Below are positions 1-64,000 of a stretch of 64,000 nt of DNA, piece after piece. The position numbers and the translations under genes are program-made. The stretch is from an uncultured Gammaproteobacteria bacterium (GTDB taxonomy: Bacteria; Patescibacteriota; Microgenomatia; CAZETR01; Amesbacteraceae): contig CAZCXU010000001.1 of the NCBI GenBank assembly GCA_964502885.1, forward strand, positions 93,352 through 157,351, read 5' to 3'. How positions within the stretch are numbered: position 1 is the first letter of the stretch; every line of letters begins with the position of its first letter. The notes below the pieces were generated by a model. That model was not told where the DNA came from and did no database searches. It saw nothing but the letters and a program-made list of their open reading frames with translations.

Positions 1-636
1 GCTGATGCTATCAACGGGACATTAGTTGCCCCTGGAGAAATTTTTTCGTTTAACAAAACGGTTGGGGAAATTTCAGGTGATACCGGGTATAAACAGGCAT
101 ACATAATTAAGGAGGGAAAAACAATTTTAGGAGACGGAGGTGGAGTATGCCAGGTATCGAGCACTTTATTTCGAGCCGCCTTGAATACCGGACTTCCAAT
201 TGAAGAGCGCACCGCACACGCCTACAGGGTTCACTATTATGAGGAGAAATACCAGCCTGGATTTGATGCAACGGTATTTCAGCCTGCTCCGGATTTCAAA
301 TTTAGAAACGATACGTCGAGACACATTCTTATCCAGACAGTGTTTGATGAAAAAGCAAAATATCTGGCTATTGAAATTTATGGGACAAGCGACGGAAGAA
401 AAGCTGAGGTGTCAAAATCGCGAATTTGGGAAGTTACCCCTCCGCCACCTGACCTATACCAGGACGACCCCACCCTGCCACTAGGAAAGATTGTACAAGT
501 CGAGCATTCGGCATGGGGAGCAAAAGTAGCCTTTGATTGGAAAGTGACCCGCGGAGATGAAGTACTACAACAACGTACGTTTTACTCAAATTACAAAAAT
601 TGGCAGGCTGTGTATCTTCGGGGAACAAAAATATAA
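1..636 (+). CDS. VanW domain protein (5' end lies outside the window)
   Basis: The frame is open from nt 1. The motif ...ILGDGGGVCQVSSTLFRAALNTGLPIEERTAHAY... is typical of the VanW family. Stop at 634-636. Confidence 0.65.
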   Translation, partial: ADAINGTLVAPGEIFSFNKTVGEISGDTGYKQAYIIKEGKTILGDGGGVCQVSSTLFRAALNTGLPIEERTAHAYRVHYYEEKYQPGFDATVFQPAPDFKFRNDTSRHILIQTVFDEKAKYLAIEIYGTSDGRKAEVSKSRIWEVTPPPPDLYQDDPTLPLGKIVQVEHSAWGAKVAFDWKVTRGDEVLQQRTFYSNYKNWQAVYLRGTKI

Positions 637-641
637 GATCC

Positions 642-1415
642 TTACGGTTGAAAAACTGATTCGGGAAGAATCGTTACATGCTTGACTTCAGGAAACTGCA
701 AGGCGGATTGTTCTAGACGAGTGCGGTGACTCATCTGAAGACAGGAGCCTCCAGAAGTTAAGCCGGGAATTTCTGAAATGACCAGTACCAATTCACCGTT
801 ACGCAAACTGAGCTCTTTGATGGTAAGGCGGGGATCGATTTCGGATAACTGGCGAGAAAGAGTTTCTCTGATCGGAGTTTTTGACAAACCAAGTTGAACA
901 GGACGAGGAGTTACGACATTGCACAGCTCATCTGAGACGTTTTCCTGACGATCAAAAAGATAAGCAGTACCTACCGCTCGCGCGGAAAACTCTACCGGCA
1001 GCTCGTACGATTTCATATTTTCGGCAAGACCACTGGGGTTATCGTTTTGAAACACTAAGAAACCAGACCCGCTAGAGACAGGTAGACCGTAGGATTGAGT
1101 AAACAGAAGCAACTCGTCTTCGCTGGAGGTTGGGGCAGGCACGGGGATACTTCGCGATAGAAGGATCTCCCTGCCTGAACTGAGAACCTGAACCTGAAAT
1201 TGGCCCTCAAATGTCCAGGATTTGGGGACATAGCCCTTTATCATCAGCACTCCGGTCAGAACAGAGGATGGTTTAGGAAGAAGCAACTGAAAAGCGGGCA
1301 TAGTCTCTGATACTGGCGACATGCGCATTCTGGATTCAGGGAGATTGGTGTAAAACAAAAAAGCGATTATTGTACCAACACCAAGCAAAATACCGATTTT
1401 GAGAAGCGCGCTCAT
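642..1415 (-). CDS. GerMN-domain protein, membrane-anchored (lipoprotein LpqB-like)
   Basis: 257-aa ORF with an N-terminal TM helix followed by a sporulation/germination (GerMN)-like domain; recalled by similarity. Confidence 0.4.
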   Translation of the reverse strand: MSALLKIGILLGVGTIIAFLFYTNLPESRMRMSPVSETMPAFQLLLPKPSSVLTGVLMIKGYVPKSWTFEGQFQVQVLSSGREILLSRSIPVPAPTSSEDELLLFTQSYGLPVSSGSGFLVFQNDNPSGLAENMKSYELPVEFSARAVGTAYLFDRQENVSDELCNVVTPRPVQLGLSKTPIRETLSRQLSEIDPRLTIKELSLRNGELVLVISEIPGLTSGGSCLQMSHRTRLEQSALQFPEVKHVTILPESVFQP

Positions 1416-1429
1416 CGGCTAAAGTATAA

Positions 1430-2485
1430 TTGGCGGGAATGAAACTAGTCAAAGAGACCCAACAGATTATTCCAGAGGCTGTCTCGGTTCTAAATAAAGG
1501 AGGATTGGTAATCTTCCCATGCGAGACGGTGTATGGTGTGGCGGCTGATGCCAGCAACGAGGCGGCAGTGAGAAGACTTAATGCGTACAAACAACGCCCA
1601 ACAGGAAAACCATATGCGATTATGGTTTCGGATATGGCCATGGCGCAACAATATGTAGAAATTAACCAGACTGCCAGAAACTTATATAAAAAGTTTTTAC
1701 CTGGACCGTTAACAATAGTGTCAAAAGGAAAACACAAAGTTGCCTCCGGAGTTGAGTCAGAAAACGGATCCTTGGGAGTGAGAATTCCAGATTACGATTT
1801 TTTACTAAGATTGATTACTTCATTTGGCAAGCCGATAGTCGCAACATCTGCAAACGCCAGTTACAAGAAACGACCTTATAAGCTGGATGATGTTTTTGAA
1901 AATATTTCCCAGGACCAAAAACAACTGATTGATTTGGCTATCGATGCAGGGGAGTTGCCACACAATGAACCGTCTACCGTAGTGGATACGACTTTGGACG
2001 ATGCAACAATACTTCGACAAGGAGAGATCAGATTTTCAGAGGAAAACAGAGTAATAAGCCGAAGCGAAGAGAACACCCAGAATATTGGCAAGGAATTGTG
2101 GCAGAAGTACGAACACTTTTTGCATCAGCGAGCAATCGTATTTGCCCTTTCAGGAGAAATGGGGGCGGGAAAAACGCAACTCACAAAAGGGATAGCCAAA
2201 GCGATGGGAATTACTGACACAGTTGTCTCCCCCACTTTTAGTCTGGAAATCGAATATGACAACTTGGTTCACATAGATGCCTGGAGAATTGAGAACGAGA
2301 AAGAAGTTGAACAAATGGGTTATGTAAAGCGAATTTCGGAAAAGAGCGTCATAGTGATCGAGTGGGCCGAAAAAATCGGAAACTTAATTCGCAGATATGA
2401 TGATGATGCGATTGTGGTTTGGATAAAGATCAAATATGGATTCAGCGAGAATGAACGAATTATCTCCTGGGGGGTTGAGGCTTAA
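1430..2485 (+). CDS. Fused L-threonylcarbamoyladenylate synthase TsaC/Sua5 (YrdC domain) and t6A protein TsaE
   Basis: N-terminal YrdC/Sua5 motifs (VIFPCETVYGVAADASNEAAVRRLNAYKQRP...IMV). C-terminal TsaE/YjeE motifs (GEMGAGKTQLTKGIAKAMGI...VVSPTFSLEIEYD...DAWR). Confidence 0.75.
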   Translation: MAGMKLVKETQQIIPEAVSVLNKGGLVIFPCETVYGVAADASNEAAVRRLNAYKQRPTGKPYAIMVSDMAMAQQYVEINQTARNLYKKFLPGPLTIVSKGKHKVASGVESENGSLGVRIPDYDFLLRLITSFGKPIVATSANASYKKRPYKLDDVFENISQDQKQLIDLAIDAGELPHNEPSTVVDTTLDDATILRQGEIRFSEENRVISRSEENTQNIGKELWQKYEHFLHQRAIVFALSGEMGAGKTQLTKGIAKAMGITDTVVSPTFSLEIEYDNLVHIDAWRIENEKEVEQMGYVKRISEKSVIVIEWAEKIGNLIRRYDDDAIVVWIKIKYGFSENERIISWGVEA

Positions 2486-2486
2486 G

Positions 2487-3539
2487 ATGAAAACGGCTGA
2501 ACTAATATTGGCTATTGATACATCGTGTGATGAAACAGCTGTATCTGTAACATGTGGCACAAATGTACTTGCAAACATAGTCTGGTCTCAGGCGCAGCAA
2601 CACGCGGAATTTGGCGGAGTGATGCCATCGCTGGCGAAACGGATGCACGCAGAGCGCATCACTGAAGTAACACAAAAAGCTCTGGGCCGGGCAGGTATAG
2701 ACAAAAGAGAAATTGACTGTGTGGCGGTCACTACTGGGCCGGGCCTGGCCATTGCGCTGGAGGTAGGAATTCTGGCCGCAAAAACCATTTCTAATGAACT
2801 CGGAATACCCTTACTGGCGATAAATCACATAGAAGGACATCTATTGAGCAACCTGGCTGTGCCACGCAATAAACCCGCAACCTCTTTTGAATTTCCAGCA
2901 TTAGGACTGGTCATTTCCGGGGGACACACAGAATTAGTACATATTAGGAAATTTGGGCAATATCAAATTCTTGCCCAAACGCAAGATGACGCACTAGGAG
3001 AGGCGCTCGACAAAGCAGCCCGAATGTTGGGATTGGGATATCCGGGTGGAGCTGTTTTGGAAAAGATGGCAAAGTTTGGAGATCCAAAGGCTTATTCCCT
3101 GCCATTACCTATGGCGAGGCAGAGAAATTTTGAGGCGTTTAGTTATTCCGGACTAAAAACAGCTTTTTTCAGGTTAACCAATGAAATCGGAACTAAGAGC
3201 TCAACGAGACAACAAACATACAACCTGGCGGCTACTTTTCAAAATCGCGCCTTTCAGCACCTTGAAAAAGTTTGTAGCGCTCAAATAGAAAGACTTGGCA
3301 ATGAAAAGCCAAAATACTTGTGGGTCGGTGGAGGGGTGGCAGCAAATGCTTTACTGCGCAAAAGACTTAGAAGAATGGCAGAAGACTTTGGACTAAAGAC
3401 CAGATTCCCCTATTCAAAAAAACTGATCGGCGATAATGCGGCAATGATAGGTGTTGCCGCTTATTTACGCCGCACTGCTGGCATTGATGACAATATTATC
3501 CAACCAGACAGACGACCGAGATGGACGATTGGAAGCTAA
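2487..3539 (+). CDS. tsaD: tRNA N6-adenosine threonylcarbamoyltransferase TsaD (Kae1/Gcp family)
   Basis: MKTAELILAIDTSCDETAVSV... followed by a Gcp/Kae1-type HxxH/ASKPS-like core. The ATG at 2487 follows the tsaCE stop directly, so the track start at 2436 is probably an upstream extension. Confidence 0.85.
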   Translation: MKTAELILAIDTSCDETAVSVTCGTNVLANIVWSQAQQHAEFGGVMPSLAKRMHAERITEVTQKALGRAGIDKREIDCVAVTTGPGLAIALEVGILAAKTISNELGIPLLAINHIEGHLLSNLAVPRNKPATSFEFPALGLVISGGHTELVHIRKFGQYQILAQTQDDALGEALDKAARMLGLGYPGGAVLEKMAKFGDPKAYSLPLPMARQRNFEAFSYSGLKTAFFRLTNEIGTKSSTRQQTYNLAATFQNRAFQHLEKVCSAQIERLGNEKPKYLWVGGGVAANALLRKRLRRMAEDFGLKTRFPYSKKLIGDNAAMIGVAAYLRRTAGIDDNIIQPDRRPRWTIGS

Positions 3540-3556
3540 GGCTCTATAATGATGGC

Positions 3557-3707
3557 AGTATTGACAATTGAGCGGACCAGTCACCCGCGAGTCACGCCGA
3601 AGAACAGGGTCAACAATGTCTCTAAGTAGAACGGCACAACGAGAAGTAAATAAGGTGGTACCACGAGATCCCGCTCGTCCTTATAATGTTGAGGAAGCGG
3701 GTTTTTT
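3557..3707 (+). promoter_or_regulatory. Putative T-box leader (valine specifier) with intrinsic terminator, upstream of valS
   Basis: AATAAGGTGGTACCACGAG (3649-3667) matches the T-box consensus AAnnnGGGTGGNACCGCG. A terminator hairpin CCCGCT...AGCGGG plus T6 lies at 3670-3707. A GUC (Val) codon sits in a candidate specifier region at about 3608-3610. The candidate promoter has -10 TATAAT at 3545-3550. Confidence 0.4.
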
Positions 3708-3714
3708 GTGAAAT

Positions 3715-5961
3715 ATGGACAAAGCATACGACCACAAAAAATATGAGGACCAAATCTATGAGATGTGGGAGACTAGTGGGGCATTTAAACCTGCAGCAAC
3801 CGGAACTCCATATACAGTTCTAATGCCCCCACCAAACGCAAATGCATCCCTGCACGCCGGCCATGCGATGTATACCATTGATGACATTGTTACCAGGTGG
3901 AAAAGAATGCAGGGCTACTCGACGGTGTGGATTCCAGGAATGGATCATGCAGGGTTTGAGACGCAGTTTGTTTATGAAAAGAACCTGGCTAAAGAAGGTA
4001 AATCGAGATTGAATTTTGACCGGAAAACCCTATATAACAACATCTTCCAGTTTGTAAAAAACAATTCGGGTTTGATATACAAACAGTTTCGGAAACTAGG
4101 GTTATCCGCTGATTGGGACCGCAGCGTATTTACTCTAGACAGACGTGTAGTCGAACGGGTTTATGAAACTTTTAGACGGATGGAAAGAGAGGGTAAGGTT
4201 TACAGGGACAACTACATGGTGAACTATTGCACACACTGCGGAACTTCCCTGTCTGAACTCGAAGTTGATCACGAGGAAAGAGTGGATCCGCTGTACTACT
4301 TAAGGTACGGCCCTTTTGTGTTGGCCACAGTAAGGCCGGAAACAAAGTTTGGAGATACAGCTGTGGCGGTTCATCCGGGCGACAACAGGTATACAAGTCT
4401 GGTAGGTAAGGAGATTGAAGTGGATGGGTTGATTGGAAAATTCAAGGTGAAAGTGATTGCAGATGAAGCTGTTGATCGGGAGTTTGGAACAGGAGCAGTA
4501 AAAGTAACCCCAGCACATGACCCGACTGATTTTGAGATGGGGAAACGTCACAATCTGGAAATAAAACAGGTAATTGGTCTTGATGGGCGATTAAACGAAA
4601 AGTCTGGTAAATATGCGGGTTTGAAAGTAGCTGAGGCGAGAAAGGCTGTTGTTGCGGATTTGCAGAGTGCTGGCTTACTGGAAAAAGTTGATGAGAATTA
4701 CAAACACGCGGTATCCATTTGCTACAAGTGTAAAAGAACGCTCGAACCCACAATCATCCCTAACTGGTTTGTACGCATAAACGATTTGAAAAAACCAGTT
4801 ATTGAAGCAGTAAATCGTGATGAGGTGAGGTTTTTTCCTAAGAAATTTAAGAGATTAATGTTGGACTGGTTAAAGAGAATGCACGACTGGCCCATCAGCC
4901 GGCAAATTGTCTGGGGAATTCGGATTCCGGTGTGGTATGAGTTGGATTTTCAAAAAGAAAATATTTGGGCGGGATGGCTGGATAAAGAGGGAAAGTTTCA
5001 ACAATCATCTGTTAGTCATGCTCTGAAACAGGGCACTCCCCTATCGGAAATTGTGGACGGGCTGCAATGGATCAGAACCAGCACAGGAGAGTCGGCCCCC
5101 AGATATGTGGTTTCAGAGGAGAAACCCGCGGACGGAAAAATATATTTGCCGGAGACAGACACCTTTGACACCTGGTTTTCCTCCAGCCAATGGCCACTAG
5201 TAACCCTGGATGAACATGAGTTTGCCACAAGATTCCCTTCCGATTTCATGGGCACATTGGAGGATATACTCCCCTTTTGGATTTCACGAATGATTTTGTT
5301 TGGAGAATATGTGAAACAAGGTGTTCCATTTAAACAGGTGTACTTGTGGTCAAAAGTGACTGATAGCAAGGGGCAAAAAATGAGCAAAAGCAAAGGAAAT
5401 GTGGTCAATCCGGTTGATTTTATTGATAAATACGGAGCTGATGCGGTAAGAATGGCTCTTGTTTTTGGTGTCGCTCCAGGGAGCTCAATCCCCTTTTCCG
5501 AAGGCAAAATTAGGGGCATGCGTAATTTTGCTAATAAACTTTGGAATGTGGCACGGTTTGTCTTTACGACTATTCAGGATACTGCTCAAGGAGAAGCAAT
5601 TTCCAACGAAGTACAAGAATCTTTGAATAGCCGTCTGGAGACAATTAGACAAAAGTCGGAGCTGGTTCAAAAAAAGGTCTCATTAAGTTTAGAGCACCTA
5701 CGTTTCAATGATGCTGCAGAATATATCTATGAATACGCCTGGCACGAATTCGCTGACAAAGATTTGGAATTTATAAAGACAAGAATTAATTCTGGAGCAC
5801 GAGTAAATGGCAGGTCAAAAAAGGATCTTACGGCTGCATTAATCAATATTCTGACAAGTGTTCACCCGTTAATGCCGTTTGTTTCAGAGGCAATCTGGCA
5901 GGAGGGTATCAGACAAAATCTATCAGGATTTACAGGAATGCTAATAAGAAAAGTCTGGTAG
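3715..5961 (+). CDS. valS: Valine--tRNA ligase (compact, no C-terminal coiled coil)
   Basis: HAGHAMY (HIGH-like) motif, CP1 editing-domain motif VRPETKFGDTAVAVHP, and KMSKSKGN (KMSKS) motif. Confidence 0.9.
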   Translation: MDKAYDHKKYEDQIYEMWETSGAFKPAATGTPYTVLMPPPNANASLHAGHAMYTIDDIVTRWKRMQGYSTVWIPGMDHAGFETQFVYEKNLAKEGKSRLNFDRKTLYNNIFQFVKNNSGLIYKQFRKLGLSADWDRSVFTLDRRVVERVYETFRRMEREGKVYRDNYMVNYCTHCGTSLSELEVDHEERVDPLYYLRYGPFVLATVRPETKFGDTAVAVHPGDNRYTSLVGKEIEVDGLIGKFKVKVIADEAVDREFGTGAVKVTPAHDPTDFEMGKRHNLEIKQVIGLDGRLNEKSGKYAGLKVAEARKAVVADLQSAGLLEKVDENYKHAVSICYKCKRTLEPTIIPNWFVRINDLKKPVIEAVNRDEVRFFPKKFKRLMLDWLKRMHDWPISRQIVWGIRIPVWYELDFQKENIWAGWLDKEGKFQQSSVSHALKQGTPLSEIVDGLQWIRTSTGESAPRYVVSEEKPADGKIYLPETDTFDTWFSSSQWPLVTLDEHEFATRFPSDFMGTLEDILPFWISRMILFGEYVKQGVPFKQVYLWSKVTDSKGQKMSKSKGNVVNPVDFIDKYGADAVRMALVFGVAPGSSIPFSEGKIRGMRNFANKLWNVARFVFTTIQDTAQGEAISNEVQESLNSRLETIRQKSELVQKKVSLSLEHLRFNDAAEYIYEYAWHEFADKDLEFIKTRINSGARVNGRSKKDLTAALINILTSVHPLMPFVSEAIWQEGIRQNLSGFTGMLIRKVW

Positions 5962-5988
5962 GGAAGAAGGCTGATTTGGAGAGGATTA

Positions 5989-6666
5989 TTATTCCGGTTT
6001 TTCGGCTTCTTTCGTTTGTTCGGTGTTCTTTTCGGGGGCTCCATCTTCGATGGGGGCAACTTCTCCCTCGGCAGGTGTCACGGACGGAACAATCTCTTCT
6101 TTGGCTAAGGCTTCGATCTGCACTATGGTGTTTTCCGGACTTGTCACAATCTTCAAGCGTGTAGTGTCGAGACTGAGGTCTCCTACAGTAATATGAGAGC
6201 CTACCTCAGCAAGACTGGAAACATCGACTTGAATATTCTCAGGCATATCCGCAGGTAAGGCTTCGATCTCTACTTCATGCAGTTGCTGAACCATAATTCC
6301 CAACTTGTCTTTTTCTGCCAAAGACTCCCCCACGAGGACAATCTGAACAGGGGCAGTAACCTTTTGCTTAAGATCTACCTGATGAAATGCAACATGAAGG
6401 ACATCCGAAGTCACAGGGTCTCGTGACACCTGACTTACAAAAACAGGTCTGGGATCTTTTTCGGAATCAATATGCAAATAAGCCAAACTTGACTCCCCCA
6501 CTTTGGCATAAAAAGCGGCAAACTCCTTAGTGTTTACCTGGATGTCCAAGCTGGTTATTTTGTTCCCAAAAACATTAGCTGGAACTGTACCACCTAAACG
6601 AAGACGTTTTACTTTTCGACCGACAAGTTCCCTTTTTTGGCAATTAAGATAGTGTTTTTCGGCCAT
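5989..6666 (-). CDS. rplY: 50S ribosomal protein L25 / general stress protein Ctc
   Basis: L25/Ctc-like N-terminal and beta-barrel domains, followed by an acidic C-terminal tail. Confidence 0.75.
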   Translation of the reverse strand: MAEKHYLNCQKRELVGRKVKRLRLGGTVPANVFGNKITSLDIQVNTKEFAAFYAKVGESSLAYLHIDSEKDPRPVFVSQVSRDPVTSDVLHVAFHQVDLKQKVTAPVQIVLVGESLAEKDKLGIMVQQLHEVEIEALPADMPENIQVDVSSLAEVGSHITVGDLSLDTTRLKIVTSPENTIVQIEALAKEEIVPSVTPAEGEVAPIEDGAPEKNTEQTKEAEKPE

Positions 6667-6670
6667 ATAC

Positions 6671-8806
6671 TCAGTTATTCAAGATGAAATCAATGCTAAG
6701 CCTTAGTGGCTTTGAGCTCTGCGTATTATAACTGAGCTCGCCTGCTCTAGCAACTACAGGCGGATAATAGGTTGTCGAGTGCCAACTTGGAGGAAAATTT
6801 ATCGTGGAAGTCAAACGAGAAGTTGATCCTGGCTGATTTAGGAAATGAAGGAGGTAAGTAAATCTGGCAGAAACAGAACTTTTTTCCTCAAATTGAAGTT
6901 GGAACTCTGTGATTGCGTCAAGTTTTGGAATCTTAAACCCAAGCAGACTGATTCCTGACTGAAAATCTGGCTGGGAAACACTAATTGGCCAGGCAACTGA
7001 CCCTGTGAATGATTTTTTAATACTAATATTTTTTGATACTAACACCCAGAAGTACTCATCTCCCAATGCCTTGGACAGGCGGAAGTTGAGGGAGTGGGTA
7101 ATCCCCCCACCGGGCAACAGTACAGTTTCCAAATGATAGTTTGGCGCCATTACTTCAGAAGATGTGGATGTAACTGATGGATAAATTACCGAACTAGCAC
7201 AAGGAAGATGAGAGGTGCAAATTGGCATCGCGACTCCCCCACTCCAATTTATGTGTTGTAAAAGTGTGTCGCTGACGGATTGGTAGGAAATCAGGATGTG
7301 CCGGTTTTCTACCTGTCTGAATAAATAAACCAGGTCTGACATAGTGTCGGGTGTTCCAGTATTTAAATTTGTAAGTTTCTGCCAATCCCCCTCAGACAAA
7401 GAGAATACAAGGTCGGGGGACCAATTTTGAGATTTCTCAACAAACCAGGCGGCATACCTGGCTGAGAGATGAAAATCCGGTGAGTAATTATGATTGGAAA
7501 AATTCCAGATGTTTTTTTCGTAGATATCCTGAAATCCAGCTGGGCTTTGAATCAGGCCATCGATAGACTCAGCTATTTGTTGGGGAGTTTTTTCACTTAT
7601 GACTGAAATGCGGCCAGACATGATTTGCAGTAATTTCAACGACTTTACGATTCCCCCATCTGATGACATGCTGGGGTTTTCTTTTATAAGAGCTAAGACA
7701 TTAATCGGCCGAGATCCGTCAATAATTTGTTGATACGAATTTCCAAGATACACCAACTTACCTATATACGAGAGTATCTCTTTTGTAGTTATTTTGACTG
7801 ACTGCAGACTGGAACTGCTTGAATTGAGCGATGAAACTGTCGAAAGTTTTTCCTGAAAATCTGCAAATGCTGTACGAGCATGTAGTAACTGGCTCATAAG
7901 TGTCTGAGAATTGAATGATTGATTAGTAGCAGCTTGATTGACTTCTCTGATTGACAAATAGGATTGGCTTAATAGGTCAGACAGGTTTTGCGCTAGCGAC
8001 AATGGGAGTGGGTAGTTAAACATCATAGAGAAAAACGGGGAAAGGCCTGACGCTTTTATTAAAGGCCATGATGTTTTTTGGGCCACCGCAGACAACTTGA
8101 GAGCAGATCCAAAATCTGTTTTTGCATAATCGCTCAATGCGAAACCCAAAACAACCTGAAGTGACACTGTGTAGACAAGCAATAGCAATACGAAAACAAC
8201 AAACGACCGAATTATTATTTTTGACCAAGAAATAAATATGTTATGTCTGCGAGGTTTTTCATAAAGTCTTTTTACGAGTACCGGTGATGCCTTAGATGGG
8301 GCAGGAAGTTGTGTCAGGTTGTGCAAATTCTTTTTCAACAATAGCAGCAAAGAGTCCGGAAGTGGATTGTCTGCCGGCACCGGCACCACTTCAAACCGCA
8401 ACGGATACCTGCGGGCAAACTGAGCTACAAACTGAATCGCTGTCTGGACCATATGAGTGGTGGTGCTTTCAACTACCAAAATCAATTTGGCGTTTTGAGA
8501 AACAGCTCCAACGAGTAGGTGATGCAAATATGAAGTGCAGTATATTGACTGATTCAATGAGGGAGGACCAAACCCAACAAAATGATAGATGCACGAGAGG
8601 TGCAGGGGTGTCTGATTTGGAGATGTGCTGCCGATTTCACTGTGAACCTGAATTGTCTGAAGACAGGAAAATTGTACTGCAAGGTTTTTTGAAAGTTGAG
8701 TGACCTCACCAGATATGAGGACTGAATAACGGTTTGTAACTTCATTTGCAACTAATAAATTCTTATGCATTTGTTTATTTATAGCGGGCCATGAAGCGAG
8801 GTGCAA
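6671..8806 (-). CDS. Large hypothetical membrane-anchored protein
   Basis: 711-aa ORF with one predicted TM helix (IIIRSFVVFVLLLLVYTVSLQVVLGF). No motif I recognise. Confidence 0.45.
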   Translation of the reverse strand: MHLASWPAINKQMHKNLLVANEVTNRYSVLISGEVTQLSKNLAVQFSCLQTIQVHSEIGSTSPNQTPLHLSCIYHFVGFGPPSLNQSIYCTSYLHHLLVGAVSQNAKLILVVESTTTHMVQTAIQFVAQFARRYPLRFEVVPVPADNPLPDSLLLLLKKNLHNLTQLPAPSKASPVLVKRLYEKPRRHNIFISWSKIIIRSFVVFVLLLLVYTVSLQVVLGFALSDYAKTDFGSALKLSAVAQKTSWPLIKASGLSPFFSMMFNYPLPLSLAQNLSDLLSQSYLSIREVNQAATNQSFNSQTLMSQLLHARTAFADFQEKLSTVSSLNSSSSSLQSVKITTKEILSYIGKLVYLGNSYQQIIDGSRPINVLALIKENPSMSSDGGIVKSLKLLQIMSGRISVISEKTPQQIAESIDGLIQSPAGFQDIYEKNIWNFSNHNYSPDFHLSARYAAWFVEKSQNWSPDLVFSLSEGDWQKLTNLNTGTPDTMSDLVYLFRQVENRHILISYQSVSDTLLQHINWSGGVAMPICTSHLPCASSVIYPSVTSTSSEVMAPNYHLETVLLPGGGITHSLNFRLSKALGDEYFWVLVSKNISIKKSFTGSVAWPISVSQPDFQSGISLLGFKIPKLDAITEFQLQFEEKSSVSARFTYLLHFLNQPGSTSRLTSTINFPPSWHSTTYYPPVVARAGELSYNTQSSKPLRLSIDFILNN

Positions 8807-8972
8807 CAGATATGCGGGAAAATGCTAGTTAACAATATCTGTGTACTTACACATAATTTATACCTGATACTTACAGTATTTCGAGGCTAAACTTTTCTTG
8901 TTAATGTAAGTACATCAAAAACATGAAAATTCCCGCAAGTTTAATTCGAACTTACCAAATCATTTTGTCAAT

Positions 8973-9404
8973 CTAATTCGCGTCTAAACATCGGTTTACC
9001 AAAGCATCCGGGGCGAAATTCTGTTCACGGGGAATATGGTTAAAACTGACCTGAACATGATGTCTTGTAGAAAGGGAATTCAGCTGGCTTTTGACTTGGG
9101 ACGCTAGTTGCTGCAATGAATGATCTTTGATGCGATAAACCCCATTTAATTGGTTAACTATCAATTGCGAATCCAAATAAATTGAAATGTGTGAAACAGG
9201 ATTTCCCGGTAGAGCAGTGGCCAACCAAGACAGAGCAAGGAGTACGCCGCGATACTCGGCTTGATTGTTGGTAGTTGTACCCAAATATTGATAGTCACTG
9301 AAAATGACTTTTCCGGAGATGTTGGCGGCAACAAAAGCACAGGCTGATGGGCCAGGGTTCCCTCTGGATCCACCATCACAATTTATGGCGATGTGTCCAT
9401 TCAT
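8973..9404 (-). CDS. rnhA: Ribonuclease HI
   Basis: IAINCDGGSRGNPGPSACAFV...NNQAEYRGVLLAL...D motifs of the RNase H fold. Confidence 0.75.
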   Translation of the reverse strand: MNGHIAINCDGGSRGNPGPSACAFVAANISGKVIFSDYQYLGTTTNNQAEYRGVLLALSWLATALPGNPVSHISIYLDSQLIVNQLNGVYRIKDHSLQQLASQVKSQLNSLSTRHHVQVSFNHIPREQNFAPDALVNRCLDAN

Positions 9405-9508
9405 AGATTTTTCGGCGATCGTACAGTCTCGCTGTGTTTTTTCTGTCGAGATAATATTTTTGATTTTATATTAAAGAGTCAATATATACTGGTCGAAATG
9501 TTATTTTG

Positions 9509-10735
9509 TTATCGGTTAGCTGTTTTAATAGTTTCCTGCTGTTTTGAACCCACGACAGATAAGCCTGTCAGAATCATAATTAAAAGAAAATTTTGATGTG
9601 AGGTTAACCAATAGTGATCAAAAAATCCACTAAAAAGGATGAATGTCCAAGAAAAAAGGTGGTTGACAGATAAATTGTGCATCAGCTTCGCGATGCCCCA
9701 GCATAAAGTGACTATCACCACCAGAAATGGAATAACCCCCAATTCAGTGATTAGCAGTAGATAAGTGTTGTGTATAGGCTGCGAGGACACAGCGTAAATA
9801 TTTGGGAAGGAATTGATTGACACATAGACGTAAGCCCCCAGTCCAGTCCCCCAAACAGGATATTTATTTATCAGGTTTTGCCAAATAGGAAGCTGATTTA
9901 GGCGACCAGATAATGATAGCGGGCGAAGCTGAATCCAAACTTGAACAATAAGACCCAAAACAATCATGCAGACAAAAAGCAATTTGGGACGATGTGTGCA
10001 TGTTAACAAACAAAACGATAATAATGCCGCCACCACCGTACCAAATGACCCAGTCAAAAAAATCGCCAACAGACCCAGCAGAATAACAAAATGAGTAAAC
10101 CCTTTTTTTTGAACCGAATGTGTGTGTTTAGGAAAAAGTAACATCAAGCAGACAGCCAAAAAGCCGGCCAGGGCGTTTGGATGGGGAAATGTGGCGTAAG
10201 ATCGAAGATGTGTACCAAAGTACGGGAGTGTATGTTTGGCGACTGCTGAGGAGGATAATGACAAAGGTCGTTCTCCCAGATAATAGAGAAGTCCACCCAC
10301 TTCACCAGACAAGTAGAACTGAGAGACTGACAATAAAGATAACCAAAGTACTGTAAAGGGCAAGATGCGGAAAAATACTTTTGAAAAATAATCCGCAGAA
10401 AGCACATAGGAATATATAAAGCATAAATACAGGAAAAATATTGTTACCTTGTACAGAGATAACAGAGGCACTCTTGATGTGTTTAATACAAATAGCAGGA
10501 TAGCGATGAACAGTAAAACCACGACTCGAAATCTTTGACGGAAAAAAGTGGGATTACGAGGTAGTCGAATTAAGAGAATTAGCATAACCAAAAGATCGAC
10601 AAAGTAGATAGCAGGCGAGAGATAATCTACCGGAAGGCCGAATGGATGCGAAAAATTTGGCCATAAGTGATAAGCCAACTGAGAAGGAAAAATCAGAACA
10701 AAAAGACCAAACAGAAATCGCTCTAGTTTATACAT
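9509..10735 (-). CDS. Polytopic membrane protein, O-antigen ligase/polymerase (Wzy_C)-like
   Basis: 408 aa with about 10-12 TM helices and a periplasmic-loop pattern reminiscent of the WaaL/Wzy family. Confidence 0.3.
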   Translation of the reverse strand: MYKLERFLFGLFVLIFPSQLAYHLWPNFSHPFGLPVDYLSPAIYFVDLLVMLILLIRLPRNPTFFRQRFRVVVLLFIAILLFVLNTSRVPLLSLYKVTIFFLYLCFIYSYVLSADYFSKVFFRILPFTVLWLSLLSVSQFYLSGEVGGLLYYLGERPLSLSSSAVAKHTLPYFGTHLRSYATFPHPNALAGFLAVCLMLLFPKHTHSVQKKGFTHFVILLGLLAIFLTGSFGTVVAALLSFCLLTCTHRPKLLFVCMIVLGLIVQVWIQLRPLSLSGRLNQLPIWQNLINKYPVWGTGLGAYVYVSINSFPNIYAVSSQPIHNTYLLLITELGVIPFLVVIVTLCWGIAKLMHNLSVNHLFSWTFILFSGFFDHYWLTSHQNFLLIMILTGLSVVGSKQQETIKTANR

Positions 10736-10838
10736 GAATAGGCCGATTATATAGTCATGTCAAAACAGAATGACTACATATCTTACACAAAACGAAAATT
10801 TTGTTTTGTGGTCGCTATAGTCTGAGAGGAAAAAACCA

Positions 10839-11300
10839 CTAAGCCTTGGCTGAAACGATGACACTACGGCTTCGACCAGTACCCTGAGAAGATGTGTCTA
10901 CGCGCGGGTGGTTGGCTAAATACAAATGGACAATGCGGCGCTCAGAAGCGGGCATGGGAGGCAAAGAGTGAGGTTGTCCGGTGGCAATAACCCGAGACAC
11001 TGCAGTATCGGCGAGGGAGTGGAGAGTAAACTGGCGGCGTTCACGATAGTCATTAACATTGACAGAAAGATTAAACCATTGCGAGTATTTGGCATGAAGA
11101 TGTTGGTTGAGAATCAACTGCATCGCACCAAGATTTTCTCCATGATAACCAATAAGAAGAGAAGGATTTTCGGTTTGAAGAAGAATCTGATAGGTGTCTG
11201 TTTCCTTGTCGTAATTCACTGTAGCGGTGACGTCAATAGAAAAGCCAAGATGTGCAAGAAGCTCCTGGGCTTGGGCCAAAACATTCGATGTGTGATCCAT
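10839..11300 (-). CDS. Jag/KhpB-like RNA-binding protein (KH + R3H domains)
   Basis: R3H motif ...ERRIVHLYL..., and the conserved position downstream of yidC. Confidence 0.65.
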   Translation of the reverse strand: MDHTSNVLAQAQELLAHLGFSIDVTATVNYDKETDTYQILLQTENPSLLIGYHGENLGAMQLILNQHLHAKYSQWFNLSVNVNDYRERRQFTLHSLADTAVSRVIATGQPHSLPPMPASERRIVHLYLANHPRVDTSSQGTGRSRSVIVSAKA

Positions 11301-11301
11301 T

Positions 11302-12126
11302 TTAGTCGGCTGATTTTAGCAAATTAAATCGTTTTAGCCAAGGTTTGAGCCCGCCCAATCCCGTGATAGAGTATTGCTGCATTGCTCCGGTCAGGGAAAA
11401 AACAAACCAATAAATTACCAGCCCAGCCTGAAATTGATACCCTACTACGAGGGTCATAAGCGGGAAAAGATAGACCATCTGGCGCTGTGCCTCTACTATT
11501 GCATCGTCGGACGACTCAGGTGTGCCATCGGCAATTTTTTTTGCTTTGGCGACTACAGGGGAAAGCATTAGGGAACTGATCAGTTGAGTGACTGCAGACA
11601 GAAAGAGAAACAGTCCAGGAATCGGGAGGGGGACGCCAGGTATATGAAAGACGTCGGCCCTGGTAAGATCCATATATAAGAAATCAGTAGTAAGCTTAAA
11701 ATCAGAGGGGAGTTGATTGAAGGAATACAACTTATCACCGATTTCTGTCGCAATTTTTGAGGGATCTGCTTTGAGCACGATATTAAATACTGAGAAGAGA
11801 GCAATGAGTATGAGTATCTGAATTATCTGAGGCAAGCAACCTGAAGCTGGATTAAGTCCGTGTTCTTTGAAAAGTTGGGCTTGAGCCAGCATAAGCCCTT
11901 GTTTGTCGTTTTTGTACTTTTCCTTGAGTTTGGTAATTTCGGGGGCCAATTCCTGAGTTTTTTTAGTTACTTTGAGTCCTGGTAAAACTAACGGGGTCAT
12001 CACTATGCGGAGAGCGATTGTAAGCAAAATTATTGCTACACCCAAATTTCCGGTCAGTTGAAGGAAAAAAAATAAGGCGTTGAGCAACGGCTGTGTGAGT
12101 AAAGCGTCCCAAAGAGGTGCAAACAT
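11302..12126 (-). CDS. yidC: Membrane protein insertase YidC (short Gram-positive/CPR type)
   Basis: YidC/Oxa1 core with 5 TM helices and the GCLPQIIQI motif, located in the rnpA-yidD-yidC operon. Confidence 0.85.
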   Translation of the reverse strand: MFAPLWDALLTQPLLNALFFFLQLTGNLGVAIILLTIALRIVMTPLVLPGLKVTKKTQELAPEITKLKEKYKNDKQGLMLAQAQLFKEHGLNPASGCLPQIIQILILIALFSVFNIVLKADPSKIATEIGDKLYSFNQLPSDFKLTTDFLYMDLTRADVFHIPGVPLPIPGLFLFLSAVTQLISSLMLSPVVAKAKKIADGTPESSDDAIVEAQRQMVYLFPLMTLVVGYQFQAGLVIYWFVFSLTGAMQQYSITGLGGLKPWLKRFNLLKSAD

Positions 12127-12131
12127 AGTGA

Positions 12132-12338
12132 TTATGGAAGGGGGTCAAATCCGCCAGGGTGCCATGGATGGCAGCGAATAATTCTAAGAACACCCAACCA
12201 AACTCCGTGAAGGATACCATATTTTTCTATGGCTTGATAGGCGTAGCGAGAACAGGTCGGCTGAAATCGACAACCTAACCCTTTATGTGATAGGTATTTC
12301 TGGTAAAAGACTATGGATGAGAGCAGTAATTTGCGCAT
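12132..12338 (-). CDS. yidD: Membrane protein insertion efficiency factor YidD
   Basis: [30 protein letters not shown] motif. Confidence 0.8.
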
Positions 12339-12624
12339 GGGACAACCTGAGACAGGCTGGTTTGGGATAAATAATAATATCTAAGCCTTGATCTGGAATT
12401 ATTTCTGCAATCTCATGATATAAAATCCGACGAAGGCGATTTCTTTGAACAGCTTTTCTGGCAAGCTTTGCCGAGGTGACAACGCTATAACGATTTTGAT
12501 CTCCTGAATTCAGACCAGTCCTTTTGCTTATCAATAAACTTATCGATGGGAATGAAAGATTTCTCCCTGACGACTTGACCTGCAAAAAACTCTTACGGGA
12601 AAGTCTATAAATTCGAGGAGGCAT
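12283..12624 (-). CDS. rnpA: RNase P protein component
   Basis: [12 protein letters not shown] motif (RNR motif of RnpA). Overlaps yidD, which is typical. Confidence 0.8.
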
Positions 12625-12633
12625 GCAAAGTCT

Positions 12634-12768
12634 TTAAGCTGTTAGGCGGCGGCGGCCAACTGCGCGACGGCGCTTAAGAACGTTGCGGCCAGTTCGGCTG
12701 CTCATACGACTACGAAATCCGTGCTTTCGGGCACGCTTGATCTTTTTCGGCTGAAAGGTGTGTTTCAT
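12634..12768 (-). CDS. rpmH: 50S ribosomal protein L34 (44 aa; below the ORF-track length cutoff)
   Basis: Hand translation of the minus strand gives [44 protein letters not shown], which is classic L34, immediately upstream of rnpA. Confidence 0.85.
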
Positions 12769-12916
12769 TGCCATAACGTGGCTATTATATCATTCCAGAA
12801 TCTGGTTATGTCAAAATAGAATAGCCAGATATTTTATATAAAAAATCTGGAATTTGTGTTTGTGCTCGCTATGGTTCTTGACGGATTGTGGATAACTGGT
12901 ATAAGAGTGGCAGTGT
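12769..12916. promoter_or_regulatory. oriC-associated region upstream of dnaA (AT-rich, DnaA box)
   Basis: Perfect DnaA box TGTGGATAA (reverse complement of TTATCCACA) at 12887-12895. An AT-rich stretch lies at 12780-12860. The rpmH and dnaA promoters are divergent here. Confidence 0.5.
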
Positions 12917-14275
12917 ATGGATAAGGAAAAAACCTGGACAAGTGTACTCGCGTCCCTAAAAACTGAAGTGTCTGAGGGAATTTTTAACACCTATCTGAAA
13001 AATACTCACATTGTAGACATCCAGGAAAATGATCAACGAACAATTTTTGAAATAGGATGCAACTCCACATTTATAAGAAACACATTAGACCTTCGCTATC
13101 ACGGACAAATTGCTAGGGAATTATCCAGAGTAACAGGCAAAACAGCAGAGGTGGTAATTAAAGTTGCGGAAAAGAAAATTGAACTTGATGAAAAAGGAAC
13201 TCTTTTTGAGACACCCAAGGCCACCGTTTTTTCTGATGCATGGAGAAAGGCCAACCTGAAAGCTGACTTTACCTTTGAAAATTATGCTGTGTCCGGAAGC
13301 AACCAGATGGCGTATGCGGCCGCACAGGCCGTGGCGAAAAAATTGGGAGAAACATACAATCCATTGTTTATATACGGTGGGGTGGGGGTGGGGAAAACAC
13401 ATTTAATGCAAGCGATAGGTCACGAAGCCTTGCGAAATTCAAATGGACAGGTATTGTTTTGTTCCGGAGAGGAATTTACGAATGACCTAGTCGAAGCTAT
13501 TAGATTTAAAACTACGGATAAAGTTAGATCAAAGTATCGCAAAGTAAAACTTCTCATGATTGATGATGTGCAATTTATTGCCGGAAAACCCACAGTGCAG
13601 GAAGAATTTTTCCATACGTTTAACGCTATACAGCGCGACGGGGGTCAGGTCGTTATGACATCAGATAAGCCCCCCGGAGAAATTGCCAAGCTAGAGGAAA
13701 GGCTGAGAAGCCGGTTTGGGGCTGGCTTAATTGTCGACGTAGGGCCGGCAGACTTTGAATTGAGATCTGCAATTGTTCTAATTAAAGCCAAACAAAGAAA
13801 CATGGAAATCTCAATGGAAACAGCTCAAACGATTGCGGCAAATGTTACCGGAGTGCGAGAACTACAGGGGGCATTAATTAAACTGGAAACAGAAGAGCGA
13901 ATTCGGGGAAAAAAATTAGACATGGAGGAAATTTTGAAACTTTTGAATGTTCAAAACGAAGAAGCTATTAAATCCAGATTTATTACTCCAACTGAAGTCA
14001 TAAACCAGATCGGAAATTATTACGGAGTGGGCGTGCAACAACTTAAGGGTGAGAAAAGAACCAAGACGATTGTTTGGCCACGACAAATATTAATGTTTAT
14101 ATTACGCCACGATCTTAAACTACCATTGGAAGAAGTTGGAAGGCTGCTGGGAGGAAGAGACCACACCACAGTATTGCACGCCACAGACAAAGTCCGAGGG
14201 GAATTGGACCAGAACCATAAATTTGCAGCCGAAATGGCGGATGTTAAAAGAAAAATCTTTGGTGGTGGAGCATAA
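12917..14275 (+). CDS. dnaA: Chromosomal replication initiator DnaA
   Basis: AAA+ motifs GGVGVGKTHLMQAIGHEA, and a C-terminal DNA-binding domain (TTVLHA...). Confidence 0.95.
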   Translation: MDKEKTWTSVLASLKTEVSEGIFNTYLKNTHIVDIQENDQRTIFEIGCNSTFIRNTLDLRYHGQIARELSRVTGKTAEVVIKVAEKKIELDEKGTLFETPKATVFSDAWRKANLKADFTFENYAVSGSNQMAYAAAQAVAKKLGETYNPLFIYGGVGVGKTHLMQAIGHEALRNSNGQVLFCSGEEFTNDLVEAIRFKTTDKVRSKYRKVKLLMIDDVQFIAGKPTVQEEFFHTFNAIQRDGGQVVMTSDKPPGEIAKLEERLRSRFGAGLIVDVGPADFELRSAIVLIKAKQRNMEISMETAQTIAANVTGVRELQGALIKLETEERIRGKKLDMEEILKLLNVQNEEAIKSRFITPTEVINQIGNYYGVGVQQLKGEKRTKTIVWPRQILMFILRHDLKLPLEEVGRLLGGRDHTTVLHATDKVRGELDQNHKFAAEMADVKRKIFGGGA

Positions 14276-14528
14276 CGACATGAACAATTTGTGGACAAAG
14301 TGTGTGCGGGCAGGGGATGGGAGGAAAAAACTTGTGAATAAACACAATAAGTTGTTCACACCTAGTGGATTTTTTTTAATTTATCCACAATAATGTGCAC
14401 AAGTTTACATAGTAGGTTTTACACAAGAAATTAACCCGAAAGTTGAGTGCGATAATGCAAAATAATCAACTTATCCACAATACCTACTACTGAGACGACT
14501 ATTTTAGATATAAAAATATCGATACCGA
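14276..14528. promoter_or_regulatory. Probable oriC (dnaA-dnaN intergenic) with DnaA boxes and AT-rich unwinding element
   Basis: Perfect TTATCCACA at 14381-14389 and 14471-14479. TGTGGACAA (one mismatch) at 14290-14298. A T-rich tract at 14368-14380. Confidence 0.6.
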
Positions 14529-15647
14529 ATGAAAACAACAGTTTTACAAAGTGATCTGGCAAAATGTTTGGGAACAGTCAGCAGAGTGATACCCAGCAGA
14601 GGGCAGTTGCCTGTGTTGGCAAATGTGCTATTGGAGGCACGCAAAGATGGATTGACCCTAGTAGCAACAAATCTGGAACTTGGAATTCGTGTAATGGTGG
14701 GGGGAAAGATTGAGGAGGAGGGTGACATAACTATTCCGGCGAAAAACTTAACTGAATTTGTATCATCGTTGCCTGCAGGGAGCGTTGATCTATCGACTGA
14801 TGGGGAGAAGATGCTTATTAAGGGCGGAAAGCTATCTGCGACCTTTACAGGGATTTCAGCGATGGAATTTCCGGTGGTACCAAAGATCGAAAGTGTACAA
14901 GGTGGACGAATAGTAAAGATTAAAAGGGCGATGATGGAAAAAGTTGCAAAACAAGTTGCTTTTGCTGCAGCTACAGATGAGAGTAGGCCAGTTTTGACAG
15001 GTGTGGTTTTTATGAGTGAGGGAAATATATTGAAAATTACGGCAAGTGATGGATTTCGATTGAGCAGGAGATTTATTGAGATGGAAAGGGGGTTATGGTT
15101 ATCGGATAAAAGGTTGATTCTTCCGGCAAGAACACTATTGGAGATGTCAAGAATTGCAGCAGAGGGTAAAAAGGAAGAGATTGAGATGGCTGAAATAGCT
15201 GAGAATAACCAGGTTATTATGGCTTACGATGGAATTCAGCTTACATCGCGGATACTGGAGGGTAATTTTCCTGATGTAGAAAAGATTATTCCCGTGGATA
15301 CCAGAACAAAGATTACTCTTGATAGGCAGGAAATGCTGCGGGCGGTTAAGGCAGTGGGGATATTTGCAAGGGACAGTTCGAATATTATCAGGCTTAGAAT
15401 TCAAGATGGCGGGATGATGGTGGAGGCAAGCGCTACTCAGACAGGAGAGAGCACTGTTGAATTGGAAGGGGAGAAGACTGGAGACGATGGACAGATTGCT
15501 TTCAATTACCGGTTTGTGTTGGACTTTTTGAATAGTGTGGATAGTGAGAGAGTTACCTTTGGAATGAATGACAGCCTGGCCTCAGGGTTGTTTGGAATTG
15601 ATGGTGACAATGAATTGCTGCACTTGATAATGCCGGTAAGAGTCTAA
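14529..15647 (+). CDS. dnaN: DNA polymerase III beta sliding clamp
   Basis: 372 aa with three-domain clamp architecture. The N-terminus reads MKTTVLQSDLAKCLGTVSRVIPSRGQLPVLANVLLEA. Confidence 0.9.
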   Translation: MKTTVLQSDLAKCLGTVSRVIPSRGQLPVLANVLLEARKDGLTLVATNLELGIRVMVGGKIEEEGDITIPAKNLTEFVSSLPAGSVDLSTDGEKMLIKGGKLSATFTGISAMEFPVVPKIESVQGGRIVKIKRAMMEKVAKQVAFAAATDESRPVLTGVVFMSEGNILKITASDGFRLSRRFIEMERGLWLSDKRLILPARTLLEMSRIAAEGKKEEIEMAEIAENNQVIMAYDGIQLTSRILEGNFPDVEKIIPVDTRTKITLDRQEMLRAVKAVGIFARDSSNIIRLRIQDGGMMVEASATQTGESTVELEGEKTGDDGQIAFNYRFVLDFLNSVDSERVTFGMNDSLASGLFGIDGDNELLHLIMPVRV

Positions 15648-16150
15648 TGCTCTCTCTCTGAACTATTTATGACGTCCCCTATTGGTGGTGATTGGGCTGG
15701 GGTAAAAGTCATAATAAAAGGTTCCTGAATATTGGGCACACGAAGATTAATCGTGTATTTCTGGTTCAGTTTCCAAGGTTGATTGGGCGTAAAATAAATT
15801 GTCATTCTATTTTTATGAATAATCTTTTTGAATGAAATTCCAGAATTTGAGACGATGATTAATTTGTCTATTTCTGAAAGAGTCAGAGGGCGGTTGAATG
15901 CGTAATATATGGCTGTAGTAGATCCTGCAATGGCGGGTTTGTTGGTTACCGGAGAGGTGTAAGTAAGTTTAAGTGGTATGTTTGGATCGATTGTGGGTGA
16001 AATAGTCGCTTGTGGCGGAGTAACTTGCACATTATTCGGAAGGAGGGAATTGTTGGTGGCAGGCTGAGAATCAGCAAAAAAAGAAGCAATACCAAGAACA
16101 ATGATTATGGTTACTAATGTAGTGATAATTTTTTTGATTTTGGAATTCAT
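15644..16150 (-). CDS. Membrane-anchored hypothetical protein; positionally a PrgL/VirB8-like T4SS candidate
   Basis: N-terminal TM helix, a Pro-rich linker and a roughly 100-aa beta-rich domain. It is the last gene of the minus-strand T4SS-like operon. Confidence 0.3.
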   Translation of the reverse strand: MNSKIKKIITTLVTIIIVLGIASFFADSQPATNNSLLPNNVQVTPPQATISPTIDPNIPLKLTYTSPVTNKPAIAGSTTAIYYAFNRPLTLSEIDKLIIVSNSGISFKKIIHKNRMTIYFTPNQPWKLNQKYTINLRVPNIQEPFIMTFTPAQSPPIGDVINSSEREH

Positions 16151-16161
16151 ATTGTAATATT

Positions 16162-17028
16162 TTAACCACCGCAGAAATAATTTTCAGGACGAACCCAAAC
16201 TCCGTCTATCTGTGCCTCTAGGTGAAGGTGTGTATTGTTTCCCTGATCAAATAGTGCGGTAACAACTGTACCAGATATGGCATCTGTAGCGTAGGAAGAT
16301 GGCACCATAACATGAGTAAGTACTAAGTGGACAGATGTTGTGCCAGACGTTGTGTCGCAGTAGATGGTATTTCCGACTGAACCATTGGCGAATCCGTAAC
16401 GACATGACCAATTTACACTGACACCGTTTACTTGTGGAAGGACCACTCTGGTATCAGAGGAGAATACGTCAGCTGCAAAACCATATTCTGAGCACGAAGC
16501 TCCTCCCCCGGGCTGGTTACAGCGATTTCCATCAGGTGGGGTGGAGGTCCGACAACCGGACCCTTGTGGTATAGAGTAACAACTACCTCCGTATACGTCT
16601 TCCCAGTAATAAGAACTACCGTGTCCTCCCGAGCGATTGTGTTCCTGTGTGGGATTGTAAGAACCAAGAGATATGACTCCTCCAGGGATAGGGCAACTGC
16701 TGGGGTCAGCAAAACCTCCTCCGGGATCAAAAACTCCACCACCTCCAAAGCCGAATCCAAAACGAGAAACCGGAGTTACGAATCCTGAGCTGTTAATTAC
16801 TATTACAGCCATTAGGATGAAGCCAAAAAATATCGCCGTTGCCAACAATGCGATGAAAGCTGTTCCCAGTAGAGTGACTGCGTCGGCAATAAGGTGTTTT
16901 TTGAAATCTGTACCAAATGTTAGAAGTTTGCCGTAAGAAAAGCTTGATATTTTGGTGATATTAATGCTAAAAGCTGATCGAAGGCGACCAATGAGAGGAT
17001 TTATGGGGCCAATAGATAAACTAGCCAT
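16162..17028 (-). CDS. Putative membrane-anchored cell-wall hydrolase (M23-like C-terminal motif), Gly/Cys-rich
   Basis: TM helix near the N-terminus, then a GFGFGGGGVFDPGGG tract and a Cys-rich middle. The C-terminal ...GNNTHLHLEAQIDGVWVRPENYF resembles the M23 HLHFE...G..VDP motif. Confidence 0.3.
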   Translation of the reverse strand: MASLSIGPINPLIGRLRSAFSINITKISSFSYGKLLTFGTDFKKHLIADAVTLLGTAFIALLATAIFFGFILMAVIVINSSGFVTPVSRFGFGFGGGGVFDPGGGFADPSSCPIPGGVISLGSYNPTQEHNRSGGHGSSYYWEDVYGGSCYSIPQGSGCRTSTPPDGNRCNQPGGGASCSEYGFAADVFSSDTRVVLPQVNGVSVNWSCRYGFANGSVGNTIYCDTTSGTTSVHLVLTHVMVPSSYATDAISGTVVTALFDQGNNTHLHLEAQIDGVWVRPENYFCGG

Positions 17029-17033
17029 TATTC

Positions 17034-17321
17034 TTAATGATGATTAATTTCTTCAAGTAATATGAGCGGAAGTTTGAGCAAATGATCCTTTTCTTCCTGA
17101 TAAGGGTCGGAGAAATGTTCATCTGTAGAGTGTGTTTCCACTTCGCGGCGAAGCTCTTCTGTGCTTTTGTGGAGGACCTGCCCAGCCCATTGCCAAAGCG
17201 GGTCAGCGTCTGTTTTGAACTGATCAAAATTATGACAGGAATTACAGATTTCAATTACGGCGTTTTCCAGACTGCTGACGACAGATGGATTTATGTAGTC
17301 AGGGTAGGCAAAAGTGTTCAT
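17034..17321 (-). CDS. Hypothetical small protein in the T4SS-like operon
   Basis: 95-aa ORF, acidic, translationally coupled to the VirB4 stop. Confidence 0.3.
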   Translation of the reverse strand: MNTFAYPDYINPSVVSSLENAVIEICNSCHNFDQFKTDADPLWQWAGQVLHKSTEELRREVETHSTDEHFSDPYQEEKDHLLKLPLILLEEINHH

Positions 17322-19183
17322 TTTGATTCAGGAACCAGTATTGGTTTGGTTTGAGTTTCAGCTTGTTTTTGAGCTAATATTTCGGAGGGTTTGGTGGTAA
17401 TTAGCTTGTGTTCGTCCGGGGATGCTACAAAGCGAACAGCTACGTGATTGTTTCCTGCAAAAAACAGACCTTCTCCAACGTTTGCTGACAGGAGAAGGTG
17501 TTTTTCTCCCTCGGAGAGATAGAAGACCTGGGAAATTTTGTCGACTCCCGCTGGTGATTGTTTCATGAGTATTTGTAGGGAAGAACTGGTGACGATGGCT
17601 TTGCCGTAATCAGTGTTCAAAAAGTCTTCTACGTCCTGAGTAATAGTGGTAAGACCGAGAAAATACTTACGAGCGCGTTTGGCGACGCTGTAGAGGAAAC
17701 TGGCTGAGTCGGGATAACGCATGAGATACCAGGCCTCGTCTACCACAAGAATGCGTTTCTTGAGGTCGCGGCGCATTTTTGTCCAGATATAGTCAAGAAT
17801 GAGAAAGATAGCAATGGGCTTGAGAGAATCTTCGAGATCGCGGACAGAAAAAACTGTAAATTGATTTTTTAGTTGAATATTTGATGGCTGATCGACTATT
17901 CCGGTAAAACTTCCCTTTACAAATCGTTCTAGGCGATCAGCAAGAGATAGGGCTATGGGTTCTTCCATGCCAATGAAAGCTTTGTAAAGATCTTCCATTA
18001 GCGGGGGAGTATTTTTTTGTGTAGCGGGATCAGGGGTGATACCTTTCATACGATAAGCGAGATTGAGGGCGCGATCGAGAAGTGCGTCTTCTGTGGGGCT
18101 AAGGTTTCCCATGATGACTTTGAACATGGAATGCAGCGATTGAATTTTGAGATTAAGCTCGTTTTCATCTGAATTTTGGGTAAGAAGGGAAAGATCAAAG
18201 GGGTTGATGCGATTTTGAGAATTGTAGGAGAAATTGATGTAGTCGCCTCCTACGGCATCACAGAGGGCTTTGTATTCGTTTTCAGGATCTATAACGATTA
18301 TTTCTGTACCAAACATCATGGAACGAACCAGTTCAAGTTTAATGGTGTAAGACTTTCCCGCACCGGATTTGGCGAATACTACTGAGTTGGCGTTTTCCAG
18401 AGAGAAGCGATCAAAAATGACCAAACTGCCGTTGTGCTGATTTATTCCATAGAGGATGCCGTCATTGCTGGTGAGCTCTGATGAGGTGAAAGGGAAGGTG
18501 GTGGCCAGAGAGGTGGTGTCCATGTTTCTGGTGACCATAAGATGGTCGATACAGGTGGGGAGGGTGGTTTTGAAACCTTCAGCCTGCTGGAGGAGTGTGG
18601 GTGTAGAGGCCACTAGAAGAGATGAAAGGGAGCTAGTGACCTGTTTACTGGCAGTTTCAAGTTCGGAGGGGGAATCGGCGGGAATGGTGACATAGAGAGA
18701 GAATTGAAAGAAGCGTTCGATGCCTTTGACGAGTTGATCCTGAAGAGCCAGAGCGTCTTCGAGTTTGGCTTGGGTTACAGGATCGACAACGCGGCCGCGT
18801 TGGGCGTCAGTGTTTAGCTCGGCTTCCATTTCGGCAATCTTTCGACGCAGATCGTCGAGCGTGGACTTGCTTTCTACAGGATAGATGAACATGGAAATAT
18901 TTAGTGAATGGTCAAAATTAATGATGGGACTAAGCCAGTTGCTGGAGACGAAGCGGCGGTTTATTGAGGTGAAGTAGGTGCGGAAATATGTGTCGTTGAT
19001 TTTTAATGAATTGAAATCGATGGTAATGTTTTGTGGGGCGATGATATCCTTGACTGTTTTGGCCTGGGATAATTCTTTTTGGGGGAGAGCCATATTTGTG
19101 TCTGGGACGTTACCGGAGACCTGAGTTGCAGGAGTGGCAGTTTTTTTGACGGGGGTAAGGTTAGGGAGTTTTGGTAGCTTCAT
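17318..19183 (-). CDS. Type IV secretion / conjugation ATPase VirB4 family (C-terminal ATPase portion)
   Basis: Walker A VVFAKSGAGKSYTIK, Walker B ILVVDEAWYLM, and the general VirB4/TraE/CagE architecture. Confidence 0.85.
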   Translation of the reverse strand: MKLPKLPNLTPVKKTATPATQVSGNVPDTNMALPQKELSQAKTVKDIIAPQNITIDFNSLKINDTYFRTYFTSINRRFVSSNWLSPIINFDHSLNISMFIYPVESKSTLDDLRRKIAEMEAELNTDAQRGRVVDPVTQAKLEDALALQDQLVKGIERFFQFSLYVTIPADSPSELETASKQVTSSLSSLLVASTPTLLQQAEGFKTTLPTCIDHLMVTRNMDTTSLATTFPFTSSELTSNDGILYGINQHNGSLVIFDRFSLENANSVVFAKSGAGKSYTIKLELVRSMMFGTEIIVIDPENEYKALCDAVGGDYINFSYNSQNRINPFDLSLLTQNSDENELNLKIQSLHSMFKVIMGNLSPTEDALLDRALNLAYRMKGITPDPATQKNTPPLMEDLYKAFIGMEEPIALSLADRLERFVKGSFTGIVDQPSNIQLKNQFTVFSVRDLEDSLKPIAIFLILDYIWTKMRRDLKKRILVVDEAWYLMRYPDSASFLYSVAKRARKYFLGLTTITQDVEDFLNTDYGKAIVTSSSLQILMKQSPAGVDKISQVFYLSEGEKHLLLSANVGEGLFFAGNNHVAVRFVASPDEHKLITTKPSEILAQKQAETQTKPILVPESK

Positions 19184-19832
19184 TTTTGACTGATGGAACG
19201 GGAACTTTTGGTAAGGTAACGTTTGTTCCCATTACATCCTGATTATAGGAATTAAAAAATAACTGTAATAGTTCATTTGAGGTTATTTGGCGCCCTTTAA
19301 GACCTATGCGAGCGAGAAGTCGCAACAAATGATCTCTTTTGGGAACAAGGTTTGTAATGGCCCGATCAACTATATAGTCTTTGGGGAGAGTGGTATTTGC
19401 TGACTTACCTCCCAGAACTTTCAGCGAAGAACCAACACCTAATTCAAGTGAACTAAATGGCAAAGATATGTAGAATTTTTTATCCAACACATTTCCCTGA
19501 CGAACGATGGCTTTGACGAAGTCGCGATATTTAGTAAGCTGTTCCTTGAGCTTTGATGTGGTGATTTGGGCAAGGTGAGTGTCCAGTTTTTCGATATAAC
19601 TGGAAATATCTTTTCGTTTGCTGATGAGAACGATTTGGATGGAAAAAGTGAGTGAGTTTAGAAGCTGTGCGTAGGCATAAATGGTGGCGTCCTGCTCTCT
19701 TTCTGAAAGAAGACCAAAGTTGACGGCGCTAATTTCCATGACCATACAGGCCGAGCCGTCTTTGAGAATGACGATGTCGTTTTGAATATCTTCAATGTCC
19801 AGATGATCTTGTGTGCGGGGGGGGATAGTCAT
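19161..19832 (-). CDS. VirB4 N-terminal (CagE/TrbE/VirB-like) domain encoded as a separate ORF
   Basis: ...DIVILKDGSACMVMEISAVNFGLLSEREQDATIYAYAQLLNSLTFSIQIVLISKRKDI resembles the N-terminal domain of VirB4 homologues. It overlaps the VirB4 start by 23 nt. An alternative upstream start lies at 19907. Confidence 0.4.
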   Translation of the reverse strand: MTIPPRTQDHLDIEDIQNDIVILKDGSACMVMEISAVNFGLLSEREQDATIYAYAQLLNSLTFSIQIVLISKRKDISSYIEKLDTHLAQITTSKLKEQLTKYRDFVKAIVRQGNVLDKKFYISLPFSSLELGVGSSLKVLGGKSANTTLPKDYIVDRAITNLVPKRDHLLRLLARIGLKGRQITSNELLQLFFNSYNQDVMGTNVTLPKVPVPSVKNEATKTP

Positions 19833-19839
19833 ACTTTTT

Positions 19840-20931
19840 TTAGGTTTTTCCGTGAATAATAACAGGGCTAATAATACTGCCTTTGGCTTGAATAGAAACC
19901 GGGTCAAAAGTTAAACCTTCCTTTTCGGCGATGACGTTGTAAGTTCCGGCTGGCAAGGGAATGGCAATTTGGAACTGACCGAGACGATTGGTTCTTAGGG
20001 CCCGTGCAGGAATACCTGTCTTGGTATCAATAATCTCTACAGTTGTTTGTGCTAACGGCTGGGAAGCTGCATCTACAACCATGCCGGTGAGAATATTCGG
20101 ACTGGCAGGATTGGGAAGCTGAGTGGTGACTGTAGCAGATGGGGCTGAAGGAATATTTACAGGTTTGGGAAGCGGGGGAGTGTTAGCAACAACAGCTGAA
20201 ACACCAGAGGAGGTGAGAATTGGTGAGGTAGGAGTGGTGGGTGTAGCTAAAACTGTTTGTGGTGACGCTTCGGCGTGGGGTGTGCCTGCCGATGAGAAAG
20301 AGGTTGAGATGGTTGGAGTTGAGGTGGAATTTTTAACTGGAGATGTAAAGACTGGTTGGGCGCGTGCAGGGGAAGTGGGGATAGGTGCAGAAGAAGGGGC
20401 AGATGTAGGGATAATGGGGGGAACAGTTGAATTAGGAGCGGGTGTGGGAACAATGGAGGAAATGGCTGAGTTAGGAGTAGTTGATGGAGGTAGAGTTTTT
20501 GCGGTGGACATCTGCGGTTCAATTTTTATGGCAGCAGGAATTGGTGCCGGAACGGTGGTGACTGGTTGAGGTGTAGGTGGCGACGGTGGAGCGGCTGTTG
20601 CAGTGGGTGTGATTGGTGGGGGTGGGGCAAGGCTCGCAACGATTTCGTCAGAGATCCAGACATACTCAGTGGGAGAATAGATGGCTTTAAAAAAAGCGAC
20701 GAGCCAAGTGGTAAAGGGTCGATTGTTGATAGGGATAAAGGCCATGAGTGCACCCGTGGTGATGGAAATAAAAACCAGCGGGTATTTGATTATGGGGATT
20801 AATTGGAGACGGAAAATGAGCACCCCCACAACAATGCCTCCTGCCAGCTGGAGAAATTGCTTGAGGGTCATATCGCCCACGAGACGGAACTCGTAGGAGG
20901 AAATATTTTGCGGGACAGGGTGGTTATCCAT
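19840..20931 (-). CDS. PrgI/TcpE-like (VirB3-analog) two-TM protein with Pro/Thr-rich linker and C-terminal carboxypeptidase-regulatory-like beta domain
   Basis: N-terminal SSYEFRLVGDMTLKQFLQLAGG followed by two TM helices. A long PT-rich low-complexity region. The C-terminus reads GMVVDAASQPLAQTTVEIID...YNVIAEKEGL. Confidence 0.4.
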   Translation of the reverse strand: MDNHPVPQNISSYEFRLVGDMTLKQFLQLAGGIVVGVLIFRLQLIPIIKYPLVFISITTGALMAFIPINNRPFTTWLVAFFKAIYSPTEYVWISDEIVASLAPPPPITPTATAAPPSPPTPQPVTTVPAPIPAAIKIEPQMSTAKTLPPSTTPNSAISSIVPTPAPNSTVPPIIPTSAPSSAPIPTSPARAQPVFTSPVKNSTSTPTISTSFSSAGTPHAEASPQTVLATPTTPTSPILTSSGVSAVVANTPPLPKPVNIPSAPSATVTTQLPNPASPNILTGMVVDAASQPLAQTTVEIIDTKTGIPARALRTNRLGQFQIAIPLPAGTYNVIAEKEGLTFDPVSIQAKGSIISPVIIHGKT

Positions 20932-21005
20932 AAGCTGGTTTACATTTATCCTACCGCGTGAAAGAGAGTTTGCAAGCTAATGTTTTCACATACTAGAATA
21001 GAGTC

Positions 21006-21128
21006 ATGGTTGAGCAGGGAAACTTCAAAGATAAGGTTGCTTTTGTGTTTGGTGGTGCAATCCTTGGATTGATGGGATTGGTGGCTATAATCTTGAAGAT
21101 TGTGGGGAGGATTTGTGGCTGTTTCTGA
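21006..21128 (+). CDS. Possible 40-aa hydrophobic micro-protein (not in ORF track)
   Basis: Hand translation gives MVEQGNFKDKVAFVFGGAILGLMGLVAIILKIVGRICGCF*, a single TM helix, in the divergent region between the prgI-like gene and the 926-aa gene. Confidence 0.2.
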   Translation: MVEQGNFKDKVAFVFGGAILGLMGLVAIILKIVGRICGCF

Positions 21129-21181
21129 ATCTATCCTATAGTTGATAATTCGTGGTAAAATGAGAGTGTTATACTAATTTC

Positions 21182-23962
21182 ATGGACGATATGAGCAGCG
21201 AATCTAGACGGTCTGGTAGACTTGATTTTGACTCTGGCTTGGACGCTTCCCAAGTTAACAGAAGTGGGGATGTTGTAGGCCGAAATGTTCAAGAGTGGGG
21301 AGGGCGGGGGAGGCAGGTTGATGCGGAAGATGATAATTTAGAAATTTTCAAAAAAAAGTTGGAAGAAGCGGAGAACTTTTCTAGTATTCAGACTTATGTA
21401 GTGGGATATTTGGAGAGAGCTGAACAGAGAAACATCGTCGAGAGAAACGCAGCTTTGGAATTAATTCTGGAGAGGTCGAGATCATTTAAGGAGGTGGACT
21501 TAGGAATTCAAAGAGCTTTAAAAATCTCTCTAAAGGAGGAAAGGTTTGAAGAGTTGAAACAACTGAAAGACGAACAAGCAGCGTTGATGGTGGTGGCTGA
21601 TTCTTTAGATATGTTTGAAGGGGTAAGGCAGGTGGCTAGAGCAGGCCAGGGGGATTATTTACGAGGGAAGAGAGACGCGGATGAAATCTTTTCTGGAGCT
21701 GTGGGGCCTAATGTGTCAAATATAAGGGGTTCAGAGAAATTGCAAGGAATGGTGGACAGATACCAAGCCACAGCTGTAGGGGTGTGGGAATGGGCAAAAA
21801 GTGTGGCAAAGGGCGCGGATTATGAAGGTCGAACAAAAGAAGGTTTAGAGGCGTTGGGATGGGGAACTATCCCGTTTAGAGAAACATTGAACTTGGCAAG
21901 GGTTATAACGGAAGAAACTGTTTCTCCACCGGAAACTCCCCCCAGAGTTGGTCCATCTGGTGGTGACCCATCTCGAGGACCAGAAAGTGAGATTTTTGCT
22001 GAAAGGGCAAGGAGAGCAGAAGAGTTGTTGATAGCAACGGGATTAAGTAACAATGGTTTGCCAACATCAATTGCTGAGTTGGATGCTATTGAACAAGGGG
22101 CTCCATACATCGAAAAAACAGGCAGACCTTTGTATGGTGGAATTTTGCACAACCTGCTTAATAAATACATGACAGTTTCGGTGACTGAGGGAGAGAAAAG
22201 ATTGGGGTTGGCTAGTAAGGTGGAGGCTAATTTTACTTCTGATGAGTTGCTACTAATTAACGACAGAGATGTGAGGTTTTGGGTTCAAGTGTTTGCCTTT
22301 GGGTTTGGGTTGGGGTCTCGAACGAAAATTAATTCACATTTAAATGAGAATCAGGGTGGTTTTGTGAAGAATGCTTCAGGAGAAGCTCCCATGCAGGGGA
22401 GAAGTGTGGGTGAAATGTTAAATGCAATTGCAGGTAGGGATGTTGAGAATGATGAAAGAATGTGGGGAGAATATCGTATGGAGGCGGGGCGACGGGTGGC
22501 TCCCTCTAAGGATAATACATGGAATAAAGCTTTTGGAAATGTGCAGTATGGTGAATGGGAGGTTTTGCAGGTGGCGATGATGAGAGCAATAGTGTTGCGA
22601 GGGAATCCAGAGATTTCTTCGGATGAACTCGACACAATAATTCGTACTAATAAAAATTTACGTATGGGTTTAGCTGGGGCGAGGATGTATGCAATGGCGA
22701 CACATATGGGAGATCAGTTTGCAGTCGAATCTAAACACTTTTTAGCAACGGCGGCATATTTTGAGTTCCATTTTCAAGCAGCAGCCGTGGATAGATTGGC
22801 AAAATTATCATTACCACACAGGTTTAGGAGTTATATGAATTTAAACTCAGACTTATTTAAGGACTCGCAGGGAAACTGGAGTGATGAAACACTTATGCAT
22901 CGCAGATTATTTGCCCCTGATGTAATGCGATCAGTTATATGTTCTCCTGCTGTGTTTTCGCGAGGAGTACAAGGACCTAATCCGGAAGAATCAAGATATG
23001 AACCACAGGAGACAATCTTAGACTTGGCCATAAGGGGCATAGAAGTTCGACAAGATGCGTTGCAAACAGGGGTAACTCCTACCCGTATTTATAGTTTTGG
23101 AGTAAATGCGGCCGAAAAAATATTTAATTTGGCTTTTGGGGGTGGGACTCCCCCCGAAGGGCCGGATGTAAAGTTTGACAGAGATAAGGGATGGGCGTGG
23201 AATATGGGGCAGGAAATTCTGGCTACAGCGCGGGATTTGGGTTGGATTATGGAATATGAAAATACCATTAAACAAGAAGGGGTGAGTATGACTCCAGCTG
23301 AAGCGTCTCGACGAAGAAGAGCGATAGAACATAATATTCAGAGGTTGGGTATCACTAGGTTTATGGCTGGGTTGGGAATGAGAATAGAAAGAGGCGAAGT
23401 GCACAATTTAACCGATTTGGCGGCTTGGGCGGTGGGGATGGTGCTTGATAGAAGCGCCAAGTTTGTACATCAGATGAATTTGCCGGACGGAAGTGTCAAG
23501 CAGTTGGAGTTTCGCTGGGTATCCAAGGAGGACTCAGAATGGGTTGTAGAACATGGGTTGAATAAAAGAGATGAGAAGTGGGTGGATACGAGAAGCCCTT
23601 GGTCTTATGTTTATGAGTTAGTAACCAGGAGAGCACCTAATCGTAGAGGTGAGTGGGAAACTAAGCAGGGTGGAGAAGATGATTTATTGATTCAGGTATT
23701 GGTAGATAAGGCAGGAGGGGATGCTTCGGAAGCGGCTATGCACAGAAGAGACCAACTGAATCATCGGGTTAGAAAGTGGCGTTGGGGAGTAGGTGACTAC
23801 TTCTTGGGGTGTGGAGGGACTGCTACTAAAGAGGATGTGAGGCTTCGGGAGAGCTTTGAAGAAAAAATTGCGGGTGGTAGGGATATGCCCAAAATAGACA
23901 GGTTAACTCCATATCAAAAGGTGTACAACACATTGGACTTTTCTGATTACGGTAAAAGCTAA
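21182..23962 (+). CDS. Large soluble orphan protein (926 aa) adjacent to the T4SS-like genes
   Basis: Long ORF with no TM helix and no Walker motifs, Gly/Arg/Trp-rich. No family I recognise. Confidence 0.5.
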   Translation: MDDMSSESRRSGRLDFDSGLDASQVNRSGDVVGRNVQEWGGRGRQVDAEDDNLEIFKKKLEEAENFSSIQTYVVGYLERAEQRNIVERNAALELILERSRSFKEVDLGIQRALKISLKEERFEELKQLKDEQAALMVVADSLDMFEGVRQVARAGQGDYLRGKRDADEIFSGAVGPNVSNIRGSEKLQGMVDRYQATAVGVWEWAKSVAKGADYEGRTKEGLEALGWGTIPFRETLNLARVITEETVSPPETPPRVGPSGGDPSRGPESEIFAERARRAEELLIATGLSNNGLPTSIAELDAIEQGAPYIEKTGRPLYGGILHNLLNKYMTVSVTEGEKRLGLASKVEANFTSDELLLINDRDVRFWVQVFAFGFGLGSRTKINSHLNENQGGFVKNASGEAPMQGRSVGEMLNAIAGRDVENDERMWGEYRMEAGRRVAPSKDNTWNKAFGNVQYGEWEVLQVAMMRAIVLRGNPEISSDELDTIIRTNKNLRMGLAGARMYAMATHMGDQFAVESKHFLATAAYFEFHFQAAAVDRLAKLSLPHRFRSYMNLNSDLFKDSQGNWSDETLMHRRLFAPDVMRSVICSPAVFSRGVQGPNPEESRYEPQETILDLAIRGIEVRQDALQTGVTPTRIYSFGVNAAEKIFNLAFGGGTPPEGPDVKFDRDKGWAWNMGQEILATARDLGWIMEYENTIKQEGVSMTPAEASRRRRAIEHNIQRLGITRFMAGLGMRIERGEVHNLTDLAAWAVGMVLDRSAKFVHQMNLPDGSVKQLEFRWVSKEDSEWVVEHGLNKRDEKWVDTRSPWSYVYELVTRRAPNRRGEWETKQGGEDDLLIQVLVDKAGGDASEAAMHRRDQLNHRVRKWRWGVGDYFLGCGGTATKEDVRLRESFEEKIAGGRDMPKIDRLTPYQKVYNTLDFSDYGKS

Positions 23963-24020
23963 TTAAAAAAGTGGTCTGGTGGATGGTTTATTCGGATAAG
24001 TTGTTTATAGAATGCGTAGC

Positions 24021-25751
24021 TTAGGATGTACCACCTGCGGGAGGGACAGGTCTTCGAATGTTGGCTTCTTTGGCTTTGGAGACTTGCTGACCAGCCGAAG
24101 TCAATTGTCCCATGGTGTCTTTGGCCATCTTTTCAACAAAGTCAGAAGGATCTACAGACTTACAGAACATGTTCTTAACCATGGTTGCTATGTTGGGGGC
24201 GAATGACATGGCCCCTACGAAAACTGCATATTGGACGAAAATATTACTGGGCATGTCAAATAAGGGAAAGTTGGCTTGGTTGTTAAAAAAGAAGCCTATG
24301 TCTCCGGCGAATCCTGGGACGGGAGTGCGAGTGTCAAACCCTGCATTAATTAGAATTGCTAAGAGAGCATATGTCACAAAAATTGAGGCATTGCCGATGA
24401 GACAAAGAAGCCATTTTTTAAATCCACCAAAATCAGATTTCTTCGATGGGATAATATCGAAAATAATTATTAGCGGGCCGGCGACAACCAGAAGATTAAA
24501 AGTAATAAAGGCGACCACAAATTGACCAATAATTCTGGCCCAGACGTAAATTGACCAAAGGAAGAAACCAAGAATGAAACCAGCTATGAGAACAACCACT
24601 CCTCCAGAAGCAAGATTAAGCAGTGCAGCTAGAACTATAGTGAGAATTATCAGTACTATGGAAACAACTATCCAAAAGGCAAGGAAATGCCAGACAAAAT
24701 CAAAACCGCCTCCAGCTAAGGTGGACATAGCAAGCGGCAAGTCAGTTATAATTGTCATGCCGATAGCTGTTTGGGCAAAATAAAGCATGCCAATAATTGC
24801 GGAAATGGCTAAGTACATCAGGTCAATTACGAAGCCGGCAATGGCGTATGAAAAGAGAACCAACACAATAGATATGGCAATGCGGGGAATAACCATTTGA
24901 ATTGTTACCGAGACTTGCGGAGATATTTTTGAACGGAACATAACCATAAAACCAGCAATGATGATAATCAGGGTGGTAATTAATAGTGCGATGTTTCGAG
25001 TGGCGATCCAAAATGCTCGGGTAGGAGAGTCTGTCGTTCCGGTACCACCCAAGCCAAGTCTTTCGTAACCACTTCCTTGCGCAAACGTGTCCGAGACAAT
25101 GTTGAGTTTTGAAGCAAGTTGTTTAGTTTCAGACCAGGCTGAGGGGAGGGTGTCAATTTGTGATGAGATATAGTAGGTAAGCTTGAGTACTCCAATATAA
25201 CTTTGACCTATGAATCCATATTTATTAACAAATGCCAGATCAGAAGAAGAAAAATTTTGAGTGACGAGCATGCTGCGGGCAAGATCTATCGCTGTGAGTA
25301 AATCAGTGATGTTTTGCAAAAGGGCTGCTGGATCAGGAGAAGATATAACTGAGGGAAATAACATCGAAGAGAGAGAGTTGAGGATCCAGTTTACTTGAGC
25401 GTAGGTGTAGCGCTCACCAAAAATTTCGTCGGGATTTGTATTGTCGAAAACTTTTTGCTGGAACTCCTGAATTGAAGGATTGTACCAAGGGTGTGGTGTT
25501 ACTTCGGCGAAGAACAAACGGGAGATTTCGTAGATGAGATAGGAGCAACGTGCTGCATCACCGAAAGGGTTGGGGGAAATGGCTTGACAGGCAGCATCTG
25601 CCTGAGCGCACAGCGGCTCGGCGGGATCACAGGTCGGTTGGGCAAGAACCGGTGATGGTGTGATAAATACTGTTAACCCTATGAATAGAAACGAAAGGGT
25701 AAAAAGGTATTTTTTAATCAGCATTGAAAGATGTTTTGTCATGGAAGACAT
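24021..25751 (-). CDS. Polytopic membrane protein with signal peptide and Cys-containing periplasmic N-domain; VirB6/TrbL-like candidate
   Basis: Signal peptide, then a roughly 230-aa extracytoplasmic domain, then about 8 TM helices with large loops, consistent with VirB6-like topology. Confidence 0.35.
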   Translation of the reverse strand: MSSMTKHLSMLIKKYLFTLSFLFIGLTVFITPSPVLAQPTCDPAEPLCAQADAACQAISPNPFGDAARCSYLIYEISRLFFAEVTPHPWYNPSIQEFQQKVFDNTNPDEIFGERYTYAQVNWILNSLSSMLFPSVISSPDPAALLQNITDLLTAIDLARSMLVTQNFSSSDLAFVNKYGFIGQSYIGVLKLTYYISSQIDTLPSAWSETKQLASKLNIVSDTFAQGSGYERLGLGGTGTTDSPTRAFWIATRNIALLITTLIIIIAGFMVMFRSKISPQVSVTIQMVIPRIAISIVLVLFSYAIAGFVIDLMYLAISAIIGMLYFAQTAIGMTIITDLPLAMSTLAGGGFDFVWHFLAFWIVVSIVLIILTIVLAALLNLASGGVVVLIAGFILGFFLWSIYVWARIIGQFVVAFITFNLLVVAGPLIIIFDIIPSKKSDFGGFKKWLLCLIGNASIFVTYALLAILINAGFDTRTPVPGFAGDIGFFFNNQANFPLFDMPSNIFVQYAVFVGAMSFAPNIATMVKNMFCKSVDPSDFVEKMAKDTMGQLTSAGQQVSKAKEANIRRPVPPAGGTS

Positions 25752-25797
25752 TTTTACTTTAGAATAAATAGATCAAACATGCAATAACAGTGGTTGG

Positions 25798-28700
25798 TTA
25801 GGGAAAGGGAAACGGGCAGCTGGGAGCAATCCATTCCCATTTGCCTTGAAGGCCAGGATTTGCGGCGGTACCGTCTCCCAACGCATATAGATCGGATTCG
25901 GCGGTGGGAATGCAGGAGTCACCCACCAGGTATATGGCAGAGAATACCCGTACTCCTCCGTAAGTATTTATTTCAGATGCGCAACGGGATCTGATGGCAT
26001 TTACGGTAAGGAGGTGACCGGTGATTTGCTGATCGAAGTTGTTTGGTGTGTTGTATTGACCGACGTGAACGCCAAAATCTTCTACTGGAGTGTTGGCTTC
26101 GTAATTGCTGGCGTCCGATTCGTTTAACCAAATCAATAGTGAAAGTCCAGGATTTACGCCGGCGGCGTCTGCGCGTGTGACGACGTCGTTGTAGCAAAGT
26201 TCTGCGAAAGTGCCATCCGGAAAATTGGTCCAGCGCCTGGCGATGTCTATGTAGTTAGTGCGATCTACACAGGGTGTGTTGGTTTCGGGAAGATTGGTGT
26301 TGCAGTTTATGCCGCCCGGTGAGTCTATAGGGCTGACTGATCCTACAAAGCCTTTTGGTCGGAGGGCGCGTTGGAGATTGAGGTTTTCACGGGTGGGGAC
26401 ACCAAGAATGTGATCGGCAAGGCTGCCGACCTTGGGAAAATAAAAAGCTCCCCCAGAAGTGCGCAAACCTCCTCCGATACCACCAGAGGCTACATTACGT
26501 CCTGCCGTGACACGGGGATTGATCAAATTTTGCACCTGGCCGTTGTAGGCTGCACTAGTTCCTGCCGGTATGGATACGTCTCTGTTGTTGGTGATGTCGT
26601 AATCGGTTTGTGTGATCTGCCAAATGCAGGAGTAGCCCTGGGATGCCATTGCCTGACAGGCTGTTTCGGTTAATTGGTTAGAACAAATTCCAAGATCTCG
26701 GGGTGAGGTGGTGGTGCAAGCTTCATATGTGCCAGTCAGGGGGAGTTTGGGCATCCAGCGACGAAGGACTGAGTTTGGGCCTGCCACAAGGATGTCATAG
26801 AGCTTTTCGATGTATGGTGTTTTTACAAAAGGATTAACCCGTGCAGCTGATCTCAGGTTGCGGGTTGGCCAGACAGGGCAGTGAGGAGGACGAGGGGCCA
26901 GTGCGGGAGCGGCACGAACAACACGCCACTCACAGTATGGTGACATTCCGGCGGCAGTACACCCAGTTTGGTCCAGGGCCGAACAAACAGAAGCATAACT
27001 ATCGTATCCAGATCTGCTGCGGCAGGCATATTCATCAGTGGGGGCACAACATATTTCGCCAGCATTACCACAATCCAGATCAATTATTTCCCGATTTTCG
27101 CCACATCCGTTTGGACCGGGCGCGCGGCAGTCGTATGTGGAGCTGGCATGGTAGCACTCGCTAATCCAAGGACAGCGTTGTCCGATTTGAATCGTGCAGC
27201 ATTCGCCCCCAGGAAGCTGGTCATTGCATTCATCTCCCTCCAGGGAACAGGGTCTATTGATGCAGTTGCCGGCACCGGCGGGACACGGGTTTGCGTCACA
27301 GCCAATTACGAGTCGGGGTGTGTAGCGGAAGAGCTGACGATATGTAAGATTTCCGTTTAGGACGTTTCCCAGCAGGCGATCTCCGGATGAAGTACGAGTT
27401 TCGGCTTCGTCGCAAGTAAAGTCTGATGGAACATATAACGCAGCGGGCGCAGGTCCGTCAATAATTTCCGTGTTGCGAATGACAGTTCCGCCACCAGAGC
27501 AGCCCCTGAGAATGGAGCCTGCAAAATATCTTTGGCAGAGAACAACTGTTTCGTCGGAGTGTCCTTCGGATGCTCCAAAACCCTGATGGCGGGCAACTCT
27601 TTGGGAAAACATATTGCTATTTTCAGAACTGAACAAGGGAGCGTGTGTGGCGGCAGGGGGTGTTGGCGTTGGAGTAGGTGTGGCCAGAACAACAGTTTGA
27701 CTTGAATAACTGGATCCGGCGAGACGAATACGAATGCTGCCGGGGAGACCGCGACTGACAAACCACTGGCTACTTCCGCCGTAGCGATAATATGAATGAG
27801 GCCATGTAGGTATGATGCCTTCGTAATAGCGTTGCACACTGACACTGGGGTCAACATAGTTACTGAGTGGACCGTAGTCTTGGTTTGTTGTCGGATCAAA
27901 AACATGGAATTGGTTCCAAAGCGCTTCACCCATACCTGGCAAACCGTAATAAACATCTATCAGGTTGTAAGCTGGCAAGTAAAAAGCCCGGAGATAGTCT
28001 GCCGGATTTGTTGATAAAACAGGAGTGGGGATTGGGGGCGGGGGGGGAGGGGCGGTGGGAGGAACAATTACCGGATATGGCTGATGCAAAGCTTGGACGA
28101 GACTTGATAAAGGAACAGCTGATTTCATGTGCGGGAAATAAAGCCGTGAATCAAAGCGGCCTGAAATAAGGGTGGGAAAACTGAGGCCAATAGTGAGAAT
28201 TCGGCCATCGATGTCTACGGGTTGAGCTTCCGGAATAACACTTGCTGTAAACTCACTCACAGTGTCCTCAAGAGTTGAGTAATTGATGTATTTATGTGTC
28301 CAGGTTTCGGTATCGAAATTGCTGGCCACCCAACTAAGGCGGCGACGCAGGGTGCTGCTGACGCAGGGTTCTGCGAGGTCGAGACGTAAAGCTGCAGTGA
28401 TGTTTCCGATGCGACTCAGCAGGTTTCTGCCTAGGGAAAAAAGCATGTTTACATCATCAAGGTTGTTGGCTATCACAGTAAAACCGTAATTTAAAAGTAC
28501 ATTTCTAATTCCGATTGGGTTGAATTGATCGCCCGGAAGTAAGGCAATGTTGACAAGTGCGCCACCAAAATCCTGCATATTATTCATGCCAACTCGACGG
28601 ATGATATCGATCATTCTGACAACATCAAGGAAACTGCCAAATGAGTTTGTAAATATTGCTTCCAGAGCGTCTAAAACATAATCAAAGTCGATGTTCCGCT

Positions 28701-29460
28701 GACAGGAAACCAGATAGTTGTGGTACTGTGACCCTACGTTGTTGCTGGCAACGGTTTCCTTTATGTCATCACGGAAGTCTTTTGGATATAATTTGTTTAT
28801 TGGCCCTGAATAAGAGGTGATGCGTTTAGTGTCGGCCGGATCGAAACCGTTTAAGGGAAGTTTTTCTGACTGGAATACCGTACCATTCAGATACCAATTA
28901 AGATATTGGTTAACTTTGTAATCGTCGGGAATTGCAACTTCGGTCTGGCCGAAAATGGGGAGTTGGGAGTTGGTCGCATTGATAGCGACTGTCCAGCGAA
29001 CTCGTTTGACGTAGCAAATGTCTGTGGATCCTGACTCACAGAGATAGTCGTCAGAACGATCGCCGCCCTCCTGGGTTAGGGGGACACTGATGGGGTTGGC
29101 CGGGAGGACTGAAAGACCACACATGTCAATAACGTCTGAGACCTCATCGTAACCTGAGACATTTAGGGATTTGGCACAATGAAATGAGAGATAGACTTTA
29201 TTGGGATCGTCCGGGGCTTCGGGGACTTTTGCGGGAATGAGGACATCGCAAGGGTTTCCAGGATAGGGTCTTAGCGGATGAAATTCCGGATCGTTTCCGG
29301 TATTTGTGTGGCAAGGATAATTAAATGGAGCCGGCCAGGGGTTACGGGTAAAAAATCCGAGAGTGGGGGTCTGGGCGTGAATAAGATTTAGCCATGGAGT
29401 GATGGCAGAAAAGACTGCTACAACAGAGCTTACTACTAACAACTTAACGGTCGGTTTCAT
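25798..29460 (-). CDS. Giant secreted Cys-rich modular protein (1220 aa), putative surface adhesin or tip protein
   Basis: Signal peptide MKPTVKLLVVSSVVAVFSAITPWLNLIHA. Poly-Pro linkers (PPTAPPPPPPIPTPV, TPTPTPTPP). Dense Cys modules (CDANPCPAGAGNCINRPCSLEGDECND...CCAPTDEYAC). It sits directly upstream of the pilin array. Confidence 0.55.
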   Translation of the reverse strand: MKPTVKLLVVSSVVAVFSAITPWLNLIHAQTPTLGFFTRNPWPAPFNYPCHTNTGNDPEFHPLRPYPGNPCDVLIPAKVPEAPDDPNKVYLSFHCAKSLNVSGYDEVSDVIDMCGLSVLPANPISVPLTQEGGDRSDDYLCESGSTDICYVKRVRWTVAINATNSQLPIFGQTEVAIPDDYKVNQYLNWYLNGTVFQSEKLPLNGFDPADTKRITSYSGPINKLYPKDFRDDIKETVASNNVGSQYHNYLVSCQRNIDFDYVLDALEAIFTNSFGSFLDVVRMIDIIRRVGMNNMQDFGGALVNIALLPGDQFNPIGIRNVLLNYGFTVIANNLDDVNMLFSLGRNLLSRIGNITAALRLDLAEPCVSSTLRRRLSWVASNFDTETWTHKYINYSTLEDTVSEFTASVIPEAQPVDIDGRILTIGLSFPTLISGRFDSRLYFPHMKSAVPLSSLVQALHQPYPVIVPPTAPPPPPPIPTPVLSTNPADYLRAFYLPAYNLIDVYYGLPGMGEALWNQFHVFDPTTNQDYGPLSNYVDPSVSVQRYYEGIIPTWPHSYYRYGGSSQWFVSRGLPGSIRIRLAGSSYSSQTVVLATPTPTPTPPAATHAPLFSSENSNMFSQRVARHQGFGASEGHSDETVVLCQRYFAGSILRGCSGGGTVIRNTEIIDGPAPAALYVPSDFTCDEAETRTSSGDRLLGNVLNGNLTYRQLFRYTPRLVIGCDANPCPAGAGNCINRPCSLEGDECNDQLPGGECCTIQIGQRCPWISECYHASSTYDCRAPGPNGCGENREIIDLDCGNAGEICCAPTDEYACRSRSGYDSYASVCSALDQTGCTAAGMSPYCEWRVVRAAPALAPRPPHCPVWPTRNLRSAARVNPFVKTPYIEKLYDILVAGPNSVLRRWMPKLPLTGTYEACTTTSPRDLGICSNQLTETACQAMASQGYSCIWQITQTDYDITNNRDVSIPAGTSAAYNGQVQNLINPRVTAGRNVASGGIGGGLRTSGGAFYFPKVGSLADHILGVPTRENLNLQRALRPKGFVGSVSPIDSPGGINCNTNLPETNTPCVDRTNYIDIARRWTNFPDGTFAELCYNDVVTRADAAGVNPGLSLLIWLNESDASNYEANTPVEDFGVHVGQYNTPNNFDQQITGHLLTVNAIRSRCASEINTYGGVRVFSAIYLVGDSCIPTAESDLYALGDGTAANPGLQGKWEWIAPSCPFPFP

Positions 29461-29484
29461 GGGCTACACTATTCTAGCAAATCT

Positions 29485-29880
29485 TTAGGAGCAGCCGATG
29501 CCTCTGGCTATACAGATATCAAATATTCCCAAATTGATACCGAGGAAAGTGCCAATAAGGTTGACTATTACGAATGCTGACAAGGTGATTATTAATCCTG
29601 CAAGAGAAAAGATAATTGTATTTCTTGCTTGTTCGGTTTGGGCTTTGTCTGCTCCTGCAGCTAGATACTTGTATCCACCAATAACCAGAAATCCTAAAGA
29701 AATGAAAACAAAAAGGCTGATGATTGCGGTAATCGCAGCGGCTATTACTCTATTTAGGTTCTGGAGCATTGCGGGCGGAGTAGGGTTTGCAATTGTTGTT
29801 TGAGCTTGAGCGACAGTAGGCCATGCTAATACGAATACAGATGCGGCCAACGTGATCAGTGAGCGAATTGTTGTGTACAT
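29485..29880 (-). CDS. T4SS pilin-like protein (VirB2/TrbC-like two-helix), paralog 1
   Basis: Signal peptide, then TM1-GADKAQTEQARNTI-TM2. It ends in a CxxxxxC tail. Confidence 0.55.
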   Translation of the reverse strand: MYTTIRSLITLAASVFVLAWPTVAQAQTTIANPTPPAMLQNLNRVIAAAITAIISLFVFISLGFLVIGGYKYLAAGADKAQTEQARNTIIFSLAGLIITLSAFVIVNLIGTFLGINLGIFDICIARGIGCS

Positions 29881-29960
29881 CTGTTTTTAATATAGGGCAA
29901 AAAAACAACCCCGGCAAGGGCCCGGGGTTGTTTTGGCCATTTCTGGCCGGTTCCAAAAAC

Positions 29961-30326
29961 TTATGAACCAATCGTTGCGAGATTGAATTCGATAAGGTTG
30001 ACGTTGAAGAGAACACGCAGAATGTACAGTAAGGCGTAAGCAGAGAAGACGATTGCCAAACCGATTAAGGCGGCAGTGATCTTCTTGCGAGCTTTTTCGG
30101 TACCTTCTTTGTCTCCACCAGCGAGAATCCATTGTAAACCACCCCAAAGTAGGATGATAAAGGAAGCTACGCCAGCGATACCCAACATAAGATTCAAGAT
30201 GGTTCTCAAGAAATCTGATGGGGTATAGTTCTTCAAAGTGTCGAAACGTGTATCGACGTTAGCCACGCTACCGACATCCGAGTCTGGAATAGGAAGAGCA
30301 AGTTGTGCAAGTAGTCTCATCATCAA
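29961..30326 (-). CDS. T4SS pilin-like protein, paralog 2
   Basis: LGIAGVASFIILLWGGLQWILAGGDKEGTEKARKKITAALIGLAIVFSAYALLYILRVLFNVNLIEF. Confidence 0.6.
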   Translation of the reverse strand: MMMRLLAQLALPIPDSDVGSVANVDTRFDTLKNYTPSDFLRTILNLMLGIAGVASFIILLWGGLQWILAGGDKEGTEKARKKITAALIGLAIVFSAYALLYILRVLFNVNLIEFNLATIGS

Positions 30327-30379
30327 ATCTCACCGCCTTTCAGTGGAAAGTATAACATAAAATCAGTGCCGGAGGCTAA

Positions 30380-30754
30380 TTAGAGGGGTGTGATAGTGTA
30401 CTCAATGAGATTGACGTTGAAGAGGGTACGGATGATATACAGAATCGCATAGGATGAAAATACGATAGCCAATCCTATGAGAGCATAGCTGATTTTGCGG
30501 CGAGCTTTCTCGACTGCGTCTTTGTCGGATCCAGCGGTAATCCATTGAAACCCACCTATTAGGAGGAATAAGAATGCGGCAACACCTGACAGGCCCAGGA
30601 GGGCAAGAATCGACGTGCGGATATAGCTGGCGGGCTGAATATTGTAGGTGTTAGCAAAAGGAGAGTTGGGGTCGCGTAGATCTATTAATTGCTGGGCATC
30701 AATAGAAGGAGGAAAGAGAAGCAAGCTTGCCAGGAGAGCGAGAATCAGTTTCAT
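30380..30754 (-). CDS. T4SS pilin-like protein, paralog 3
   Basis: Signal peptide plus ...WITAGSDKDAVEKARRKISYALIGLAIVFSSYAILYIIRTLFNVNLIEY. Confidence 0.6.
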   Translation of the reverse strand: MKLILALLASLLLFPPSIDAQQLIDLRDPNSPFANTYNIQPASYIRTSILALLGLSGVAAFLFLLIGGFQWITAGSDKDAVEKARRKISYALIGLAIVFSSYAILYIIRTLFNVNLIEYTITPL

Positions 30755-30782
30755 GTGAGTTCGAGTTTATAAGAAAGGGTTG

Positions 30783-31454
30783 TCAGTTACAAGGGATGCA
30801 GGTAATCAGGCCACATCCAGTCGTGCCGAGCGGAGTCCAAGAGCCGTTTGATTCGCATCGGAAACATGGACCATTTATGACAGATGTTGATCCTAACGTG
30901 CCTGCCGGAATGCATCTTCCAGTTGCAGATCCGCCACAGGCACACATGCCGGATGGTGGGGTGATGTCGCAGCCGGGATCTGTGGGGTTAGTACAAGGAA
31001 TCCCTGAATCCCAGGGATCACTACCAGGAGCAGGTGGGTTGGGGTCGTTGATCTGAGAGGAAATTTCCCCGATATGTCCGAGGTTGAATTGAATTAAATT
31101 GATGTTAAAGAGGGTGCGGAGAGCAAAAAGGAAACTGTAGGCTGAAAAAACAATTACCAGTCCAATTAAAGCCTGAACAACCTTTCTGCGGGCTTTTTCA
31201 ATTGCGTCTTTATCACCACCAGCCAGTATCCACTGAATACCGCCGATAAGCAGGAATATAAAAGAAAAAACTCCTGCCAGTTGGAGGAGAAGGTTTAGAA
31301 GTGTGGTCAATATCATTGATGGGGTGAGGCTGCGAATTGTCGTAAAATCCGGATCGACGTTTTGTTCTATGCCAATGTAGTCTTGTGCTTTTGCGGTTGC
31401 AGGCATTAAGAACATAGAAATAACTGTGGAGATGTGAACCAGGTGGTTTCGCAT
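30783..31454 (-). CDS. T4SS pilin-like protein, paralog 4, with C-terminal Cys-rich extension
   Basis: Pilin core (...WILAGGDKDAIEKARRKVVQALIGLVIVFSAYSFLFALRTLFNINLIQF) followed by a 90-aa tail carrying about 11 Cys. Confidence 0.6.
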   Translation of the reverse strand: MRNHLVHISTVISMFLMPATAKAQDYIGIEQNVDPDFTTIRSLTPSMILTTLLNLLLQLAGVFSFIFLLIGGIQWILAGGDKDAIEKARRKVVQALIGLVIVFSAYSFLFALRTLFNINLIQFNLGHIGEISSQINDPNPPAPGSDPWDSGIPCTNPTDPGCDITPPSGMCACGGSATGRCIPAGTLGSTSVINGPCFRCESNGSWTPLGTTGCGLITCIPCN

Positions 31455-31460
31455 GGGTAA

Positions 31461-31802
31461 TTAGAGGTTTCTTAAGGTGAATCCAATCGGATTTACATTA
31501 AATAGGACACGCAATATATAAAGAATGGCGTAGGAAGAAAAGACGATAACTAAACCTATCAGCGCGTTGATGATTTTACGGCGGGCTTTGTCGATACCAT
31601 CTTTGTCGCCACCGGCAGTAATCCACTGAACTCCACCCCAGAGCAGATAAATAAAGAAGCCAACACCAGCAAGACCCAAGAGAAGACTGATGGCTGTAGC
31701 GACATAAGCGGAGGGTTTGAGGTTTGTAATGTAGTCGTAGTTGCTGTCACCAGAATTGACAGTGATGGGAACAAATTGAGCCAATAGGTGTTGGTTGATC
31801 AT
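31461..31802 (-). CDS. T4SS pilin-like protein, paralog 5
   Basis: ...WITAGGDKDGIDKARRKIINALIGLVIVFSSYAILYILRVLFNVNPIGF. Confidence 0.6.
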   Translation of the reverse strand: MINQHLLAQFVPITVNSGDSNYDYITNLKPSAYVATAISLLLGLAGVGFFIYLLWGGVQWITAGGDKDGIDKARRKIINALIGLVIVFSSYAILYILRVLFNVNPIGFTLRNL

Positions 31803-32131
31803 AGTTCAGGAACGTTGAGGGAGAGAATCGAGACGCCAAATAACACTTCGATTATCCAAATGATTACGAATGAAGAAAGAAGTATGGCAATTCCAATAAG
31901 GGCATTACGAATACGGTGTGTGGCTTTCTGGACGCCTTCCTTATCTCCGCCGGCGGTGATATAGGCAAAACCACCCATTAACAAGTTGACGAAAAAATAA
32001 ATTCCACTTAATCCCATGACGGCATTTAAGACGTTTCTTAGTAGCAACTGGACCATGCTGTCAGCCTCGTTGACGTTGATATTTCCGATTTGACTGTTGA
32101 CCGCAGGGTTGACGATGGTAAACAGATACAT
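31799..32131 (-). CDS. T4SS pilin-like protein, paralog 6
   Basis: ...YITAGGDKEGVQKATHRIRNALIGIAILLSSFVIIWIIEVLFGV. Confidence 0.55.
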   Translation of the reverse strand: MYLFTIVNPAVNSQIGNINVNEADSMVQLLLRNVLNAVMGLSGIYFFVNLLMGGFAYITAGGDKEGVQKATHRIRNALIGIAILLSSFVIIWIIEVLFGVSILSLNVPEL

Positions 32132-32134
32132 ATT

Positions 32135-32554
32135 TTAAGGTGAAGCAACAATTAACTGCAATCCGAGACGAAAGATGTCCAATCCCAGGAATCGGCCAAT
32201 GATTCCAATTAGTCCGTATGATCCAACAACTATGAACATACCCAATATGGAAGTGGAAAGACGTTTTTTGCTTACCTCCACGGTATTTTTATCGCCACCG
32301 GCACCAATCCACTGCATTCCGGAAAGGACTATTTGATAGATGAACCAAAGTGACGCGACTATAGTGAGTAAACCGAGGATAGAAGAAACAAATTTTTCCA
32401 ACATATCTCCGGGCCCTCCACCTGTGCCAGTCATAAAAAGTCCTGAATGTCCAAATGTACCCAGAGGTCCGACACCGTCAATGTTTCCCAAGTTGACTTG
32501 AGCTAAAAGGTTTCTCATGGGGTGAATATCCGTGGTGAAATAAGCGTGTTCCAT
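32135..32554 (-). CDS. T4SS pilin-like protein, paralog 7
   Basis: ...WIGAGGDKNTVEVSKKRLSTSILGMFIVVGSYGLIGIIGRFLGL. The real start may be an internal Met. Confidence 0.5.
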   Translation of the reverse strand: MEHAYFTTDIHPMRNLLAQVNLGNIDGVGPLGTFGHSGLFMTGTGGGPGDMLEKFVSSILGLLTIVASLWFIYQIVLSGMQWIGAGGDKNTVEVSKKRLSTSILGMFIVVGSYGLIGIIGRFLGLDIFRLGLQLIVASP

Positions 32555-32874
32555 CCATTAATACCATACAGGAAGAGGCCGATGACGCTGGCGATGACTA
32601 ATGATCCGGTGACTATGGCTAGTCCCAGAAAGGATTGCCAAATGCGCTCGTGGGCTTTTTGGACCATTTTGGGGTCGCCATTTGCGCTTAAGTATCCATA
32701 CCCTGCCAAAATTAGATTGATCAATGTGTATATACCAGCCAGGATTATGGAGAGTCGGATGAGGCTGCTAAGAATTAAGATAAGACCTTCGCCCTGAGTG
32801 CCAGCTGCGAGTCTGGGATTGTTGTATCCGGATGTCCCAAATGGATTGTCGATAGTGCCGAATGCTCCTAACAT
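32515..32874 (-). CDS. T4SS pilin-like protein, paralog 8
   Basis: ...YLSANGDPKMVQKAHERIWQSFLGLAIVTGSLVIASVIGLFL. Confidence 0.5.
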   Translation of the reverse strand: MLGAFGTIDNPFGTSGYNNPRLAAGTQGEGLILILSSLIRLSIILAGIYTLINLILAGYGYLSANGDPKMVQKAHERIWQSFLGLAIVTGSLVIASVIGLFLYGINGWNTLISPRIFTP

Positions 32875-32880
32875 AGTTTT

Positions 32881-33231
32881 TTAGACGAATGGCGGGTCAA
32901 TTAAGTTTACACCTGTAATGGTAGATATAATCTGAAGTATAAAATAAGCACTAATGACTAGCAATAAGCCCAGAACTCCATAAGTGACGGAATTTTTTCC
33001 TTGCTGAACACGTTGTGGAGGGTTGATTTGTCCGCCAAAGATAATTAGTAAGTAACCTCCGTGGATGATGAGATAAATGAAATAAAGACTGGCGATTGCC
33101 ATGGCATTGAGGAGTAAGAGAGAGACAATATCGCCCAATTGACCACGGAAAGGGGAGGTGGCCCCAACGTTGGGATGGTTGACGAAAAACTTGTCTTGCA
33201 AGTTTACTGGCGGGTTAAGAAGCTGAAACAT
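32881..33231 (-). CDS. T4SS pilin-like protein, paralog 9 (divergent)
   Basis: Two hydrophobic helices flanking a ...GGQINPPQRVQQGKNSVTYGVLGLL motif. Confidence 0.45.
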   Translation of the reverse strand: MFQLLNPPVNLQDKFFVNHPNVGATSPFRGQLGDIVSLLLLNAMAIASLYFIYLIIHGGYLLIIFGGQINPPQRVQQGKNSVTYGVLGLLLVISAYFILQIISTITGVNLIDPPFV

Positions 33232-33234
33232 TTT

Positions 33235-33540
33235 TTAGATTAAGTTGGTGCGGGTAATAGTTTGAATTATTTGCAAAATAAAGAAGGCACTAACTACAGT
33301 AAGGAGGCCAAGAAGCGCGTTGGTGATCTGTCTTTTTATCTGCATGAGTTTGGCTTCGTCGCCCAGGCTTCCCATATATGCGAATCCCGCTGTAATCAGA
33401 TGGTAAAGAAAATAGAGTCCGGCTCCGGCCATGGCAAAGAGAATAGTGCGAGAGGCGATTGTTGAGGGTAGTGTGGCACTGGTCGAGAATCGGCCGGAGG
33501 TGTGGATGAAATCGGGAATCTGAGCTAAATGTGAGTTCAT
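33235..33540 (-). CDS. T4SS pilin-like protein, paralog 10
   Basis: ...YMGSLGDEAKLMQIKRQITNALLGLLTVVSAFFILQIIQTIT. Confidence 0.5.
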   Translation of the reverse strand: MNSHLAQIPDFIHTSGRFSTSATLPSTIASRTILFAMAGAGLYFLYHLITAGFAYMGSLGDEAKLMQIKRQITNALLGLLTVVSAFFILQIIQTITRTNLI

Positions 33541-34055
33541 TAGAGTCGGAAACCAAATAAGGAGAGACCTAAGACGTTAAATCCTAAGAAGTTGAGAACG
33601 ACGATGGCGGAAGTGATAAGAATTAAACCTAGTACTGCCGAGGTGAGTGTGTCTTTGGCGGAATTAATTTTTTTAGGGTCGCCTTCAGCGGTGGCAATAG
33701 TGAAACCCGCATATACGATCAGAAGAAGAGTAGCCAGGCCGGCCAAACCAACTGCCCAAGTAGCAATAATCCAGACTGTATTTTGAGTATCGGAGGTGGG
33801 TATACAACCTAAGGCTGTCCTAATAGCACCAGTGCCTGCACAAAAAGGATTTTGAGCATTACATTCTGCTACAGTGTCGCAACAAAGATGTTCCATAGGG
33901 TTTGCACATTGAGGGCGGGCGACACAGGGACTGTAAGTACCCCATATTGTTCGAGAACGGATTTCACACCAGCTGTAAGTTGGATCTGGGAGGGATAATA
34001 CTGACGTGACAAATAAAAGTGTTGTGATAAGTATTCTAAGTGGTGCAGATTTCAC
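33540..34055 (-). CDS. T4SS pilin-like protein, paralog 11, with N-terminal Cys-rich secreted module
   Basis: Signal peptide, then a roughly 70-aa module with 10 Cys, then the pilin core (...FTIATAEGDPKKINSAKDTLTSAVLGLILITSAIVVLNFLGF). Confidence 0.5.
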   Translation of the reverse strand: MKSAPLRILITTLLFVTSVLSLPDPTYSWCEIRSRTIWGTYSPCVARPQCANPMEHLCCDTVAECNAQNPFCAGTGAIRTALGCIPTSDTQNTVWIIATWAVGLAGLATLLLIVYAGFTIATAEGDPKKINSAKDTLTSAVLGLILITSAIVVLNFLGFNVLGLSLFGFRL

Positions 34056-34080
34056 AGATTAAGTTTAGCATAATTCGGGT

Positions 34081-35868
34081 ATGATAATTGGTATGACGAA
34101 AGTGAGACTTACAATAATATGTTTAATAACGTTTTTATGGATAACCATGACATCTTCGGTGCGGGCAGAGGAGTGTGATAATCCAGGAAGTTTGTCTGAT
34201 CCAGTAACAATAACCAGATGCATAGGCAAATTTAATGGAATATTGGAAGCGATTTCGAAAGCAAATTCTAACAACAAGCAGCAGCTGCAGGGGATGCAGC
34301 AACAGATTGCCAAACTACAAGCGCAAATAAAAGCTTTGGAGATGCAAATCGGGGTGCTACAAAAAGGAATATTTGAAAGAGAAGTACGGGTGGGGGTGAA
34401 ACAGGAACTGTTGTCTGCGAAAGTGAGACGTGACTATGTAGTGAAACGAGATCAGCCAATATTGCAGGTGTTGTTTGCTGCTGATGGGGCAGCGGATTTT
34501 TTTCAAGATATGTTTTTGCGGGAGAAGTTGGCGCGGCTGGACCATGCATTGATTGTGTCTGTGGGGGGGGAGATTAAAAATTTGAATGATCAGGCGCAAA
34601 CTTTATCGTCCCAAAAACAAAAACTGGCGAGTCTTCAGGCGCAAGTAGATAAGCAGGCGGATTTTCTACAGGCGGAAGTCGAAAAAGCCAGTAAATATGA
34701 GTCTGATTTGGGAGGGAAGATCTCAGCATTGACCGCTAGGCAACAGGAATTGCTGGCGGAAAAGACTGGGACTATCGCCACTTCGGTCGGAGATGTACCA
34801 CTAGCTGACGATCCGGCCGCGAGACCGGATTACAATCCAGGTTTTTCACCGGCGTTTGCCATGTTTTCGTTCGGGGCGCCACACTTTAAAGGGATGAGCC
34901 AATATGGGGCTTTGGGTAGGGCCAAGGCAGGCCAGAGTTATGAGACCATTCTTAAGGCTTACTATGGTGATGTGAGGATTGTGGATGTGGGAACGGGTTT
35001 TTCGATAAGGACAAGTGCAGGAACAATGCCAATGGAGGATAGATATATGAAGGGGATAGCGGAGATGCCGACGTCGTGGGCAAATGACGGGGGAATGGAG
35101 GCGTTGAAGGCGCAAGCGATAGCGGCCAGAAGCTATGCGTTGAGTTATGTGGGGTGGCGAATGGGTAAACAATCAGCCGGAGGTTCGATTTGTGTGACGG
35201 AAGCGTGTCAGGTATGGAGATCGTCGAAAGCAAACAGTCCCGGAGCGTGGGGAAGTGCTGTTGATCAGACTAAGGGAAAGATTTTGGTGAGTAACAAAAC
35301 GGGAGAAATTATTAGCGCCTGGTATGCGAGTACGTCGGGAGGTTATCAGGAAAGTTATACCACCTTGGGCCATACTACTCCTGGATTTTGGGACACGACA
35401 TCAAATTGGACGAGGTGGGCAGATGGAGCGTATGAGGTAAAAGCAGGAAGTCCGTGGTTTTATAAAGGCTGGTACAAGACCAGGACAGGAAAAACCTGTG
35501 GCAGGGCACATCCGTGGCTTAACCAGGAGGAGTTCTCAGATATGGTGAATGCTGCCATTGTGGTGGAAAGAGGTGGAGATGTGTCGGGAATTTTTCCTGA
35601 AGATGTGAGGAGTTGTTGGGGTGGAAGTGACAATCCATGGTCAAAAGACCGGTTGGCACAGGAAGCGGACAAGCATGGTGGCCGGGTGACGAGTGTCGGT
35701 AGTGTGAGAGTGGAGCATGGAAACAATGGTATTACAAACAAGGTAATACTTTCGACAAATAGAGGAGAAGTTACGATTACCGGAAGTAATTTCAAACGAG
35801 CATTTAATTTGCGCGCCCCAGGAGCTCTAGCTTTGAAGAGTGGACTTTTTAATATCGAAAAGAAGTGA
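34081..35868 (+). CDS. SpoIID/LytB-domain peptidoglycan hydrolase with N-terminal signal/TM and coiled-coil region
   Basis: Coiled-coil Q-rich N-terminus. SpoIID/LytB motifs ...MEALKAQAIAARSYALSY...AWYASTSGGYQESY.... Confidence 0.55.
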   Translation: MIIGMTKVRLTIICLITFLWITMTSSVRAEECDNPGSLSDPVTITRCIGKFNGILEAISKANSNNKQQLQGMQQQIAKLQAQIKALEMQIGVLQKGIFEREVRVGVKQELLSAKVRRDYVVKRDQPILQVLFAADGAADFFQDMFLREKLARLDHALIVSVGGEIKNLNDQAQTLSSQKQKLASLQAQVDKQADFLQAEVEKASKYESDLGGKISALTARQQELLAEKTGTIATSVGDVPLADDPAARPDYNPGFSPAFAMFSFGAPHFKGMSQYGALGRAKAGQSYETILKAYYGDVRIVDVGTGFSIRTSAGTMPMEDRYMKGIAEMPTSWANDGGMEALKAQAIAARSYALSYVGWRMGKQSAGGSICVTEACQVWRSSKANSPGAWGSAVDQTKGKILVSNKTGEIISAWYASTSGGYQESYTTLGHTTPGFWDTTSNWTRWADGAYEVKAGSPWFYKGWYKTRTGKTCGRAHPWLNQEEFSDMVNAAIVVERGGDVSGIFPEDVRSCWGGSDNPWSKDRLAQEADKHGGRVTSVGSVRVEHGNNGITNKVILSTNRGEVTITGSNFKRAFNLRAPGALALKSGLFNIEKK

Positions 35869-35902
35869 AGAGGTTAGAAGATGTTTGGTGTAAAATCAGG
35901 TT

Positions 35903-36628
35903 GTGACTGATCTATACGTTTCTCAGGATAAACATAAGCAAGCGCATGCACATCCTGCGTCTTCTGCTCATGGGCCGCAAGAGAAGAGCGTGACTGAGGG
36001 TGTGACAGCAGGTCAACATGATCAAGTGAGAACACATATCAATGATGTCTTGAAGCGGGTGGGGGAAAAACCCCGCAAAGAACTAGGAGGAGCCTATACT
36101 GTGTTTCCCGGGGTGAAATTTATCCAAAAACAGCAAGATGAGGAAGTGGTATTGATGTTGCGGGCGCACCCGATCACGAATTTTAAGTGGATTGTTACCG
36201 TGATTTTGGCGTTATTGCTTCCAGAGATTCTCATTGCTTTTGGGGCTTTGGCAGAGATTCCCTTCAGGGTTGTATTTGTAGGGAGACTGGTGTGGTATTT
36301 AATGATGTTGGGCTTTTCATTTGAGAAATTTCTGTCGTGGTATTACTCGGTGTTCATTGTGACAAATGAAAGAGTTATTGATATCGATTTTGTCAATTTG
36401 CTATATAGGGTGGTTTCTTATGCCAATCTGGATCACATTGAAGAGCCGGCGATGGTGGCGGGCGGTTTTATCAGGTCAATTTTTAAATATGGGGACGTGT
36501 CTGTGGCTACGGCTGCTGAAAAGTCGACAATCGAGGCTATGGGAGTGCCGCATCCAGATAAGGTGATACGAATCGTTTCTGAGCTGGCGGAGGATTACGA
36601 AAGAGCTCACGGGAGGAGAGACAAATGA
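35903..36628 (+). CDS. Membrane protein with bacterial PH (YdbT/bPH_2-like) domain
   Basis: Two TM helices followed by ...YYSVFIVTNERVIDIDFVNLLYRVVSYANLDHIEE.... Confidence 0.35.
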   Translation: MTDLYVSQDKHKQAHAHPASSAHGPQEKSVTEGVTAGQHDQVRTHINDVLKRVGEKPRKELGGAYTVFPGVKFIQKQQDEEVVLMLRAHPITNFKWIVTVILALLLPEILIAFGALAEIPFRVVFVGRLVWYLMMLGFSFEKFLSWYYSVFIVTNERVIDIDFVNLLYRVVSYANLDHIEEPAMVAGGFIRSIFKYGDVSVATAAEKSTIEAMGVPHPDKVIRIVSELAEDYERAHGRRDK

Positions 36629-36870
36629 ACGAAACAGCAGGTGTGGCGTGGCTACAGAATTTTTTGGTGAGTGGGCCAGAATTAATTCTTAAGGGGTTTT
36701 TGGTAGTGGGGATGCTAATGTATCTATTTTTTGCGCTGGTGGTAATGAAACAGGTGGCAATTATGACGGAAACCTTTGAATCTGAAGTTAACTCAACAGT
36801 GAAATTGTTTGCATGGGGACATTTTCTGTTGACGGTCGTGATTTTGGCTGTGGTGATAGTGGTACTTTAG
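36625..36870 (+). CDS. Small two-TM membrane protein
   Basis: 81-aa ORF, translationally coupled to the previous gene. Confidence 0.3.
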   Translation: MNETAGVAWLQNFLVSGPELILKGFLVVGMLMYLFFALVVMKQVAIMTETFESEVNSTVKLFAWGHFLLTVVILAVVIVVL

Positions 36871-36913
36871 GAGAGGGCAGAGACTTTTGTTTCTGTGATA
36901 TCCTTTTATTGAT

Positions 36914-38773
36914 ATGGAATTAGCCGTGGGAAAAATTTCCGGTAATATGGGTGACAATTTTTGGGGGCAGGTACTGACTTATGCTCCCAATGAAGAAGAC
37001 TTGAAAAATGTCCGTGGAGAGTTGGTTGTGGTATTGGGTATAGATGGGGAGGGTGGGCAAATAGAAACAATGAAAAAAGGGAGGGAGGTATTGAGTGAGA
37101 TTCAAAATGGGTATTTCTCAGGCAAGAAAGAGTCTAATTTTGAATCTCTGAAGGAAGCGGTGGAAACTGGAGTTTCAGGAGATGCGAGGGTGCAGGTCGG
37201 GTGTGTGGCTTTAGCCAGAGATTGCTGGCAAGTTGTGGTTTGGGGCGGAATGGGTGTATGGGTGCAGAACGGAACTAAAAGTGGGTATGTGGTAAGGCCG
37301 GGGAGGGCTTCGGGAGATTTGATTGCTGTGAGCGGAAAGTTGAGTGTGGGAGGTGTGGTGGTTTTGGGCAATCAAGTTTTTTTTGCGGGAATTTCTGAAA
37401 GCGAACTTCCGAAATTTGTTATCCGTGGGGATGTGGACTTTGCCGCTGAGGCAATGAGGGGGGTTTTACAGAAAGCGAGTGGGGTTGGAGGTGGGTGGGT
37501 GGGGGTTGTTTTGAAACAAAATGCTCATAGGGAGACAAAGAAATTTGAGGTAGTAGATAAACAAAAAGAACTTGTTTCTGAAGGGGCTTTTCGGCCAAGC
37601 TATCCAAGCTATGGACAACGACTGCTTAACAAATTCTTGATGGCGGCATCGAGGATTTATGTCAAAAGGGGAGACAGAGAAGATCAGCGGCGAAAAGTGC
37701 GTTATCTGGGGCTAGGGCTAGTGGCTACACTTTTGATAATGGTGGGGGTGGGACATTTTACCGCGAAGAAAAATGATAATTCAAAAAGCGAATCAGTTTT
37801 TTCGTTTGTCTCGGTTGAAGAAAAAATAAATGAAGCCGCTGAGTTGGCCGATCTGAATCCAGCCAGAACTAAGGAGTTACTGATTGATGTGAAGAGTGCG
37901 ATGAGCAATTTGAAAGGAAATAAGAATGATGTTCAAAAAATAGGGGTATTGGAGACCCGATGGAATGAAATCTGGCAAAGAGCTTCCGGGATAGTAAAGT
38001 TGGAAGTGAAAGAAGTTGTGGATCTGACCTTGGTAAGAGAGGGGATGCAGGGGCGGCGGATGGTGAAAGTAAAAGATAAGTTGTTTGTGTTGGATGGGGA
38101 TTTGGGCAGAGTAGTGGAAGTTACATATGCTAACGGATCGGCTAAGGTGGTCGGTGGAGGAAATCCAATCGCACAGGCGACGTTGATTGCCAATTATCTG
38201 GAACGTGTTTTTGTGATGACCCCCAACGGAATGGTTGAGATCGGAGAATCGGTGGTGAAACTGAAGCCTGGTGAAAGTTGGGGAGCTATTGCTGATATGA
38301 AGTTGTTTGGAGGAAATGTGTATTTGCTGGATAGCGAAAAAGGGGAGGTGTGGAGACATCAGGTAAAAGGAGCTGAGTGGGGAAGCGCTCAAAAGTGGCT
38401 GGCGGATGGGAACGGGGGTGCGGCAATTGTGGGCGCAAAATCTATGTTGATAGACGGCAGTATTTATGTAATAGGAAGAAATGGAATGAGTAAGTTTACT
38501 CGGGGAATAGAAGACAGAGTTGCGGTGGAGGGTTTGGATGAAATGTGGGGCGATGGGGTGGTGGCTTGGACAGGAGAAGATGACGAGAATATATATGTGC
38601 TGGATGGTGACAAAAAGCGGATTGTGGTGATTAGTAAACAGGGGGCGTATAAAAAACAATTTGTAGCAGATGTGTTCGCGGGAGCCAGCGATTTAGCTGT
38701 TGATGAGGATCGAGGCGAGATTTTTGTACTTTCCGGTGGTAAAGTCTGGGCTGCAAAGTATGAAAGTAACTAG
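36914..38773 (+). CDS. Membrane protein with N-terminal PP2C/SpoIIE-like (possibly degenerate) phosphatase domain and C-terminal repeat domain
   Basis: LGIDGEGGQ (resembles DGHGG), SGDARVQV (resembles GDSR) and SGDLIAVSGKL motifs, then a central TM helix and a beta-rich C-terminal half. Confidence 0.3.
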   Translation: MELAVGKISGNMGDNFWGQVLTYAPNEEDLKNVRGELVVVLGIDGEGGQIETMKKGREVLSEIQNGYFSGKKESNFESLKEAVETGVSGDARVQVGCVALARDCWQVVVWGGMGVWVQNGTKSGYVVRPGRASGDLIAVSGKLSVGGVVVLGNQVFFAGISESELPKFVIRGDVDFAAEAMRGVLQKASGVGGGWVGVVLKQNAHRETKKFEVVDKQKELVSEGAFRPSYPSYGQRLLNKFLMAASRIYVKRGDREDQRRKVRYLGLGLVATLLIMVGVGHFTAKKNDNSKSESVFSFVSVEEKINEAAELADLNPARTKELLIDVKSAMSNLKGNKNDVQKIGVLETRWNEIWQRASGIVKLEVKEVVDLTLVREGMQGRRMVKVKDKLFVLDGDLGRVVEVTYANGSAKVVGGGNPIAQATLIANYLERVFVMTPNGMVEIGESVVKLKPGESWGAIADMKLFGGNVYLLDSEKGEVWRHQVKGAEWGSAQKWLADGNGGAAIVGAKSMLIDGSIYVIGRNGMSKFTRGIEDRVAVEGLDEMWGDGVVAWTGEDDENIYVLDGDKKRIVVISKQGAYKKQFVADVFAGASDLAVDEDRGEIFVLSGGKVWAAKYESN

Positions 38774-39203
38774 CAAAAAAGCATATTTTAATTATGAGTT
38801 GGGTGAGCGGATGGAGGCGGGTATTGTGTTGACGGGAGCTGAGGCAAAATCGGCGTTTTTGGGACAAATTGATTTGGATGATGCGTATATTAAAATCCGG
38901 TCGGGGCAGCATAAGGGAATGGAAGCCTGGGTTACCAACATGAAGATATTTCCGTACAAGCATGCGGATAACACCAATTATGATCAGGCGCGGATGCGAA
39001 AACTTTTATTGCATCAAAAAGAGATTCTGGAATTGATGAACAAAATGAAGCAAATGAACAGAATTGTCGTGCCGGTTGCCGCATATACTAAAAGCGGGAG
39101 AATAAAAATTGAGTTGGCGCTGGCTAGAGGCAAAAGAGTTTATGAGAAGAGAGAGAAGATTAAGAAGCGAGATCAGGAAAGGGATGCAGAAAGATTGCAA
39201 TGA
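38760..39203 (+). CDS. smpB: SsrA-binding protein SmpB
   Basis: MKVTSKKAYFNYELGERMEAGIVLTGAEAKS..., the canonical SmpB N-terminus, with a basic C-terminal tail. The ORF-track start at 38700 is an upstream extension. Confidence 0.85.
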   Translation: MKVTSKKAYFNYELGERMEAGIVLTGAEAKSAFLGQIDLDDAYIKIRSGQHKGMEAWVTNMKIFPYKHADNTNYDQARMRKLLLHQKEILELMNKMKQMNRIVVPVAAYTKSGRIKIELALARGKRVYEKREKIKKRDQERDAERLQ

Positions 39204-39841
39204 AAATAGTGGTAGTGCCTGGTTATGGTTTGCCGACTGATATTTTTGCGGATGAAATGTACGAGAAGTATTTTCGGGTAGTAAAGAGAAAGATAAATGA
39301 ATATGGAGATGAAGAGATGCACTTAATTTTTTGTGGAGGAAACACCGATTTGGACCCGCCGTATGTGAGAACTGAAGCGGAAGAAATGAAGAAATTGTGG
39401 GAGCTAAAGTTTGGTAAGCCTAATGTGAAAGTGTGGTTGGAAAAAGAAAGCCTATCGAGTTTAGATAACCAGGTGGGGGCGAAAAAGATAATGGAGACAA
39501 ATGGCTGGAAGGTTTTGCCGCTATTGTTTTGTGAACGAACGCGATTGGAAAGAATTCGGCTGATTGCCAAATGGGTGTATGGGGCTGAAGTGGAAGTGAT
39601 TCCGGTGGATTTATATACTGAAGAGCAATTGAAAGATTTGACGCTGATGACGGCAAAGGAAGAAGCGCAGAAGATGGCAGTACTTTGGGCTATACAAAAT
39701 GAAACGAACTTGAACAAATACAGACAGATGTTTGTGGAGAAATTCAGGATTTTGAGAGAGGCGAAACCGTGGGAGAGGGAAGAAAAATTGAAAGAGATGT
39801 ATGGTGAGATGGCGAGGAATGAACAACCGCAAACCAAATGA
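39200..39841 (+). CDS. DUF218 (YdcF/ElyC/SanA-like) domain protein
   Basis: ...HLIFCGGNTD...EAEEMKK... pattern of the DUF218 fold. Confidence 0.4.
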   Translation: MKIVVVPGYGLPTDIFADEMYEKYFRVVKRKINEYGDEEMHLIFCGGNTDLDPPYVRTEAEEMKKLWELKFGKPNVKVWLEKESLSSLDNQVGAKKIMETNGWKVLPLLFCERTRLERIRLIAKWVYGAEVEVIPVDLYTEEQLKDLTLMTAKEEAQKMAVLWAIQNETNLNKYRQMFVEKFRILREAKPWEREEKLKEMYGEMARNEQPQTK

Positions 39842-39872
39842 GGTGTTTGTTGCGGAAGGCGAAGCCGGAATC

Positions 39873-40166
39873 TTAAATGTCTAGTTTGACGGTGGTATCT
39901 TTTAATGCCTGTTTCATCTGGCTTCTACCAAATCCACTCTTCAGAAATTTTTCCCTTGCTAGAGCGTCCTTTCTGGAAATGAAGTATTCGTAATGAATAA
40001 GTTTTAGTGGTCTTCTAAATTTAGTTGCTGTTACCCGACCTTGTGCGTGGAGAATCAGTCTGTGTTTTAGGTCGGACGTGAACCCAATATACAATCTGTG
40101 GTCTTTTTCACTAAAGAGGATGTAGGTATAAAAACGTTCCTTGGAAACGTCTAACGTTTCACTCAT
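39873..40166 (-). CDS. GIY-YIG nuclease-family small protein (UPF0213/YhbQ-like)
   Basis: FYTYILFSEKDHRLYIGFTSDLKHRLILH shows the GIY...YIG motifs. A possible longer start lies at 40202. It abuts the 3' end of the tmRNA gene. Confidence 0.6.
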   Translation of the reverse strand: MSETLDVSKERFYTYILFSEKDHRLYIGFTSDLKHRLILHAQGRVTATKFRRPLKLIHYEYFISRKDALAREKFLKSGFGRSQMKQALKDTTVKLDI

Positions 40167-40240
40167 CAAATATATTATGTGTGTCGCGTCTGACGCGATC
40201 ACCTTGCAAACACGTCTTCTTGCGAAGCCGCGTTTGACGC

Positions 40241-40639
40241 GGTGGAGATGGAGGGAGTTGAACCCTCGTCTGTGTAAGTTTTGAAAACCGGTTTATTACA
40301 AGTTTGTTTGGTATAAAGCTGCCAACAGCTGCTGGTTAGTTGGTCTTTTTTCGATTTAGGATAACCAAAGCCGATCGAAAGCATTCCGATAGGGTTTATC
40401 ACTAAAGAAAAGTTATCGGAAAAACAATTCTTGAGTGTCGGCTTGTCCCTACTTAAGCGTAAAGCATGCGAGGGGCAAACTGAGTGCTGAAGATGGAGTT
40501 GAAAGGATTGACCTTTGCAACAAAACCTTCAACGCGTGCTTTTAAGTTAGCACTTTGTTTTGAATCTGTTTTACGAGTGTGATTCGAACTCGACTTGCCG
40601 ATATTTCAAGGTGCTTATACATCGAAACCCGTCATCCCC
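40241..40639 (-). ncRNA. ssrA: tmRNA (ssrA)
   Basis: On the minus strand the 5' end is GGGGAUGACGGGUUUCGAU... and the 3' end is ...GACGAGGGUUCAACUCCCUCCAUCUCCACC, giving a tRNA-like T-arm and a 7-bp acceptor stem (GGGGAUG/CAUCUCC). Length about 400 nt. smpB lies about 1 kb upstream. Candidate tag frame: ...GCA AAG GUC AAU CCU UUC AAC ... UAC GCU UAA. Confidence 0.55.
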
Positions 40640-40705
40640 GACTAGCCAGGGATTATAGCAATTTGAGGCTGGAAAGTCCAGGCTGCTTGGGTTTATTGTG
40701 AAAGT

Positions 40706-41392
40706 ATGTTGCGGGGGTGGTTGAAAGCACTTTGGGGAGTACTTTTTCCGATCAGGTGTGTGGCCTGTGGTGAGCTGGGGGTTTGGGTGTGCGGGAAGTG
40801 CCAGGTTGGGTTGTGGGAGGAGGAGCAAATTTGCCCAGGGTGCGGACAGGCGAATAAAGGTGGGCTCAGGCACGGGAAGTGTGGCGGACGATCGGACCTT
40901 TTGGGCCTGACAAATATATGGGCGTATGAGGGAATGGCGAAGAAAATAATTACCGTGGCAAAGTATCGAGGTCAGTTCGCGGCCCTGGAGGTATTGTGTG
41001 AATTTGAGATGCAAAGAGATGACTTGGATCGATTCAGAGAGTTTTTGTCCACAAAGCCGATATTAGTGCCTATTCCTTTGTATAAAACCAGGTTTCGGGA
41101 GAGAGGCTTCAACCAGGCGGAAGTGATCGCTGAACTTTTGGCGCAAAAATGGAGTTTGCCTGTAAAGAAGCTGCTAACGCGGGTTCGCGATACTGGGCAT
41201 CAGGCGGGGCGGGAGAGATGGATGAGGATGGTGAGCATCAGGGAAGCATTTCAGGTGAGCGCAAAGGGTACCGTGGCCTCAATAGTGCTGGTAGACGATG
41301 TGTGGACTACGGGAGCTACTATGAATGAGGCGGCCAGAGAGTTGTCGAAAGCGGGTTTTAAACGGATTTGGGGACTTGTACTGGCGCATTGA
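40706..41392 (+). CDS. comF: ComF family phosphoribosyltransferase-domain protein
   Basis: N-terminal Cys4 zinc finger (CVACG...CGKC...CPGCG...HGKCG). C-terminal PRTase motif LVDDVWTTGATM. Confidence 0.7.
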   Translation: MLRGWLKALWGVLFPIRCVACGELGVWVCGKCQVGLWEEEQICPGCGQANKGGLRHGKCGGRSDLLGLTNIWAYEGMAKKIITVAKYRGQFAALEVLCEFEMQRDDLDRFREFLSTKPILVPIPLYKTRFRERGFNQAEVIAELLAQKWSLPVKKLLTRVRDTGHQAGRERWMRMVSIREAFQVSAKGTVASIVLVDDVWTTGATMNEAARELSKAGFKRIWGLVLAH

Positions 41393-42560
41393 CGGGTTGG
41401 GTGACAAAAGCCTTGAGGAATGCCAGGGCGAATGGATCTGGCTCCTGAGGGATTGCTCCTTCTGGCAATTGCGGAACAGTGCTTGGTGGTAGCTCGGGAC
41501 GGGGTATGGGGGCTGTCAGTTCCGGAGTGGGGGTAGTGGGGGGTGGTCCGAGCTCGGATGAATTTGATTGAGCAGTTGTAGTGGGGTTGTTTTCGGACTT
41601 GGGATTGTCTGTGGTTGTTGTGGTGGTGGGTTTGGCTTCAGCAGCTGGCGTAGCGGGGGAAGATGCTTCGGATGGTAGAGCCGGAATGTTTGGGATGGTG
41701 ACTTTTAGCCCCAAATCTTCGATGGCTTTCTGGATGCTTTTTGCCCGAAGAATAGTACCAGCTATTTGGGCATATTCTGCACCATTTTGCATTGAGGAAG
41801 CTGAACCTGAGAAGTCTCCTGCAGCGGCGCGGCCTATTGAAGAGATAATTCCAAGTAAAGCAATGAGTAAGAGCATGAGGGCGTAGGCCTCGGCGGATTT
41901 GTAATTTGATTCTGGATCCTTGTTTTTTATGATGTCAGTAAGTGCGCGTACAACCTGATTTTCAGGGGCGGTGCTGTTTTCGGTGATGATGATCACTTGC
42001 TCGGCTACTGCAGGGAGTGCGGCAGCTGCTAATTGGTCCGGGGTGGTTGCTGGGTTATGGTAAATCTCGGTGAGTGAAGAGAGACCGGCGGTAACCGCAT
42101 TGTCCATCTGTGCTTCCGGTATGATGTTAACCACCGACTGGGCCGCAGAATACTCCGCAGGTTTTGGTTTTTTGGCGAGAGAATCATAAGCATTGTTGAT
42201 GATTTTCATGGCCTCTAAAGCTGCTGGGTCGTTATTTGTGTCCGGATGCCAGCGGCGGGCAGCATCGAAAAAGGCTGAGCGTATCTGATCCGTGGTGGCA
42301 TTTTTTGGAAGACCAAGAATCTCATACGGATCTTGGCCATTCAGGTTTATTTCTGGCTTATTGGGTTTTTGAGCTTGTTCCTGGTTGGCGCGAGGTTGAG
42401 ATTCCGGAGTTGGTGCACGTTGTTCTTTTGGTGTAGTTGGATTTTGATTAATAGTGGAAGATTCGATAGGAGGGGTAAGATTTGAAATAGGGGGGGCTTC
42501 AGTGCCGCTGGCAATTTTATTGAGGACATCGGCAATGGCAGGAGGGGGAAACTCACTCAT
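41358..42560 (-). CDS. J-domain (DnaJ-like) protein with Pro/Thr-rich N-terminal region
   Basis: DPYEILGLPKNATTDQIRSAFFDAARRWHPDTN carries the HPD motif of a J-domain. Confidence 0.55.
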   Translation of the reverse strand: MSEFPPPAIADVLNKIASGTEAPPISNLTPPIESSTINQNPTTPKEQRAPTPESQPRANQEQAQKPNKPEINLNGQDPYEILGLPKNATTDQIRSAFFDAARRWHPDTNNDPAALEAMKIINNAYDSLAKKPKPAEYSAAQSVVNIIPEAQMDNAVTAGLSSLTEIYHNPATTPDQLAAAALPAVAEQVIIITENSTAPENQVVRALTDIIKNKDPESNYKSAEAYALMLLLIALLGIISSIGRAAAGDFSGSASSMQNGAEYAQIAGTILRAKSIQKAIEDLGLKVTIPNIPALPSEASSPATPAAEAKPTTTTTTDNPKSENNPTTTAQSNSSELGPPPTTPTPELTAPIPRPELPPSTVPQLPEGAIPQEPDPFALAFLKAFVTQPVNAPVQVPKSV

Positions 42561-42624
42561 TTATTGATACTAAGTCTAGCATTATTTGGTTTTTGGGGCA
42601 TGATCTGAGAAAATGTGTGGGCTT

Positions 42625-42709
42625 GGAGGATATCCCGAACGGCTGAGGGAATGGTTTGCTAAACCATGAAGGCGCAAGTCTTCGGTGGGTTCGACTCCCA
42701 CATCCTCCG
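42625..42709 (+). tRNA. tRNA-Ser (anticodon GCU)
   Basis: Acceptor GGAGGAT/ATCCTCC. Anticodon stem ATGGT/ACCAT with loop TTGCTAA. Long variable arm. T-arm GTGGG-TTCGACT-CCCAC. Discriminator G. CCA not encoded. Confidence 0.8.
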
Positions 42710-42968
42710 CAAATGAGATTATTAAATAAGAAATCATTATTACTAATATTGCTGGGTGGGATTTTTTACTTGTCATTTTATGTGTTTGGTTTGCTACATC
42801 GTATTGGGTTTCCTATTACACATCCCATTTATGCAGATTGTATTGGACACAAAAGGGTGTTTGAAGATTCAAGGGGTATAAGAAGAGTCGCGTGCTATGG
42901 ATTTATATACAACATCTGGCTTGAGTAAAGGGTTTTTTAGTTGTATTACAATTTGTTGTTTTTGGGGA

Positions 42969-43050
42969 TGTGGGCGGAAGGGGCGAATATTGAACTTCGT
43001 TCAAGAATCTCGCAAGACAGCGGAAGGGGCGAGATGGTGTGCGGTGCTTC
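42969..43050. repeat. Two decayed direct copies of the 3'-terminal segment of tRNA-Ser(UGA)
   Basis: GCGGAAGGGGCGA recurs at about 42975 and about 43022, in addition to the genuine tRNA 3' end at 43097-43110. The 42975 copy extends to about 27 nt (GCGGAAGGGGCGAATATTGAACTTCG versus GCGGAAGGGGCGAGATTCGAACTCGCG). Confidence 0.45.
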
Positions 43051-43095
43051 GCATCCTCCGTTATCTCGCACTCTTTCTTCGCAGCGGAGCTGCTG

Positions 43096-43182
43096 CGGAA
43101 GGGGCGAGATTCGAACTCGCGAGGGTGTTGCCACCCTAGAGGTTTTCAAGACCTCCGCACTCGACCACTATGCGACCCTTCC
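43096..43182 (-). tRNA. tRNA-Ser (anticodon UGA)
   Basis: Minus-strand sequence GGAAGGGTCGCATAGTGGTCGAGTGCGGAGGTCTTGAAAACCTC...GCGAGTTCGAATCTCGCCCCTTCCG. Anticodon loop CTTGAAA. Long variable arm. Discriminator G. Confidence 0.8.
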
Positions 43183-43216
43183 TAGTGCAAATTAGCCTCC
43201 AAAATTATACCATTCA

Positions 43217-43741
43217 GTGTGCTATATTAGATTTATGGTTGAGGAAAATGTTGTGGAGCAGGAAAAAGTTTTGTTGACTTGGGAGGCAGAGAGTCGACCC
43301 TACAATCCAATTGATGAACAGACGAGGCCGGTAGTGCTCGTGTTGGCGGTGCTAGTAGGAATAGTGCTGCTTTTCACCGGCGAGACTATGATAATGATAG
43401 TGTTGGGATCATTAGCTTTTTTGTATGTGGTCTGGAATAAAAACCCGCCGGAAAAGATGGAGTTTACGATTACAAATAAGGGAATAAGAGCTTTTGATAG
43501 GGTGTATATGTGGTGGGAATTCGGGAGGTGGTGGATTGAAGAGAAGCAGAGCGGCAAAGTTCTGATATTGGAGATGATTTCCGGGTTAGTGGGTAGATTG
43601 TACTTGCCTTTGGAGGAGAGAAAGTCTGAAGATGTTAAAAAAGTAATGTCGAAGTATCTGGTATTTGATCAGCCACAAGATACGGCTGCTGACAAACTAG
43701 CAAGGTGGGTGGGGGAGAAGTTTCCTTTGAGAAATAGTTAG
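43217..43741 (+). CDS. Hypothetical two-TM membrane protein
   Basis: 174-aa ORF with TM helices in the N-terminal half. Confidence 0.35.
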   Translation: MCYIRFMVEENVVEQEKVLLTWEAESRPYNPIDEQTRPVVLVLAVLVGIVLLFTGETMIMIVLGSLAFLYVVWNKNPPEKMEFTITNKGIRAFDRVYMWWEFGRWWIEEKQSGKVLILEMISGLVGRLYLPLEERKSEDVKKVMSKYLVFDQPQDTAADKLARWVGEKFPLRNS

Positions 43742-43797
43742 TGATCCTAAGTGACAAGGTGGAAGAGGTAGCGCTGATTGTGGGTGTGGGGGTTGTG

Positions 43798-46476
43798 TCA
43801 ATTGACAACAGATGACACATCAACGACGTAAAAGCCTTTCTCGTTTGGTTCAATATTGCCATATAAGGTAATGGGTTGTCCGGAACCATTATTTTTAGTG
43901 GCGGTAATTTTTACTCCAGAGGTTGTTTTTTCTGCTAATAGGTTGTAATTTCTGTCGCCGTTTTTAGAATAGCTGACATATATACTTGATTTGGTCTTGG
44001 TGTTGAAAAAAACGTAAGCATACATTTTGGACACTGCGGGGTTGGAATCGCCAATGATCAGTATTTCTCCTTCTTTCAAAAAGACCGGATAATCCAAACT
44101 TCCCGAGGAGGATGCAATTGGAACATATTGATAGCTTCTATCTCCTTCAAGATATTTGACACCCTTTGTACGGGGGTTGGAGATCAACGGAAGCCAGTTT
44201 CCTTCAGGAAAGTAGACATTCAGACTGTCTGCGTTTTTAACGAATACCGGCCTGACTAACAAAGCCTTGCCAAACATATATTCATTTTTGGGCTGGGAGG
44301 GACTTGTCATTTCACTGTACTGAGCATTAGCTTTGGGATCGTTTGGATAATCAAACACGAGAGGTCTCATTAAGTGAGAGGTTTTCTCTTCGTAGCCCAG
44401 AGAAGCGTAATCAAATGCATAACGTTGGAGGCGCTGTCTCATTTGCATATTCCAAATAACGATATTTTGTAAGTGTGTATCCGGACCAGTGTCGTTTGAC
44501 AGACTGCCAGTTCTAAGCCGCCAGTAGCCAGGGGAAAACATGGTGACGGGAAACCAGGTTGCCAGTTGGTGTTGTCTGACAAAATGGACTTTTTCGTTTT
44601 CGTCATAGTAGTTTGATATCTGGCCGTTGTCATACTTTCCGACAATACCCCAATTTGTTTGCAGGGGAATACCTGATAGGACAGTGTTGATTGCCATGTC
44701 TGTGCAGTACTTGAATTTATAGATATTGGTACTGACGGACGAATAATTCGGATCTGGATAGTGAGGGGCCCAATAGTCTGTCGAGGTGCAAAGATTGTAA
44801 AATGCATCAGTCTGCGAGAACCAGTTGTTTGGAGTAAAGATTAAAAAGTTTGAACCGTATTGTTGATAATAAGTTTCGAATGGGAGTTTGAAAGCGTCAT
44901 CCCTGTCGTTTTTCAGCTTGCTCCTATCAAATATTGGAGTAGGAGTCGGGGTCGGTTTTGCTGAGAGGTGGGCGATATATCCTTTGTTGTCTGAAACGCG
45001 CATATCATCGTATTTAAATCCGCCAAACGTTTTGTTTGGATCTGTCGATCCGTATGCGCTTTTTAGCAGGGACGTCCATTTTGTTACCACGTCCACATCA
45101 AATACGTTTAATTGATAGTGGTATTTTTGCTTGGTCGTCTGGTTGTAGGTGAAGGTATCACCGTTATAGTAAACAGCTGGAGTTTGAGGAGAGTTCGAAA
45201 CGGTCAACAGAGTCTTGTCTATGGGCATACCGAATTTTGAGGAAACCACGGAAATGTTTGAGTTGTTTATGTCTCCCGGTTGTATCTGCGGTCTCATCCC
45301 CAGAATTGGGATTATCCCTTTGCTTCGAATTTTTGAGAATACATCAGCCAGTCCTGATGGGAATCTGGTTGTATTTTGAGCAAAGGCATCTGTTGCGGCT
45401 GTAAGCATTCTTTCGTCTCCACCGAGCCTGCAACCCACTGAAGCGCTATCGCTAATTCCTTTCCACCACCCTGATCCCAAAGTAAGAGTTGAGAGCTTAA
45501 TATTTTTCGAAGAGTAAAGGTTGACTATGCTGTTGCTGGCGTCGATAACAGTGGAGGCTGTTGGAGCGCATCCAAGTTCCTGGAACGTTTCCCAATTGTT
45601 GCCAAACGTCGCGTACTTCGGTTTTACGTTTAAAAAATTATTTCTGTCTAGATAGGCGAAGTATTTTGAGTAGGCATCCGCAAAAGAGGTCCCCTTTATG
45701 ATTACCAGTGGAGCAGATGACCCCTCCGGATAGAGGTGGTGTTTTTTAAATACTAAGCAAGTTTTGCCTTGTGGGCAATTAAACGCCTCACTGGGATTTT
45801 TGTTTACATTGCGTGTCAGCCTTAACATTTTCACTTCTGGTTGGACGTAAAAGATTATGAGAGACGCACTTGGGATGCTAATAATAGGTGTTCGCCCCCT
45901 GATAGCGTCGCCGTTCCATAGTTCCATTGTTTGGGATTGATTGTTGGAAAGACGGTTGGTTATTTCGTGTCCAAAGCCAAAGTTGGTATCAAGGAAGTCG
46001 TCTAGCTCGGCTTTATTTGATTTGAAAGGTGTTACGCCAAGACCAAATATTTTTGCAGTTGTGCCGCTAATGTGGATTTCGTATCTATCCACTTCACATC
46101 CTGTGGAGCCTAACACACAACTGGAGGAGCCGTTTCTGACGATAAAGCTATTGTTTGCTCCCTTTTCTATTGTGGCGGGGGCTTTTAACTCATAGACGCC
46201 GTTATCGATTTTATTAACAATTGTGTTGGGGGGAGGAGTAATGACCGTTTGGGTGTCGAGTTGGGCCTGGTAAATGGTGGAATTACCGGTTATGGCCGCT
46301 TTGGTTTGGGAGTTTGTTTGGTTTTTTATTGAGACAATTGTCGCAACAAATAAAGCACAGAGACCAACCAGCGATACCAGTGAAGCGAACAGAAACTTTT
46401 TCCTGGTTTGTTTGGGGGGAGTTGAGATTGGTTGTGTTTCCTGAAATATTTCTGGTGGGTTTTCGCTTTGATCCAT
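43798..46476 (-). CDS. Large membrane-anchored/secreted glycoside hydrolase family 31-like protein
   Basis: N-terminal TM helix. The C-terminal half has RPLVFDYPNDPKANAQYSE...YMFGKALLVRPVFVKNADSLNVYFPEGNWLPL, which resembles the GH31 alpha-glucosidase distal region. Confidence 0.4.
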   Translation of the reverse strand: MDQSENPPEIFQETQPISTPPKQTRKKFLFASLVSLVGLCALFVATIVSIKNQTNSQTKAAITGNSTIYQAQLDTQTVITPPPNTIVNKIDNGVYELKAPATIEKGANNSFIVRNGSSSCVLGSTGCEVDRYEIHISGTTAKIFGLGVTPFKSNKAELDDFLDTNFGFGHEITNRLSNNQSQTMELWNGDAIRGRTPIISIPSASLIIFYVQPEVKMLRLTRNVNKNPSEAFNCPQGKTCLVFKKHHLYPEGSSAPLVIIKGTSFADAYSKYFAYLDRNNFLNVKPKYATFGNNWETFQELGCAPTASTVIDASNSIVNLYSSKNIKLSTLTLGSGWWKGISDSASVGCRLGGDERMLTAATDAFAQNTTRFPSGLADVFSKIRSKGIIPILGMRPQIQPGDINNSNISVVSSKFGMPIDKTLLTVSNSPQTPAVYYNGDTFTYNQTTKQKYHYQLNVFDVDVVTKWTSLLKSAYGSTDPNKTFGGFKYDDMRVSDNKGYIAHLSAKPTPTPTPIFDRSKLKNDRDDAFKLPFETYYQQYGSNFLIFTPNNWFSQTDAFYNLCTSTDYWAPHYPDPNYSSVSTNIYKFKYCTDMAINTVLSGIPLQTNWGIVGKYDNGQISNYYDENEKVHFVRQHQLATWFPVTMFSPGYWRLRTGSLSNDTGPDTHLQNIVIWNMQMRQRLQRYAFDYASLGYEEKTSHLMRPLVFDYPNDPKANAQYSEMTSPSQPKNEYMFGKALLVRPVFVKNADSLNVYFPEGNWLPLISNPRTKGVKYLEGDRSYQYVPIASSSGSLDYPVFLKEGEILIIGDSNPAVSKMYAYVFFNTKTKSSIYVSYSKNGDRNYNLLAEKTTSGVKITATKNNGSGQPITLYGNIEPNEKGFYVVDVSSVVN

Positions 46477-46587
46477 TTCTTACTTCGGTAAGCTTAGGCG
46501 TTGTTAATTTATATGTCAACCTTCCGCATTATTTGGACAGTAGAGAGTGGCGTATACAATTTGTATTCTAGTTTTGGAGATTGTTTG

Positions 46588-46659
46588 TGCCCTCAGTAGG
46601 AATTGAACCTACATCAACAGTTCCGGAAACTGCTACTCTATCCGTTGAGCTATGAGGGC
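46588..46659 (-). tRNA. tRNA-Arg (anticodon CCG)
   Basis: Minus-strand sequence GCCCTCATAGCTCAACGGATAGAGTAGCAGTTTCCGGAACTGTTGATGTAGGTTCAATTCCTACTGAGGGCA. Anticodon loop TTCCGGA. Confidence 0.7.
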
Positions 46660-46686
46660 CTTTTTGACGGATTACGTTTGATTTTA

Positions 46687-47886
46687 TCAGCATAATCTAT
46701 CGTAAATCTCTTCGAGAGCATCTGTCATGGAGTCAGTGGTATATTTCTGAGCGTCTTTTGCTGCCTGTTGGCCGATGCGTCTTTGTAGTGAGGTGTCGGA
46801 CATGAGTTTTTCAAGAAGGCCGGCAAGGGCTTCGGGGTTTTGTGGATCAACCAGAAATCCGTTGTAGTTGTCTTTGATGTATTCTGTGGGACCTCCGGTG
46901 TTTGAAGAGATTACTACTTTTCCTGTGGCCATCGCTTCCAAATACATGAGGCCGAATGTCTCGTAGAGGGATGGAACACAAACAATGTCGCTGCCAGCGT
47001 AATATTCTGGCATATCGTCGGGATCAATCGTGTCAATAAAACTGACGTTGGATTTGACACCTGTTTTAGAGAGTTGCGTGTCCAGTGAACTTTTTGCGGC
47101 GGCAACCACTTCGTTTCCGTAGACTTCATTGAAAATACTCACAAACTGATAATTGGTGATACCCTTTGTTGCCAAATGTCCGAGGGCATCAAACACTAAT
47201 CGGAGGTTTTTTTGTTTGTTCAGGTTTCCCGTGGTGAGACTGAACAGGCGAGCAGGGCTAAACAGAATGGTTTGATCAGGCAGAGTACGAAATTTTTGCA
47301 TAACGGGTGAAGGAAGAGCCGATGAAAACTTTTTTACATCTATACCGTTATAAACTGTGGAGATCTTTTTCGCATTTGTGCCCAATTTCAACCATTCGTT
47401 TTTTACGAAATTACTGACACAAATCAAGTGATTCCAAGGGAGATCGCGGAGCGGTTTGGTGATTTCAGGATCTTTTAACTGGGCGTTGTGGGCGTGTTCG
47501 ACAATGGGGAGCGAAAACCCTAGTAGATGAGAGAAAATTGTGAGGATATTATCGACACCAATAGATTTGTCTGCAGAGCCGGATGGGTACGAGCCATTGT
47601 GAAAGTGAATCAGGTCCGGTTTAAGCTGGCTGATGATCTTTGAGAGATCGGCACAAGCAGTTGGCTTATCAATGGGATTTCGTGAGTCAATATATTTTCT
47701 ACGAAACACCCTAATGCCAAAAATGTATTTCTCGTTTTCTGCCGCATCGCTAAGGACGGAGGTAAGAACCGAAACATGATGTCCCCGTCTGACCAATTCT
47801 CTGGCTTGGTTAAGAAGAATGGTTTCAGCGCCTCCGACTTTTGGGTAGAACAACCAACCAACAAAAAGGATCCTTTTAGGATTCAT
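46687..47886 (-). CDS. Glycosyltransferase family 4 (GT-B, retaining)
   Basis: Classic GT4 N-terminus (KVGGAETILLNQARELVRRGHHVSVLT) and C-terminal E-x7-E-type region. Confidence 0.7.
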   Translation of the reverse strand: MNPKRILFVGWLFYPKVGGAETILLNQARELVRRGHHVSVLTSVLSDAAENEKYIFGIRVFRRKYIDSRNPIDKPTACADLSKIISQLKPDLIHFHNGSYPSGSADKSIGVDNILTIFSHLLGFSLPIVEHAHNAQLKDPEITKPLRDLPWNHLICVSNFVKNEWLKLGTNAKKISTVYNGIDVKKFSSALPSPVMQKFRTLPDQTILFSPARLFSLTTGNLNKQKNLRLVFDALGHLATKGITNYQFVSIFNEVYGNEVVAAAKSSLDTQLSKTGVKSNVSFIDTIDPDDMPEYYAGSDIVCVPSLYETFGLMYLEAMATGKVVISSNTGGPTEYIKDNYNGFLVDPQNPEALAGLLEKLMSDTSLQRRIGQQAAKDAQKYTTDSMTDALEEIYDRLC

Positions 47887-48448
47887 AATGAAGATCGAGT
47901 TCTATTAAATCATTGTGAGAGAAATCCGGACGCGGCGAATTACCAATTTTTTCGGCTATCAAACGATTAAACATTGCATGACCCACCAATAAAACATTTT
48001 GATTTTTAATTTTTTTCAAAAATTCTTTGAGCTGGTTAATACGACTGATGAGCGTTTGAATATTTTCTCCGCCGGTGAAGCTCCAATCGTCAGAAATCAA
48101 TGATTGGGAGCGGGAATAGTCTTTGGGGAAGGAGTTGGCTGCCGCTGATGGGGTAAGGCCGCTAAGAACTCCAAAATCCACTTCGTTTAGCAAGGAAGTT
48201 TGTTCGATGGGAACACTTTTTTTGTATATTTTTTCCTGCTGGCGCTGAATGATTAATGCGGTGGCCAAACTCCTTTTTAATGTACTGCTGATTATTGTGT
48301 CGAGTTCGATAAACTCGGTAATTTTTTGGGCAAAAACTCTTAAACCCGCGATGCCGGTCGGATGTAATTCGGTATCTAACCTACTACCCGCAAAGACTCC
48401 GTTTAAATTGTGAGTAGATTTTCCATGACGGATCAGGAGAAATGACAT
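47876..48448 (-). CDS. Histidine phosphatase superfamily (phosphoglycerate mutase-like) protein
   Basis: MSFLLIRHGKSTHNLNGVFAGSRLDTELHPTGI shows the RHG catalytic motif. The start is coupled (TAATG) to the stop of the upstream GT2-HAD gene. Confidence 0.6.
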   Translation of the reverse strand: MSFLLIRHGKSTHNLNGVFAGSRLDTELHPTGIAGLRVFAQKITEFIELDTIISSTLKRSLATALIIQRQQEKIYKKSVPIEQTSLLNEVDFGVLSGLTPSAAANSFPKDYSRSQSLISDDWSFTGGENIQTLISRINQLKEFLKKIKNQNVLLVGHAMFNRLIAEKIGNSPRPDFSHNDLIELDLHYES

Positions 48449-49806
48449 TATTCGATTATAGCCAGTAATTCTGCCAGTATTTGGATGGTTTTGTCGGCAG
48501 ATTCTCGAAGTTCCGGCACAGTTGGCCTGTACGCAATACTTAATCCACATCGGGAGAAAATGGGAAGAATTTTGTTGTTTCCTGCTACGAAAATGGTTTC
48601 TGACGCCTTTACTTTTTGTGACTTTATAGCGGTGTCGAAAGCGCTTAGGAAAGATTCCGTGAGATTTCTTTTTAACCACTTTTGCGACTTGCGGCTAATA
48701 GCTCCCGTAAATTTGCCTTGTTTTGTCTCCAATATGACACTGTTCACATAGTGGGCGCCAATCTGTTTGGCAACCGCTTCGGCAATGGGAGAAAAGTTTG
48801 AAGTGATTATGCCGATGCGATATTTGCGTTTGATAAGCGCTCTTGCCACTTCTCTGGCATAACGAATTAGTTGCAGGTCCCTGGTAAGTTCTCTGACTTT
48901 GGAAACCTCGATATCCCTGAACAGGAGCGCGTTTTTTTTCAAGTATTCATCACCAGAGATTTTTTCGGAAATATATAGCTCGTGGTTATTGACAATGTCG
49001 TTGTGAATACCTAACTTGATGAGAAGTTTGCTGAGTGATGGTAGTCTGAGTAGGGTGTTGTCGAGTGTGAAGATAACCAGCTTGTATTTGTGGCGAATGA
49101 GTCCGGCACGGGAAATCATAGTTTCCAAAACTTGTCGACTCATTTCCTTTACTGTCTCGGCTGAATTGGCACGATTTACCAGATGACCAATGTCTACTTC
49201 TACAATGCGTTGCCCGGACTCTATCGCGTCAAAAAGTAGGCCAATGTCAACCCCGTATCGATCTGAGAATTCAGCTGTTTGCAGAAAGCTCTTTTTTGCG
49301 CATATCTGACCACTGATGGGTTGATTGAAATAAATACTTGGAAAAAGTATTTCCATCATGGGTTTGACCGCAAACTCAGTGACCCGACCTCTTTTTCTGC
49401 TAAATGATCCCCGTGACATATCAACTTCGTCTTTGAGAACAGGTTCGACGATTTTGTAGATTTTTTGACTGGTGATGTTGCCAAGATCTGCGTCCAGAAA
49501 AAGAACGACTTCATTTTTTGCTCTTTTTACACCAGCCAGCAAAGCTTTCCCTTTGCCGCGATTTTTTTCCAGTCTGTGGTAGATAAATCTGGGATCGGTC
49601 TGAAACTGCTTTACTGAATTTATTGTATCGTCGGTACTGCCGTCATCAACAAAGATAAGTTCGTCCAGGTAGGGAACTTTTAACAATTCATTGAGAACAT
49701 GGATGAACAGGGGGTTTTCGTTATAGGATGGGACTACCGCAGTAAATTTTGTGTAGATGAGCTGGCTGTCTGTGGTATTTTCTGGTTGGAGCGCTTCATT
49801 TGACAT
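48448..49806 (-). CDS. Fusion of a GT2-type glycosyltransferase (N-terminal) and a HAD-like hydrolase domain (C-terminal)
   Basis: AVVPSYNENPLFIHVLNEL...FVDDGSTDDT...LFLDADL are GT-A motifs. C-terminal ...IGIITSNFSPIAEAVAKQ...VAGNNKI resembles the HAD-IB fold, with a partly degenerate motif I (FTLDNTLL). Confidence 0.5.
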   Translation of the reverse strand: MSNEALQPENTTDSQLIYTKFTAVVPSYNENPLFIHVLNELLKVPYLDELIFVDDGSTDDTINSVKQFQTDPRFIYHRLEKNRGKGKALLAGVKRAKNEVVLFLDADLGNITSQKIYKIVEPVLKDEVDMSRGSFSRKRGRVTEFAVKPMMEILFPSIYFNQPISGQICAKKSFLQTAEFSDRYGVDIGLLFDAIESGQRIVEVDIGHLVNRANSAETVKEMSRQVLETMISRAGLIRHKYKLVIFTLDNTLLRLPSLSKLLIKLGIHNDIVNNHELYISEKISGDEYLKKNALLFRDIEVSKVRELTRDLQLIRYAREVARALIKRKYRIGIITSNFSPIAEAVAKQIGAHYVNSVILETKQGKFTGAISRKSQKWLKRNLTESFLSAFDTAIKSQKVKASETIFVAGNNKILPIFSRCGLSIAYRPTVPELRESADKTIQILAELLAIIE

Positions 49807-49949
49807 TGTGGCTAATTATAACAGTGATTTAATTGCATCACTTTTATGGAGTGATGACTAAATGTCTTTTGCTCTATGGGGTGTCCAAGTGCGAAGAATT
49901 TATGATTCTTCAAGTTTTGCGAATGAAGGTTTGTGCTGTGCGGGTACTG

Positions 49950-50037
49950 CGGAGAGGGTGGGATTTGAACCCACGAGGAGGTTTTGCCCCCTACAGCTTT
50001 TCGAGAGCTGCGCCTTCGACCACTCGGCCACCTCTCC
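49950..50037 (-). tRNA. tRNA-Ser (anticodon CGA)
   Basis: Minus-strand sequence GGAGAGGTGGCCGAGTGGTCGAAGGCGCAGCTCTCGAAAAGCTG...GTGGGTTCAAATCCCACCCTCTCCG. Long variable arm. Discriminator G. Confidence 0.8.
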
Positions 50038-50099
50038 TGACGTATTGTTCCTTCGACTCCGCTCAGGACTGCGACTTTTTGACTAATCAAAAGTCTTGG

Positions 50100-50171
50100 T
50101 GCACCCGACAGGAATCGAACCTGTATCAACAGTTCCGCAAACTGTCACTCTATCCGTTGAGCTACGGGTGC
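50100..50171 (-). tRNA. tRNA-Arg (anticodon GCG; unusual for bacteria, which normally use ACG/ICG)
   Basis: Minus-strand sequence GCACCCGTAGCTCAACGGATAGAGTGACAGTTTGCGGAACTGTTGATACAGGTTCGATTCCTGTCGGGTGCA. Anticodon loop TTGCGGA. Confidence 0.65.
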
Positions 50172-50224
50172 AGATTTTGTAACGTAGAGTGAATTTTATC
50201 ATTTCCATAAGTTAAAATTGGCAG

Positions 50225-51724
50225 ATGGGCAAAAAAGTAGTCTTTGGGTTGGGTTTATGGGTGGCGGTGTGGGCAAGCTTTTGGTTTATGGGGTGGAAGC
50301 TAATTGACCCTGATTTTGGCTGGCACTTACAGATTGGAAGAAAGTTTTTAGCGGGAGAAATGGTAAAAACTGATCCTTTTTCATATACCATGCCGAGCTT
50401 TCCGTGGATTGATCATGGGAGGGTAACTGATATGGCGATTGCATTTCTGTACGACGGGTGGGGAATGGGAGTCACGGCGGCGGTGTTTGCAGGGATTGGT
50501 ACGGCTGCGTTGATACTGATTATTCCTGTGGGTTTGTGGGTGTGGAGTGTGGTGCCGCTACTGTTTGGCTGGGGAGTATTGGTGATGCGGTCGGGAGTGC
50601 GGCCGCAGATGGAAGATTGGCTGTTTGTGGCGATTATTTGGCGTGCTGTTGAGGCCGGCAGGTGGAAGTTTTTAAGGTGGTTTTTGCCTGTTCTGTTTGT
50701 CATCTGGGTAAATGTTCACGGGGGCTTTTTGTTGGGGTTAATTATTGTGTGTGCGGGAGTGGCGGGTAAGTGGTGGAAAAAACGAAGAATTGTGATATCT
50801 GATGTGATCGTGTGGATACTTTGTCTGTTGGGGACGGGGATAAATTATTATGGATTCAGAATTTGGGAGGAGATTTGGTTGACGGTTTCGGATACGCATT
50901 TGCGGGGCTCGATTGTGGAGTGGCAACCATTTGTGACTCGGGTAGAACTGGGGTTGTGGTTGCTTGGCGGAATGGTGTTTTTTGCTGGTAAAAAGTTTTT
51001 ACGCAATTTATCTGCGAGCAGGTTATTAATTGTTGCAGCGGTGACGGCTGCCGGTTTATCTTCATTACGGCACGCGCCATTTCTAGTCATGATTCTGGTG
51101 ACTTTGGGGGCAGAAATATTTAAAAATTTTTATGATGAGATTAAGTCTGATAAAGAAAAGGTAAAAAGAGCGAAGGTTTTTTATGGTGTGCTTCTAGGAT
51201 TGGGACTAATAATATTTGCAATGGAGGGGGGGGTGACTTTGTGGAAAGCCGGGCGCGGCAGACTTCTAAATTATCCTGATGGAGCAATTGAATATCTAAG
51301 GAAAAGTGAGATTTCAGGAAGACTTTTTTCCACTTATTCGTGGGGAGGATATTTGATATGGAAGCTGCCGGAGCAGAAAGTGTTTGTGGATGGAAGAATG
51401 CCGAGTTGGAGGTGGAAAGCTCCGGAAGGAGAAAGCGATTGGGCTTTTGTGGACCATGAAAAAATTCAATCAGGGGAAAAAAGAATGGAGTTGTTTGATA
51501 AATATAATATCAAGACCGTGTTGTGGGCGAAGCCGGCAGAGAAAAAGGGGATTACTGCTTGGTGGCAGAAAATGTGGGGAGGGCGATCGCAGGTTGGATT
51601 TGATGAAGCGTTGAAAAGCGAAGGATGGAAAGTGGTGTATGAGGATGCTATATCGGTGGTATTAACCTATCCAGTACCAGTTGACAAAAAAGAGAGAAAC
51701 GAGACAGAGTCCCAGAGCGGATAA
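50225..51724 (+). CDS. Polytopic membrane protein, putative GT-C-type glycosyltransferase
   Basis: About 11 TM helices in the N-terminal two thirds, then a soluble C-terminal domain. Sits in a locus of glycosyltransferases. Confidence 0.3.
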   Translation: MGKKVVFGLGLWVAVWASFWFMGWKLIDPDFGWHLQIGRKFLAGEMVKTDPFSYTMPSFPWIDHGRVTDMAIAFLYDGWGMGVTAAVFAGIGTAALILIIPVGLWVWSVVPLLFGWGVLVMRSGVRPQMEDWLFVAIIWRAVEAGRWKFLRWFLPVLFVIWVNVHGGFLLGLIIVCAGVAGKWWKKRRIVISDVIVWILCLLGTGINYYGFRIWEEIWLTVSDTHLRGSIVEWQPFVTRVELGLWLLGGMVFFAGKKFLRNLSASRLLIVAAVTAAGLSSLRHAPFLVMILVTLGAEIFKNFYDEIKSDKEKVKRAKVFYGVLLGLGLIIFAMEGGVTLWKAGRGRLLNYPDGAIEYLRKSEISGRLFSTYSWGGYLIWKLPEQKVFVDGRMPSWRWKAPEGESDWAFVDHEKIQSGEKRMELFDKYNIKTVLWAKPAEKKGITAWWQKMWGGRSQVGFDEALKSEGWKVVYEDAISVVLTYPVPVDKKERNETESQSG

Positions 51725-52852
51725 AATAAAAAGGGGGAGGAAAGTTCGAAGAGAAGAAGTTTTTGTGGCAAGAAATATAAATAAGGGAAAGGAGACGCTT
51801 TGAAAGCGGGTAAATGCGGCCAGATCGCGAACTAACAAGGGGGTAAGAAAGATCGATAAGGATACGCCCCAAAGAACAAGGGGAAGGGTTTTACGGCTAA
51901 GATATAACAAGATGATCACAAAAAAAGCAACGAGGTTGTCAAGCTGGGAAGCGTGAACAGTATGGAAAGGTAGGTCTATTGTTTTCATAAGTAGTATGAG
52001 GTTGAGAATGGGGGCGGGAAGAACCATCGGACTGTACCAAACTGATTGGATGGCGAAGAAATAGATGGGATTATGTGCGGTTAAGTAATTGAATACCATC
52101 CAAACCAACATGGGTAGGCCGATGATTGTCGGATATACAACAGCCGTAAGCGGTTTAATTTTGGTTTCGACTATGGATTTAATCAGAATGAACAGGAAGA
52201 TGAAATTGACCAGAACAACTGTTCCTTTGGTTACATTTATCAGACCCAGCAGGATGGACGCGGGGAGGAACTTCTTTTGTAATAGGAAGTAGCTAAACCA
52301 GACAAGGAACAGCATTAGCAATGATTCCGCGTAATATGAGCGGAAAAAAATGGAAAAAGGGAAGACAAAAAGCAGCCAGGAAGCGCGTATGGCTATTTGT
52401 GGATTGTATAGCCTTGAAATTACAATCATTAAACTGAGAAAATTGCATACAAGAAGGATTTGAGTGAGGATAAAGGCGGCGAGTAACGAGTCTTTGAAAA
52501 TGACTTTGGTGAGCCAGCCTAGTAGTGGAAATGCAGGGAAAAAGGCATACGAAGGATTTTGCATAAGACTTTTGTCGTTGAGTGATTGCTCTGTGGGAGA
52601 AAACGAGTATCCAGAATCAATAATTTTTAAATACCATTGGGCGTCAAACTGGGCCATTCCGTGAAGAAGGTTGAAACCTTTTCCTGTGATGCGGGGATCT
52701 GTGAAGTAGTGGTGGGCATCATTGTGGTATGAAAAGCGGTTGAGGGGGATGAATGTGTGGAAAGTGCCGATAAAAAAGTAAAGAAGTGTATTGAATAGCA
52801 TAAATAACAAAGTGTGGCGAATCAGTATGTGTGGGGTTGGGGGGCCAGCCAT
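51662..52852 (-). CDS. Polytopic membrane protein (putative GT-C / mannosyltransferase-like)
   Basis: 396 aa with about 10 TM helices. Confidence 0.3.
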   Translation of the reverse strand: MAGPPTPHILIRHTLLFMLFNTLLYFFIGTFHTFIPLNRFSYHNDAHHYFTDPRITGKGFNLLHGMAQFDAQWYLKIIDSGYSFSPTEQSLNDKSLMQNPSYAFFPAFPLLGWLTKVIFKDSLLAAFILTQILLVCNFLSLMIVISRLYNPQIAIRASWLLFVFPFSIFFRSYYAESLLMLFLVWFSYFLLQKKFLPASILLGLINVTKGTVVLVNFIFLFILIKSIVETKIKPLTAVVYPTIIGLPMLVWMVFNYLTAHNPIYFFAIQSVWYSPMVLPAPILNLILLMKTIDLPFHTVHASQLDNLVAFFVIILLYLSRKTLPLVLWGVSLSIFLTPLLVRDLAAFTRFQSVSFPLFIFLATKTSSLRTFLPLFILSALGLCLVSLFFVNWYWIG

Positions 52853-52867
52853 GATAAAATTCTACAG

Positions 52868-53000
52868 CAGTGTGGAGTTGGTTTTGGAGAGGTCGCATAC
52901 AGGAGCCTCTATCTTCAACCTCGCGGTTGAAGTTTCTCCTGTATTACTTCCTCTCCTCGTTTCACTTGGAGAGGTCGCATATCAAACTTGCAGTTTGATA
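52868..53000. repeat. Upstream partial copies of the tRNA-Ser(GGA) 5' end plus strong hairpins
   Basis: GGTTTTGGAGAGGTCGCATA at 52871-52890 and TTGGAGAGGTCGCATA at about 52962-52978 duplicate the real tRNA 5' end plus flank (53095-53114). One hairpin is ATACAGGAG...CTTCAACC-tcgc-GGTTGAAG...CTCCTGTAT at about 52886-52935. Another is ATATCAAACT-tgc-AGTTTGATAT at about 52975-52998. Confidence 0.45.
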
Positions 53001-53100
53001 TAGCTTGCCGTGCTTTGTCAAAAATTGTAAAAATTTTTGAGTCGCAGGGCGCACTATAGCAAGCTATTTGACCTTATTTGTAATAAAATTTACTGGTTTT

Positions 53101-53190
53101 GGAGAGGTCGCATAGTGGTCTAGTGCGCACGCTTGGAAAGCGTGTGTCGCCGAAAGGTGACCGCGAGTTCAAATCTCGCCCTCTCCGCCA
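53101..53190 (+). tRNA. tRNA-Ser (anticodon GGA), CCA encoded
   Basis: GGAGAGGTCGCATAGTGGTCTAGTGCGCACGCTTGGAAAGCGTGTGTCGCCGAAAGGTGACCGCGAGTTCAAATCTCGCCCTCTCCGCCA. Anticodon loop TTGGAAA. Long variable arm. Confidence 0.8.
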
Positions 53191-53467
53191 ATTCGGATTC
53201 GAAAAAAGCTTTTTTAACTCCACTGCTGGTTTGTATTTATGGTGACCGTCGCGTCGAACGCGACTAACGCGCCTCGTCCCGTTAAGCGGGACGCGTGGAA
53301 TCACGAACAAATCTTGCCCTCTTTGGCCAATTCGGATTCGAAAAGAGCTTTTTTAACTCCACTGCTGGTTTGTATTTATGGTGACCGTCGCGTCGAACGC
53401 GACTAACGCGCCTCGTCCCGTTAAGCGGGACGCGTGGAATCACGAACAAATCTTGCCCTCCTTTTAA
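53190..53467. repeat. Two near-identical tandem direct repeats of 139 bp immediately 3' of tRNA-Ser(GGA), each ending in a tRNA-3'-end-like motif
   Basis: Unit 1 is 53190-53328 and unit 2 is 53329-53467. They differ at one position (AAAAAAGC versus AAAAGAGC). Each unit reads AATTCGGATTCGAAAA(A/G)AGCTTTTTTAACTCC...GGTGACCGTCGCGTCGAACGCGACTAACGCGCCTCGTCCCGTTAAGCGGGACGCGTGGAATCACGAACAAATCTTGCCCTC. The unit ends resemble the tRNA 3' end CAAATCTCGCCCTCTCCGCC. Confidence 0.75.
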
Positions 53468-53470
53468 ATC

Positions 53471-53899
53471 ATGTCTGAAGTAAAATTGGAGCATATGCGA
53501 ACAAATGTGAGGGTGGGGGCGATAATTGAGAGGGATGGAAAAATGCTTCTTATTCACCGTTGGAAAAACGGAGATGAATATTGGGTATTGGTTGGTGGTG
53601 GGGTAGAAGAGGGAGAAGATTTGGTTGAGGCGTTGAAACGGGAAGTATTGGAAGAGACCTCTTTGCGGTTGAAGAACTGGGAAGTTGAGATAGAACATGA
53701 AGCAATGGGGATGATGCATAAAATTTTCCGTTGTGTTACTGAAGAAGGGGAGCCTGTATTGGGTGGTCCTGAAAAAGAGGCAGATTCTGATGAAAATAGA
53801 TATGTACTGGAGTGGGTAGATTTTTCTACTATTGCTGAGATTGAGGATATTTACCCGAGAGTCACAAGAGAACTAGCCAGGAAACGCATCGCAAAGTGA
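53471..53899 (+). CDS. NUDIX hydrolase
   Basis: Nudix box GGGVEEGEDLVEALKREVLEETSL (GX5EX7REUXEEXGU). Confidence 0.7.
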   Translation: MSEVKLEHMRTNVRVGAIIERDGKMLLIHRWKNGDEYWVLVGGGVEEGEDLVEALKREVLEETSLRLKNWEVEIEHEAMGMMHKIFRCVTEEGEPVLGGPEKEADSDENRYVLEWVDFSTIAEIEDIYPRVTRELARKRIAK

Positions 53900-55194
53900 G
53901 GGGATTGGCCGTAAAATGCATTGAAATGAAGCTACTGACAATTATTGTGCCGGTATTTAATGAGGTTTCCACTCTAGGTGAAGTGAGGAGAAGATTGAAT
54001 GATTTGGTATTGCCTTTTAGTGTAAAAAAACAGATTGTTTGGGTGGATGATAAATCAGCTGATGGAAGCAGGGAAATGCTTTTGAAATGGAAGAAGGAAA
54101 AAAACCGGAAAGAATCTTTTGTGTTTCATCGGAAGAATTCAGGTAAGGGAGCTGCTGTGCAGAGCGGGCTTTTGGAGGCGGTCGGGGATTATGTGGTGAT
54201 ACAGGATGCTGATTTGGAATATCATCCACTTGATATAAAAAAACTGGTAAGTTTAGCAATCAGGAAGAATCTGCTGGCGGTGTATGGGAGCAGGGATAGG
54301 GAGATTAAGAACAAGTATCTCTATCCACATTACTATTGGGGATCACGTTTTTTGTGTTTTTTGATGCGAGTTTTCCATGGCCAGAAACTGACGGATCCGG
54401 AGACTTGCTACAAGCTGATTCATAAAGATGTGCTTAAGTTTATCGGGGTCGAAGAGAAGGGTTTTGGAATGGAGATTGAAATTTCGGCAAAATTGGCCAG
54501 ACTGCGATTGGATATTGGTGAGGTGGGCATTGGATATACACCAAGAAGTTTTTCTCAGGGTAAAAAAATTCGGGCAAAAGACGGGTTGATTGCTATGGGG
54601 CTGATACTGAAGTACTGGCTGTCGGATTTGCATTATGGGTGGTTTGACAGGATTTTGCGAAAATGGCGCAGGGATGCGATTTTTAACGAGTTGAATATTG
54701 ACGAAACTGATGTGGTGATGGATGTGGGCTGTGGAAGGCAGGCTGACTTGGGTTGGAAAATGAGTGGGCAAATAAAACAATATGTGGGAGTGGATATGTC
54801 GGTACCGGAAGTTCGGATCGGCAACATATCTTTACTGAAACGGAATTTAGAAATGGCATTTGTTGTGCCGGATAAAATGCGACCCACGAAGCTGGTTGGG
54901 ATGGCAATTTTGGAGCACCTGAAACATCCGGAAAGTTTCTTAAAAAACTGCCACAAATTATTAAAGCCCGGGGGAATTTTGGCTCTAACCACTCCAGCGC
55001 CACCATTGGCCGATTTAGTTTTGAGAATACTTTCGTGGGTGAAGCTAATTGATGGAGGAGAGATAGACGATCATAAAAAATATTTCGGAATGAGAGAATT
55101 GGAAGAGAAGTTGAAAAGTGCCGGTTTTGAACTGATCAGAAAGAAAAAATTCATAGTGATTTTTAACAACATGGTAATGGCTAGGAAAATATGA
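53896..55194 (+). CDS. Fusion of a GT2 polyprenyl-phosphate glycosyltransferase (DPM1-like) and a class I SAM-dependent methyltransferase
   Basis: N-terminal GT-A motifs: LTIIVPVFNE, VDDKSADGS and IQDADLEYHP. C-terminal VMDVGCGRQADLG...LKPGGILALTTP are methyltransferase motifs I and post-I. Confidence 0.6.
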   Translation: MRGLAVKCIEMKLLTIIVPVFNEVSTLGEVRRRLNDLVLPFSVKKQIVWVDDKSADGSREMLLKWKKEKNRKESFVFHRKNSGKGAAVQSGLLEAVGDYVVIQDADLEYHPLDIKKLVSLAIRKNLLAVYGSRDREIKNKYLYPHYYWGSRFLCFLMRVFHGQKLTDPETCYKLIHKDVLKFIGVEEKGFGMEIEISAKLARLRLDIGEVGIGYTPRSFSQGKKIRAKDGLIAMGLILKYWLSDLHYGWFDRILRKWRRDAIFNELNIDETDVVMDVGCGRQADLGWKMSGQIKQYVGVDMSVPEVRIGNISLLKRNLEMAFVVPDKMRPTKLVGMAILEHLKHPESFLKNCHKLLKPGGILALTTPAPPLADLVLRILSWVKLIDGGEIDDHKKYFGMRELEEKLKSAGFELIRKKKFIVIFNNMVMARKI

Positions 55195-56297
55195 AGATGC
55201 TTGTATTGGTGGCGGTGGTGATATGGTCCTTGGTGTTTGTGTATTTTGGTTATTCGGGGATGGTAACGCAGCCGAATGAGGGAGATAGTCTGGCATATCA
55301 TTTGCCGATTGCGCAGATGATTGGTGCGGGTAGCTGGATGGATAGGAGCAACTTTTTGAAACCATTTTATTTTTATCCTGCCATGGGGGAGACGTTTCTT
55401 TCGGGAATAATGAAAGTTGGGTTGCCGGCGAATTGGTTTAACTGGTTGGGGTGGATAATGTGGTCGGGAATTGTCTATGGATTGTTGAGGATGGCCGGAT
55501 TGGGACGGTCTGAAAGTGTGATAGGAGCTGTGGGGGTGGTGATGTGGCCATCTGTGGTGCGACTTATTCCCAATCAGACTGTGGATATATGGATGGGGGT
55601 GTGGTGGGCTGCTGCTGCAAGACAATTGCTTTTACGGGGTAGAAGCTCGCTTTGGGCTGGGATTTTTTTGGGGATTTTGAGCGGGACGAAAGTTTCCGGG
55701 TTGCTGTTTTCTGTTGTGTTGTGGCTTGTGCTCAGCAGGAGCTGTGATAGAAAATTATGGGCAGCTTGGGTGGTAGTGGGAGGTTTCTGGTATATACGCA
55801 ATCTATTACTAACCGGCAATCCGATTTATCCTGCTAGTGTGTTTGGGTTTGTCGGTGATCCCAATTTTCATCTAATGGATTGGTCAGTGGCAAAGACACT
55901 GAGCAGTTTTGCGGGATGGCGATTGTGGAGTAGTGCGTTGATGTCAGAATATCTGGGATGGATGGGTTTGCTTGTGCTGCCCCTGTGGTTGCGGAACAAG
56001 TGGACGCTACTTGGACTTTTGAATTTGGGTGTTTATTTGTTGCTGCCATCGTGGCCGCAAAACATTGTGTCGGATTTGCGATACGCATTTGTGGTGTTTC
56101 TACCGCTGACCGTGGCAATGTGGAAAGAGGTAAAGAAAAGGCGATTAGAAGTGTGGATGGGGCTAATGACGATTTGTATGGCAGTGATGGAATTGACTCA
56201 GCTGGATTTCCGGCCGAAGTTGTTTGTGGTTGGTCTGGCAATTTCGGGATGGGTGCTTTACCGAAGGAGGGTAGATGTGGAAAAGTTTTTGGCATAA
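55191..56297 (+). CDS. Polytopic membrane protein (putative glycosyltransferase/flippase-like)
   Basis: 368 aa with about 11 TM helices, translationally coupled to the GT2-MTase gene. Confidence 0.3.
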   Translation: MKMLVLVAVVIWSLVFVYFGYSGMVTQPNEGDSLAYHLPIAQMIGAGSWMDRSNFLKPFYFYPAMGETFLSGIMKVGLPANWFNWLGWIMWSGIVYGLLRMAGLGRSESVIGAVGVVMWPSVVRLIPNQTVDIWMGVWWAAAARQLLLRGRSSLWAGIFLGILSGTKVSGLLFSVVLWLVLSRSCDRKLWAAWVVVGGFWYIRNLLLTGNPIYPASVFGFVGDPNFHLMDWSVAKTLSSFAGWRLWSSALMSEYLGWMGLLVLPLWLRNKWTLLGLLNLGVYLLLPSWPQNIVSDLRYAFVVFLPLTVAMWKEVKKRRLEVWMGLMTICMAVMELTQLDFRPKLFVVGLAISGWVLYRRRVDVEKFLA

Positions 56298-57816
56298 TTG
56301 TGGGCCGATGCTACTGGTGGTGGTGTGTGCTTTGTGGAGCGTGAGGGCCTTCCTGAATTGCCTGGACTGTTTTGCAAACTTTGGCCAGGACGGGTACCTG
56401 ATTGGGTGGATTTTGGACCAGGCAGGTAAAAATCTCTACGGGTTACATTTGGGTGGGTGGCAGCAAATATTTGGGGGTAACATATTTTATCCGGAAACCC
56501 AGGTTTTGCTCTATTCAGACTTATTTATTGTAACTAGTTTGTTGACGTATTACTGGGGTCGATTGGTGAACAATCCGATGATTTTGACAGGACTGGCGAT
56601 TGTGGGGGGGCAAGTATTGGTGATGGGGATATCGTATATATGGTGGAAAAAAATGTGTGGTAAAAAATGGATTGCGGCGTTGGCTGCAATAGCTTTCGGA
56701 CTGTCACAGGTTCGAATGCATTACCAAGTGCATTTGCAAATGTGGAATATGCAGTATTGGTTGCTGGGATGTTATTTGATATGGATGTGGGGACAGAACA
56801 AGCATCGAAATATGTGGTTGATAGCGGGTTTGAGTCTAATTGGTCTTCAAGCATGGGAGAGTGTATTGCCGGTATATTTTGCGATGTTGATGGTCGGGGT
56901 AATGTTGTGGAGTGGAGAAGTGAGAAAACATTGGAAAACTGTTTTTGTCGGTATTGTTGTGATGGGGGTTATCGCGATGATTCCGCTGTTTGGATATTGG
57001 CAGGTGAGCAATACTTATAATTTCCAAAGAACAATAAGAGATGCCGCTGCGGGGGGAATGTCGATTGATGATTTATGGGGAAAGTTTTTTAGTCCTGGGT
57101 TACTTATACTGGCTTTGATTACTGGTGTTTCCGGATGGAAAATGAGAGGAACTATTGGGAAGCTAAAGGAAATGAAATGGTTGGTGGTGGTGAGTGCGAT
57201 AAGTTTATTGTTGGCGATGGGGCCGGTGTTGAAGTGGGGCGGAAAGACGGTGAAGTTTAATGGGTGGGCGATTCCTCTACCGTATGCTGCCACATATTAT
57301 GTGGTACCGGGGATGGAAGCGTTTCGAACCCCTTCGCGCTGGATTTGGGTCGCCGTCTGGAGCGGGACGGCATTGGGGACGATAATTTTGGCAAATGTAA
57401 AAAATAAGCGATATATTTATTTGCTTATGTTGTTATCCTTATTTTTAGGTTCGAGTATTAATAGTGTTCGACGGTTTCCAATGAGAAAGGACGTTCCGGA
57501 AGTGTATAAATGGTTAACGGGCCAACCTGATGGTGTCGTGGTGAATTATCCGATGATAGTAGGAGAAGATGCGGCTGTGGAGATGAGCTACAGTATTTAT
57601 CACAAAAAGACATTGGTGGAAGGTTTCTCGGGGTTTGCGCCCCCACAGATTTTGTTGATTAGGAATGAAGTGAATGAGGCTTCTGACAGCGGGAAACTAT
57701 TGGAGATTTCAAAAAGGGTTGGGGCAACATATCTGATTACAAACAAACGGGAAATAAATAACGATGTAAATAAGATAGTCTATGAAGATGATATGAACAG
57801 AGTTTATAAGCTGTAG
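56275..57816 (+). CDS. Polytopic membrane protein with C-terminal soluble domain (putative GT-C family glycosyltransferase)
   Basis: 513 aa. N-terminal about 350 aa holds multiple TM helices. The C-terminal roughly 130 aa is globular. The architecture is similar to the 50225-51724 protein. Confidence 0.3.
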   Translation: MWKSFWHNCGPMLLVVVCALWSVRAFLNCLDCFANFGQDGYLIGWILDQAGKNLYGLHLGGWQQIFGGNIFYPETQVLLYSDLFIVTSLLTYYWGRLVNNPMILTGLAIVGGQVLVMGISYIWWKKMCGKKWIAALAAIAFGLSQVRMHYQVHLQMWNMQYWLLGCYLIWMWGQNKHRNMWLIAGLSLIGLQAWESVLPVYFAMLMVGVMLWSGEVRKHWKTVFVGIVVMGVIAMIPLFGYWQVSNTYNFQRTIRDAAAGGMSIDDLWGKFFSPGLLILALITGVSGWKMRGTIGKLKEMKWLVVVSAISLLLAMGPVLKWGGKTVKFNGWAIPLPYAATYYVVPGMEAFRTPSRWIWVAVWSGTALGTIILANVKNKRYIYLLMLLSLFLGSSINSVRRFPMRKDVPEVYKWLTGQPDGVVVNYPMIVGEDAAVEMSYSIYHKKTLVEGFSGFAPPQILLIRNEVNEASDSGKLLEISKRVGATYLITNKREINNDVNKIVYEDDMNRVYKL

Positions 57817-57845
57817 TCGTCGCAAATACGCTATACAATAATTGT

Positions 57846-59279
57846 ATGAAGCAAACAGTAAAACTGTGGTTTGTGTGGATGGTTGGGGCGGTCATGGTCT
57901 TTGCGGTAACAATGGGCGGGTGCGGATTGGTCGGATACCGATTAATGAGGGCGATATATGACGATCGGCGAGATTCGTTCGCAAAGTATTACCAGGGAAC
58001 CGCCTGGTGCGGAAAAGGGCTGCCATTTTTTGAGCATCTTAAAAAAATATTTGATGGAAAGTATGTAGTATTGCTGCAAAACAATTATGAATTGAGGCCT
58101 ACCGGGGGATTTATGGGAAGCTTTGCAAAAGTGGAATTTCGTGAGGGGGGATTGAAAAATATTTCGGTACAAGATATTTATGAGTTGGATGGAAAACTGC
58201 CCGGACATGTGGAACCTCCGTATCCGGTTCAGGAGGCGTTTGGGCAGGGATGGTGGAAGCTTCGTGATGCCAATTGGGACACTGATTTTGCGACAACGGC
58301 GGCGACTGTGTCCTGGTTTATGGAGCAGGGGGGCGAGAAAGAGATTGACGGAGTAATAGGGATAAATTTGTTTTTGCTAGAAAGGATATTGGCAGCTGTG
58401 GGGGGAGTGGAGGTTACGAGTTATGGTGAGAGGGTTACTGACAAAAACTTATATTCGTTGGCGCAAAAATATGCTGAGACACGCACGCAAGGGAACAAGA
58501 CTGACAAGCGGGGGTTTTTGGGGGCATTGGGGACAGCTCTTTTGGAGAAGCTGAGAGCAGTAGGACTACGAGAGTGGTTGTCTGTGGGGTCTGTGTTGTG
58601 GGGGGAACTGAATCAGCGACAAGTGTTGGTGTGGATGAAAGATGCGGCAATACAAAAAGATGTAGAAAGAATGAGGTGGAGCGGTGGTTTGTCTGAGGGG
58701 TGGGGAGGGGCAGGAGATTATGTATATATAGTAGACAGTAATTTGGGGGCAAATAAATCGGATTGCTGCATCAAAAGAAAACTTATACAGGAGGTGGATA
58801 AGAATGGTGATGGTGTAACAGTGAAGCTGAAACTGGAATGGAAAAATGAAAATGATTTTGAGGTTCCCAAACCGCCAATTTTCTGGGGAGGTAATTACTT
58901 GTCATATACGCGAATAGTGCTACCTAAAGAAGCGGTGAAATTGGTGGATGTCACTGTCGGAGCTGAGAAATTGCGACGAGGAGACGAGAAAGATTTTTTG
59001 GTGAAAACATCATTGCGTAGAGGAATTTCCAAGGAGATATATAAAGTTTCTGAGAGACAGGGTTTTGTGGAAGTCGGTTTTTGGGTAATGGTAAAGGCAC
59101 AACAATTGCAGACTGCCGAAGTGGTATTTGAAAGTGGTAGAAGTCCACGGAGACAATATGAAACGTTTGTGAGAAGACAGCCGGGAATAACTGGTTTTGA
59201 CTATTTGTTGAAGATGGGGGAGAAGGTGCGGGTGGTCACGTATATAGACAAAGATAGTCAATTTAAGGTATTGTGGTAG
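57846..59279 (+). CDS. Membrane-anchored DUF4012-like protein
   Basis: N-terminal TM helix, then ...NNYELRPTGGFMGSFAKVEF..., the conserved RPTGGF core I associate with DUF4012. Confidence 0.4.
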   Translation: MKQTVKLWFVWMVGAVMVFAVTMGGCGLVGYRLMRAIYDDRRDSFAKYYQGTAWCGKGLPFFEHLKKIFDGKYVVLLQNNYELRPTGGFMGSFAKVEFREGGLKNISVQDIYELDGKLPGHVEPPYPVQEAFGQGWWKLRDANWDTDFATTAATVSWFMEQGGEKEIDGVIGINLFLLERILAAVGGVEVTSYGERVTDKNLYSLAQKYAETRTQGNKTDKRGFLGALGTALLEKLRAVGLREWLSVGSVLWGELNQRQVLVWMKDAAIQKDVERMRWSGGLSEGWGGAGDYVYIVDSNLGANKSDCCIKRKLIQEVDKNGDGVTVKLKLEWKNENDFEVPKPPIFWGGNYLSYTRIVLPKEAVKLVDVTVGAEKLRRGDEKDFLVKTSLRRGISKEIYKVSERQGFVEVGFWVMVKAQQLQTAEVVFESGRSPRRQYETFVRRQPGITGFDYLLKMGEKVRVVTYIDKDSQFKVLW

Positions 59280-60130
59280 TAATGAAGCAATTGTTTAAGC
59301 TGCTTACCGCCAGTTTTTGGACGTTTGCGACGACGCTTCTGGTAGTGATGGTGTTTTTTGCAGGTTTCAGGACGGTGGCTGCAGGAGAAGTGGCGGTGGT
59401 GACCAGATTTGGTGAAGTAACAGGTAGGGTGCTTTCTCCGGGAGCAAATTTCATAGTGCCATTTTTTGAATCGACTTTGTATTACAACACTAAAAAGATT
59501 AACTATGAAACTGCTCCGGCAGAAAAGTCACTGAGTTCAAATGCTGACTATCGGGATATTCCCGTAGATACAAACACCAAGGATGGACAGCCTGTGGATA
59601 TCAGCTATACAGTCAGATTTTCTGTTGATCCCACAAAAGCAACTTGGGTGGCACAAAACATAGGCAGCGAACAAGCTTTGATTGAAAAAATTGTAAAAAC
59701 GGAGTCACGTATCTGGACGAGAAATGTCCCGAGAGGATTTTCTGCCGAAGATTTGTATACGGGAGAAGGGTCTTTGCAGGTGCAGCAGGCGATATTTGAA
59801 AAACTGCGGCCGGTATTTGAGTCAAATGGTTTGATATTGGATACGGTGGGGGTCCGGGAAATAACTTTTGACAGGTCTTATGTAGAGGCGATTAAAGCAA
59901 AACAAGTAGAACTGGTGAAAATTGAAGTGGAGAAGAATAAAGCTGCGCAGGAAGAATTTAAAAAGGAACAGAGGATTACCGCTGCAGAGGGACAAGCTAG
60001 AGAACAGGAATTGCAGAGAAGCACAATTTCTGAGGCACTGCTTCGCAAGATTTGGATAGAGAAGTGGGACGGGAAACTGCCCAACTATGTGGGTGGATCT
60101 GATGCCAGTACACTATTACAGATTCCTTAG
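59273..60130 (+). CDS. SPFH/band-7 (stomatin/prohibitin/HflC-like) membrane protein
   Basis: N-terminal TM helix. SPFH core ...FRTVAAGEVAVVTRFGEV...LSPGANFIVPFFES.... C-terminal coiled coil. Confidence 0.7.
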   Translation: MVVMKQLFKLLTASFWTFATTLLVVMVFFAGFRTVAAGEVAVVTRFGEVTGRVLSPGANFIVPFFESTLYYNTKKINYETAPAEKSLSSNADYRDIPVDTNTKDGQPVDISYTVRFSVDPTKATWVAQNIGSEQALIEKIVKTESRIWTRNVPRGFSAEDLYTGEGSLQVQQAIFEKLRPVFESNGLILDTVGVREITFDRSYVEAIKAKQVELVKIEVEKNKAAQEEFKKEQRITAAEGQAREQELQRSTISEALLRKIWIEKWDGKLPNYVGGSDASTLLQIP

Positions 60131-60488
60131 AATTATGGCCAAAGGTAGGTATCATGTGGATGAAATGGAAAGAAAGTGGCTATTGATATGCATAATGATG
60201 GGGGTGGCTTTGTTTTTGGGATTGGTGGCGTGGCAGATGCGGGTGGATAAAATCAACATGTGGTATGACTCCTTGATTGAGAGGGGGAAAACAGCGGAGG
60301 CCACGGAATCAGCAAAACCCAAAGTGGTCGATTTTTTTGCTTGTGGAGACAATTGCCCGGGGCCGGAAAGTAAGTATACGGTGAAAGTGTATGAGGGGGT
60401 GACTTCGAGTGAAGAATGTGCAAAGTGGGGAGGAAGGTGGAAGTCGTTTGTGGGGTGGGGAACAACATACTACTGTCAGGCGCGGTAG
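60087..60488 (+). CDS. Hypothetical membrane-anchored small protein with Cys pairs
   Basis: 133-aa ORF with a TM helix (LLICIMMGVALFLGLVAW) and a C-terminal CGDNCPG...C motif. The start is probably an internal Met. Confidence 0.25.
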   Translation: MWVDLMPVHYYRFLRIMAKGRYHVDEMERKWLLICIMMGVALFLGLVAWQMRVDKINMWYDSLIERGKTAEATESAKPKVVDFFACGDNCPGPESKYTVKVYEGVTSSEECAKWGGRWKSFVGWGTTYYCQAR

Positions 60489-60520
60489 CCACAATTTAGT
60501 GTGATATTATCGGGGGGAAT

Positions 60521-62269
60521 ATGGATCAGGTTGAAGACGTAAAAAGTAAAGTAGACATGGTGCAGTTGGTGGGGGAATACGTGAAACTTAATAAAGCGGG
60601 GAGAAACTATAAGGGATTGTGCCCATTTCATGGGGAAAAAACACCATCATTTATGGTGAATCCGGAATTGCAAATATATAAGTGTTTCGGATGCGGCGAA
60701 GGGGGAGATGCATACCAATTTATACAAAAGATGGAGGGAGTGGAATTTGGCGAGGCATTGAAAATGCTTGCCAAGAGGGTGGGGGTGACTTTGCAAAGCT
60801 ATACGCCCACTAAAGGAGAAGAGCAGCGGGAGAGGTGGTATGGAATAAACCAGATAACAGCTGATTATTATCACTATTTGTTGACCAAGCATGAGGTGGG
60901 TAAACTCGCTCTGGAGTATTTAACAAAACGGGGTATCAGCGAACAATCGATAACCAGTTATCGATTGGGATATGCGCCGGATGGCTGGGACTTTCTGATT
61001 AAGTATCTGGTTTCAAAAAAAGGCTACAAAGTTGAAGATTTAGAGAAAGCCGGATTGGTAGTGCCAAGTCAAAAAGGGGGGTATGACCGGTTTAGGAATC
61101 GGGTAATGTTTCCACTAACCAATCATCGCGGACAGGTGGTTGGGTTTGCCGGCAGAGTGATGCCGGGAGCTGATGAGAAAGCAGGTGGGAAGTATGTTAA
61201 TACACCGGAAACAGAGATCTACCACAAGGGAGATTTGCTTTACGGGTTGGATCAAAATAAAGTGGAAATTAAAAATGCGGGATGGGTGGTGATAGTGGAG
61301 GGGGAGGTGGATTCGATAGCAAGCGTACAGGCGGGAATTAAAAATGTAGTGGCCATTAAGGGATCGGCTTTGACAGCAAGGCAAGTGGAGATATTGAAGA
61401 GATATACAGACACTTTGGTGCTGGCATTGGATGCAGATTTGGCTGGTGATGCTGCGGCGCGGCGGGGAATTGAGATTGCGCAAAAGGCGGGAATGATTAT
61501 CAAAGTTGTCGAATCAGGGTCTTTGGCGGTGAACCCAAATAAATATAAAGATCCAGGAGAATGGGCGATGGCTGACGCGCTTGGTTGGGGTGCGGCTGTT
61601 GCGGCAGCGGTACCAATCTATGACTTTTATATCGAATCGGCGATTGAGAGATATGGATTGGATGTAGTGGGTAAAATGCGGGTAAGTAAAGAAATTTTGC
61701 CGTTGCTTTTTCGTATAGATGATGAGATTACGAAAGGGCATTATATTAAGAAGCTGGCAAAAGTTTTGGATGCTGCGGAGGATGATGTGCGAAAACAGAT
61801 GGGGAAGTTGTCATTTGGCAAAAGTGAAGAGGTGTTGGATGGGCAAGGCGGAGCAAAAACCGGACCGAAGACACGAAGAGAAGTCAAAGAAGAATATGTG
61901 GTGGGGCTGGCGCTGCGGTCTGATTTGACTGAAAAGCTGCTGGCGCCGGAAGTGGTAAATTTGTTTGAAAGTGGAATCTGGAAGCGAATAGTCGATGAAG
62001 TGGGAAAGCATTACCAGCCGGGTATGAAAGTGCGGGATTTGATAGATAGGTTTCCTGCGGAAATACGACAAAAGGCGGAGGAGATAGTGCTGGCGGTCGG
62101 AGAGAGTATCAAAGAGGGGGATTTGGAAAAAGAGTGGGAAACGGCAGTCAGGCTACTTGAAGAGGCGGTCTTGAGGGAAAAGATAGCCAATCTCAGGGGC
62201 AGGGAAGGTAAGGAGGCTGAGGTGGCCAAGCTGGTGGTGCGATTAAACGAGTTGACGCGAGTCGATTAG
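60521..62269 (+). CDS. dnaG: DNA primase
   Basis: Zinc-binding CPFHGEKTPSFMVNPELQIYKCFGCGEGGD and a TOPRIM domain (EGEVDSIA...ALDADLAGD). Confidence 0.9.
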   Translation: MDQVEDVKSKVDMVQLVGEYVKLNKAGRNYKGLCPFHGEKTPSFMVNPELQIYKCFGCGEGGDAYQFIQKMEGVEFGEALKMLAKRVGVTLQSYTPTKGEEQRERWYGINQITADYYHYLLTKHEVGKLALEYLTKRGISEQSITSYRLGYAPDGWDFLIKYLVSKKGYKVEDLEKAGLVVPSQKGGYDRFRNRVMFPLTNHRGQVVGFAGRVMPGADEKAGGKYVNTPETEIYHKGDLLYGLDQNKVEIKNAGWVVIVEGEVDSIASVQAGIKNVVAIKGSALTARQVEILKRYTDTLVLALDADLAGDAAARRGIEIAQKAGMIIKVVESGSLAVNPNKYKDPGEWAMADALGWGAAVAAAVPIYDFYIESAIERYGLDVVGKMRVSKEILPLLFRIDDEITKGHYIKKLAKVLDAAEDDVRKQMGKLSFGKSEEVLDGQGGAKTGPKTRREVKEEYVVGLALRSDLTEKLLAPEVVNLFESGIWKRIVDEVGKHYQPGMKVRDLIDRFPAEIRQKAEEIVLAVGESIKEGDLEKEWETAVRLLEEAVLREKIANLRGREGKEAEVAKLVVRLNELTRVD

Positions 62270-62360
62270 CAGTGTATATTCTAGGATGTTTCGACCATGA
62301 CGCTTGTGGTTGTCCCAATTTTAGATTCGGACAACCCTCGTTGACACAGGCCGTTTTTAT

Positions 62361-63470
62361 ATGGGAAACCAAGATAAAGAAAAAGATAAAGGTGCGCAGG
62401 CTGTGGCGAATCTGATCGCAAAGGGAAAGCATCAGGGGTACCTGACCTTGGATGAAATTTTGGAAGCTTTTCCAGATGCTGAGGATAGAATCGAAGAGCT
62501 GGACGCGATGTTTGCCAAGCTGATTACGGCAAGTGTGGATGTCTTTGAAACGGTTACTGAGAGGGAAGAGGAAGATGAGGAGCGTTCAGTTGCTGATCTG
62601 GAGAAAGAGATTGAGGCATTGACCAAGGTTGAGGGAGTGGTGACTACTGATCCGGTAAGAATGTATTTGCGAGAAATAGGAAAGATCCCACTTTTGAAGC
62701 CAGTGGAAGAAATTTCTTTGGCACAAAAGATTGAAAAAGGTGATAGGAAAGCAAAAAAGAAGCTTACTGAGAGTAATTTGAGGTTGGTGGTGTCAATTGC
62801 AAAAAAATATGTGATGAGAGGTTTGTCGCTGTTGGATTTGATCCAAGAGGGAAATCAGGGGTTGATTCGGGCTGTGGAGAAATATGATTGGCGCAAGGGA
62901 TATAAGTTCTCAACATATGCGACTTGGTGGATCCGCCAGGCTATTACCCGGGCAATTGCTGATCAGGCGAGAACAATTCGTATTCCTGTACATATGGTGG
63001 AGACCATAAATAAGTTGATCAGGACTCAGAGACAACTGATGCAGAGTTTGGGTCGTGAGCCAACAGCGGAAGAAATTGCGACCACTATGGGTGAAATGAC
63101 GGCACATCGCGTGAGAGAGATTCTTAAAATAGCTCAGGATACAACCTCACTGGAAACACCAGTCGGAGATGAAGAAGACTCGATGCTTGGTGATTTCATC
63201 GCGGACACATCGCAACCGTCTCCTATAGAAGCTGCGTCGCGTGAACTTTTGAAAGAAAACATTGAGGAGGTGTTGTCATCTTTGACAGATAGAGAGGCCA
63301 AAGTTTTGCGGATGCGATTTGGTTTGGATGGCAAGAATCCGATGACTTTGGAAGAGGTGGGTCGAGAATTTGGAGTGACACGGGAAAGAATTCGTCAGAT
63401 AGAAGCTAAAGCTTTGCGAAAACTGAAACACCCGTCACGCAGGAAGAAGCTGCAAGACTATCTGGAGTAA
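62361..63470 (+). CDS. rpoD: RNA polymerase sigma-70 factor RpoD/SigA (short form without extended region 1.1)
   Basis: Region 2 motifs ([39 protein letters not shown]) and region 4 motifs ([26 protein letters not shown]). Confidence 0.9.
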
Positions 63471-64000
63471 CCGTTGGGGTGAGTACTGTGCCACCTGTAG
63501 GCGTGAGAGATGATGGTAGCAATATCAGAACTGGTGGGTGTCCAATTAAGCCGTTTTTGAAGTTTGGTGGAATCGGCTACTAACTCCGCAGGGTCACCTT
63601 CGCGGCGAGGCCCAAAGTTGATGGGAAATTCTGTGTGGGTAACATCCTTTACGGTATTGGCGATTTGAAGATTGGAGGTACCTTTTCCGGTACCGACGTT
63701 GAAAACATCTGTCTGGTGACCATTTTTCAGCGCGTCGAGGGCAAGTGAGTGGGCGGAACAAAGGTCGTCAATGTGAATGTAGTCACGAATACAAGTGCCA
63801 TCGGGAGTGGGGAAGTCGTTGCCAAAAATGGTGAATTGTTTATTTTGCATGGCCATCTTGATGGCGATGGGGATGATGTGCCCTTCCGGCTGATGATCTT
63901 CTCCGTAATTTCCATCGGGACTGGCGCCACAGGCATTGAAGTAACGCAAGGAGATAGATTTGATGCCAAATTGGCGGTCATAGTAAGAGAGAAGCTGTTC
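63458..64000 (-). CDS. galE: UDP-glucose 4-epimerase, C-terminal part (the gene continues beyond the window end)
   Basis: ...[27 protein letters not shown]... is typical of GalE. The frame is open to nt 64000. Confidence 0.75.

Follow-up and report, generated by a model that had tools for sequence, protein, structure and literature searches.

Tandem arrays of pilin genes are already known from Patescibacterial T4SS loci, where they hold 2-11 genes (Wang 2023; Quiñonero-Coronel 2025). They are especially common in Microgenomatia, and the identity within an array is low, with a maximum of 54% (PMC12102498). The arrays of Southlakia epibionticum ML1 (SEML1_0006-0019; Wang et al. 2023) and of the loci in a 2025 survey belong to PF18895 and lie close to virB4, PrgI/VirB3 and TrsD, near dnaA, and relaxase and coupling protein genes were not found nearby. 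In the Southlakia T4SS cluster the pilin series is essential for epibiotic growth (PMC10633639; PMC12857230). By analogy with Anaplasma and Bartonella, in which several tandem virB2-type genes stand beside one T4SS and a role in antigenic variation or host-surface range is assumed for the copies, the survey proposed antigenic or host-range variation for the Patescibacterial arrays (PMC12102498).

An array of the same kind and with the same kind of neighbourhood is present in the window, by which we mean the whole stretch of 64,000 nucleotides analysed here, whose closest relatives are Candidatus Amesbacteria (Microgenomatia, Patescibacteria/CPR). As the first-pass annotation had described, positions 29485-34055 of the minus strand contain exactly eleven consecutive ORFs of 101-223 aa. 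They are tightly packed and all co-oriented. The size of the array equals the published maximum, and its within-array identity reaches 62% versus the 54% reported; the criteria of the survey (i-Evalue < 0.001) would probably miss two of its members, #7 and #10. We interpret the array as the VirB2-like pilin genes of a T4SS in a Candidatus Amesbacteria-like genome, encoding differentiated subunits that are assembled together and not interchangeable variants, and we give this interpretation a probability of about 60%.

The T4SS locus around the array

The array is located within a chromosomal, oriC-proximal T4SS locus near dnaA/dnaN. For comparison we used 79 related loci, retrieved by the motifs of the #2-#5 subfamily (M subfamily) with one genome per species; these loci are phylogenetically non-independent and, because of the way of retrieval, the sample is biased to Microgenomatia carrying that subfamily. 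On one side, divergent from the array, is the gene of a SpoIID-domain protein (34081..35868, plus strand; PF08486, 55.1 bits), which adjoins the array in 43 of the 79 loci and also in L082. The block on the other side is encoded on the minus strand and begins, directly downstream of the array, with a secreted Cys-rich protein of 1220 aa (25798..29460; 40 Cys, signal peptide) that had no matches in Pfam or NCBIfam and occupies the equivalent position in 31 of the 79 loci. It is followed by a polytopic membrane protein of 576 aa (24021..25751), likewise without matches in Pfam and NCBIfam, whose gene adjoins the array in 61 of the 79 loci. Its AF2 model (pLDDT 73.6) was searched with Foldseek, and the top six PDB matches were all chains of the R388 stalk complex (TrwJ/VirB5-TrwI/VirB6), with probabilities of 0.90-0.99 and E-values of 0.05-0.12 for ranks 1-5 and a probability of 0.57 for rank 6; it is thus a candidate divergent VirB6. 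VirB6 is widely seen as the platform for pilus assembly.

Further along the block are a PrgI family (VirB3-like) protein with a C-terminal CarboxypepD_reg domain (19840..20931; PF12666, 33.6 bits, and PF13620, 36.4 bits), a TrsD-like protein which resembles the N-terminal region of VirB4 (19161..19907), and a VirB4-type T4SS ATPase (17318..19183; PF19044 P-loop_TraG, 102.6 bits, and PF12846 AAA_10, 44 bits). The TrsD-like assignment comes from NCBIfam matches that are both far under their cut-offs (NF041427 TrsD, E 8.9e-6; NF045975 VirB4_plasma, E 2.7e-9), and the counterpart of this gene in L082 matches PF26593, TraC-like. Relaxase and coupling protein genes were not found near the array. With the Gram-negative VirB2/TrbC/TraA systems (PF04956) the locus shares genes of VirB3, VirB4 and VirB6 type and a small pilin made of two helices around a basic loop; unlike them, it carries eleven differentiated pilin copies instead of one, most without a long signal peptide, the envelope is monoderm-like, and VirB5, VirB7, VirB9 and VirB10 were not detected.

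Family assignment and hairpin architecture

The proposed assignment to the VirB2/TrbC-like family T4SS_pilin of CPR genomes was correct, accession included: PF18895.5 is the top Pfam match of all eleven ORFs and is matched over its full length by each of them. Seven reach the curated cut-off of 26.6 bits (#2 42.1, #11 37.4, #4 34.5, #3 33.9, #6 33.4, #5 33.1 and #9 27.7 bits) and four are below it (#1 26.2, #8 20.2, #7 18.7 and #10 18.2 bits), at E-values of 8.5e-6 (#1) and 6e-4 to 3e-3 (#7, #8 and #10). The two-helix architecture attributed to the whole set was also borne out: in each paralog a stretch of about 10-15 polar or basic residues, the short G-x-D/basic loop, lies between two hydrophobic helices. 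In the multiple alignment of the eleven ORFs two Gly of this loop are invariant and one Asp is near-invariant, so the similarity of the hairpins is not merely compositional. Other elements proposed as common are more restricted: the motif AGGDK(D/E)G.EKARRKI ... LFNVNLIEF is found in #2-#5 and partially in #6 but not elsewhere, and a signal-peptide-like hydrophobic N-terminus occurs only in #1, #3, #4 and #11, while the rest begin with short polar leaders.

It could be argued that short hydrophobic proteins, four of them under the Pfam cut-off, are unrelated small membrane ORFs lying side by side by chance. This explanation is refuted by the PF18895 matches of the complete set, by the conserved loop residues, by the positional orthologues that each paralog has elsewhere, and by the profile built from the eleven, which recovered 21,137 representative clusters at E<=1e-10.

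More distant relationships were also searched. PF04956 (TrbC/VirB2) was sub-threshold in every paralog; #2 scored 25.3 bits with E 1.7e-5. The same paralog matched NF045849, the pilin-like conjugal transfer protein of Mycoplasma ICEs, with 24.3 bits and E 1.9e-5; under a cut-off of 40 it is not an equivalog of that family, and the weak match links the pilin family to monoderm (MPF-FATA-type) conjugation systems. None of the solved VirB2/TraA sequences was matched. The AF2 model of #2 is a hairpin (H36-68/H73-106; means of 10-residue blocks 86-95 over residues 41-100), and fold searches with it did not distinguish VirB2 from helical hairpins in general. The loop is predicted to be cytoplasmic, with both termini facing outward, according to the positive-inside rule. 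In other CPR-type contigs, uninterrupted "poly-pilin" ORFs of 4 and 6 units are found within arrays of single pilins, which implies that several units work side by side in those contigs and supports joint assembly. Covalently fused proteins of 4-16 hairpins occur in the family, and NCBI names one four-unit relative (P0291) NF045849 Mbov_0395/MMCAP2_0565 pilin-like conjugal transfer protein.

Alternatively, the hairpins might be membrane parts of the T4SS conduit that form no filament, in a wall-less or monoderm-type envelope, either as a ring or bundle of many hairpins in the cell's own membrane or as a translocon in that of the host. Gram-positive-type T4SSs, kin of the Patescibacterial VirB4, are generally without pili (PMC12102498; PMC10633639), the top Foldseek PDB match of the plain two-TM hairpin is ATP-synthase subunit c (non-significant, E 1.6), and for the fused proteins a membrane bundle is easier to imagine than a place in a helical filament. 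We regard this arrangement as unlikely, given that the TrbC/VirB2 match of #2 is meaningful though sub-threshold and is accompanied by that to the Mycoplasma ICE protein, that the VirB6-like gene adjoins the array, and that the termini are predicted to point outward, some with ectodomains, as surface-exposed pilin ends would.

Order, orthology and divergence of the eleven genes

The array is an operon-like arrangement. Gaps at the first seven junctions, from #11 to #4, range from -4 to +6 nt and those at the later ones from 28 to 80 nt. Three starts overlap the preceding stop, two by 4 nt (as ATGA where read) and the third by 1 nt, which implies co-translation of neighbouring pilin genes. Promoter-like sites in the array were no more frequent than in shuffles, #2 is the sole paralog with an SD-like GGTGA ahead of its start, and a terminator-like hairpin lies downstream of it (29922-29907).

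In the direction of transcription, the first gene is #11 (33540..34055, minus strand as all the others; 171 aa), in which a signal peptide and a Cys-rich N-terminal ectodomain precede the T4SS_pilin hairpin (TM 4-23, 93-125, 135-169); related loci have 1-3 copies of this type with variable ectodomains of 70-489 aa. It is followed by #10 (33235..33540; 101 aa, E 0.0027), which has the short leader MNSHLAQ and a positional orthologue in Amesbacteria-level loci, and by #9 (32881..33231; 116 aa), whose loop carries a 3-residue insertion (GGQINPPQRVQQGK) in the alignment and whose reciprocal-best-hit orthologues, present in 61 of the 79 loci, are always upstream of #8-#7. These two constitute a second related pair, 47% identical, to which the description of #6-#11 as divergent does not apply. 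The next three keep their N-terminal motifs in the orthologues: FG.I.NPF in #8 (32515..32874; 119 aa, E 6e-4), GIGPLG in #7 and NPA.N..IG in #6 (31799..32131; 110 aa). The maximal ORF of #7 (32135-32554) has 139 aa; its likeliest start is 32518 (MRNLLAQ..., 127 aa, E 0.0019; revised coordinates 32135..32518), since this ATG forms a shared ATGA with the stop of #8 and is also the start chosen in public gene calls. The M subfamily comprises #5 (31461..31802; 113 aa), which shares 4 nt at its start with the stop of #6, #4 (30783..31454; 223 aa), in which the hairpin is extended by a lineage-specific Cys-rich C-terminal region of about 95 aa seen in the alignment, #3 (30380..30754; 124 aa), with a signal-peptide-like N-terminus (TM 1-21), and #2 (29961..30326; 121 aa), which has the best-conserved orthologues (up to 75% identity) and is a candidate for the major subunit. 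The last gene, #1 (29485..29880; 131 aa), has a signal peptide and a C-terminal CIARGIGCS, and its terminal position is kept in Amesbacteria loci.

Contrary to what had been supposed, eleven genes are not unusually many for the clade, given that the 79 loci hold 6-13 and the closest Amesbacteria relatives 8-13; the array-derived profile counted 12 genes in one relative and at least 13 in another. The order of best matches in 13 Amesbacteria-level loci is 11-10-9-8-7-6-M(x1-6)-1, and relatives with 9-13 copies keep this order. For seven of the eleven members (#11, #10, #9, #8, #7, #6 and #1) the orthologues across Amesbacteria are one-to-one and stand in a conserved order. The trio 9-8-7 appears in that order in nearly all 79 loci, and gene-order pairs across them were concordant in 1588 cases versus 186 discordant, orthogroups in the distant loci being assigned by best BLAST hits at 28-40% identity. 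Reciprocal best hits were most widespread for #8 (73 of 79 loci), followed by #2 (65), #7 (63), #9 (61), #11 (42), #6 (23), #10 (19) and #4 (1). Orthologues in Amesbacteria-level loci are mostly 35-75% identical and different orthogroups of the window only 21-36%, from which it follows that the duplications are older than the split of these genera. Published work does not describe this positional orthology of array members, which is what is new here.

The M subfamily had been taken for a recent duplication, which proved wrong. Its members share 47-62% identity in protein (57-58% for #5 against #2, #3 and #4) and 61-70% in DNA, and the longest exact DNA tract common to any pair is 14 nt, equal to the maximum in shuffled sequences; hence they are not recent duplicates. 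Neither gene-conversion tracts nor silent-cassette features were detected in the array by DNA identity and the shared-tract test against shuffles. Judged from sequence, copy number varies only in this subfamily, with 1-6 copies among related genomes, and in the #11 type. Identity within #2-#5 is 65.6% in the hairpin core versus 19.5% in the predicted exposed N-terminus. Lineage-specific change seems to consist of the copy number of #2-#5 and of the #11 type, together with their exposed N-terminal or extension regions. Such copy-number variation and variable N-termini of #2-#5 would also be expected from host-range diversification.

These are the observations that, with the lineage-specific ectodomains of #4 and the #11 type, could favour the proposal of the survey, namely a repertoire whose members would be alternative forms of a single pilin, kept for changing the surface or attaching to different hosts. 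We consider it unlikely for this array. Most positions are one-to-one orthologues with N-terminal motifs that are conserved and not hypervariable, signs of recent exchange are lacking, neighbours appear to be co-translated, and promoter-like sites stay at shuffle level. Unlike the copies of Anaplasma and Bartonella, those of the window mostly keep their order and identity between genera. Both functions had been suggested at first pass; antigenic or host-range variation fits poorly, and a heteropolymer of distinct subunits fits better.

A probable set of differentiated subunits

Taking into account the conserved order 11-10-9-8-7-6-[2-5]-1 and the recurrent trio 9-8-7, we favour non-redundant, co-expressed subunits over antigenic variation. 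A functional analogy, without homology, is offered by the major/minor pilin operons known from type II secretion systems and type IV pili (gspGHIJK, fimU-pilVWXE). In these, too, the small paralogs are ordered, differentiated and matched by orthologues of their own, and a single filament is built from an abundant subunit together with several of low copy. Their fold and ATPase type are different from those of the window, and the class III prepilin leader (G|F...E5) is absent from all eleven sequences. To our knowledge, a filament has been seen for no Patescibacterial T4SS.

On this view the differentiation of the eleven paralogs would be old. The subunits would be produced jointly and become parts of a single T4SS-associated envelope structure, with the VirB6-like protein probably serving as the platform and VirB4 driving the assembly. 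The structure may be a pilus or stalk of heteromeric composition, in which one subunit, most likely a member of the #2-#5 subfamily, is abundant and several specialised ones are present in low copy; the Cys-rich ectodomains of #11 and #4 could contact the host cell.

Eleven tandem genes of the T4SS_pilin family

The ORF list of the window contains eleven consecutive ORFs on the minus strand at 29485-34055, with no intervening gene. They are numbered #1 to #11 by ascending coordinate and transcribed from #11 to #1, and their lengths from #1 to #11 are 131, 121, 124, 223, 113, 110, 139, 119, 116, 101, and 171 aa. The first-pass annotation had described them as pilin-like, which the ORF list, Pfam and hydropathy bore out, and the accession that it had given, PF18895, was correct. 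T4SS_pilin (PF18895.5) was the best Pfam match for all eleven, and seven reached its gathering threshold of 26.6 bits, applied to the whole-protein HMM score (#2 42.1, #11 37.4, #4 34.5, #3 33.9, #6 33.4, #5 33.1, and #9 27.7 bits). #1 scored 26.2 bits, 0.4 bit under the cut-off, and #7, #8, and #10 obtained 18.2-20.2 bits (E 6e-4 to 3e-3) with the full model covered. No paralog reached the 27.9-bit gathering threshold of TrbC/VirB2 (PF04956); the top scores were 25.3 bits for #2 (E 1.7e-5) and 21.5 for #4, and the remaining paralogs gave 16.3 bits or less or no match.

Hydropathy gave two transmembrane helices with a short polar or basic loop in all eleven, as had been claimed; of the hydrophobic or signal N-terminus attributed to every member, a signal-peptide-like form was found only in #1, #3, #4, and #11, as a hydrophobic leader ending at an A-Q-type site. 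In the other paralogs the leader was polar and only 5-15 residues long, in many cases with the ..LLAQ pattern. Similarly, the motif described for the whole family is, in the form AGGDK(D/E)G.EKARRKI ... LFNVNLIEF, that of #2-#5 and is partial in #6. Common to all eleven were only G-x-D and basic residues, and no conserved stretch of 7-10 residues was present in the eleven-member alignment. Two glycines of the loop were invariant and one Asp was almost invariant. When 1.84 billion representatives were searched with a profile built from the eleven, 83,945 clusters matched at E<=1e-3 and 21,137 at the stricter E<=1e-10. Considering these loop residues together with matches in tens of thousands of clusters, compositional resemblance was rejected, as the annotation had expected; the family is real and very large.

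The AlphaFold2 model of #2 was a helical hairpin (H36-68 and H73-106); averaged in 10-residue blocks, residues 41-100 gave means of 86-95. In fold searches it behaved as a generic hairpin, and the pilin alignment, used as a sequence profile against the PDB, returned chance matches only. The class III prepilin leader (G|F/M-x-x-x-E) was found in none of the eleven translations. In type IV pilins and T2SS pseudopilins such a leader precedes one N-terminal hydrophobic helix, whereas the array members have two transmembrane helices. The locus is firmly identified as an array of VirB2-like pilins belonging to a Patescibacterial T4SS.

Published arrays and the neighbourhood of the present locus

Arrays of this kind have been described. 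A 2025 review reports six VirB2-like pilins in Southlakia (PMC12857230). Quiñonero-Coronel et al. (2025) searched 3,035 genomes with PF18895 and PF04956 and identified 441 arrays, distributed over 383 assemblies and made up of 2-11 pilin genes each; the arrays were particularly frequent in Microgenomatia and Saccharimonadia, and identity within an array averaged 25% and reached 54% at most (PMC12102498). Those arrays lie near dnaA, and detectable VirB6 was scarce in Microgenomatia (PMC12102498). That survey defines an array as two or more VirB2-like genes, tandem or one non-pilin gene apart, near virB4 and other T4SS genes (within ~20 CDS) (PMC12102498). The present locus has tandem genes, proximity to VirB4 and T4SS genes, a Patescibacterial host genome, and no relaxase or coupling protein among the 30 large ORFs scanned; it fits the published description in every tested respect, and its kind is already known. 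Since #7 (0.0019) and #10 (0.0027) exceed the i-Evalue limit of < 0.001, they would probably have been missed by the survey, and published array sizes are likely underestimates.

The window carries dnaA at 12917-14275 and dnaN at 14529-15647. A VirB4-type ATPase (17318-19183, minus strand) lies on the array strand further along transcription, with a TrsD-like protein (19161-19907) and a PrgI/VirB3-like protein (19840-20931) on the same strand; these genes are 5-6 CDS from the array. No relaxase or VirD4/TraG-coupling domain was detected among the 30 large window ORFs scanned. GC skew of the plus strand was positive in every 2-kb bin of the window (0.04-0.45) regardless of gene orientation, with no sign change at dnaA and dnaN (12.9-15.6 kb). 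A tmRNA gene at 40240-40639 (minus strand) scored 94 bits against Rfam; ARAGORN gives it an unusually long tag of 27 residues ending in MLYA, and smpB is located nearby at 38700-39203.

For comparison, one genome per species was scanned with the motifs of the #2-#5 subfamily (hereafter M), which gave 79 related loci; the sample is thus biased towards M, and the loci are phylogenetically non-independent. The closest loci belong to Candidatus Amesbacteria MAGs (65-75% identity to #2), and the remaining ones to Shapirobacteria, Woesebacteria, and other Microgenomates. Identical pilin genes were found only in short Logan contigs, from SRR22184563 and SRR22184561.

At 24021-25751 (minus strand) there is a polytopic membrane protein of 576 aa, without any Pfam or NCBIfam match and kept next to the array in 61 of the 79 loci. 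Its AlphaFold2 model, made from a 34-sequence alignment, had a pLDDT of 73.6. Every one of the top six PDB matches of this model was a chain from the stalk complex of R388 (TrwJ/VirB5-TrwI/VirB6), the first five with probabilities of 0.90-0.99 (E 0.05-0.12) and the sixth with 0.57. With moderate confidence, the model points to a divergent VirB6. The protein is a candidate "missing" VirB6, which HMM surveys overlook or call scarce in Microgenomatia.

Between this gene and the array, at 25798-29460 (minus strand), a secreted protein of 1220 aa with 40 Cys, proline-rich linkers, and no family match is encoded; its position is kept in 31 of the 79 loci, and it may be an adhesin or a tip component. 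On the other side, a SpoIID-domain gene (34081-35868, plus strand) divergently adjoins the array, its start being ~25 nt from the first pilin gene start codon. This position is kept in 43/79 loci and in locus L082, which has the same neighbourhood layout. Taken as a whole, the neighbourhood is syntenic in the relatives. The SpoIID protein may take the cell-wall-remodelling role of VirB1, which most Patescibacterial T4SS loci are without. On the opposite strand, midway through the T4SS block (21182-23962, plus), lies the gene of a 926-aa soluble protein with no family match; its presence in only 2 of the 79 loci makes it a possible lineage-specific insertion.

Order and orthology of the array members

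A profile of the eleven window hairpins recovered 595 pilin ORFs, including the window's 11 and 5 in contig L001 with identical pilin genes. Taking the largest same-strand tandem run of each locus as array size, the median was 6 and the mean 7.0 genes, with runs of 6 (34 loci), 7 (9), 8 (13), 9 (9), 10 (4), 11 (2), 12 (1), and 13 (1, ending at the contig end). Eleven copies had been regarded as unusually many; relatives have runs of 6-13 and the closest Amesbacteria 8-13, so that eleven is high yet ordinary for the clade.

Each relative pilin ORF was assigned to the window paralog that it matched best. The order 11-10-9-8-7-6-M-1, along transcription, was found in 13 Amesbacteria-level loci, with 1-6 copies of M and 1-3 of the #11 type. 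Across the 79 loci, where assignment in the distant ones comes from best matches at ~30-40% identity, the trio 9-8-7 occurred in that order almost everywhere, and 1588 order pairs were concordant versus 186 discordant. Reciprocal best hits were obtained in 73 of the 79 loci for #8, 65 for #2, 63 for #7, 61 for #9, 42 for #11, 23 for #6, 19 for #10, 17 for #1, 15 for #5, 10 for #3, and 1 for #4. #8 was 39-64% identical to its Amesbacteria orthologues versus 27-36% to the other ten window paralogs; judged by such identities, orthologues between genomes are closer than different orthogroups within the window. N-terminal motifs are also kept by orthogroup: FG.I.NPF (#8), GIGPLG (#7), and NPA.N..IG (#6). 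One-to-one orthologues are kept at seven array positions, and turnover is limited to M and the #11 type. Orthologues were 35-75% identical in aa, a divergence at which saturation of synonymous sites is to be expected. This positional orthology is the main addition of the present work; remarks on the order or orthology of array members were not found in PMC12102498.

Paralogs #2-#5 had been taken for recent duplicates. Their pairwise identity was 47-62% in protein and 61-70% in DNA, and #9 and #10 form a second related pair with 47% identity. The longest exact DNA tract common to any two paralogs was 14 nt, equal to the maximum in shuffled controls. Direct repeats and longest common tracts thus led us to reject both recent duplication and gene conversion, the latter having been proposed for testing by the first-pass annotation. 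Within #2-#5, identity was 65.6% in the hairpin core versus 19.5% in the predicted exposed N-terminus. No significant similarity was found between the Cys-rich extensions on #4 and #11, or between either of them and the neighbouring large proteins.

These results bear on the proposal, made in the survey by analogy with Bartonella and Anaplasma, that such arrays serve antigenic or host-range variation (PMC12102498). Turnover in M and the #11 type would suit an antigenic-variation repertoire; nevertheless, DNA identity of at most 70%, tracts no longer than in shuffled sequence, and seven positions with conserved one-to-one orthologues make it quite improbable as the explanation of the array. Host-range diversification remains plausible, but only for M, which is expandable, and for the #11 type.

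The intergenic gaps from #11 to #1 were -1, 3, 6, -4, 3, -4, 6, 28, 53, and 80 nt, with 24 nt to the next gene; the array is operon-like, and its first half appears translationally coupled. The start of #7 is almost certainly 32518 (MRNLLAQ, 127 aa); this ATG and the TGA of #8 overlap in the sequence ATGA, and public gene calls use that start. Consensus matches to internal promoters or terminators were no commoner than in shuffled sequences. The 80 nt that separate #2 from #1 contain, as a weak lead, a terminator-like hairpin with a T-run (29907-29922, minus strand). The only SD-like sequence in the array is a GGTGA that precedes #2 (29961-29990).

A very short leader, M-x(0-6)-LLAQ, was found in 59 of the 595 pilin ORFs versus 1 of 3576 other ORFs. 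Its bearers include window #2, #5, #7, and #10 and many orthologues in the related loci L002-L080, and paralogs with full signal peptides have the same ..LAQ or ..A-Q site at the leader end. From these sequences, a common processing site leaving an N-terminal Gln is a possibility.

Fused poly-pilins and a proposed heteromeric structure

Among the representatives matched by the profile there were many proteins with 2-16 hairpin units, whose sequences show continuous linkers. Single polypeptides with 4-16 tandem T4SS_pilin units (poly-pilins) were seen in proteins P0140, P0145, P0180, and P0203 and in contigs L084 and L083. In L084 a six-unit ORF (1777-3435) and in L083 a four-unit ORF (10001-11128) lie inside arrays of single pilins. 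Both are uninterrupted in table 11, and merged gene calls or stop-codon read-through were rejected for these two. One poly-pilin is, by its NCBI name, a MMCAP2_0565-family pilin-like conjugal transfer protein. Such fused proteins support several units acting side by side.

Conservation across the related loci supports the view that the majority of the array members are old, have become differentiated, and keep a fixed order; they also appear to be co-translated with their neighbours. This is what would be expected of non-redundant subunits, and not of a variation repertoire; the members would then be non-redundant subunits of one assembly. Of the two functional options offered by the earlier annotation, the heteromeric filament is therefore the better supported and antigenic or host-range variation the less so. 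We tentatively propose, at a probability of about 0.35, that the Microgenomatia T4SS has a heteromeric VirB2-type structure. Its differentiated hairpins, at least six in number, would form a fixed set with a fixed order (the core trio 9-8-7 plus an expandable major-subunit family), condensed in some lineages into covalent poly-pilins of 4-16 units. The logic of this set would be comparable to that of major and minor pilin sets. #2 is the candidate major subunit, considering its best-conserved orthologues, the sole SD-like GGTGA upstream, and the terminator-like hairpin after it.

By the positive-inside rule, the basic loop would be cytoplasmic and both termini outside, which is how conjugative pilins are known to be oriented. 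This would place the Cys-rich additions, N-terminal in #11 and C-terminal in #4, on the extracellular side. It is also conceivable, though rather unlikely, that the hairpins stay embedded in the membrane and form no filament, given that their fold is generic and that monoderm-type T4SSs normally lack pili. For a system of this type, the pilin array is the most unusual feature of the Patescibacterial T4SS.

The locus is no new kind of system, and its interest comes from the positional orthology, the poly-pilin fusions, and the VirB6-like neighbour. Few machines have been shown to be essential to cultivated Patescibacteria in their life as epibionts, and the T4SS is one of them. If the proposed heteromeric structure is true, it would be the first heteropolymeric VirB2-family assembly, and the published variation reading would be wrong for most array members. 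For the cultivable Saccharibacteria models, the comparison predicts that every array position is individually required and that all are co-assembled.

What the first reader, a model, noticed from the sequence alone, without database searches (positions are those of the whole stretch)
52861..53470. tRNA-Ser(GGA) embedded in a repeat-rich structured region: 2 x 139-bp perfect tandem repeats downstream and two 5'-end copies plus long hairpins upstream
Downstream, two 139-bp units (53190-53328 and 53329-53467; 1 mismatch) each end with a motif resembling the tRNA 3' terminus (CAAATCTYGCCCTC...). The pattern tRNA-3'end / body / 3'end-like / body / 3'end-like looks like tandem att-site duplications or a 120-bp miniature element inserted twice at a tRNA-end target. 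The unit body contains the palindrome GAAAAAAGCTTTTTT and a GC-rich double hairpin (GTCGCG-TCGAA-CGCGAC; ACGCGCCTCGTCCC-GTTAAGC-GGGACGCGT), so it may be a transcribed structured RNA. The second copy ends 3 nt before the NUDIX gene start codon. Upstream, the tRNA 5' end plus flank (GGTTTTGGAGAGGTCGCATA) is duplicated twice amid 9-10-bp-stem hairpins. Spurious minus-strand ORFs (53074-53310, 53282-53719) span the repeats.
Basis: seen in the sequence. Interest (0 to 1): 0.65.

Follow-up and report, generated by a model that had tools for sequence, protein, structure and literature searches.

The report
Mobile-element scars flanking a tRNA gene
An intact serine tRNA gene in an uncultured Patescibacteria genome is flanked on both sides by short hairpin-rich insertions that carry copies of the tRNA's own ends; the best-supported reading is that they are gene-less leftovers of small nuclease-gene cassettes that sit at tRNA gene ends in these bacteria.

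Summary
tRNA-Ser(GGA) lies at 53101-53190. A 139-bp unit follows in 2.1 tandem copies, each ending in a copy of the tRNA T-loop/3' end. The tRNA 5' end occurs twice more upstream among strong hairpins.

The 5' side is a true insertion. A syntenic relative (L124) has the empty site, so window 52900-53114 is a 215-bp insert after tRNA position 14, bounded by a perfect 21-nt direct repeat.

Polar end-copies are common in Patescibacteria. Of 91 tRNA-Ser(GGA) loci, 12 have a 3'-end copy downstream and 7 a 5'-end copy upstream; wrong-side controls give 0-1. tRNA-Ser(TGA) in this window shows the same.

The unit shares a distinctive hairpin (stem, GT-NNN-AC) with a small GIY-YIG nuclease gene cassette that abuts the tmRNA 3' end 13 kb away. 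Homologues of that gene lie 33-195 nt (mostly 70-110) downstream of a tRNA or tmRNA in 44 of 80 metagenomic loci. They have a conserved, covarying hairpin leader. About a fifth also have a displaced tRNA 3'-end copy after the gene.

Best reading: ORF-less remnants of cassettes that insert at tRNA ends, later duplicated in tandem. How the cassettes move is not shown. A functional RNA, an integrase att scar and an assembly artefact are less likely.

The parts
52879..52899 (+). Left copy of the 21-nt direct repeat (TGGTTTT plus tRNA positions 1-14). It marks the ancestral position of the tRNA 5' end, 33 nt from the start of the divergent 396-aa gene.
   Evidence: alignment with the empty site in L124
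52900..52965 (+). 5' insert, part 1. A long hairpin (ATACAGGAG 52897-52905 pairs with CTCCTGTAT 52936-52944; inner stem-loop 52913-52932) is followed by CCTCTCC (52950-52956). CCTCTCC pairs with GGAGAGG at 52886-52892, giving an acceptor-stem-closed pseudo-tRNA.
   Evidence: sequence; fold z = -6.2; terminator-like scan
52966..52981 (+). Internal 16-nt copy of the tRNA 5' end (TT plus positions 1-14).
52982..53093 (+). 5' insert, part 2. It contains the hairpin ATATCAAACT/AGTTTGATAT (52979-53001), a long-range stem ATAGCTTGC/GCAAGCTAT (53000-53008 with 53059-53067) and an inverted D-arm-like piece (53049-53061). L008 has a different hairpin sequence at the same tRNA position.
53094..53114 (+). 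Right copy of the 21-nt direct repeat, continuous with the intact tRNA.
53101..53190 (+). Intact tRNA-Ser(GGA) with an encoded CCA end.
53191..53329 (+). 139-bp unit, copy 1. No ORF. It ends in a pseudo tRNA 3' end (53308-53329).
53248..53264 (.). Hairpin GTCGCGT-CGA-ACGCGAC in unit 1, of the same class as the GIY-YIG cassette hairpins. The profile match covers 53234-53268 on the minus strand.
53267..53296 (+). Second GC-rich hairpin of unit 1 (ACGCGCCTCGTCCCG-TTAAG-CGGGACGCGT). No relatives were found.
53308..53321 (+). Copy of the tRNA T-loop, T-stem and start of the acceptor 3' strand (CAAATCTTGCCCTC) at the end of unit 1.
53330..53468 (+). 139-bp unit, copy 2. Identity to copy 1 runs to about 53463. 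Its hairpin lies at 53387-53403 and its pseudo 3' end at 53447-53460.
53495..53899 (+). NUDIX hydrolase gene, the neighbour and not part of the element. The start is probably ATG 53495. Similarity to near-identical strain L122 begins at 53494.
39873..40166 (-). Stand-alone GIY-YIG nuclease gene (97 aa, UPF0213 type), the putative autonomous relative of the units. A third hairpin of the same class lies in its first codons (40144-40160).
40165..40240 (-). Conserved leader of the GIY-YIG cassette. It abuts the tmRNA 3' end (tmRNA 40241-40639, minus strand). hp1 lies at 40228-40242 and includes the terminal C of the tmRNA (the CC as read); hp2 lies at 40184-40198.
   Evidence: (E = 9.5e-19)
42974..43035 (-). 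Second case in the window. Two direct copies of the 3' end of tRNA-Ser(TGA) (gene at 43095-43182, minus strand) lie at 43020-43035 and 42974-42989. Each is preceded by a short inverted T-arm piece (GCGAGAT).

Best explanation
The tRNA-Ser(GGA) gene is intact. It has been hit repeatedly by small mobile DNA cassettes that insert inside the ends of tRNA genes. These cassettes keep the gene working because the insert brings, or duplicates, the tRNA segment it displaces.

On the 5' side, 215 bp entered after tRNA position 14 in the D-loop. This left the old 5' end plus leader upstream as a 21-nt direct repeat, with a second nested 16-nt copy.

On the 3' side, a roughly 120-bp hairpin-rich body sits between the working 3' end and a displaced, degenerate copy that starts in the T-loop. 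That one-unit structure was then duplicated in tandem.

The body is an ORF-less, rearranged relative of a cassette family that is common in Patescibacteria. The cassette consists of a tRNA or tmRNA 3' end, a leader with two covarying hairpins of the type stem-GT-NNN-AC, a 90-100-aa stand-alone GIY-YIG nuclease gene, and in about a fifth of cases the displaced tRNA 3' end. One full cassette sits at the tmRNA gene 13 kb away in this window.

Shown here: the insertion status of the 5' side; the polarity and frequency of end-copies; the tRNA/tmRNA association and the hairpin covariation of the cassette; and the shared hairpin class.

Inferred: that the nuclease, or another enzyme acting on the hairpins, moves the cassettes; that the units derive from such a cassette by loss of the gene; and that they have no function for the host.
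For: 5' insertion:
- L124 is syntenic (499-aa gene, divergent 396-aa gene, tRNA-Ser(GGA), NUDIX). It has only 38 nt between the 396-aa gene and an uninterrupted tRNA.
- A three-way alignment shows the window's left junction matching L124 up to GCATA and the right junction matching from GGTTTT onward.

Generality and polarity (exact matches of at least 12 nt within 400 nt, 91 tRNA-Ser(GGA) loci from Patescibacteria):
- 12 loci have a direct 3'-end copy downstream, 7 an inverted 3'-end copy downstream, and 7 a direct 5'-end copy upstream.
- All six wrong-side or mid-tRNA controls give 0-1.
- The same is seen at other tRNAs and at tRNA-Ser(TGA) in this window.
- Inserts after position 13-14 recur with unrelated sequences in L008, L019 and L002. 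In L019 and L002 they contain a GIY-YIG ORF.

Cassette family:
- 44 of 80 metagenomic loci with homologues (58-73% identity) of the window's GIY-YIG protein have a co-oriented tRNA or tmRNA 33-195 nt upstream. The tRNAs are of many identities.
- Most of the 'no tRNA' loci still have a tmRNA 3' end or a tRNA-3'-end-like piece fused to hp1.
- The leader is conserved. Its hairpins covary: 94% of cells are paired, and 65 cells have changes on both sides against 23 in shuffles. Slid controls give 24-48% paired.
- 7-9 of 35 distinct cassettes have a displaced tRNA 3'-end copy within 120 nt after the stop codon; controls give 0.

Link to the unit:
- CGCGTCNNACGCG (up to 1 mismatch) gives 10 matches in 64 kb, all in the tmRNA cassette leader or the two units, against 0.17 expected.
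- Perfect hairpins of the class occur only at those five places, against 0.78 expected.
- A profile built only from metagenomic leaders hits both units at E = 5.4e-4. Those are the only hits among 113 tRNA-Ser(GGA) loci.

Recent duplication or polymorphism:
- The unit bodies differ at one base.
- Logan contig L001 carries one unit.
- L122, with NUDIX DNA 98.5% identical, has neither the tRNA nor the unit upstream.
Against: - The similarity between unit and cassette is short, about 35 nt. It rests mainly on one quasi-palindromic hairpin, so even its orientation is ambiguous (minus strand E = 5e-4, plus strand E about 0.7).
- The unit lacks hp1 and any trace of the ORF.
- The displaced 3' copies match the tRNA for only 14 nt and then diverge sharply. 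That does not look like a simply decayed duplication.
- No homologue of the unit body or of the 5' insert was found anywhere, so mobility of these particular sequences is not shown.
- The GIY-YIG protein is a 97-aa UPF0213-type domain with no DNA-binding module. Such proteins are not established homing endonucleases.
- The mechanism that would create 14-21-nt direct repeats is unknown.
- The tmRNA cassette in the window has no significant displaced tmRNA end after its ORF (p about 0.14).
- The single-unit Logan contig could be a collapse in a de Bruijn graph assembly.
Confidence: 0.55

Rival explanations
1. These are att-site scars of classical integrase-mediated islands or prophages. Elements integrated at the tRNA 3' end and, unusually, at the 5' end. 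They were later almost entirely deleted, leaving attL/attR-like direct repeats around a stub, which then duplicated.
For: Direct repeats of the tRNA segment from the T-loop to the 3' end are the hallmark of tRNA-integrated elements (general knowledge). The repeats are real and the 5' side is an insertion.
Against: - No integrase domain was found in the eight neighbouring genes.
- Across 91 loci the end-copies all lie within about 350 nt of the tRNA, never kilobases away.
- The only gene repeatedly found inside such inserts is a small GIY-YIG gene.
- Viral-contig scans with the tRNA ends found only complete tRNAs in large phage tRNA arrays, not an attP.
Confidence: 0.15
2. The units and the upstream hairpins are functional RNA elements made with the tRNA. 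Examples would be tRNA-like minihelices acting as RNase P or 3'-processing signals, a stable trailer sRNA, or a leader controlling the NUDIX gene.
For: - The upstream region folds strongly (z = -6.2).
- The first upstream piece closes a perfect 7-bp acceptor stem.
- Many downstream segments in other genomes fold into a long helix made of an inverted and a direct copy of the tRNA 3' end.
- A GC-rich module in some of them covaries, as do the cassette leader hairpins.
- The unit ends just before the NUDIX gene.
Against: - There is no Rfam match.
- The unit's fold is only modestly better than shuffles (z = -2.4).
- The unit is absent upstream of a 98.5%-identical NUDIX gene (L122) and from syntenic L124.
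- No homologues were found.
- Such segments occur at only about 15-25% of loci and are visibly decaying, for example the direct copy in L014.
- The unit does not fit the covarying module model R1.
Confidence: 0.12
3. The second copy is an assembly artefact or a trivial slippage duplication of an ordinary tRNA trailer, and there is no element at all.
For: A Logan contig from another run has exactly one unit. A two-copy tandem of 139 bp is near read length. The body is unique to this locus within the window.
Against: - The two copies differ by a SNP and have three distinct junction sequences, which an assembler would not invent.
- Even the one-unit form has the displaced tRNA-end copy and the cassette-type hairpin.
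- The 5' side and tRNA-Ser(TGA) show independent events of the same kind.
Confidence: 0.1

Closest known systems
tRNA/tmRNA-gene-targeting integrative elements with att direct repeats, including integrase-less att-flanked remnants ('CIME'-type). Basis: my own knowledge, not tested here.
   Same: The insert lies within the segment from T-loop to 3' end. The gene stays intact because the insert supplies that segment. The displaced copy remains as a direct repeat on the far side. Tandem accretion at one tRNA occurs.
   Different: No integrase is present. The inserts are 50-400 bp rather than kilobases. The same logic also operates at the 5' end (D-loop, position 14). Bodies are dominated by hairpins, and the only recurrent cargo is a 90-100-aa GIY-YIG gene.
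Free-standing GIY-YIG homing endonuclease genes in tRNA regions, for example phage T4 SegB (PMC2330249)
   Same: A GIY-YIG nuclease gene is embedded among tRNA genes. In T4 this arrangement drives preferential inheritance of the surrounding region.
   Different: The proteins here are bare UPF0213-type catalytic domains with no DNA-binding module. They are chromosomal in Patescibacteria. They sit at a stereotyped distance from a tRNA 3' end, behind a conserved hairpin leader. No cleavage activity has been tested.
Pairs of an autonomous gene and ORF-less hairpin derivatives, such as RAYT/REPIN or IS/MITE. Basis: my own knowledge.
   Same: A nuclease gene flanked by characteristic hairpins coexists in the same genome with short ORF-less units that carry the same hairpin type.
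   Different: The nuclease family differs (GIY-YIG, not HUH or DDE). There are no terminal inverted repeats and no dispersed copies in the 64 kb. The location is specific to tRNA ends.
UPF0213 stand-alone GIY-YIG proteins (PDB 1YWL EF2693, 1ZG2 BH0048)
   Same: They show sequence similarity over the whole protein (E = 2e-5 and 1e-4) and have the same size.
   Different: Those proteins have no assigned function or genomic association in the records seen here. The tRNA/tmRNA linkage and the hairpin leader are features of the Patescibacteria group.

Membership tests
tRNA (Rfam RF00005), tRNA-Ser(GGA) | Cloverleaf with long variable arm, GGA anticodon, intact acceptor stem | tested here: met
   ARAGORN; Rfam 57.6 bits against a gathering score of 29
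Integrase-mediated tRNA-integrated island or att scar | Direct repeat of the tRNA 3' segment bounding the insert | tested here: met
   CAAATCTYGCCCTC occurs three times at 138-139-nt spacing
Integrase-mediated tRNA-integrated island or att scar | Tyrosine or serine recombinase gene inside or next to the insert | tested here: not met
   Eight genes across 48.4-59.3 kb have no recombinase domain. The insert itself has no ORF with a Pfam match. The rest of the genome was not available.
MITE | Terminal inverted repeats and a short target-site duplication | tested here: not met
   No inverted repeat lies at the unit ends. The flanking repeat is 14-21 nt of tRNA sequence.
MITE | Many dispersed copies in the genome | tested here: inconclusive
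   The unit is unique in the 64-kb window. A 22-mer from it is absent from JGI metagenome contigs and IMG/VR. The whole genome was not available.
tRNA/tmRNA-3'-end GIY-YIG cassette of Patescibacteria (defined here) | Lies directly 3' of a tRNA or tmRNA gene, on the same strand | tested here: met
   The unit starts at the base after CCA (53191).
tRNA/tmRNA-3'-end GIY-YIG cassette of Patescibacteria (defined here) | hp2-type hairpin (stem, GT-NNN-AC) with its flanks | tested here: met
   Profile hit E = 5.4e-4 on both units, the only hits among 113 tRNA-Ser(GGA) loci. The orientation is ambiguous.
tRNA/tmRNA-3'-end GIY-YIG cassette of Patescibacteria (defined here) | hp1 (CC|G[C/A]GTCAAAC[G/T]CGG) abutting the tRNA end | tested here: not met
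   The unit begins ATTCGGATTCG. The profile aligns only positions 38-72.
tRNA/tmRNA-3'-end GIY-YIG cassette of Patescibacteria (defined here) | GIY-YIG ORF | tested here: not met
   There is no ORF with a GIY-YIG match in 52.8-53.5 kb. Hence the unit is called an ORF-less derivative, not a member in full.
tRNA/tmRNA-3'-end GIY-YIG cassette of Patescibacteria (defined here) | Displaced copy of the tRNA 3' end, starting in the T-loop, on the distal side | tested here: met
   Copies lie at 53308-53321 and 53447-53460. The same feature occurs in 7-9 of 35 full cassettes.
GIY-YIG homing endonuclease (I-TevI / Seg type) | GIY-YIG catalytic domain | tested here: met
   PF01541, E = 3e-14, for the ORF at 39873-40166
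GIY-YIG homing endonuclease (I-TevI / Seg type) | Separate DNA-binding domain and site-specific cleavage of the empty allele | tested here: not met
   The protein is 97 aa, a single domain, most like UPF0213. Cleavage cannot be tested with these tools.
GC-rich covarying module R1 found in other tRNA-Ser inserts | Match to covariance model R1 | tested here: not met
   No hit in 53190-53470 on either strand with filters off
Any Rfam family other than tRNA | Covariance-model match | tested here: not met
   Nothing credible up to E = 10 in 50-56 kb or in the cassette leader

The most novel reading that the evidence does not exclude
Patescibacteria may harbour a previously undescribed class of mobile element. 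In this class a bare UPF0213-type GIY-YIG nuclease gene travels with a set of covarying stem-GT-NNN-AC hairpins and a replacement tRNA end. The element inserts into the T-loop/3' end of essentially any tRNA or tmRNA gene, and a sister type inserts into the D-loop/5' end, without inactivating the gene. It also spawns ORF-less miniature derivatives such as the 139-bp units here. The hairpins would be the nuclease's recognition sites, as single-stranded DNA or as RNA.
Probability: 0.35. Interest if true: 0.75.

Novelty: new variant of a known kind. Interest (0 to 1): 0.58.

Why it matters
- For annotation: partial tRNA copies and GC-rich hairpins next to tRNA genes in Patescibacteria should be read as insertion debris, not as novel RNAs or att sites of missing prophages.
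- For biology: these bacteria have tiny genomes that are thought to carry few mobile elements. Yet about a fifth of the tRNA loci sampled carry end-copies. A small nuclease gene family is tied to tRNA and tmRNA 3' ends with a conserved structured leader.
- If the nuclease and hairpins form a mobile system, it would give the widespread UPF0213 stand-alone GIY-YIG proteins a first genomic role. It would also be a compact example of an element that targets essential genes while repairing them.
- I found no description of this in the paper library searched. Absence from that library does not prove it is undescribed.

Tried and rejected
- Rfam over 50-56 kb, over six related loci and over the tmRNA cassette found only tRNA, tmRNA and RNase P.
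- Exact 22-mer scans for the unit in JGI metagenome contigs and IMG/VR found nothing.
- BLAST of the unit and the 5' insert against 120 Patescibacteria tRNA-Ser loci found nothing except the Logan contig.
- Viral-contig scans with the tRNA 3' and 5' ends, looking for a phage attP, found only complete tRNAs in tRNA arrays of large phages.
- I suspected the unit was an inverted member of a GC-rich module seen in L028, L061, L032, L049, L106 and L082. I built model R1. The module is real and covaries, but the window unit does not match it.
- I looked for closer syntenic relatives through the NUDIX and 396-aa proteins. The nearest are 62% and 50% identical. The Woesebacteria loci fetched have a different gene order. 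The source contig could not be retrieved.
- A possible displaced tmRNA 3' end after the window's GIY-YIG ORF is not significant (p about 0.14) and lies inside a convergent gene.
- An alternative long-range helix in the cassette leader is weakly supported, with 67% of cells paired.
- The promoter scan found no sigma-70-like site in 52.7-53.6 kb.
- A protein alignment was too diverse for the search for related loci, so a single protein was used.
Full report
**What is there.** The window comes from a Patescibacteria (CPR) genome. The tRNA-Ser(GGA) sequence is shared with more than 120 Patescibacteria MAGs. The neighbouring 396-aa membrane protein has its relatives in Woesebacteria, Gottesmanbacteria and Levybacteria.

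ARAGORN and Rfam confirm an intact tRNA-Ser(GGA) at 53101-53190. Downstream, Tandem Repeats Finder reports a 139-nt period at 53170-53460 with 2.1 copies. The two unit bodies differ at a single base. Each unit ends with CAAATCTTGCCCTC, a copy of the tRNA from the middle of the T-loop into the acceptor 3' strand.

Upstream, the 21-mer TGGTTTTGGAGAGGTCGCATA (7 nt of leader plus tRNA positions 1-14) occurs at 52879 and 53094. A 16-nt version lies at 52966. The 248 nt between the divergent gene and the tRNA fold with z = -6.2. The first piece even closes a perfect GGAGAGG/CCTCTCC acceptor stem around a long hairpin.

**The 5' side is an insertion.** The NUDIX homologue P0004 led to locus L124 (GCA_964441445.1). 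It keeps the window's gene order: 499-aa gene, divergent 396-aa gene, tRNA-Ser(GGA), NUDIX. There the tRNA follows the 396-aa gene after 38 nt and is uninterrupted.

A three-way alignment shows two things. The window's left junction matches L124 through the leader and tRNA positions 1-14. The right junction matches from GGTTTT onward. So window 52900-53114 is a 215-bp insertion after position 14, flanked by a perfect 21-nt direct repeat. The internal 16-nt copy suggests two nested or successive events.

**Nearby strains differ.**
- Logan contig L001 (99.3% identical) has the tRNA, one unit and NUDIX.
- L122, whose NUDIX DNA is 98.5% identical, is similar only from window 53494 on. It has a different gene upstream.
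- That breakpoint and the gene call of P0001 place the likely NUDIX start at ATG 53495.
- The units are therefore not an obligatory NUDIX leader.

**The pattern is general and polar.** I oriented 113 Patescibacteria tRNA-Ser(GGA) loci and searched 400 nt on each side for exact matches of at least 12 nt to the tRNA's terminal 30 nt. Ninety-one loci had enough flank.

| Search | Loci with a match (of 91) |
|---|---|
| Direct 3'-end copy downstream | 12 |
| Inverted 3'-end copy downstream | 7 |
| Direct 5'-end copy upstream | 7 |
| Each of six wrong-side or mid-tRNA controls | 0-1 |

The copies lie 30-350 nt from the gene. The same is seen at tRNA-Arg and tRNA-Ser(CGA) in these loci. ARAGORN calls labelled tRNA-Pro and tRNA-Val on L085 also scored, but I did not confirm that they are tRNAs. 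It is also seen at tRNA-Ser(TGA) in this window, with copies at 43020-43035 and 42974-42989.

The intervening bodies are unrelated between lineages, but the breakpoints recur. On the 5' side they fall after positions 13-17 or 25-26. On the 3' side they fall inside the T-loop. Many 3' segments also carry an inverted copy of the tRNA end. This copy pairs with the direct copy to make a long helix.

In L019 a complete, different tRNA-Ser(GGA) sits inside the anticodon loop of the resident gene, whose halves remain on either side. In L002 and L019 the 5' inserts contain a small GIY-YIG ORF.

**A cassette family tied to tRNA and tmRNA 3' ends.** A profile of those small GIY-YIG ORFs found one in the window, at 39873-40166 on the minus strand. 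It encodes 97 aa, matches Pfam PF01541 at E = 3e-14, and is closest to the UPF0213 structures 1YWL and 1ZG2. [quoted passage not shown]

A metagenome scan with this protein returned 80 loci at 58-73% identity.
- In 44 of them ARAGORN finds a co-oriented tRNA or tmRNA 33-195 nt upstream, mostly 70-110 nt.
- The tRNAs are His, Gly, Glu, Leu, Lys, Ala, Arg, Val and Ile, plus tmRNA.
- Fourteen more loci lack enough upstream sequence.
- Most of the remainder still show a tmRNA 3' end or a tRNA-3'-end-like piece fused to the same leader.

The leader is conserved. It reads ...CC|G(C/A)GTCAAAC(G/T)CGG (hp1, which includes the terminal CC), a linker, (G)TCGCGT-NNN-ACGCGA(C) (hp2), an A/T-rich stretch and then ATG. 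A third hairpin of the same type lies in the first codons in most loci.

On 35 distinct leaders the three-hairpin structure (hp1, a linker hairpin and hp2) is paired in 94% of cells. It has 65 cells with changes on both sides against 23 in shuffles, and falls to 24-48% paired when the partner is slid. hp1 alone is 99% paired and hp2 96% paired. In 7-9 of 35 distinct cassettes a copy of the tRNA 3' end, starting in the T-loop, follows the stop codon within 120 nt. Shuffled and ORF-body controls give none.

The full unit is therefore: working tRNA 3' end, hairpin leader, GIY-YIG gene, displaced 3' end. This is the same logic as the window's 139-bp unit, but with a gene.

**Link between the 139-bp unit and the cassette.**
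- The motif CGCGTCNNACGCG (up to 1 mismatch) gives 10 matches in the 64-kb window. All lie in the tmRNA cassette leader (40185, 40229) or in the two units (53250/53259 and 53389/53398). Shuffles give 0.17.
- Perfect hairpins with at least 4 outer base pairs around GT-NNN-AC occur five times in the window. Three are in the cassette and one is in each unit. Shuffles give 0.78.
- A profile HMM built only from 57 metagenomic leaders hits the window's cassette leader at E = 9.5e-19 and both units at E = 5.4e-4. The unit hits are on the minus strand and cover hp2 and the A/T-rich flank.
- Among the 113 tRNA-Ser(GGA) loci these two units are the only hits.
- The unit also has GACGAGG just before the hairpin in that orientation, as many leaders do.

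The similarity is short and the hairpin is nearly palindromic, so the orientation and the exact derivation remain uncertain. The unit has no hp1 and no ORF remnant.

**How it most likely works.**

*Shown.* The tRNA is intact. The 5' flank is an insertion with a 21-nt direct repeat. tRNA end-copies are frequent and strictly polar. A GIY-YIG gene with a covarying hairpin leader is tied to tRNA and tmRNA 3' ends. The units share its hairpin class.

*Inferred.* Cassettes insert within the tRNA end while supplying or duplicating that end, so the essential gene survives and the old end is left as a decaying repeat. The gene is later lost, leaving hairpin-rich stubs. The stub at tRNA-Ser(GGA) then duplicated by unequal exchange or slippage between the 14-nt repeats.

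Which enzyme moves the cassettes is unknown. Nor is it known whether movement is by staggered cleavage with fill-in, by recombination of a small circle, or by repair-mediated homing. The nuclease is a bare catalytic domain, and no activity can be tested here.

**Rivals.**
- *Integrase att scars.* These fit the repeats. They do not fit the lack of any recombinase, the tiny and uniform distances, the 5' events or the GIY-YIG link.
- *A functional RNA.* This fits the strong folds and the minihelix-like shapes. It does not fit the absence of the unit from near-identical and syntenic relatives, the lack of homologues or the visible decay.
- *An assembly artefact.* This could explain at most the second copy.

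**Novelty.** Elements that integrate at tRNAs and restore the gene are known, as are GIY-YIG genes in tRNA regions (T4 SegB, PMC2330249). I found no description of a tRNA/tmRNA-3'-end cassette with a UPF0213-type nuclease and this hairpin leader, or of its ORF-less derivatives, in the library searched. One paper lists GIY-YIG domain proteins among genes that Patescibacteria are predicted to have donated to other bacteria by horizontal transfer (PMC12455944). I rate the locus itself as moderately interesting debris. The cassette family it led to is the more interesting lead.

Noticed in passing
window 39873-40242 (minus strand): A 97-aa stand-alone GIY-YIG (UPF0213-type) gene starts 74 nt after the tmRNA 3' end. 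Three hairpins of one class (stem, GT-NNN-AC) accompany it: hp1 overlaps the terminal C of the tmRNA, hp2 lies in the leader, and hp3 lies in the first codons.
   Followed up: yes
L136-L215 (80 JGI metagenome loci): Homologues of that GIY-YIG gene sit 33-195 nt downstream of tRNAs of many identities or of tmRNA, behind a conserved covarying leader. About a fifth have a displaced tRNA 3'-end copy after the ORF. L208 has two leaders in tandem. L209, L153 and L174 have an extra ORF-less insert plus an end-copy between the tRNA and the cassette.
   Followed up: yes
window 42974-43094 (minus strand): tRNA-Ser(TGA) is followed by two short units, 75 and 46 nt apart. Each ends in a copy of its 3' end and contains an inverted T-arm piece (GCGAGAT). 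They lack the GT-NNN-AC hairpin.
   Followed up: partly
L028 2025-2089, L061 3943-4007 and 4224-4297, L049 7339-7432, L032 5627-5708, L082 5908-5983; also L106: A GC-rich module (GNC-GGAG-hairpin-CGAG-GN'C-GGGGTCGCG...GTGACC) recurs inside the tRNA-Ser 5' and 3' inserts of different genomes and next to tRNA-Ser(CGA). Ten of its 22 pairs covary. It has no Rfam match. It shares the CGAGG...GTCGCG flavour with the GIY-YIG leader.
   Followed up: partly
L019 (JAGLPS010000023.1), about 400 nt either side of the tRNA: The resident tRNA-Ser(GGA) is split in its anticodon loop by a roughly 170-nt insert that carries a complete tRNA-Ser(GGA) of different sequence. A GIY-YIG ORF lies between two 5' fragments further upstream.
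   Followed up: partly
L054 (JBAXRQ010000001.1), just downstream of the tRNA: A perfect 32-bp palindrome joins the tRNA's last 17 nt, a terminator-like hairpin and an exact inverted copy of the tRNA end. Several other loci have imperfect versions.
   Followed up: no
window 53471-53494 and L122: A strain with NUDIX DNA 98.5% identical has a different gene immediately upstream. The breakpoint lies exactly at 53493/53494, so the region just 5' of NUDIX is a rearrangement hotspot. ATG 53495 is the likely start.
   Followed up: partly
window 40241-53190: All four tRNA-Ser isoacceptors (GCT, TGA, CGA, GGA), two tRNA-Arg genes and the tmRNA gene lie within 13 kb. The tmRNA tag predicted by ARAGORN is long (28 aa, ARVEGFVAKVNPFNSIFSTQFAPRMLYA).
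   Followed up: no
L061 3476-3838 and L080 3215-3645: The RNase P RNA gene lies within a few hundred bases (L061) to under 1 kb (L080) of tRNA-Ser(GGA) in two unrelated Patescibacteria loci.
   Followed up: no
L125-L129 (Woesebacteria loci around the 394-aa homologue): Another small GIY-YIG ORF (85-94 aa) lies between a DnaG primase gene and a 489-aa gene. This shows the family is also found away from tRNAs, or next to ones not looked for.
   Followed up: no
whole window: GC skew is positive in every 2-kb bin, so the cumulative skew rises steadily. This is consistent with one replichore and mostly co-oriented genes.
   Followed up: no
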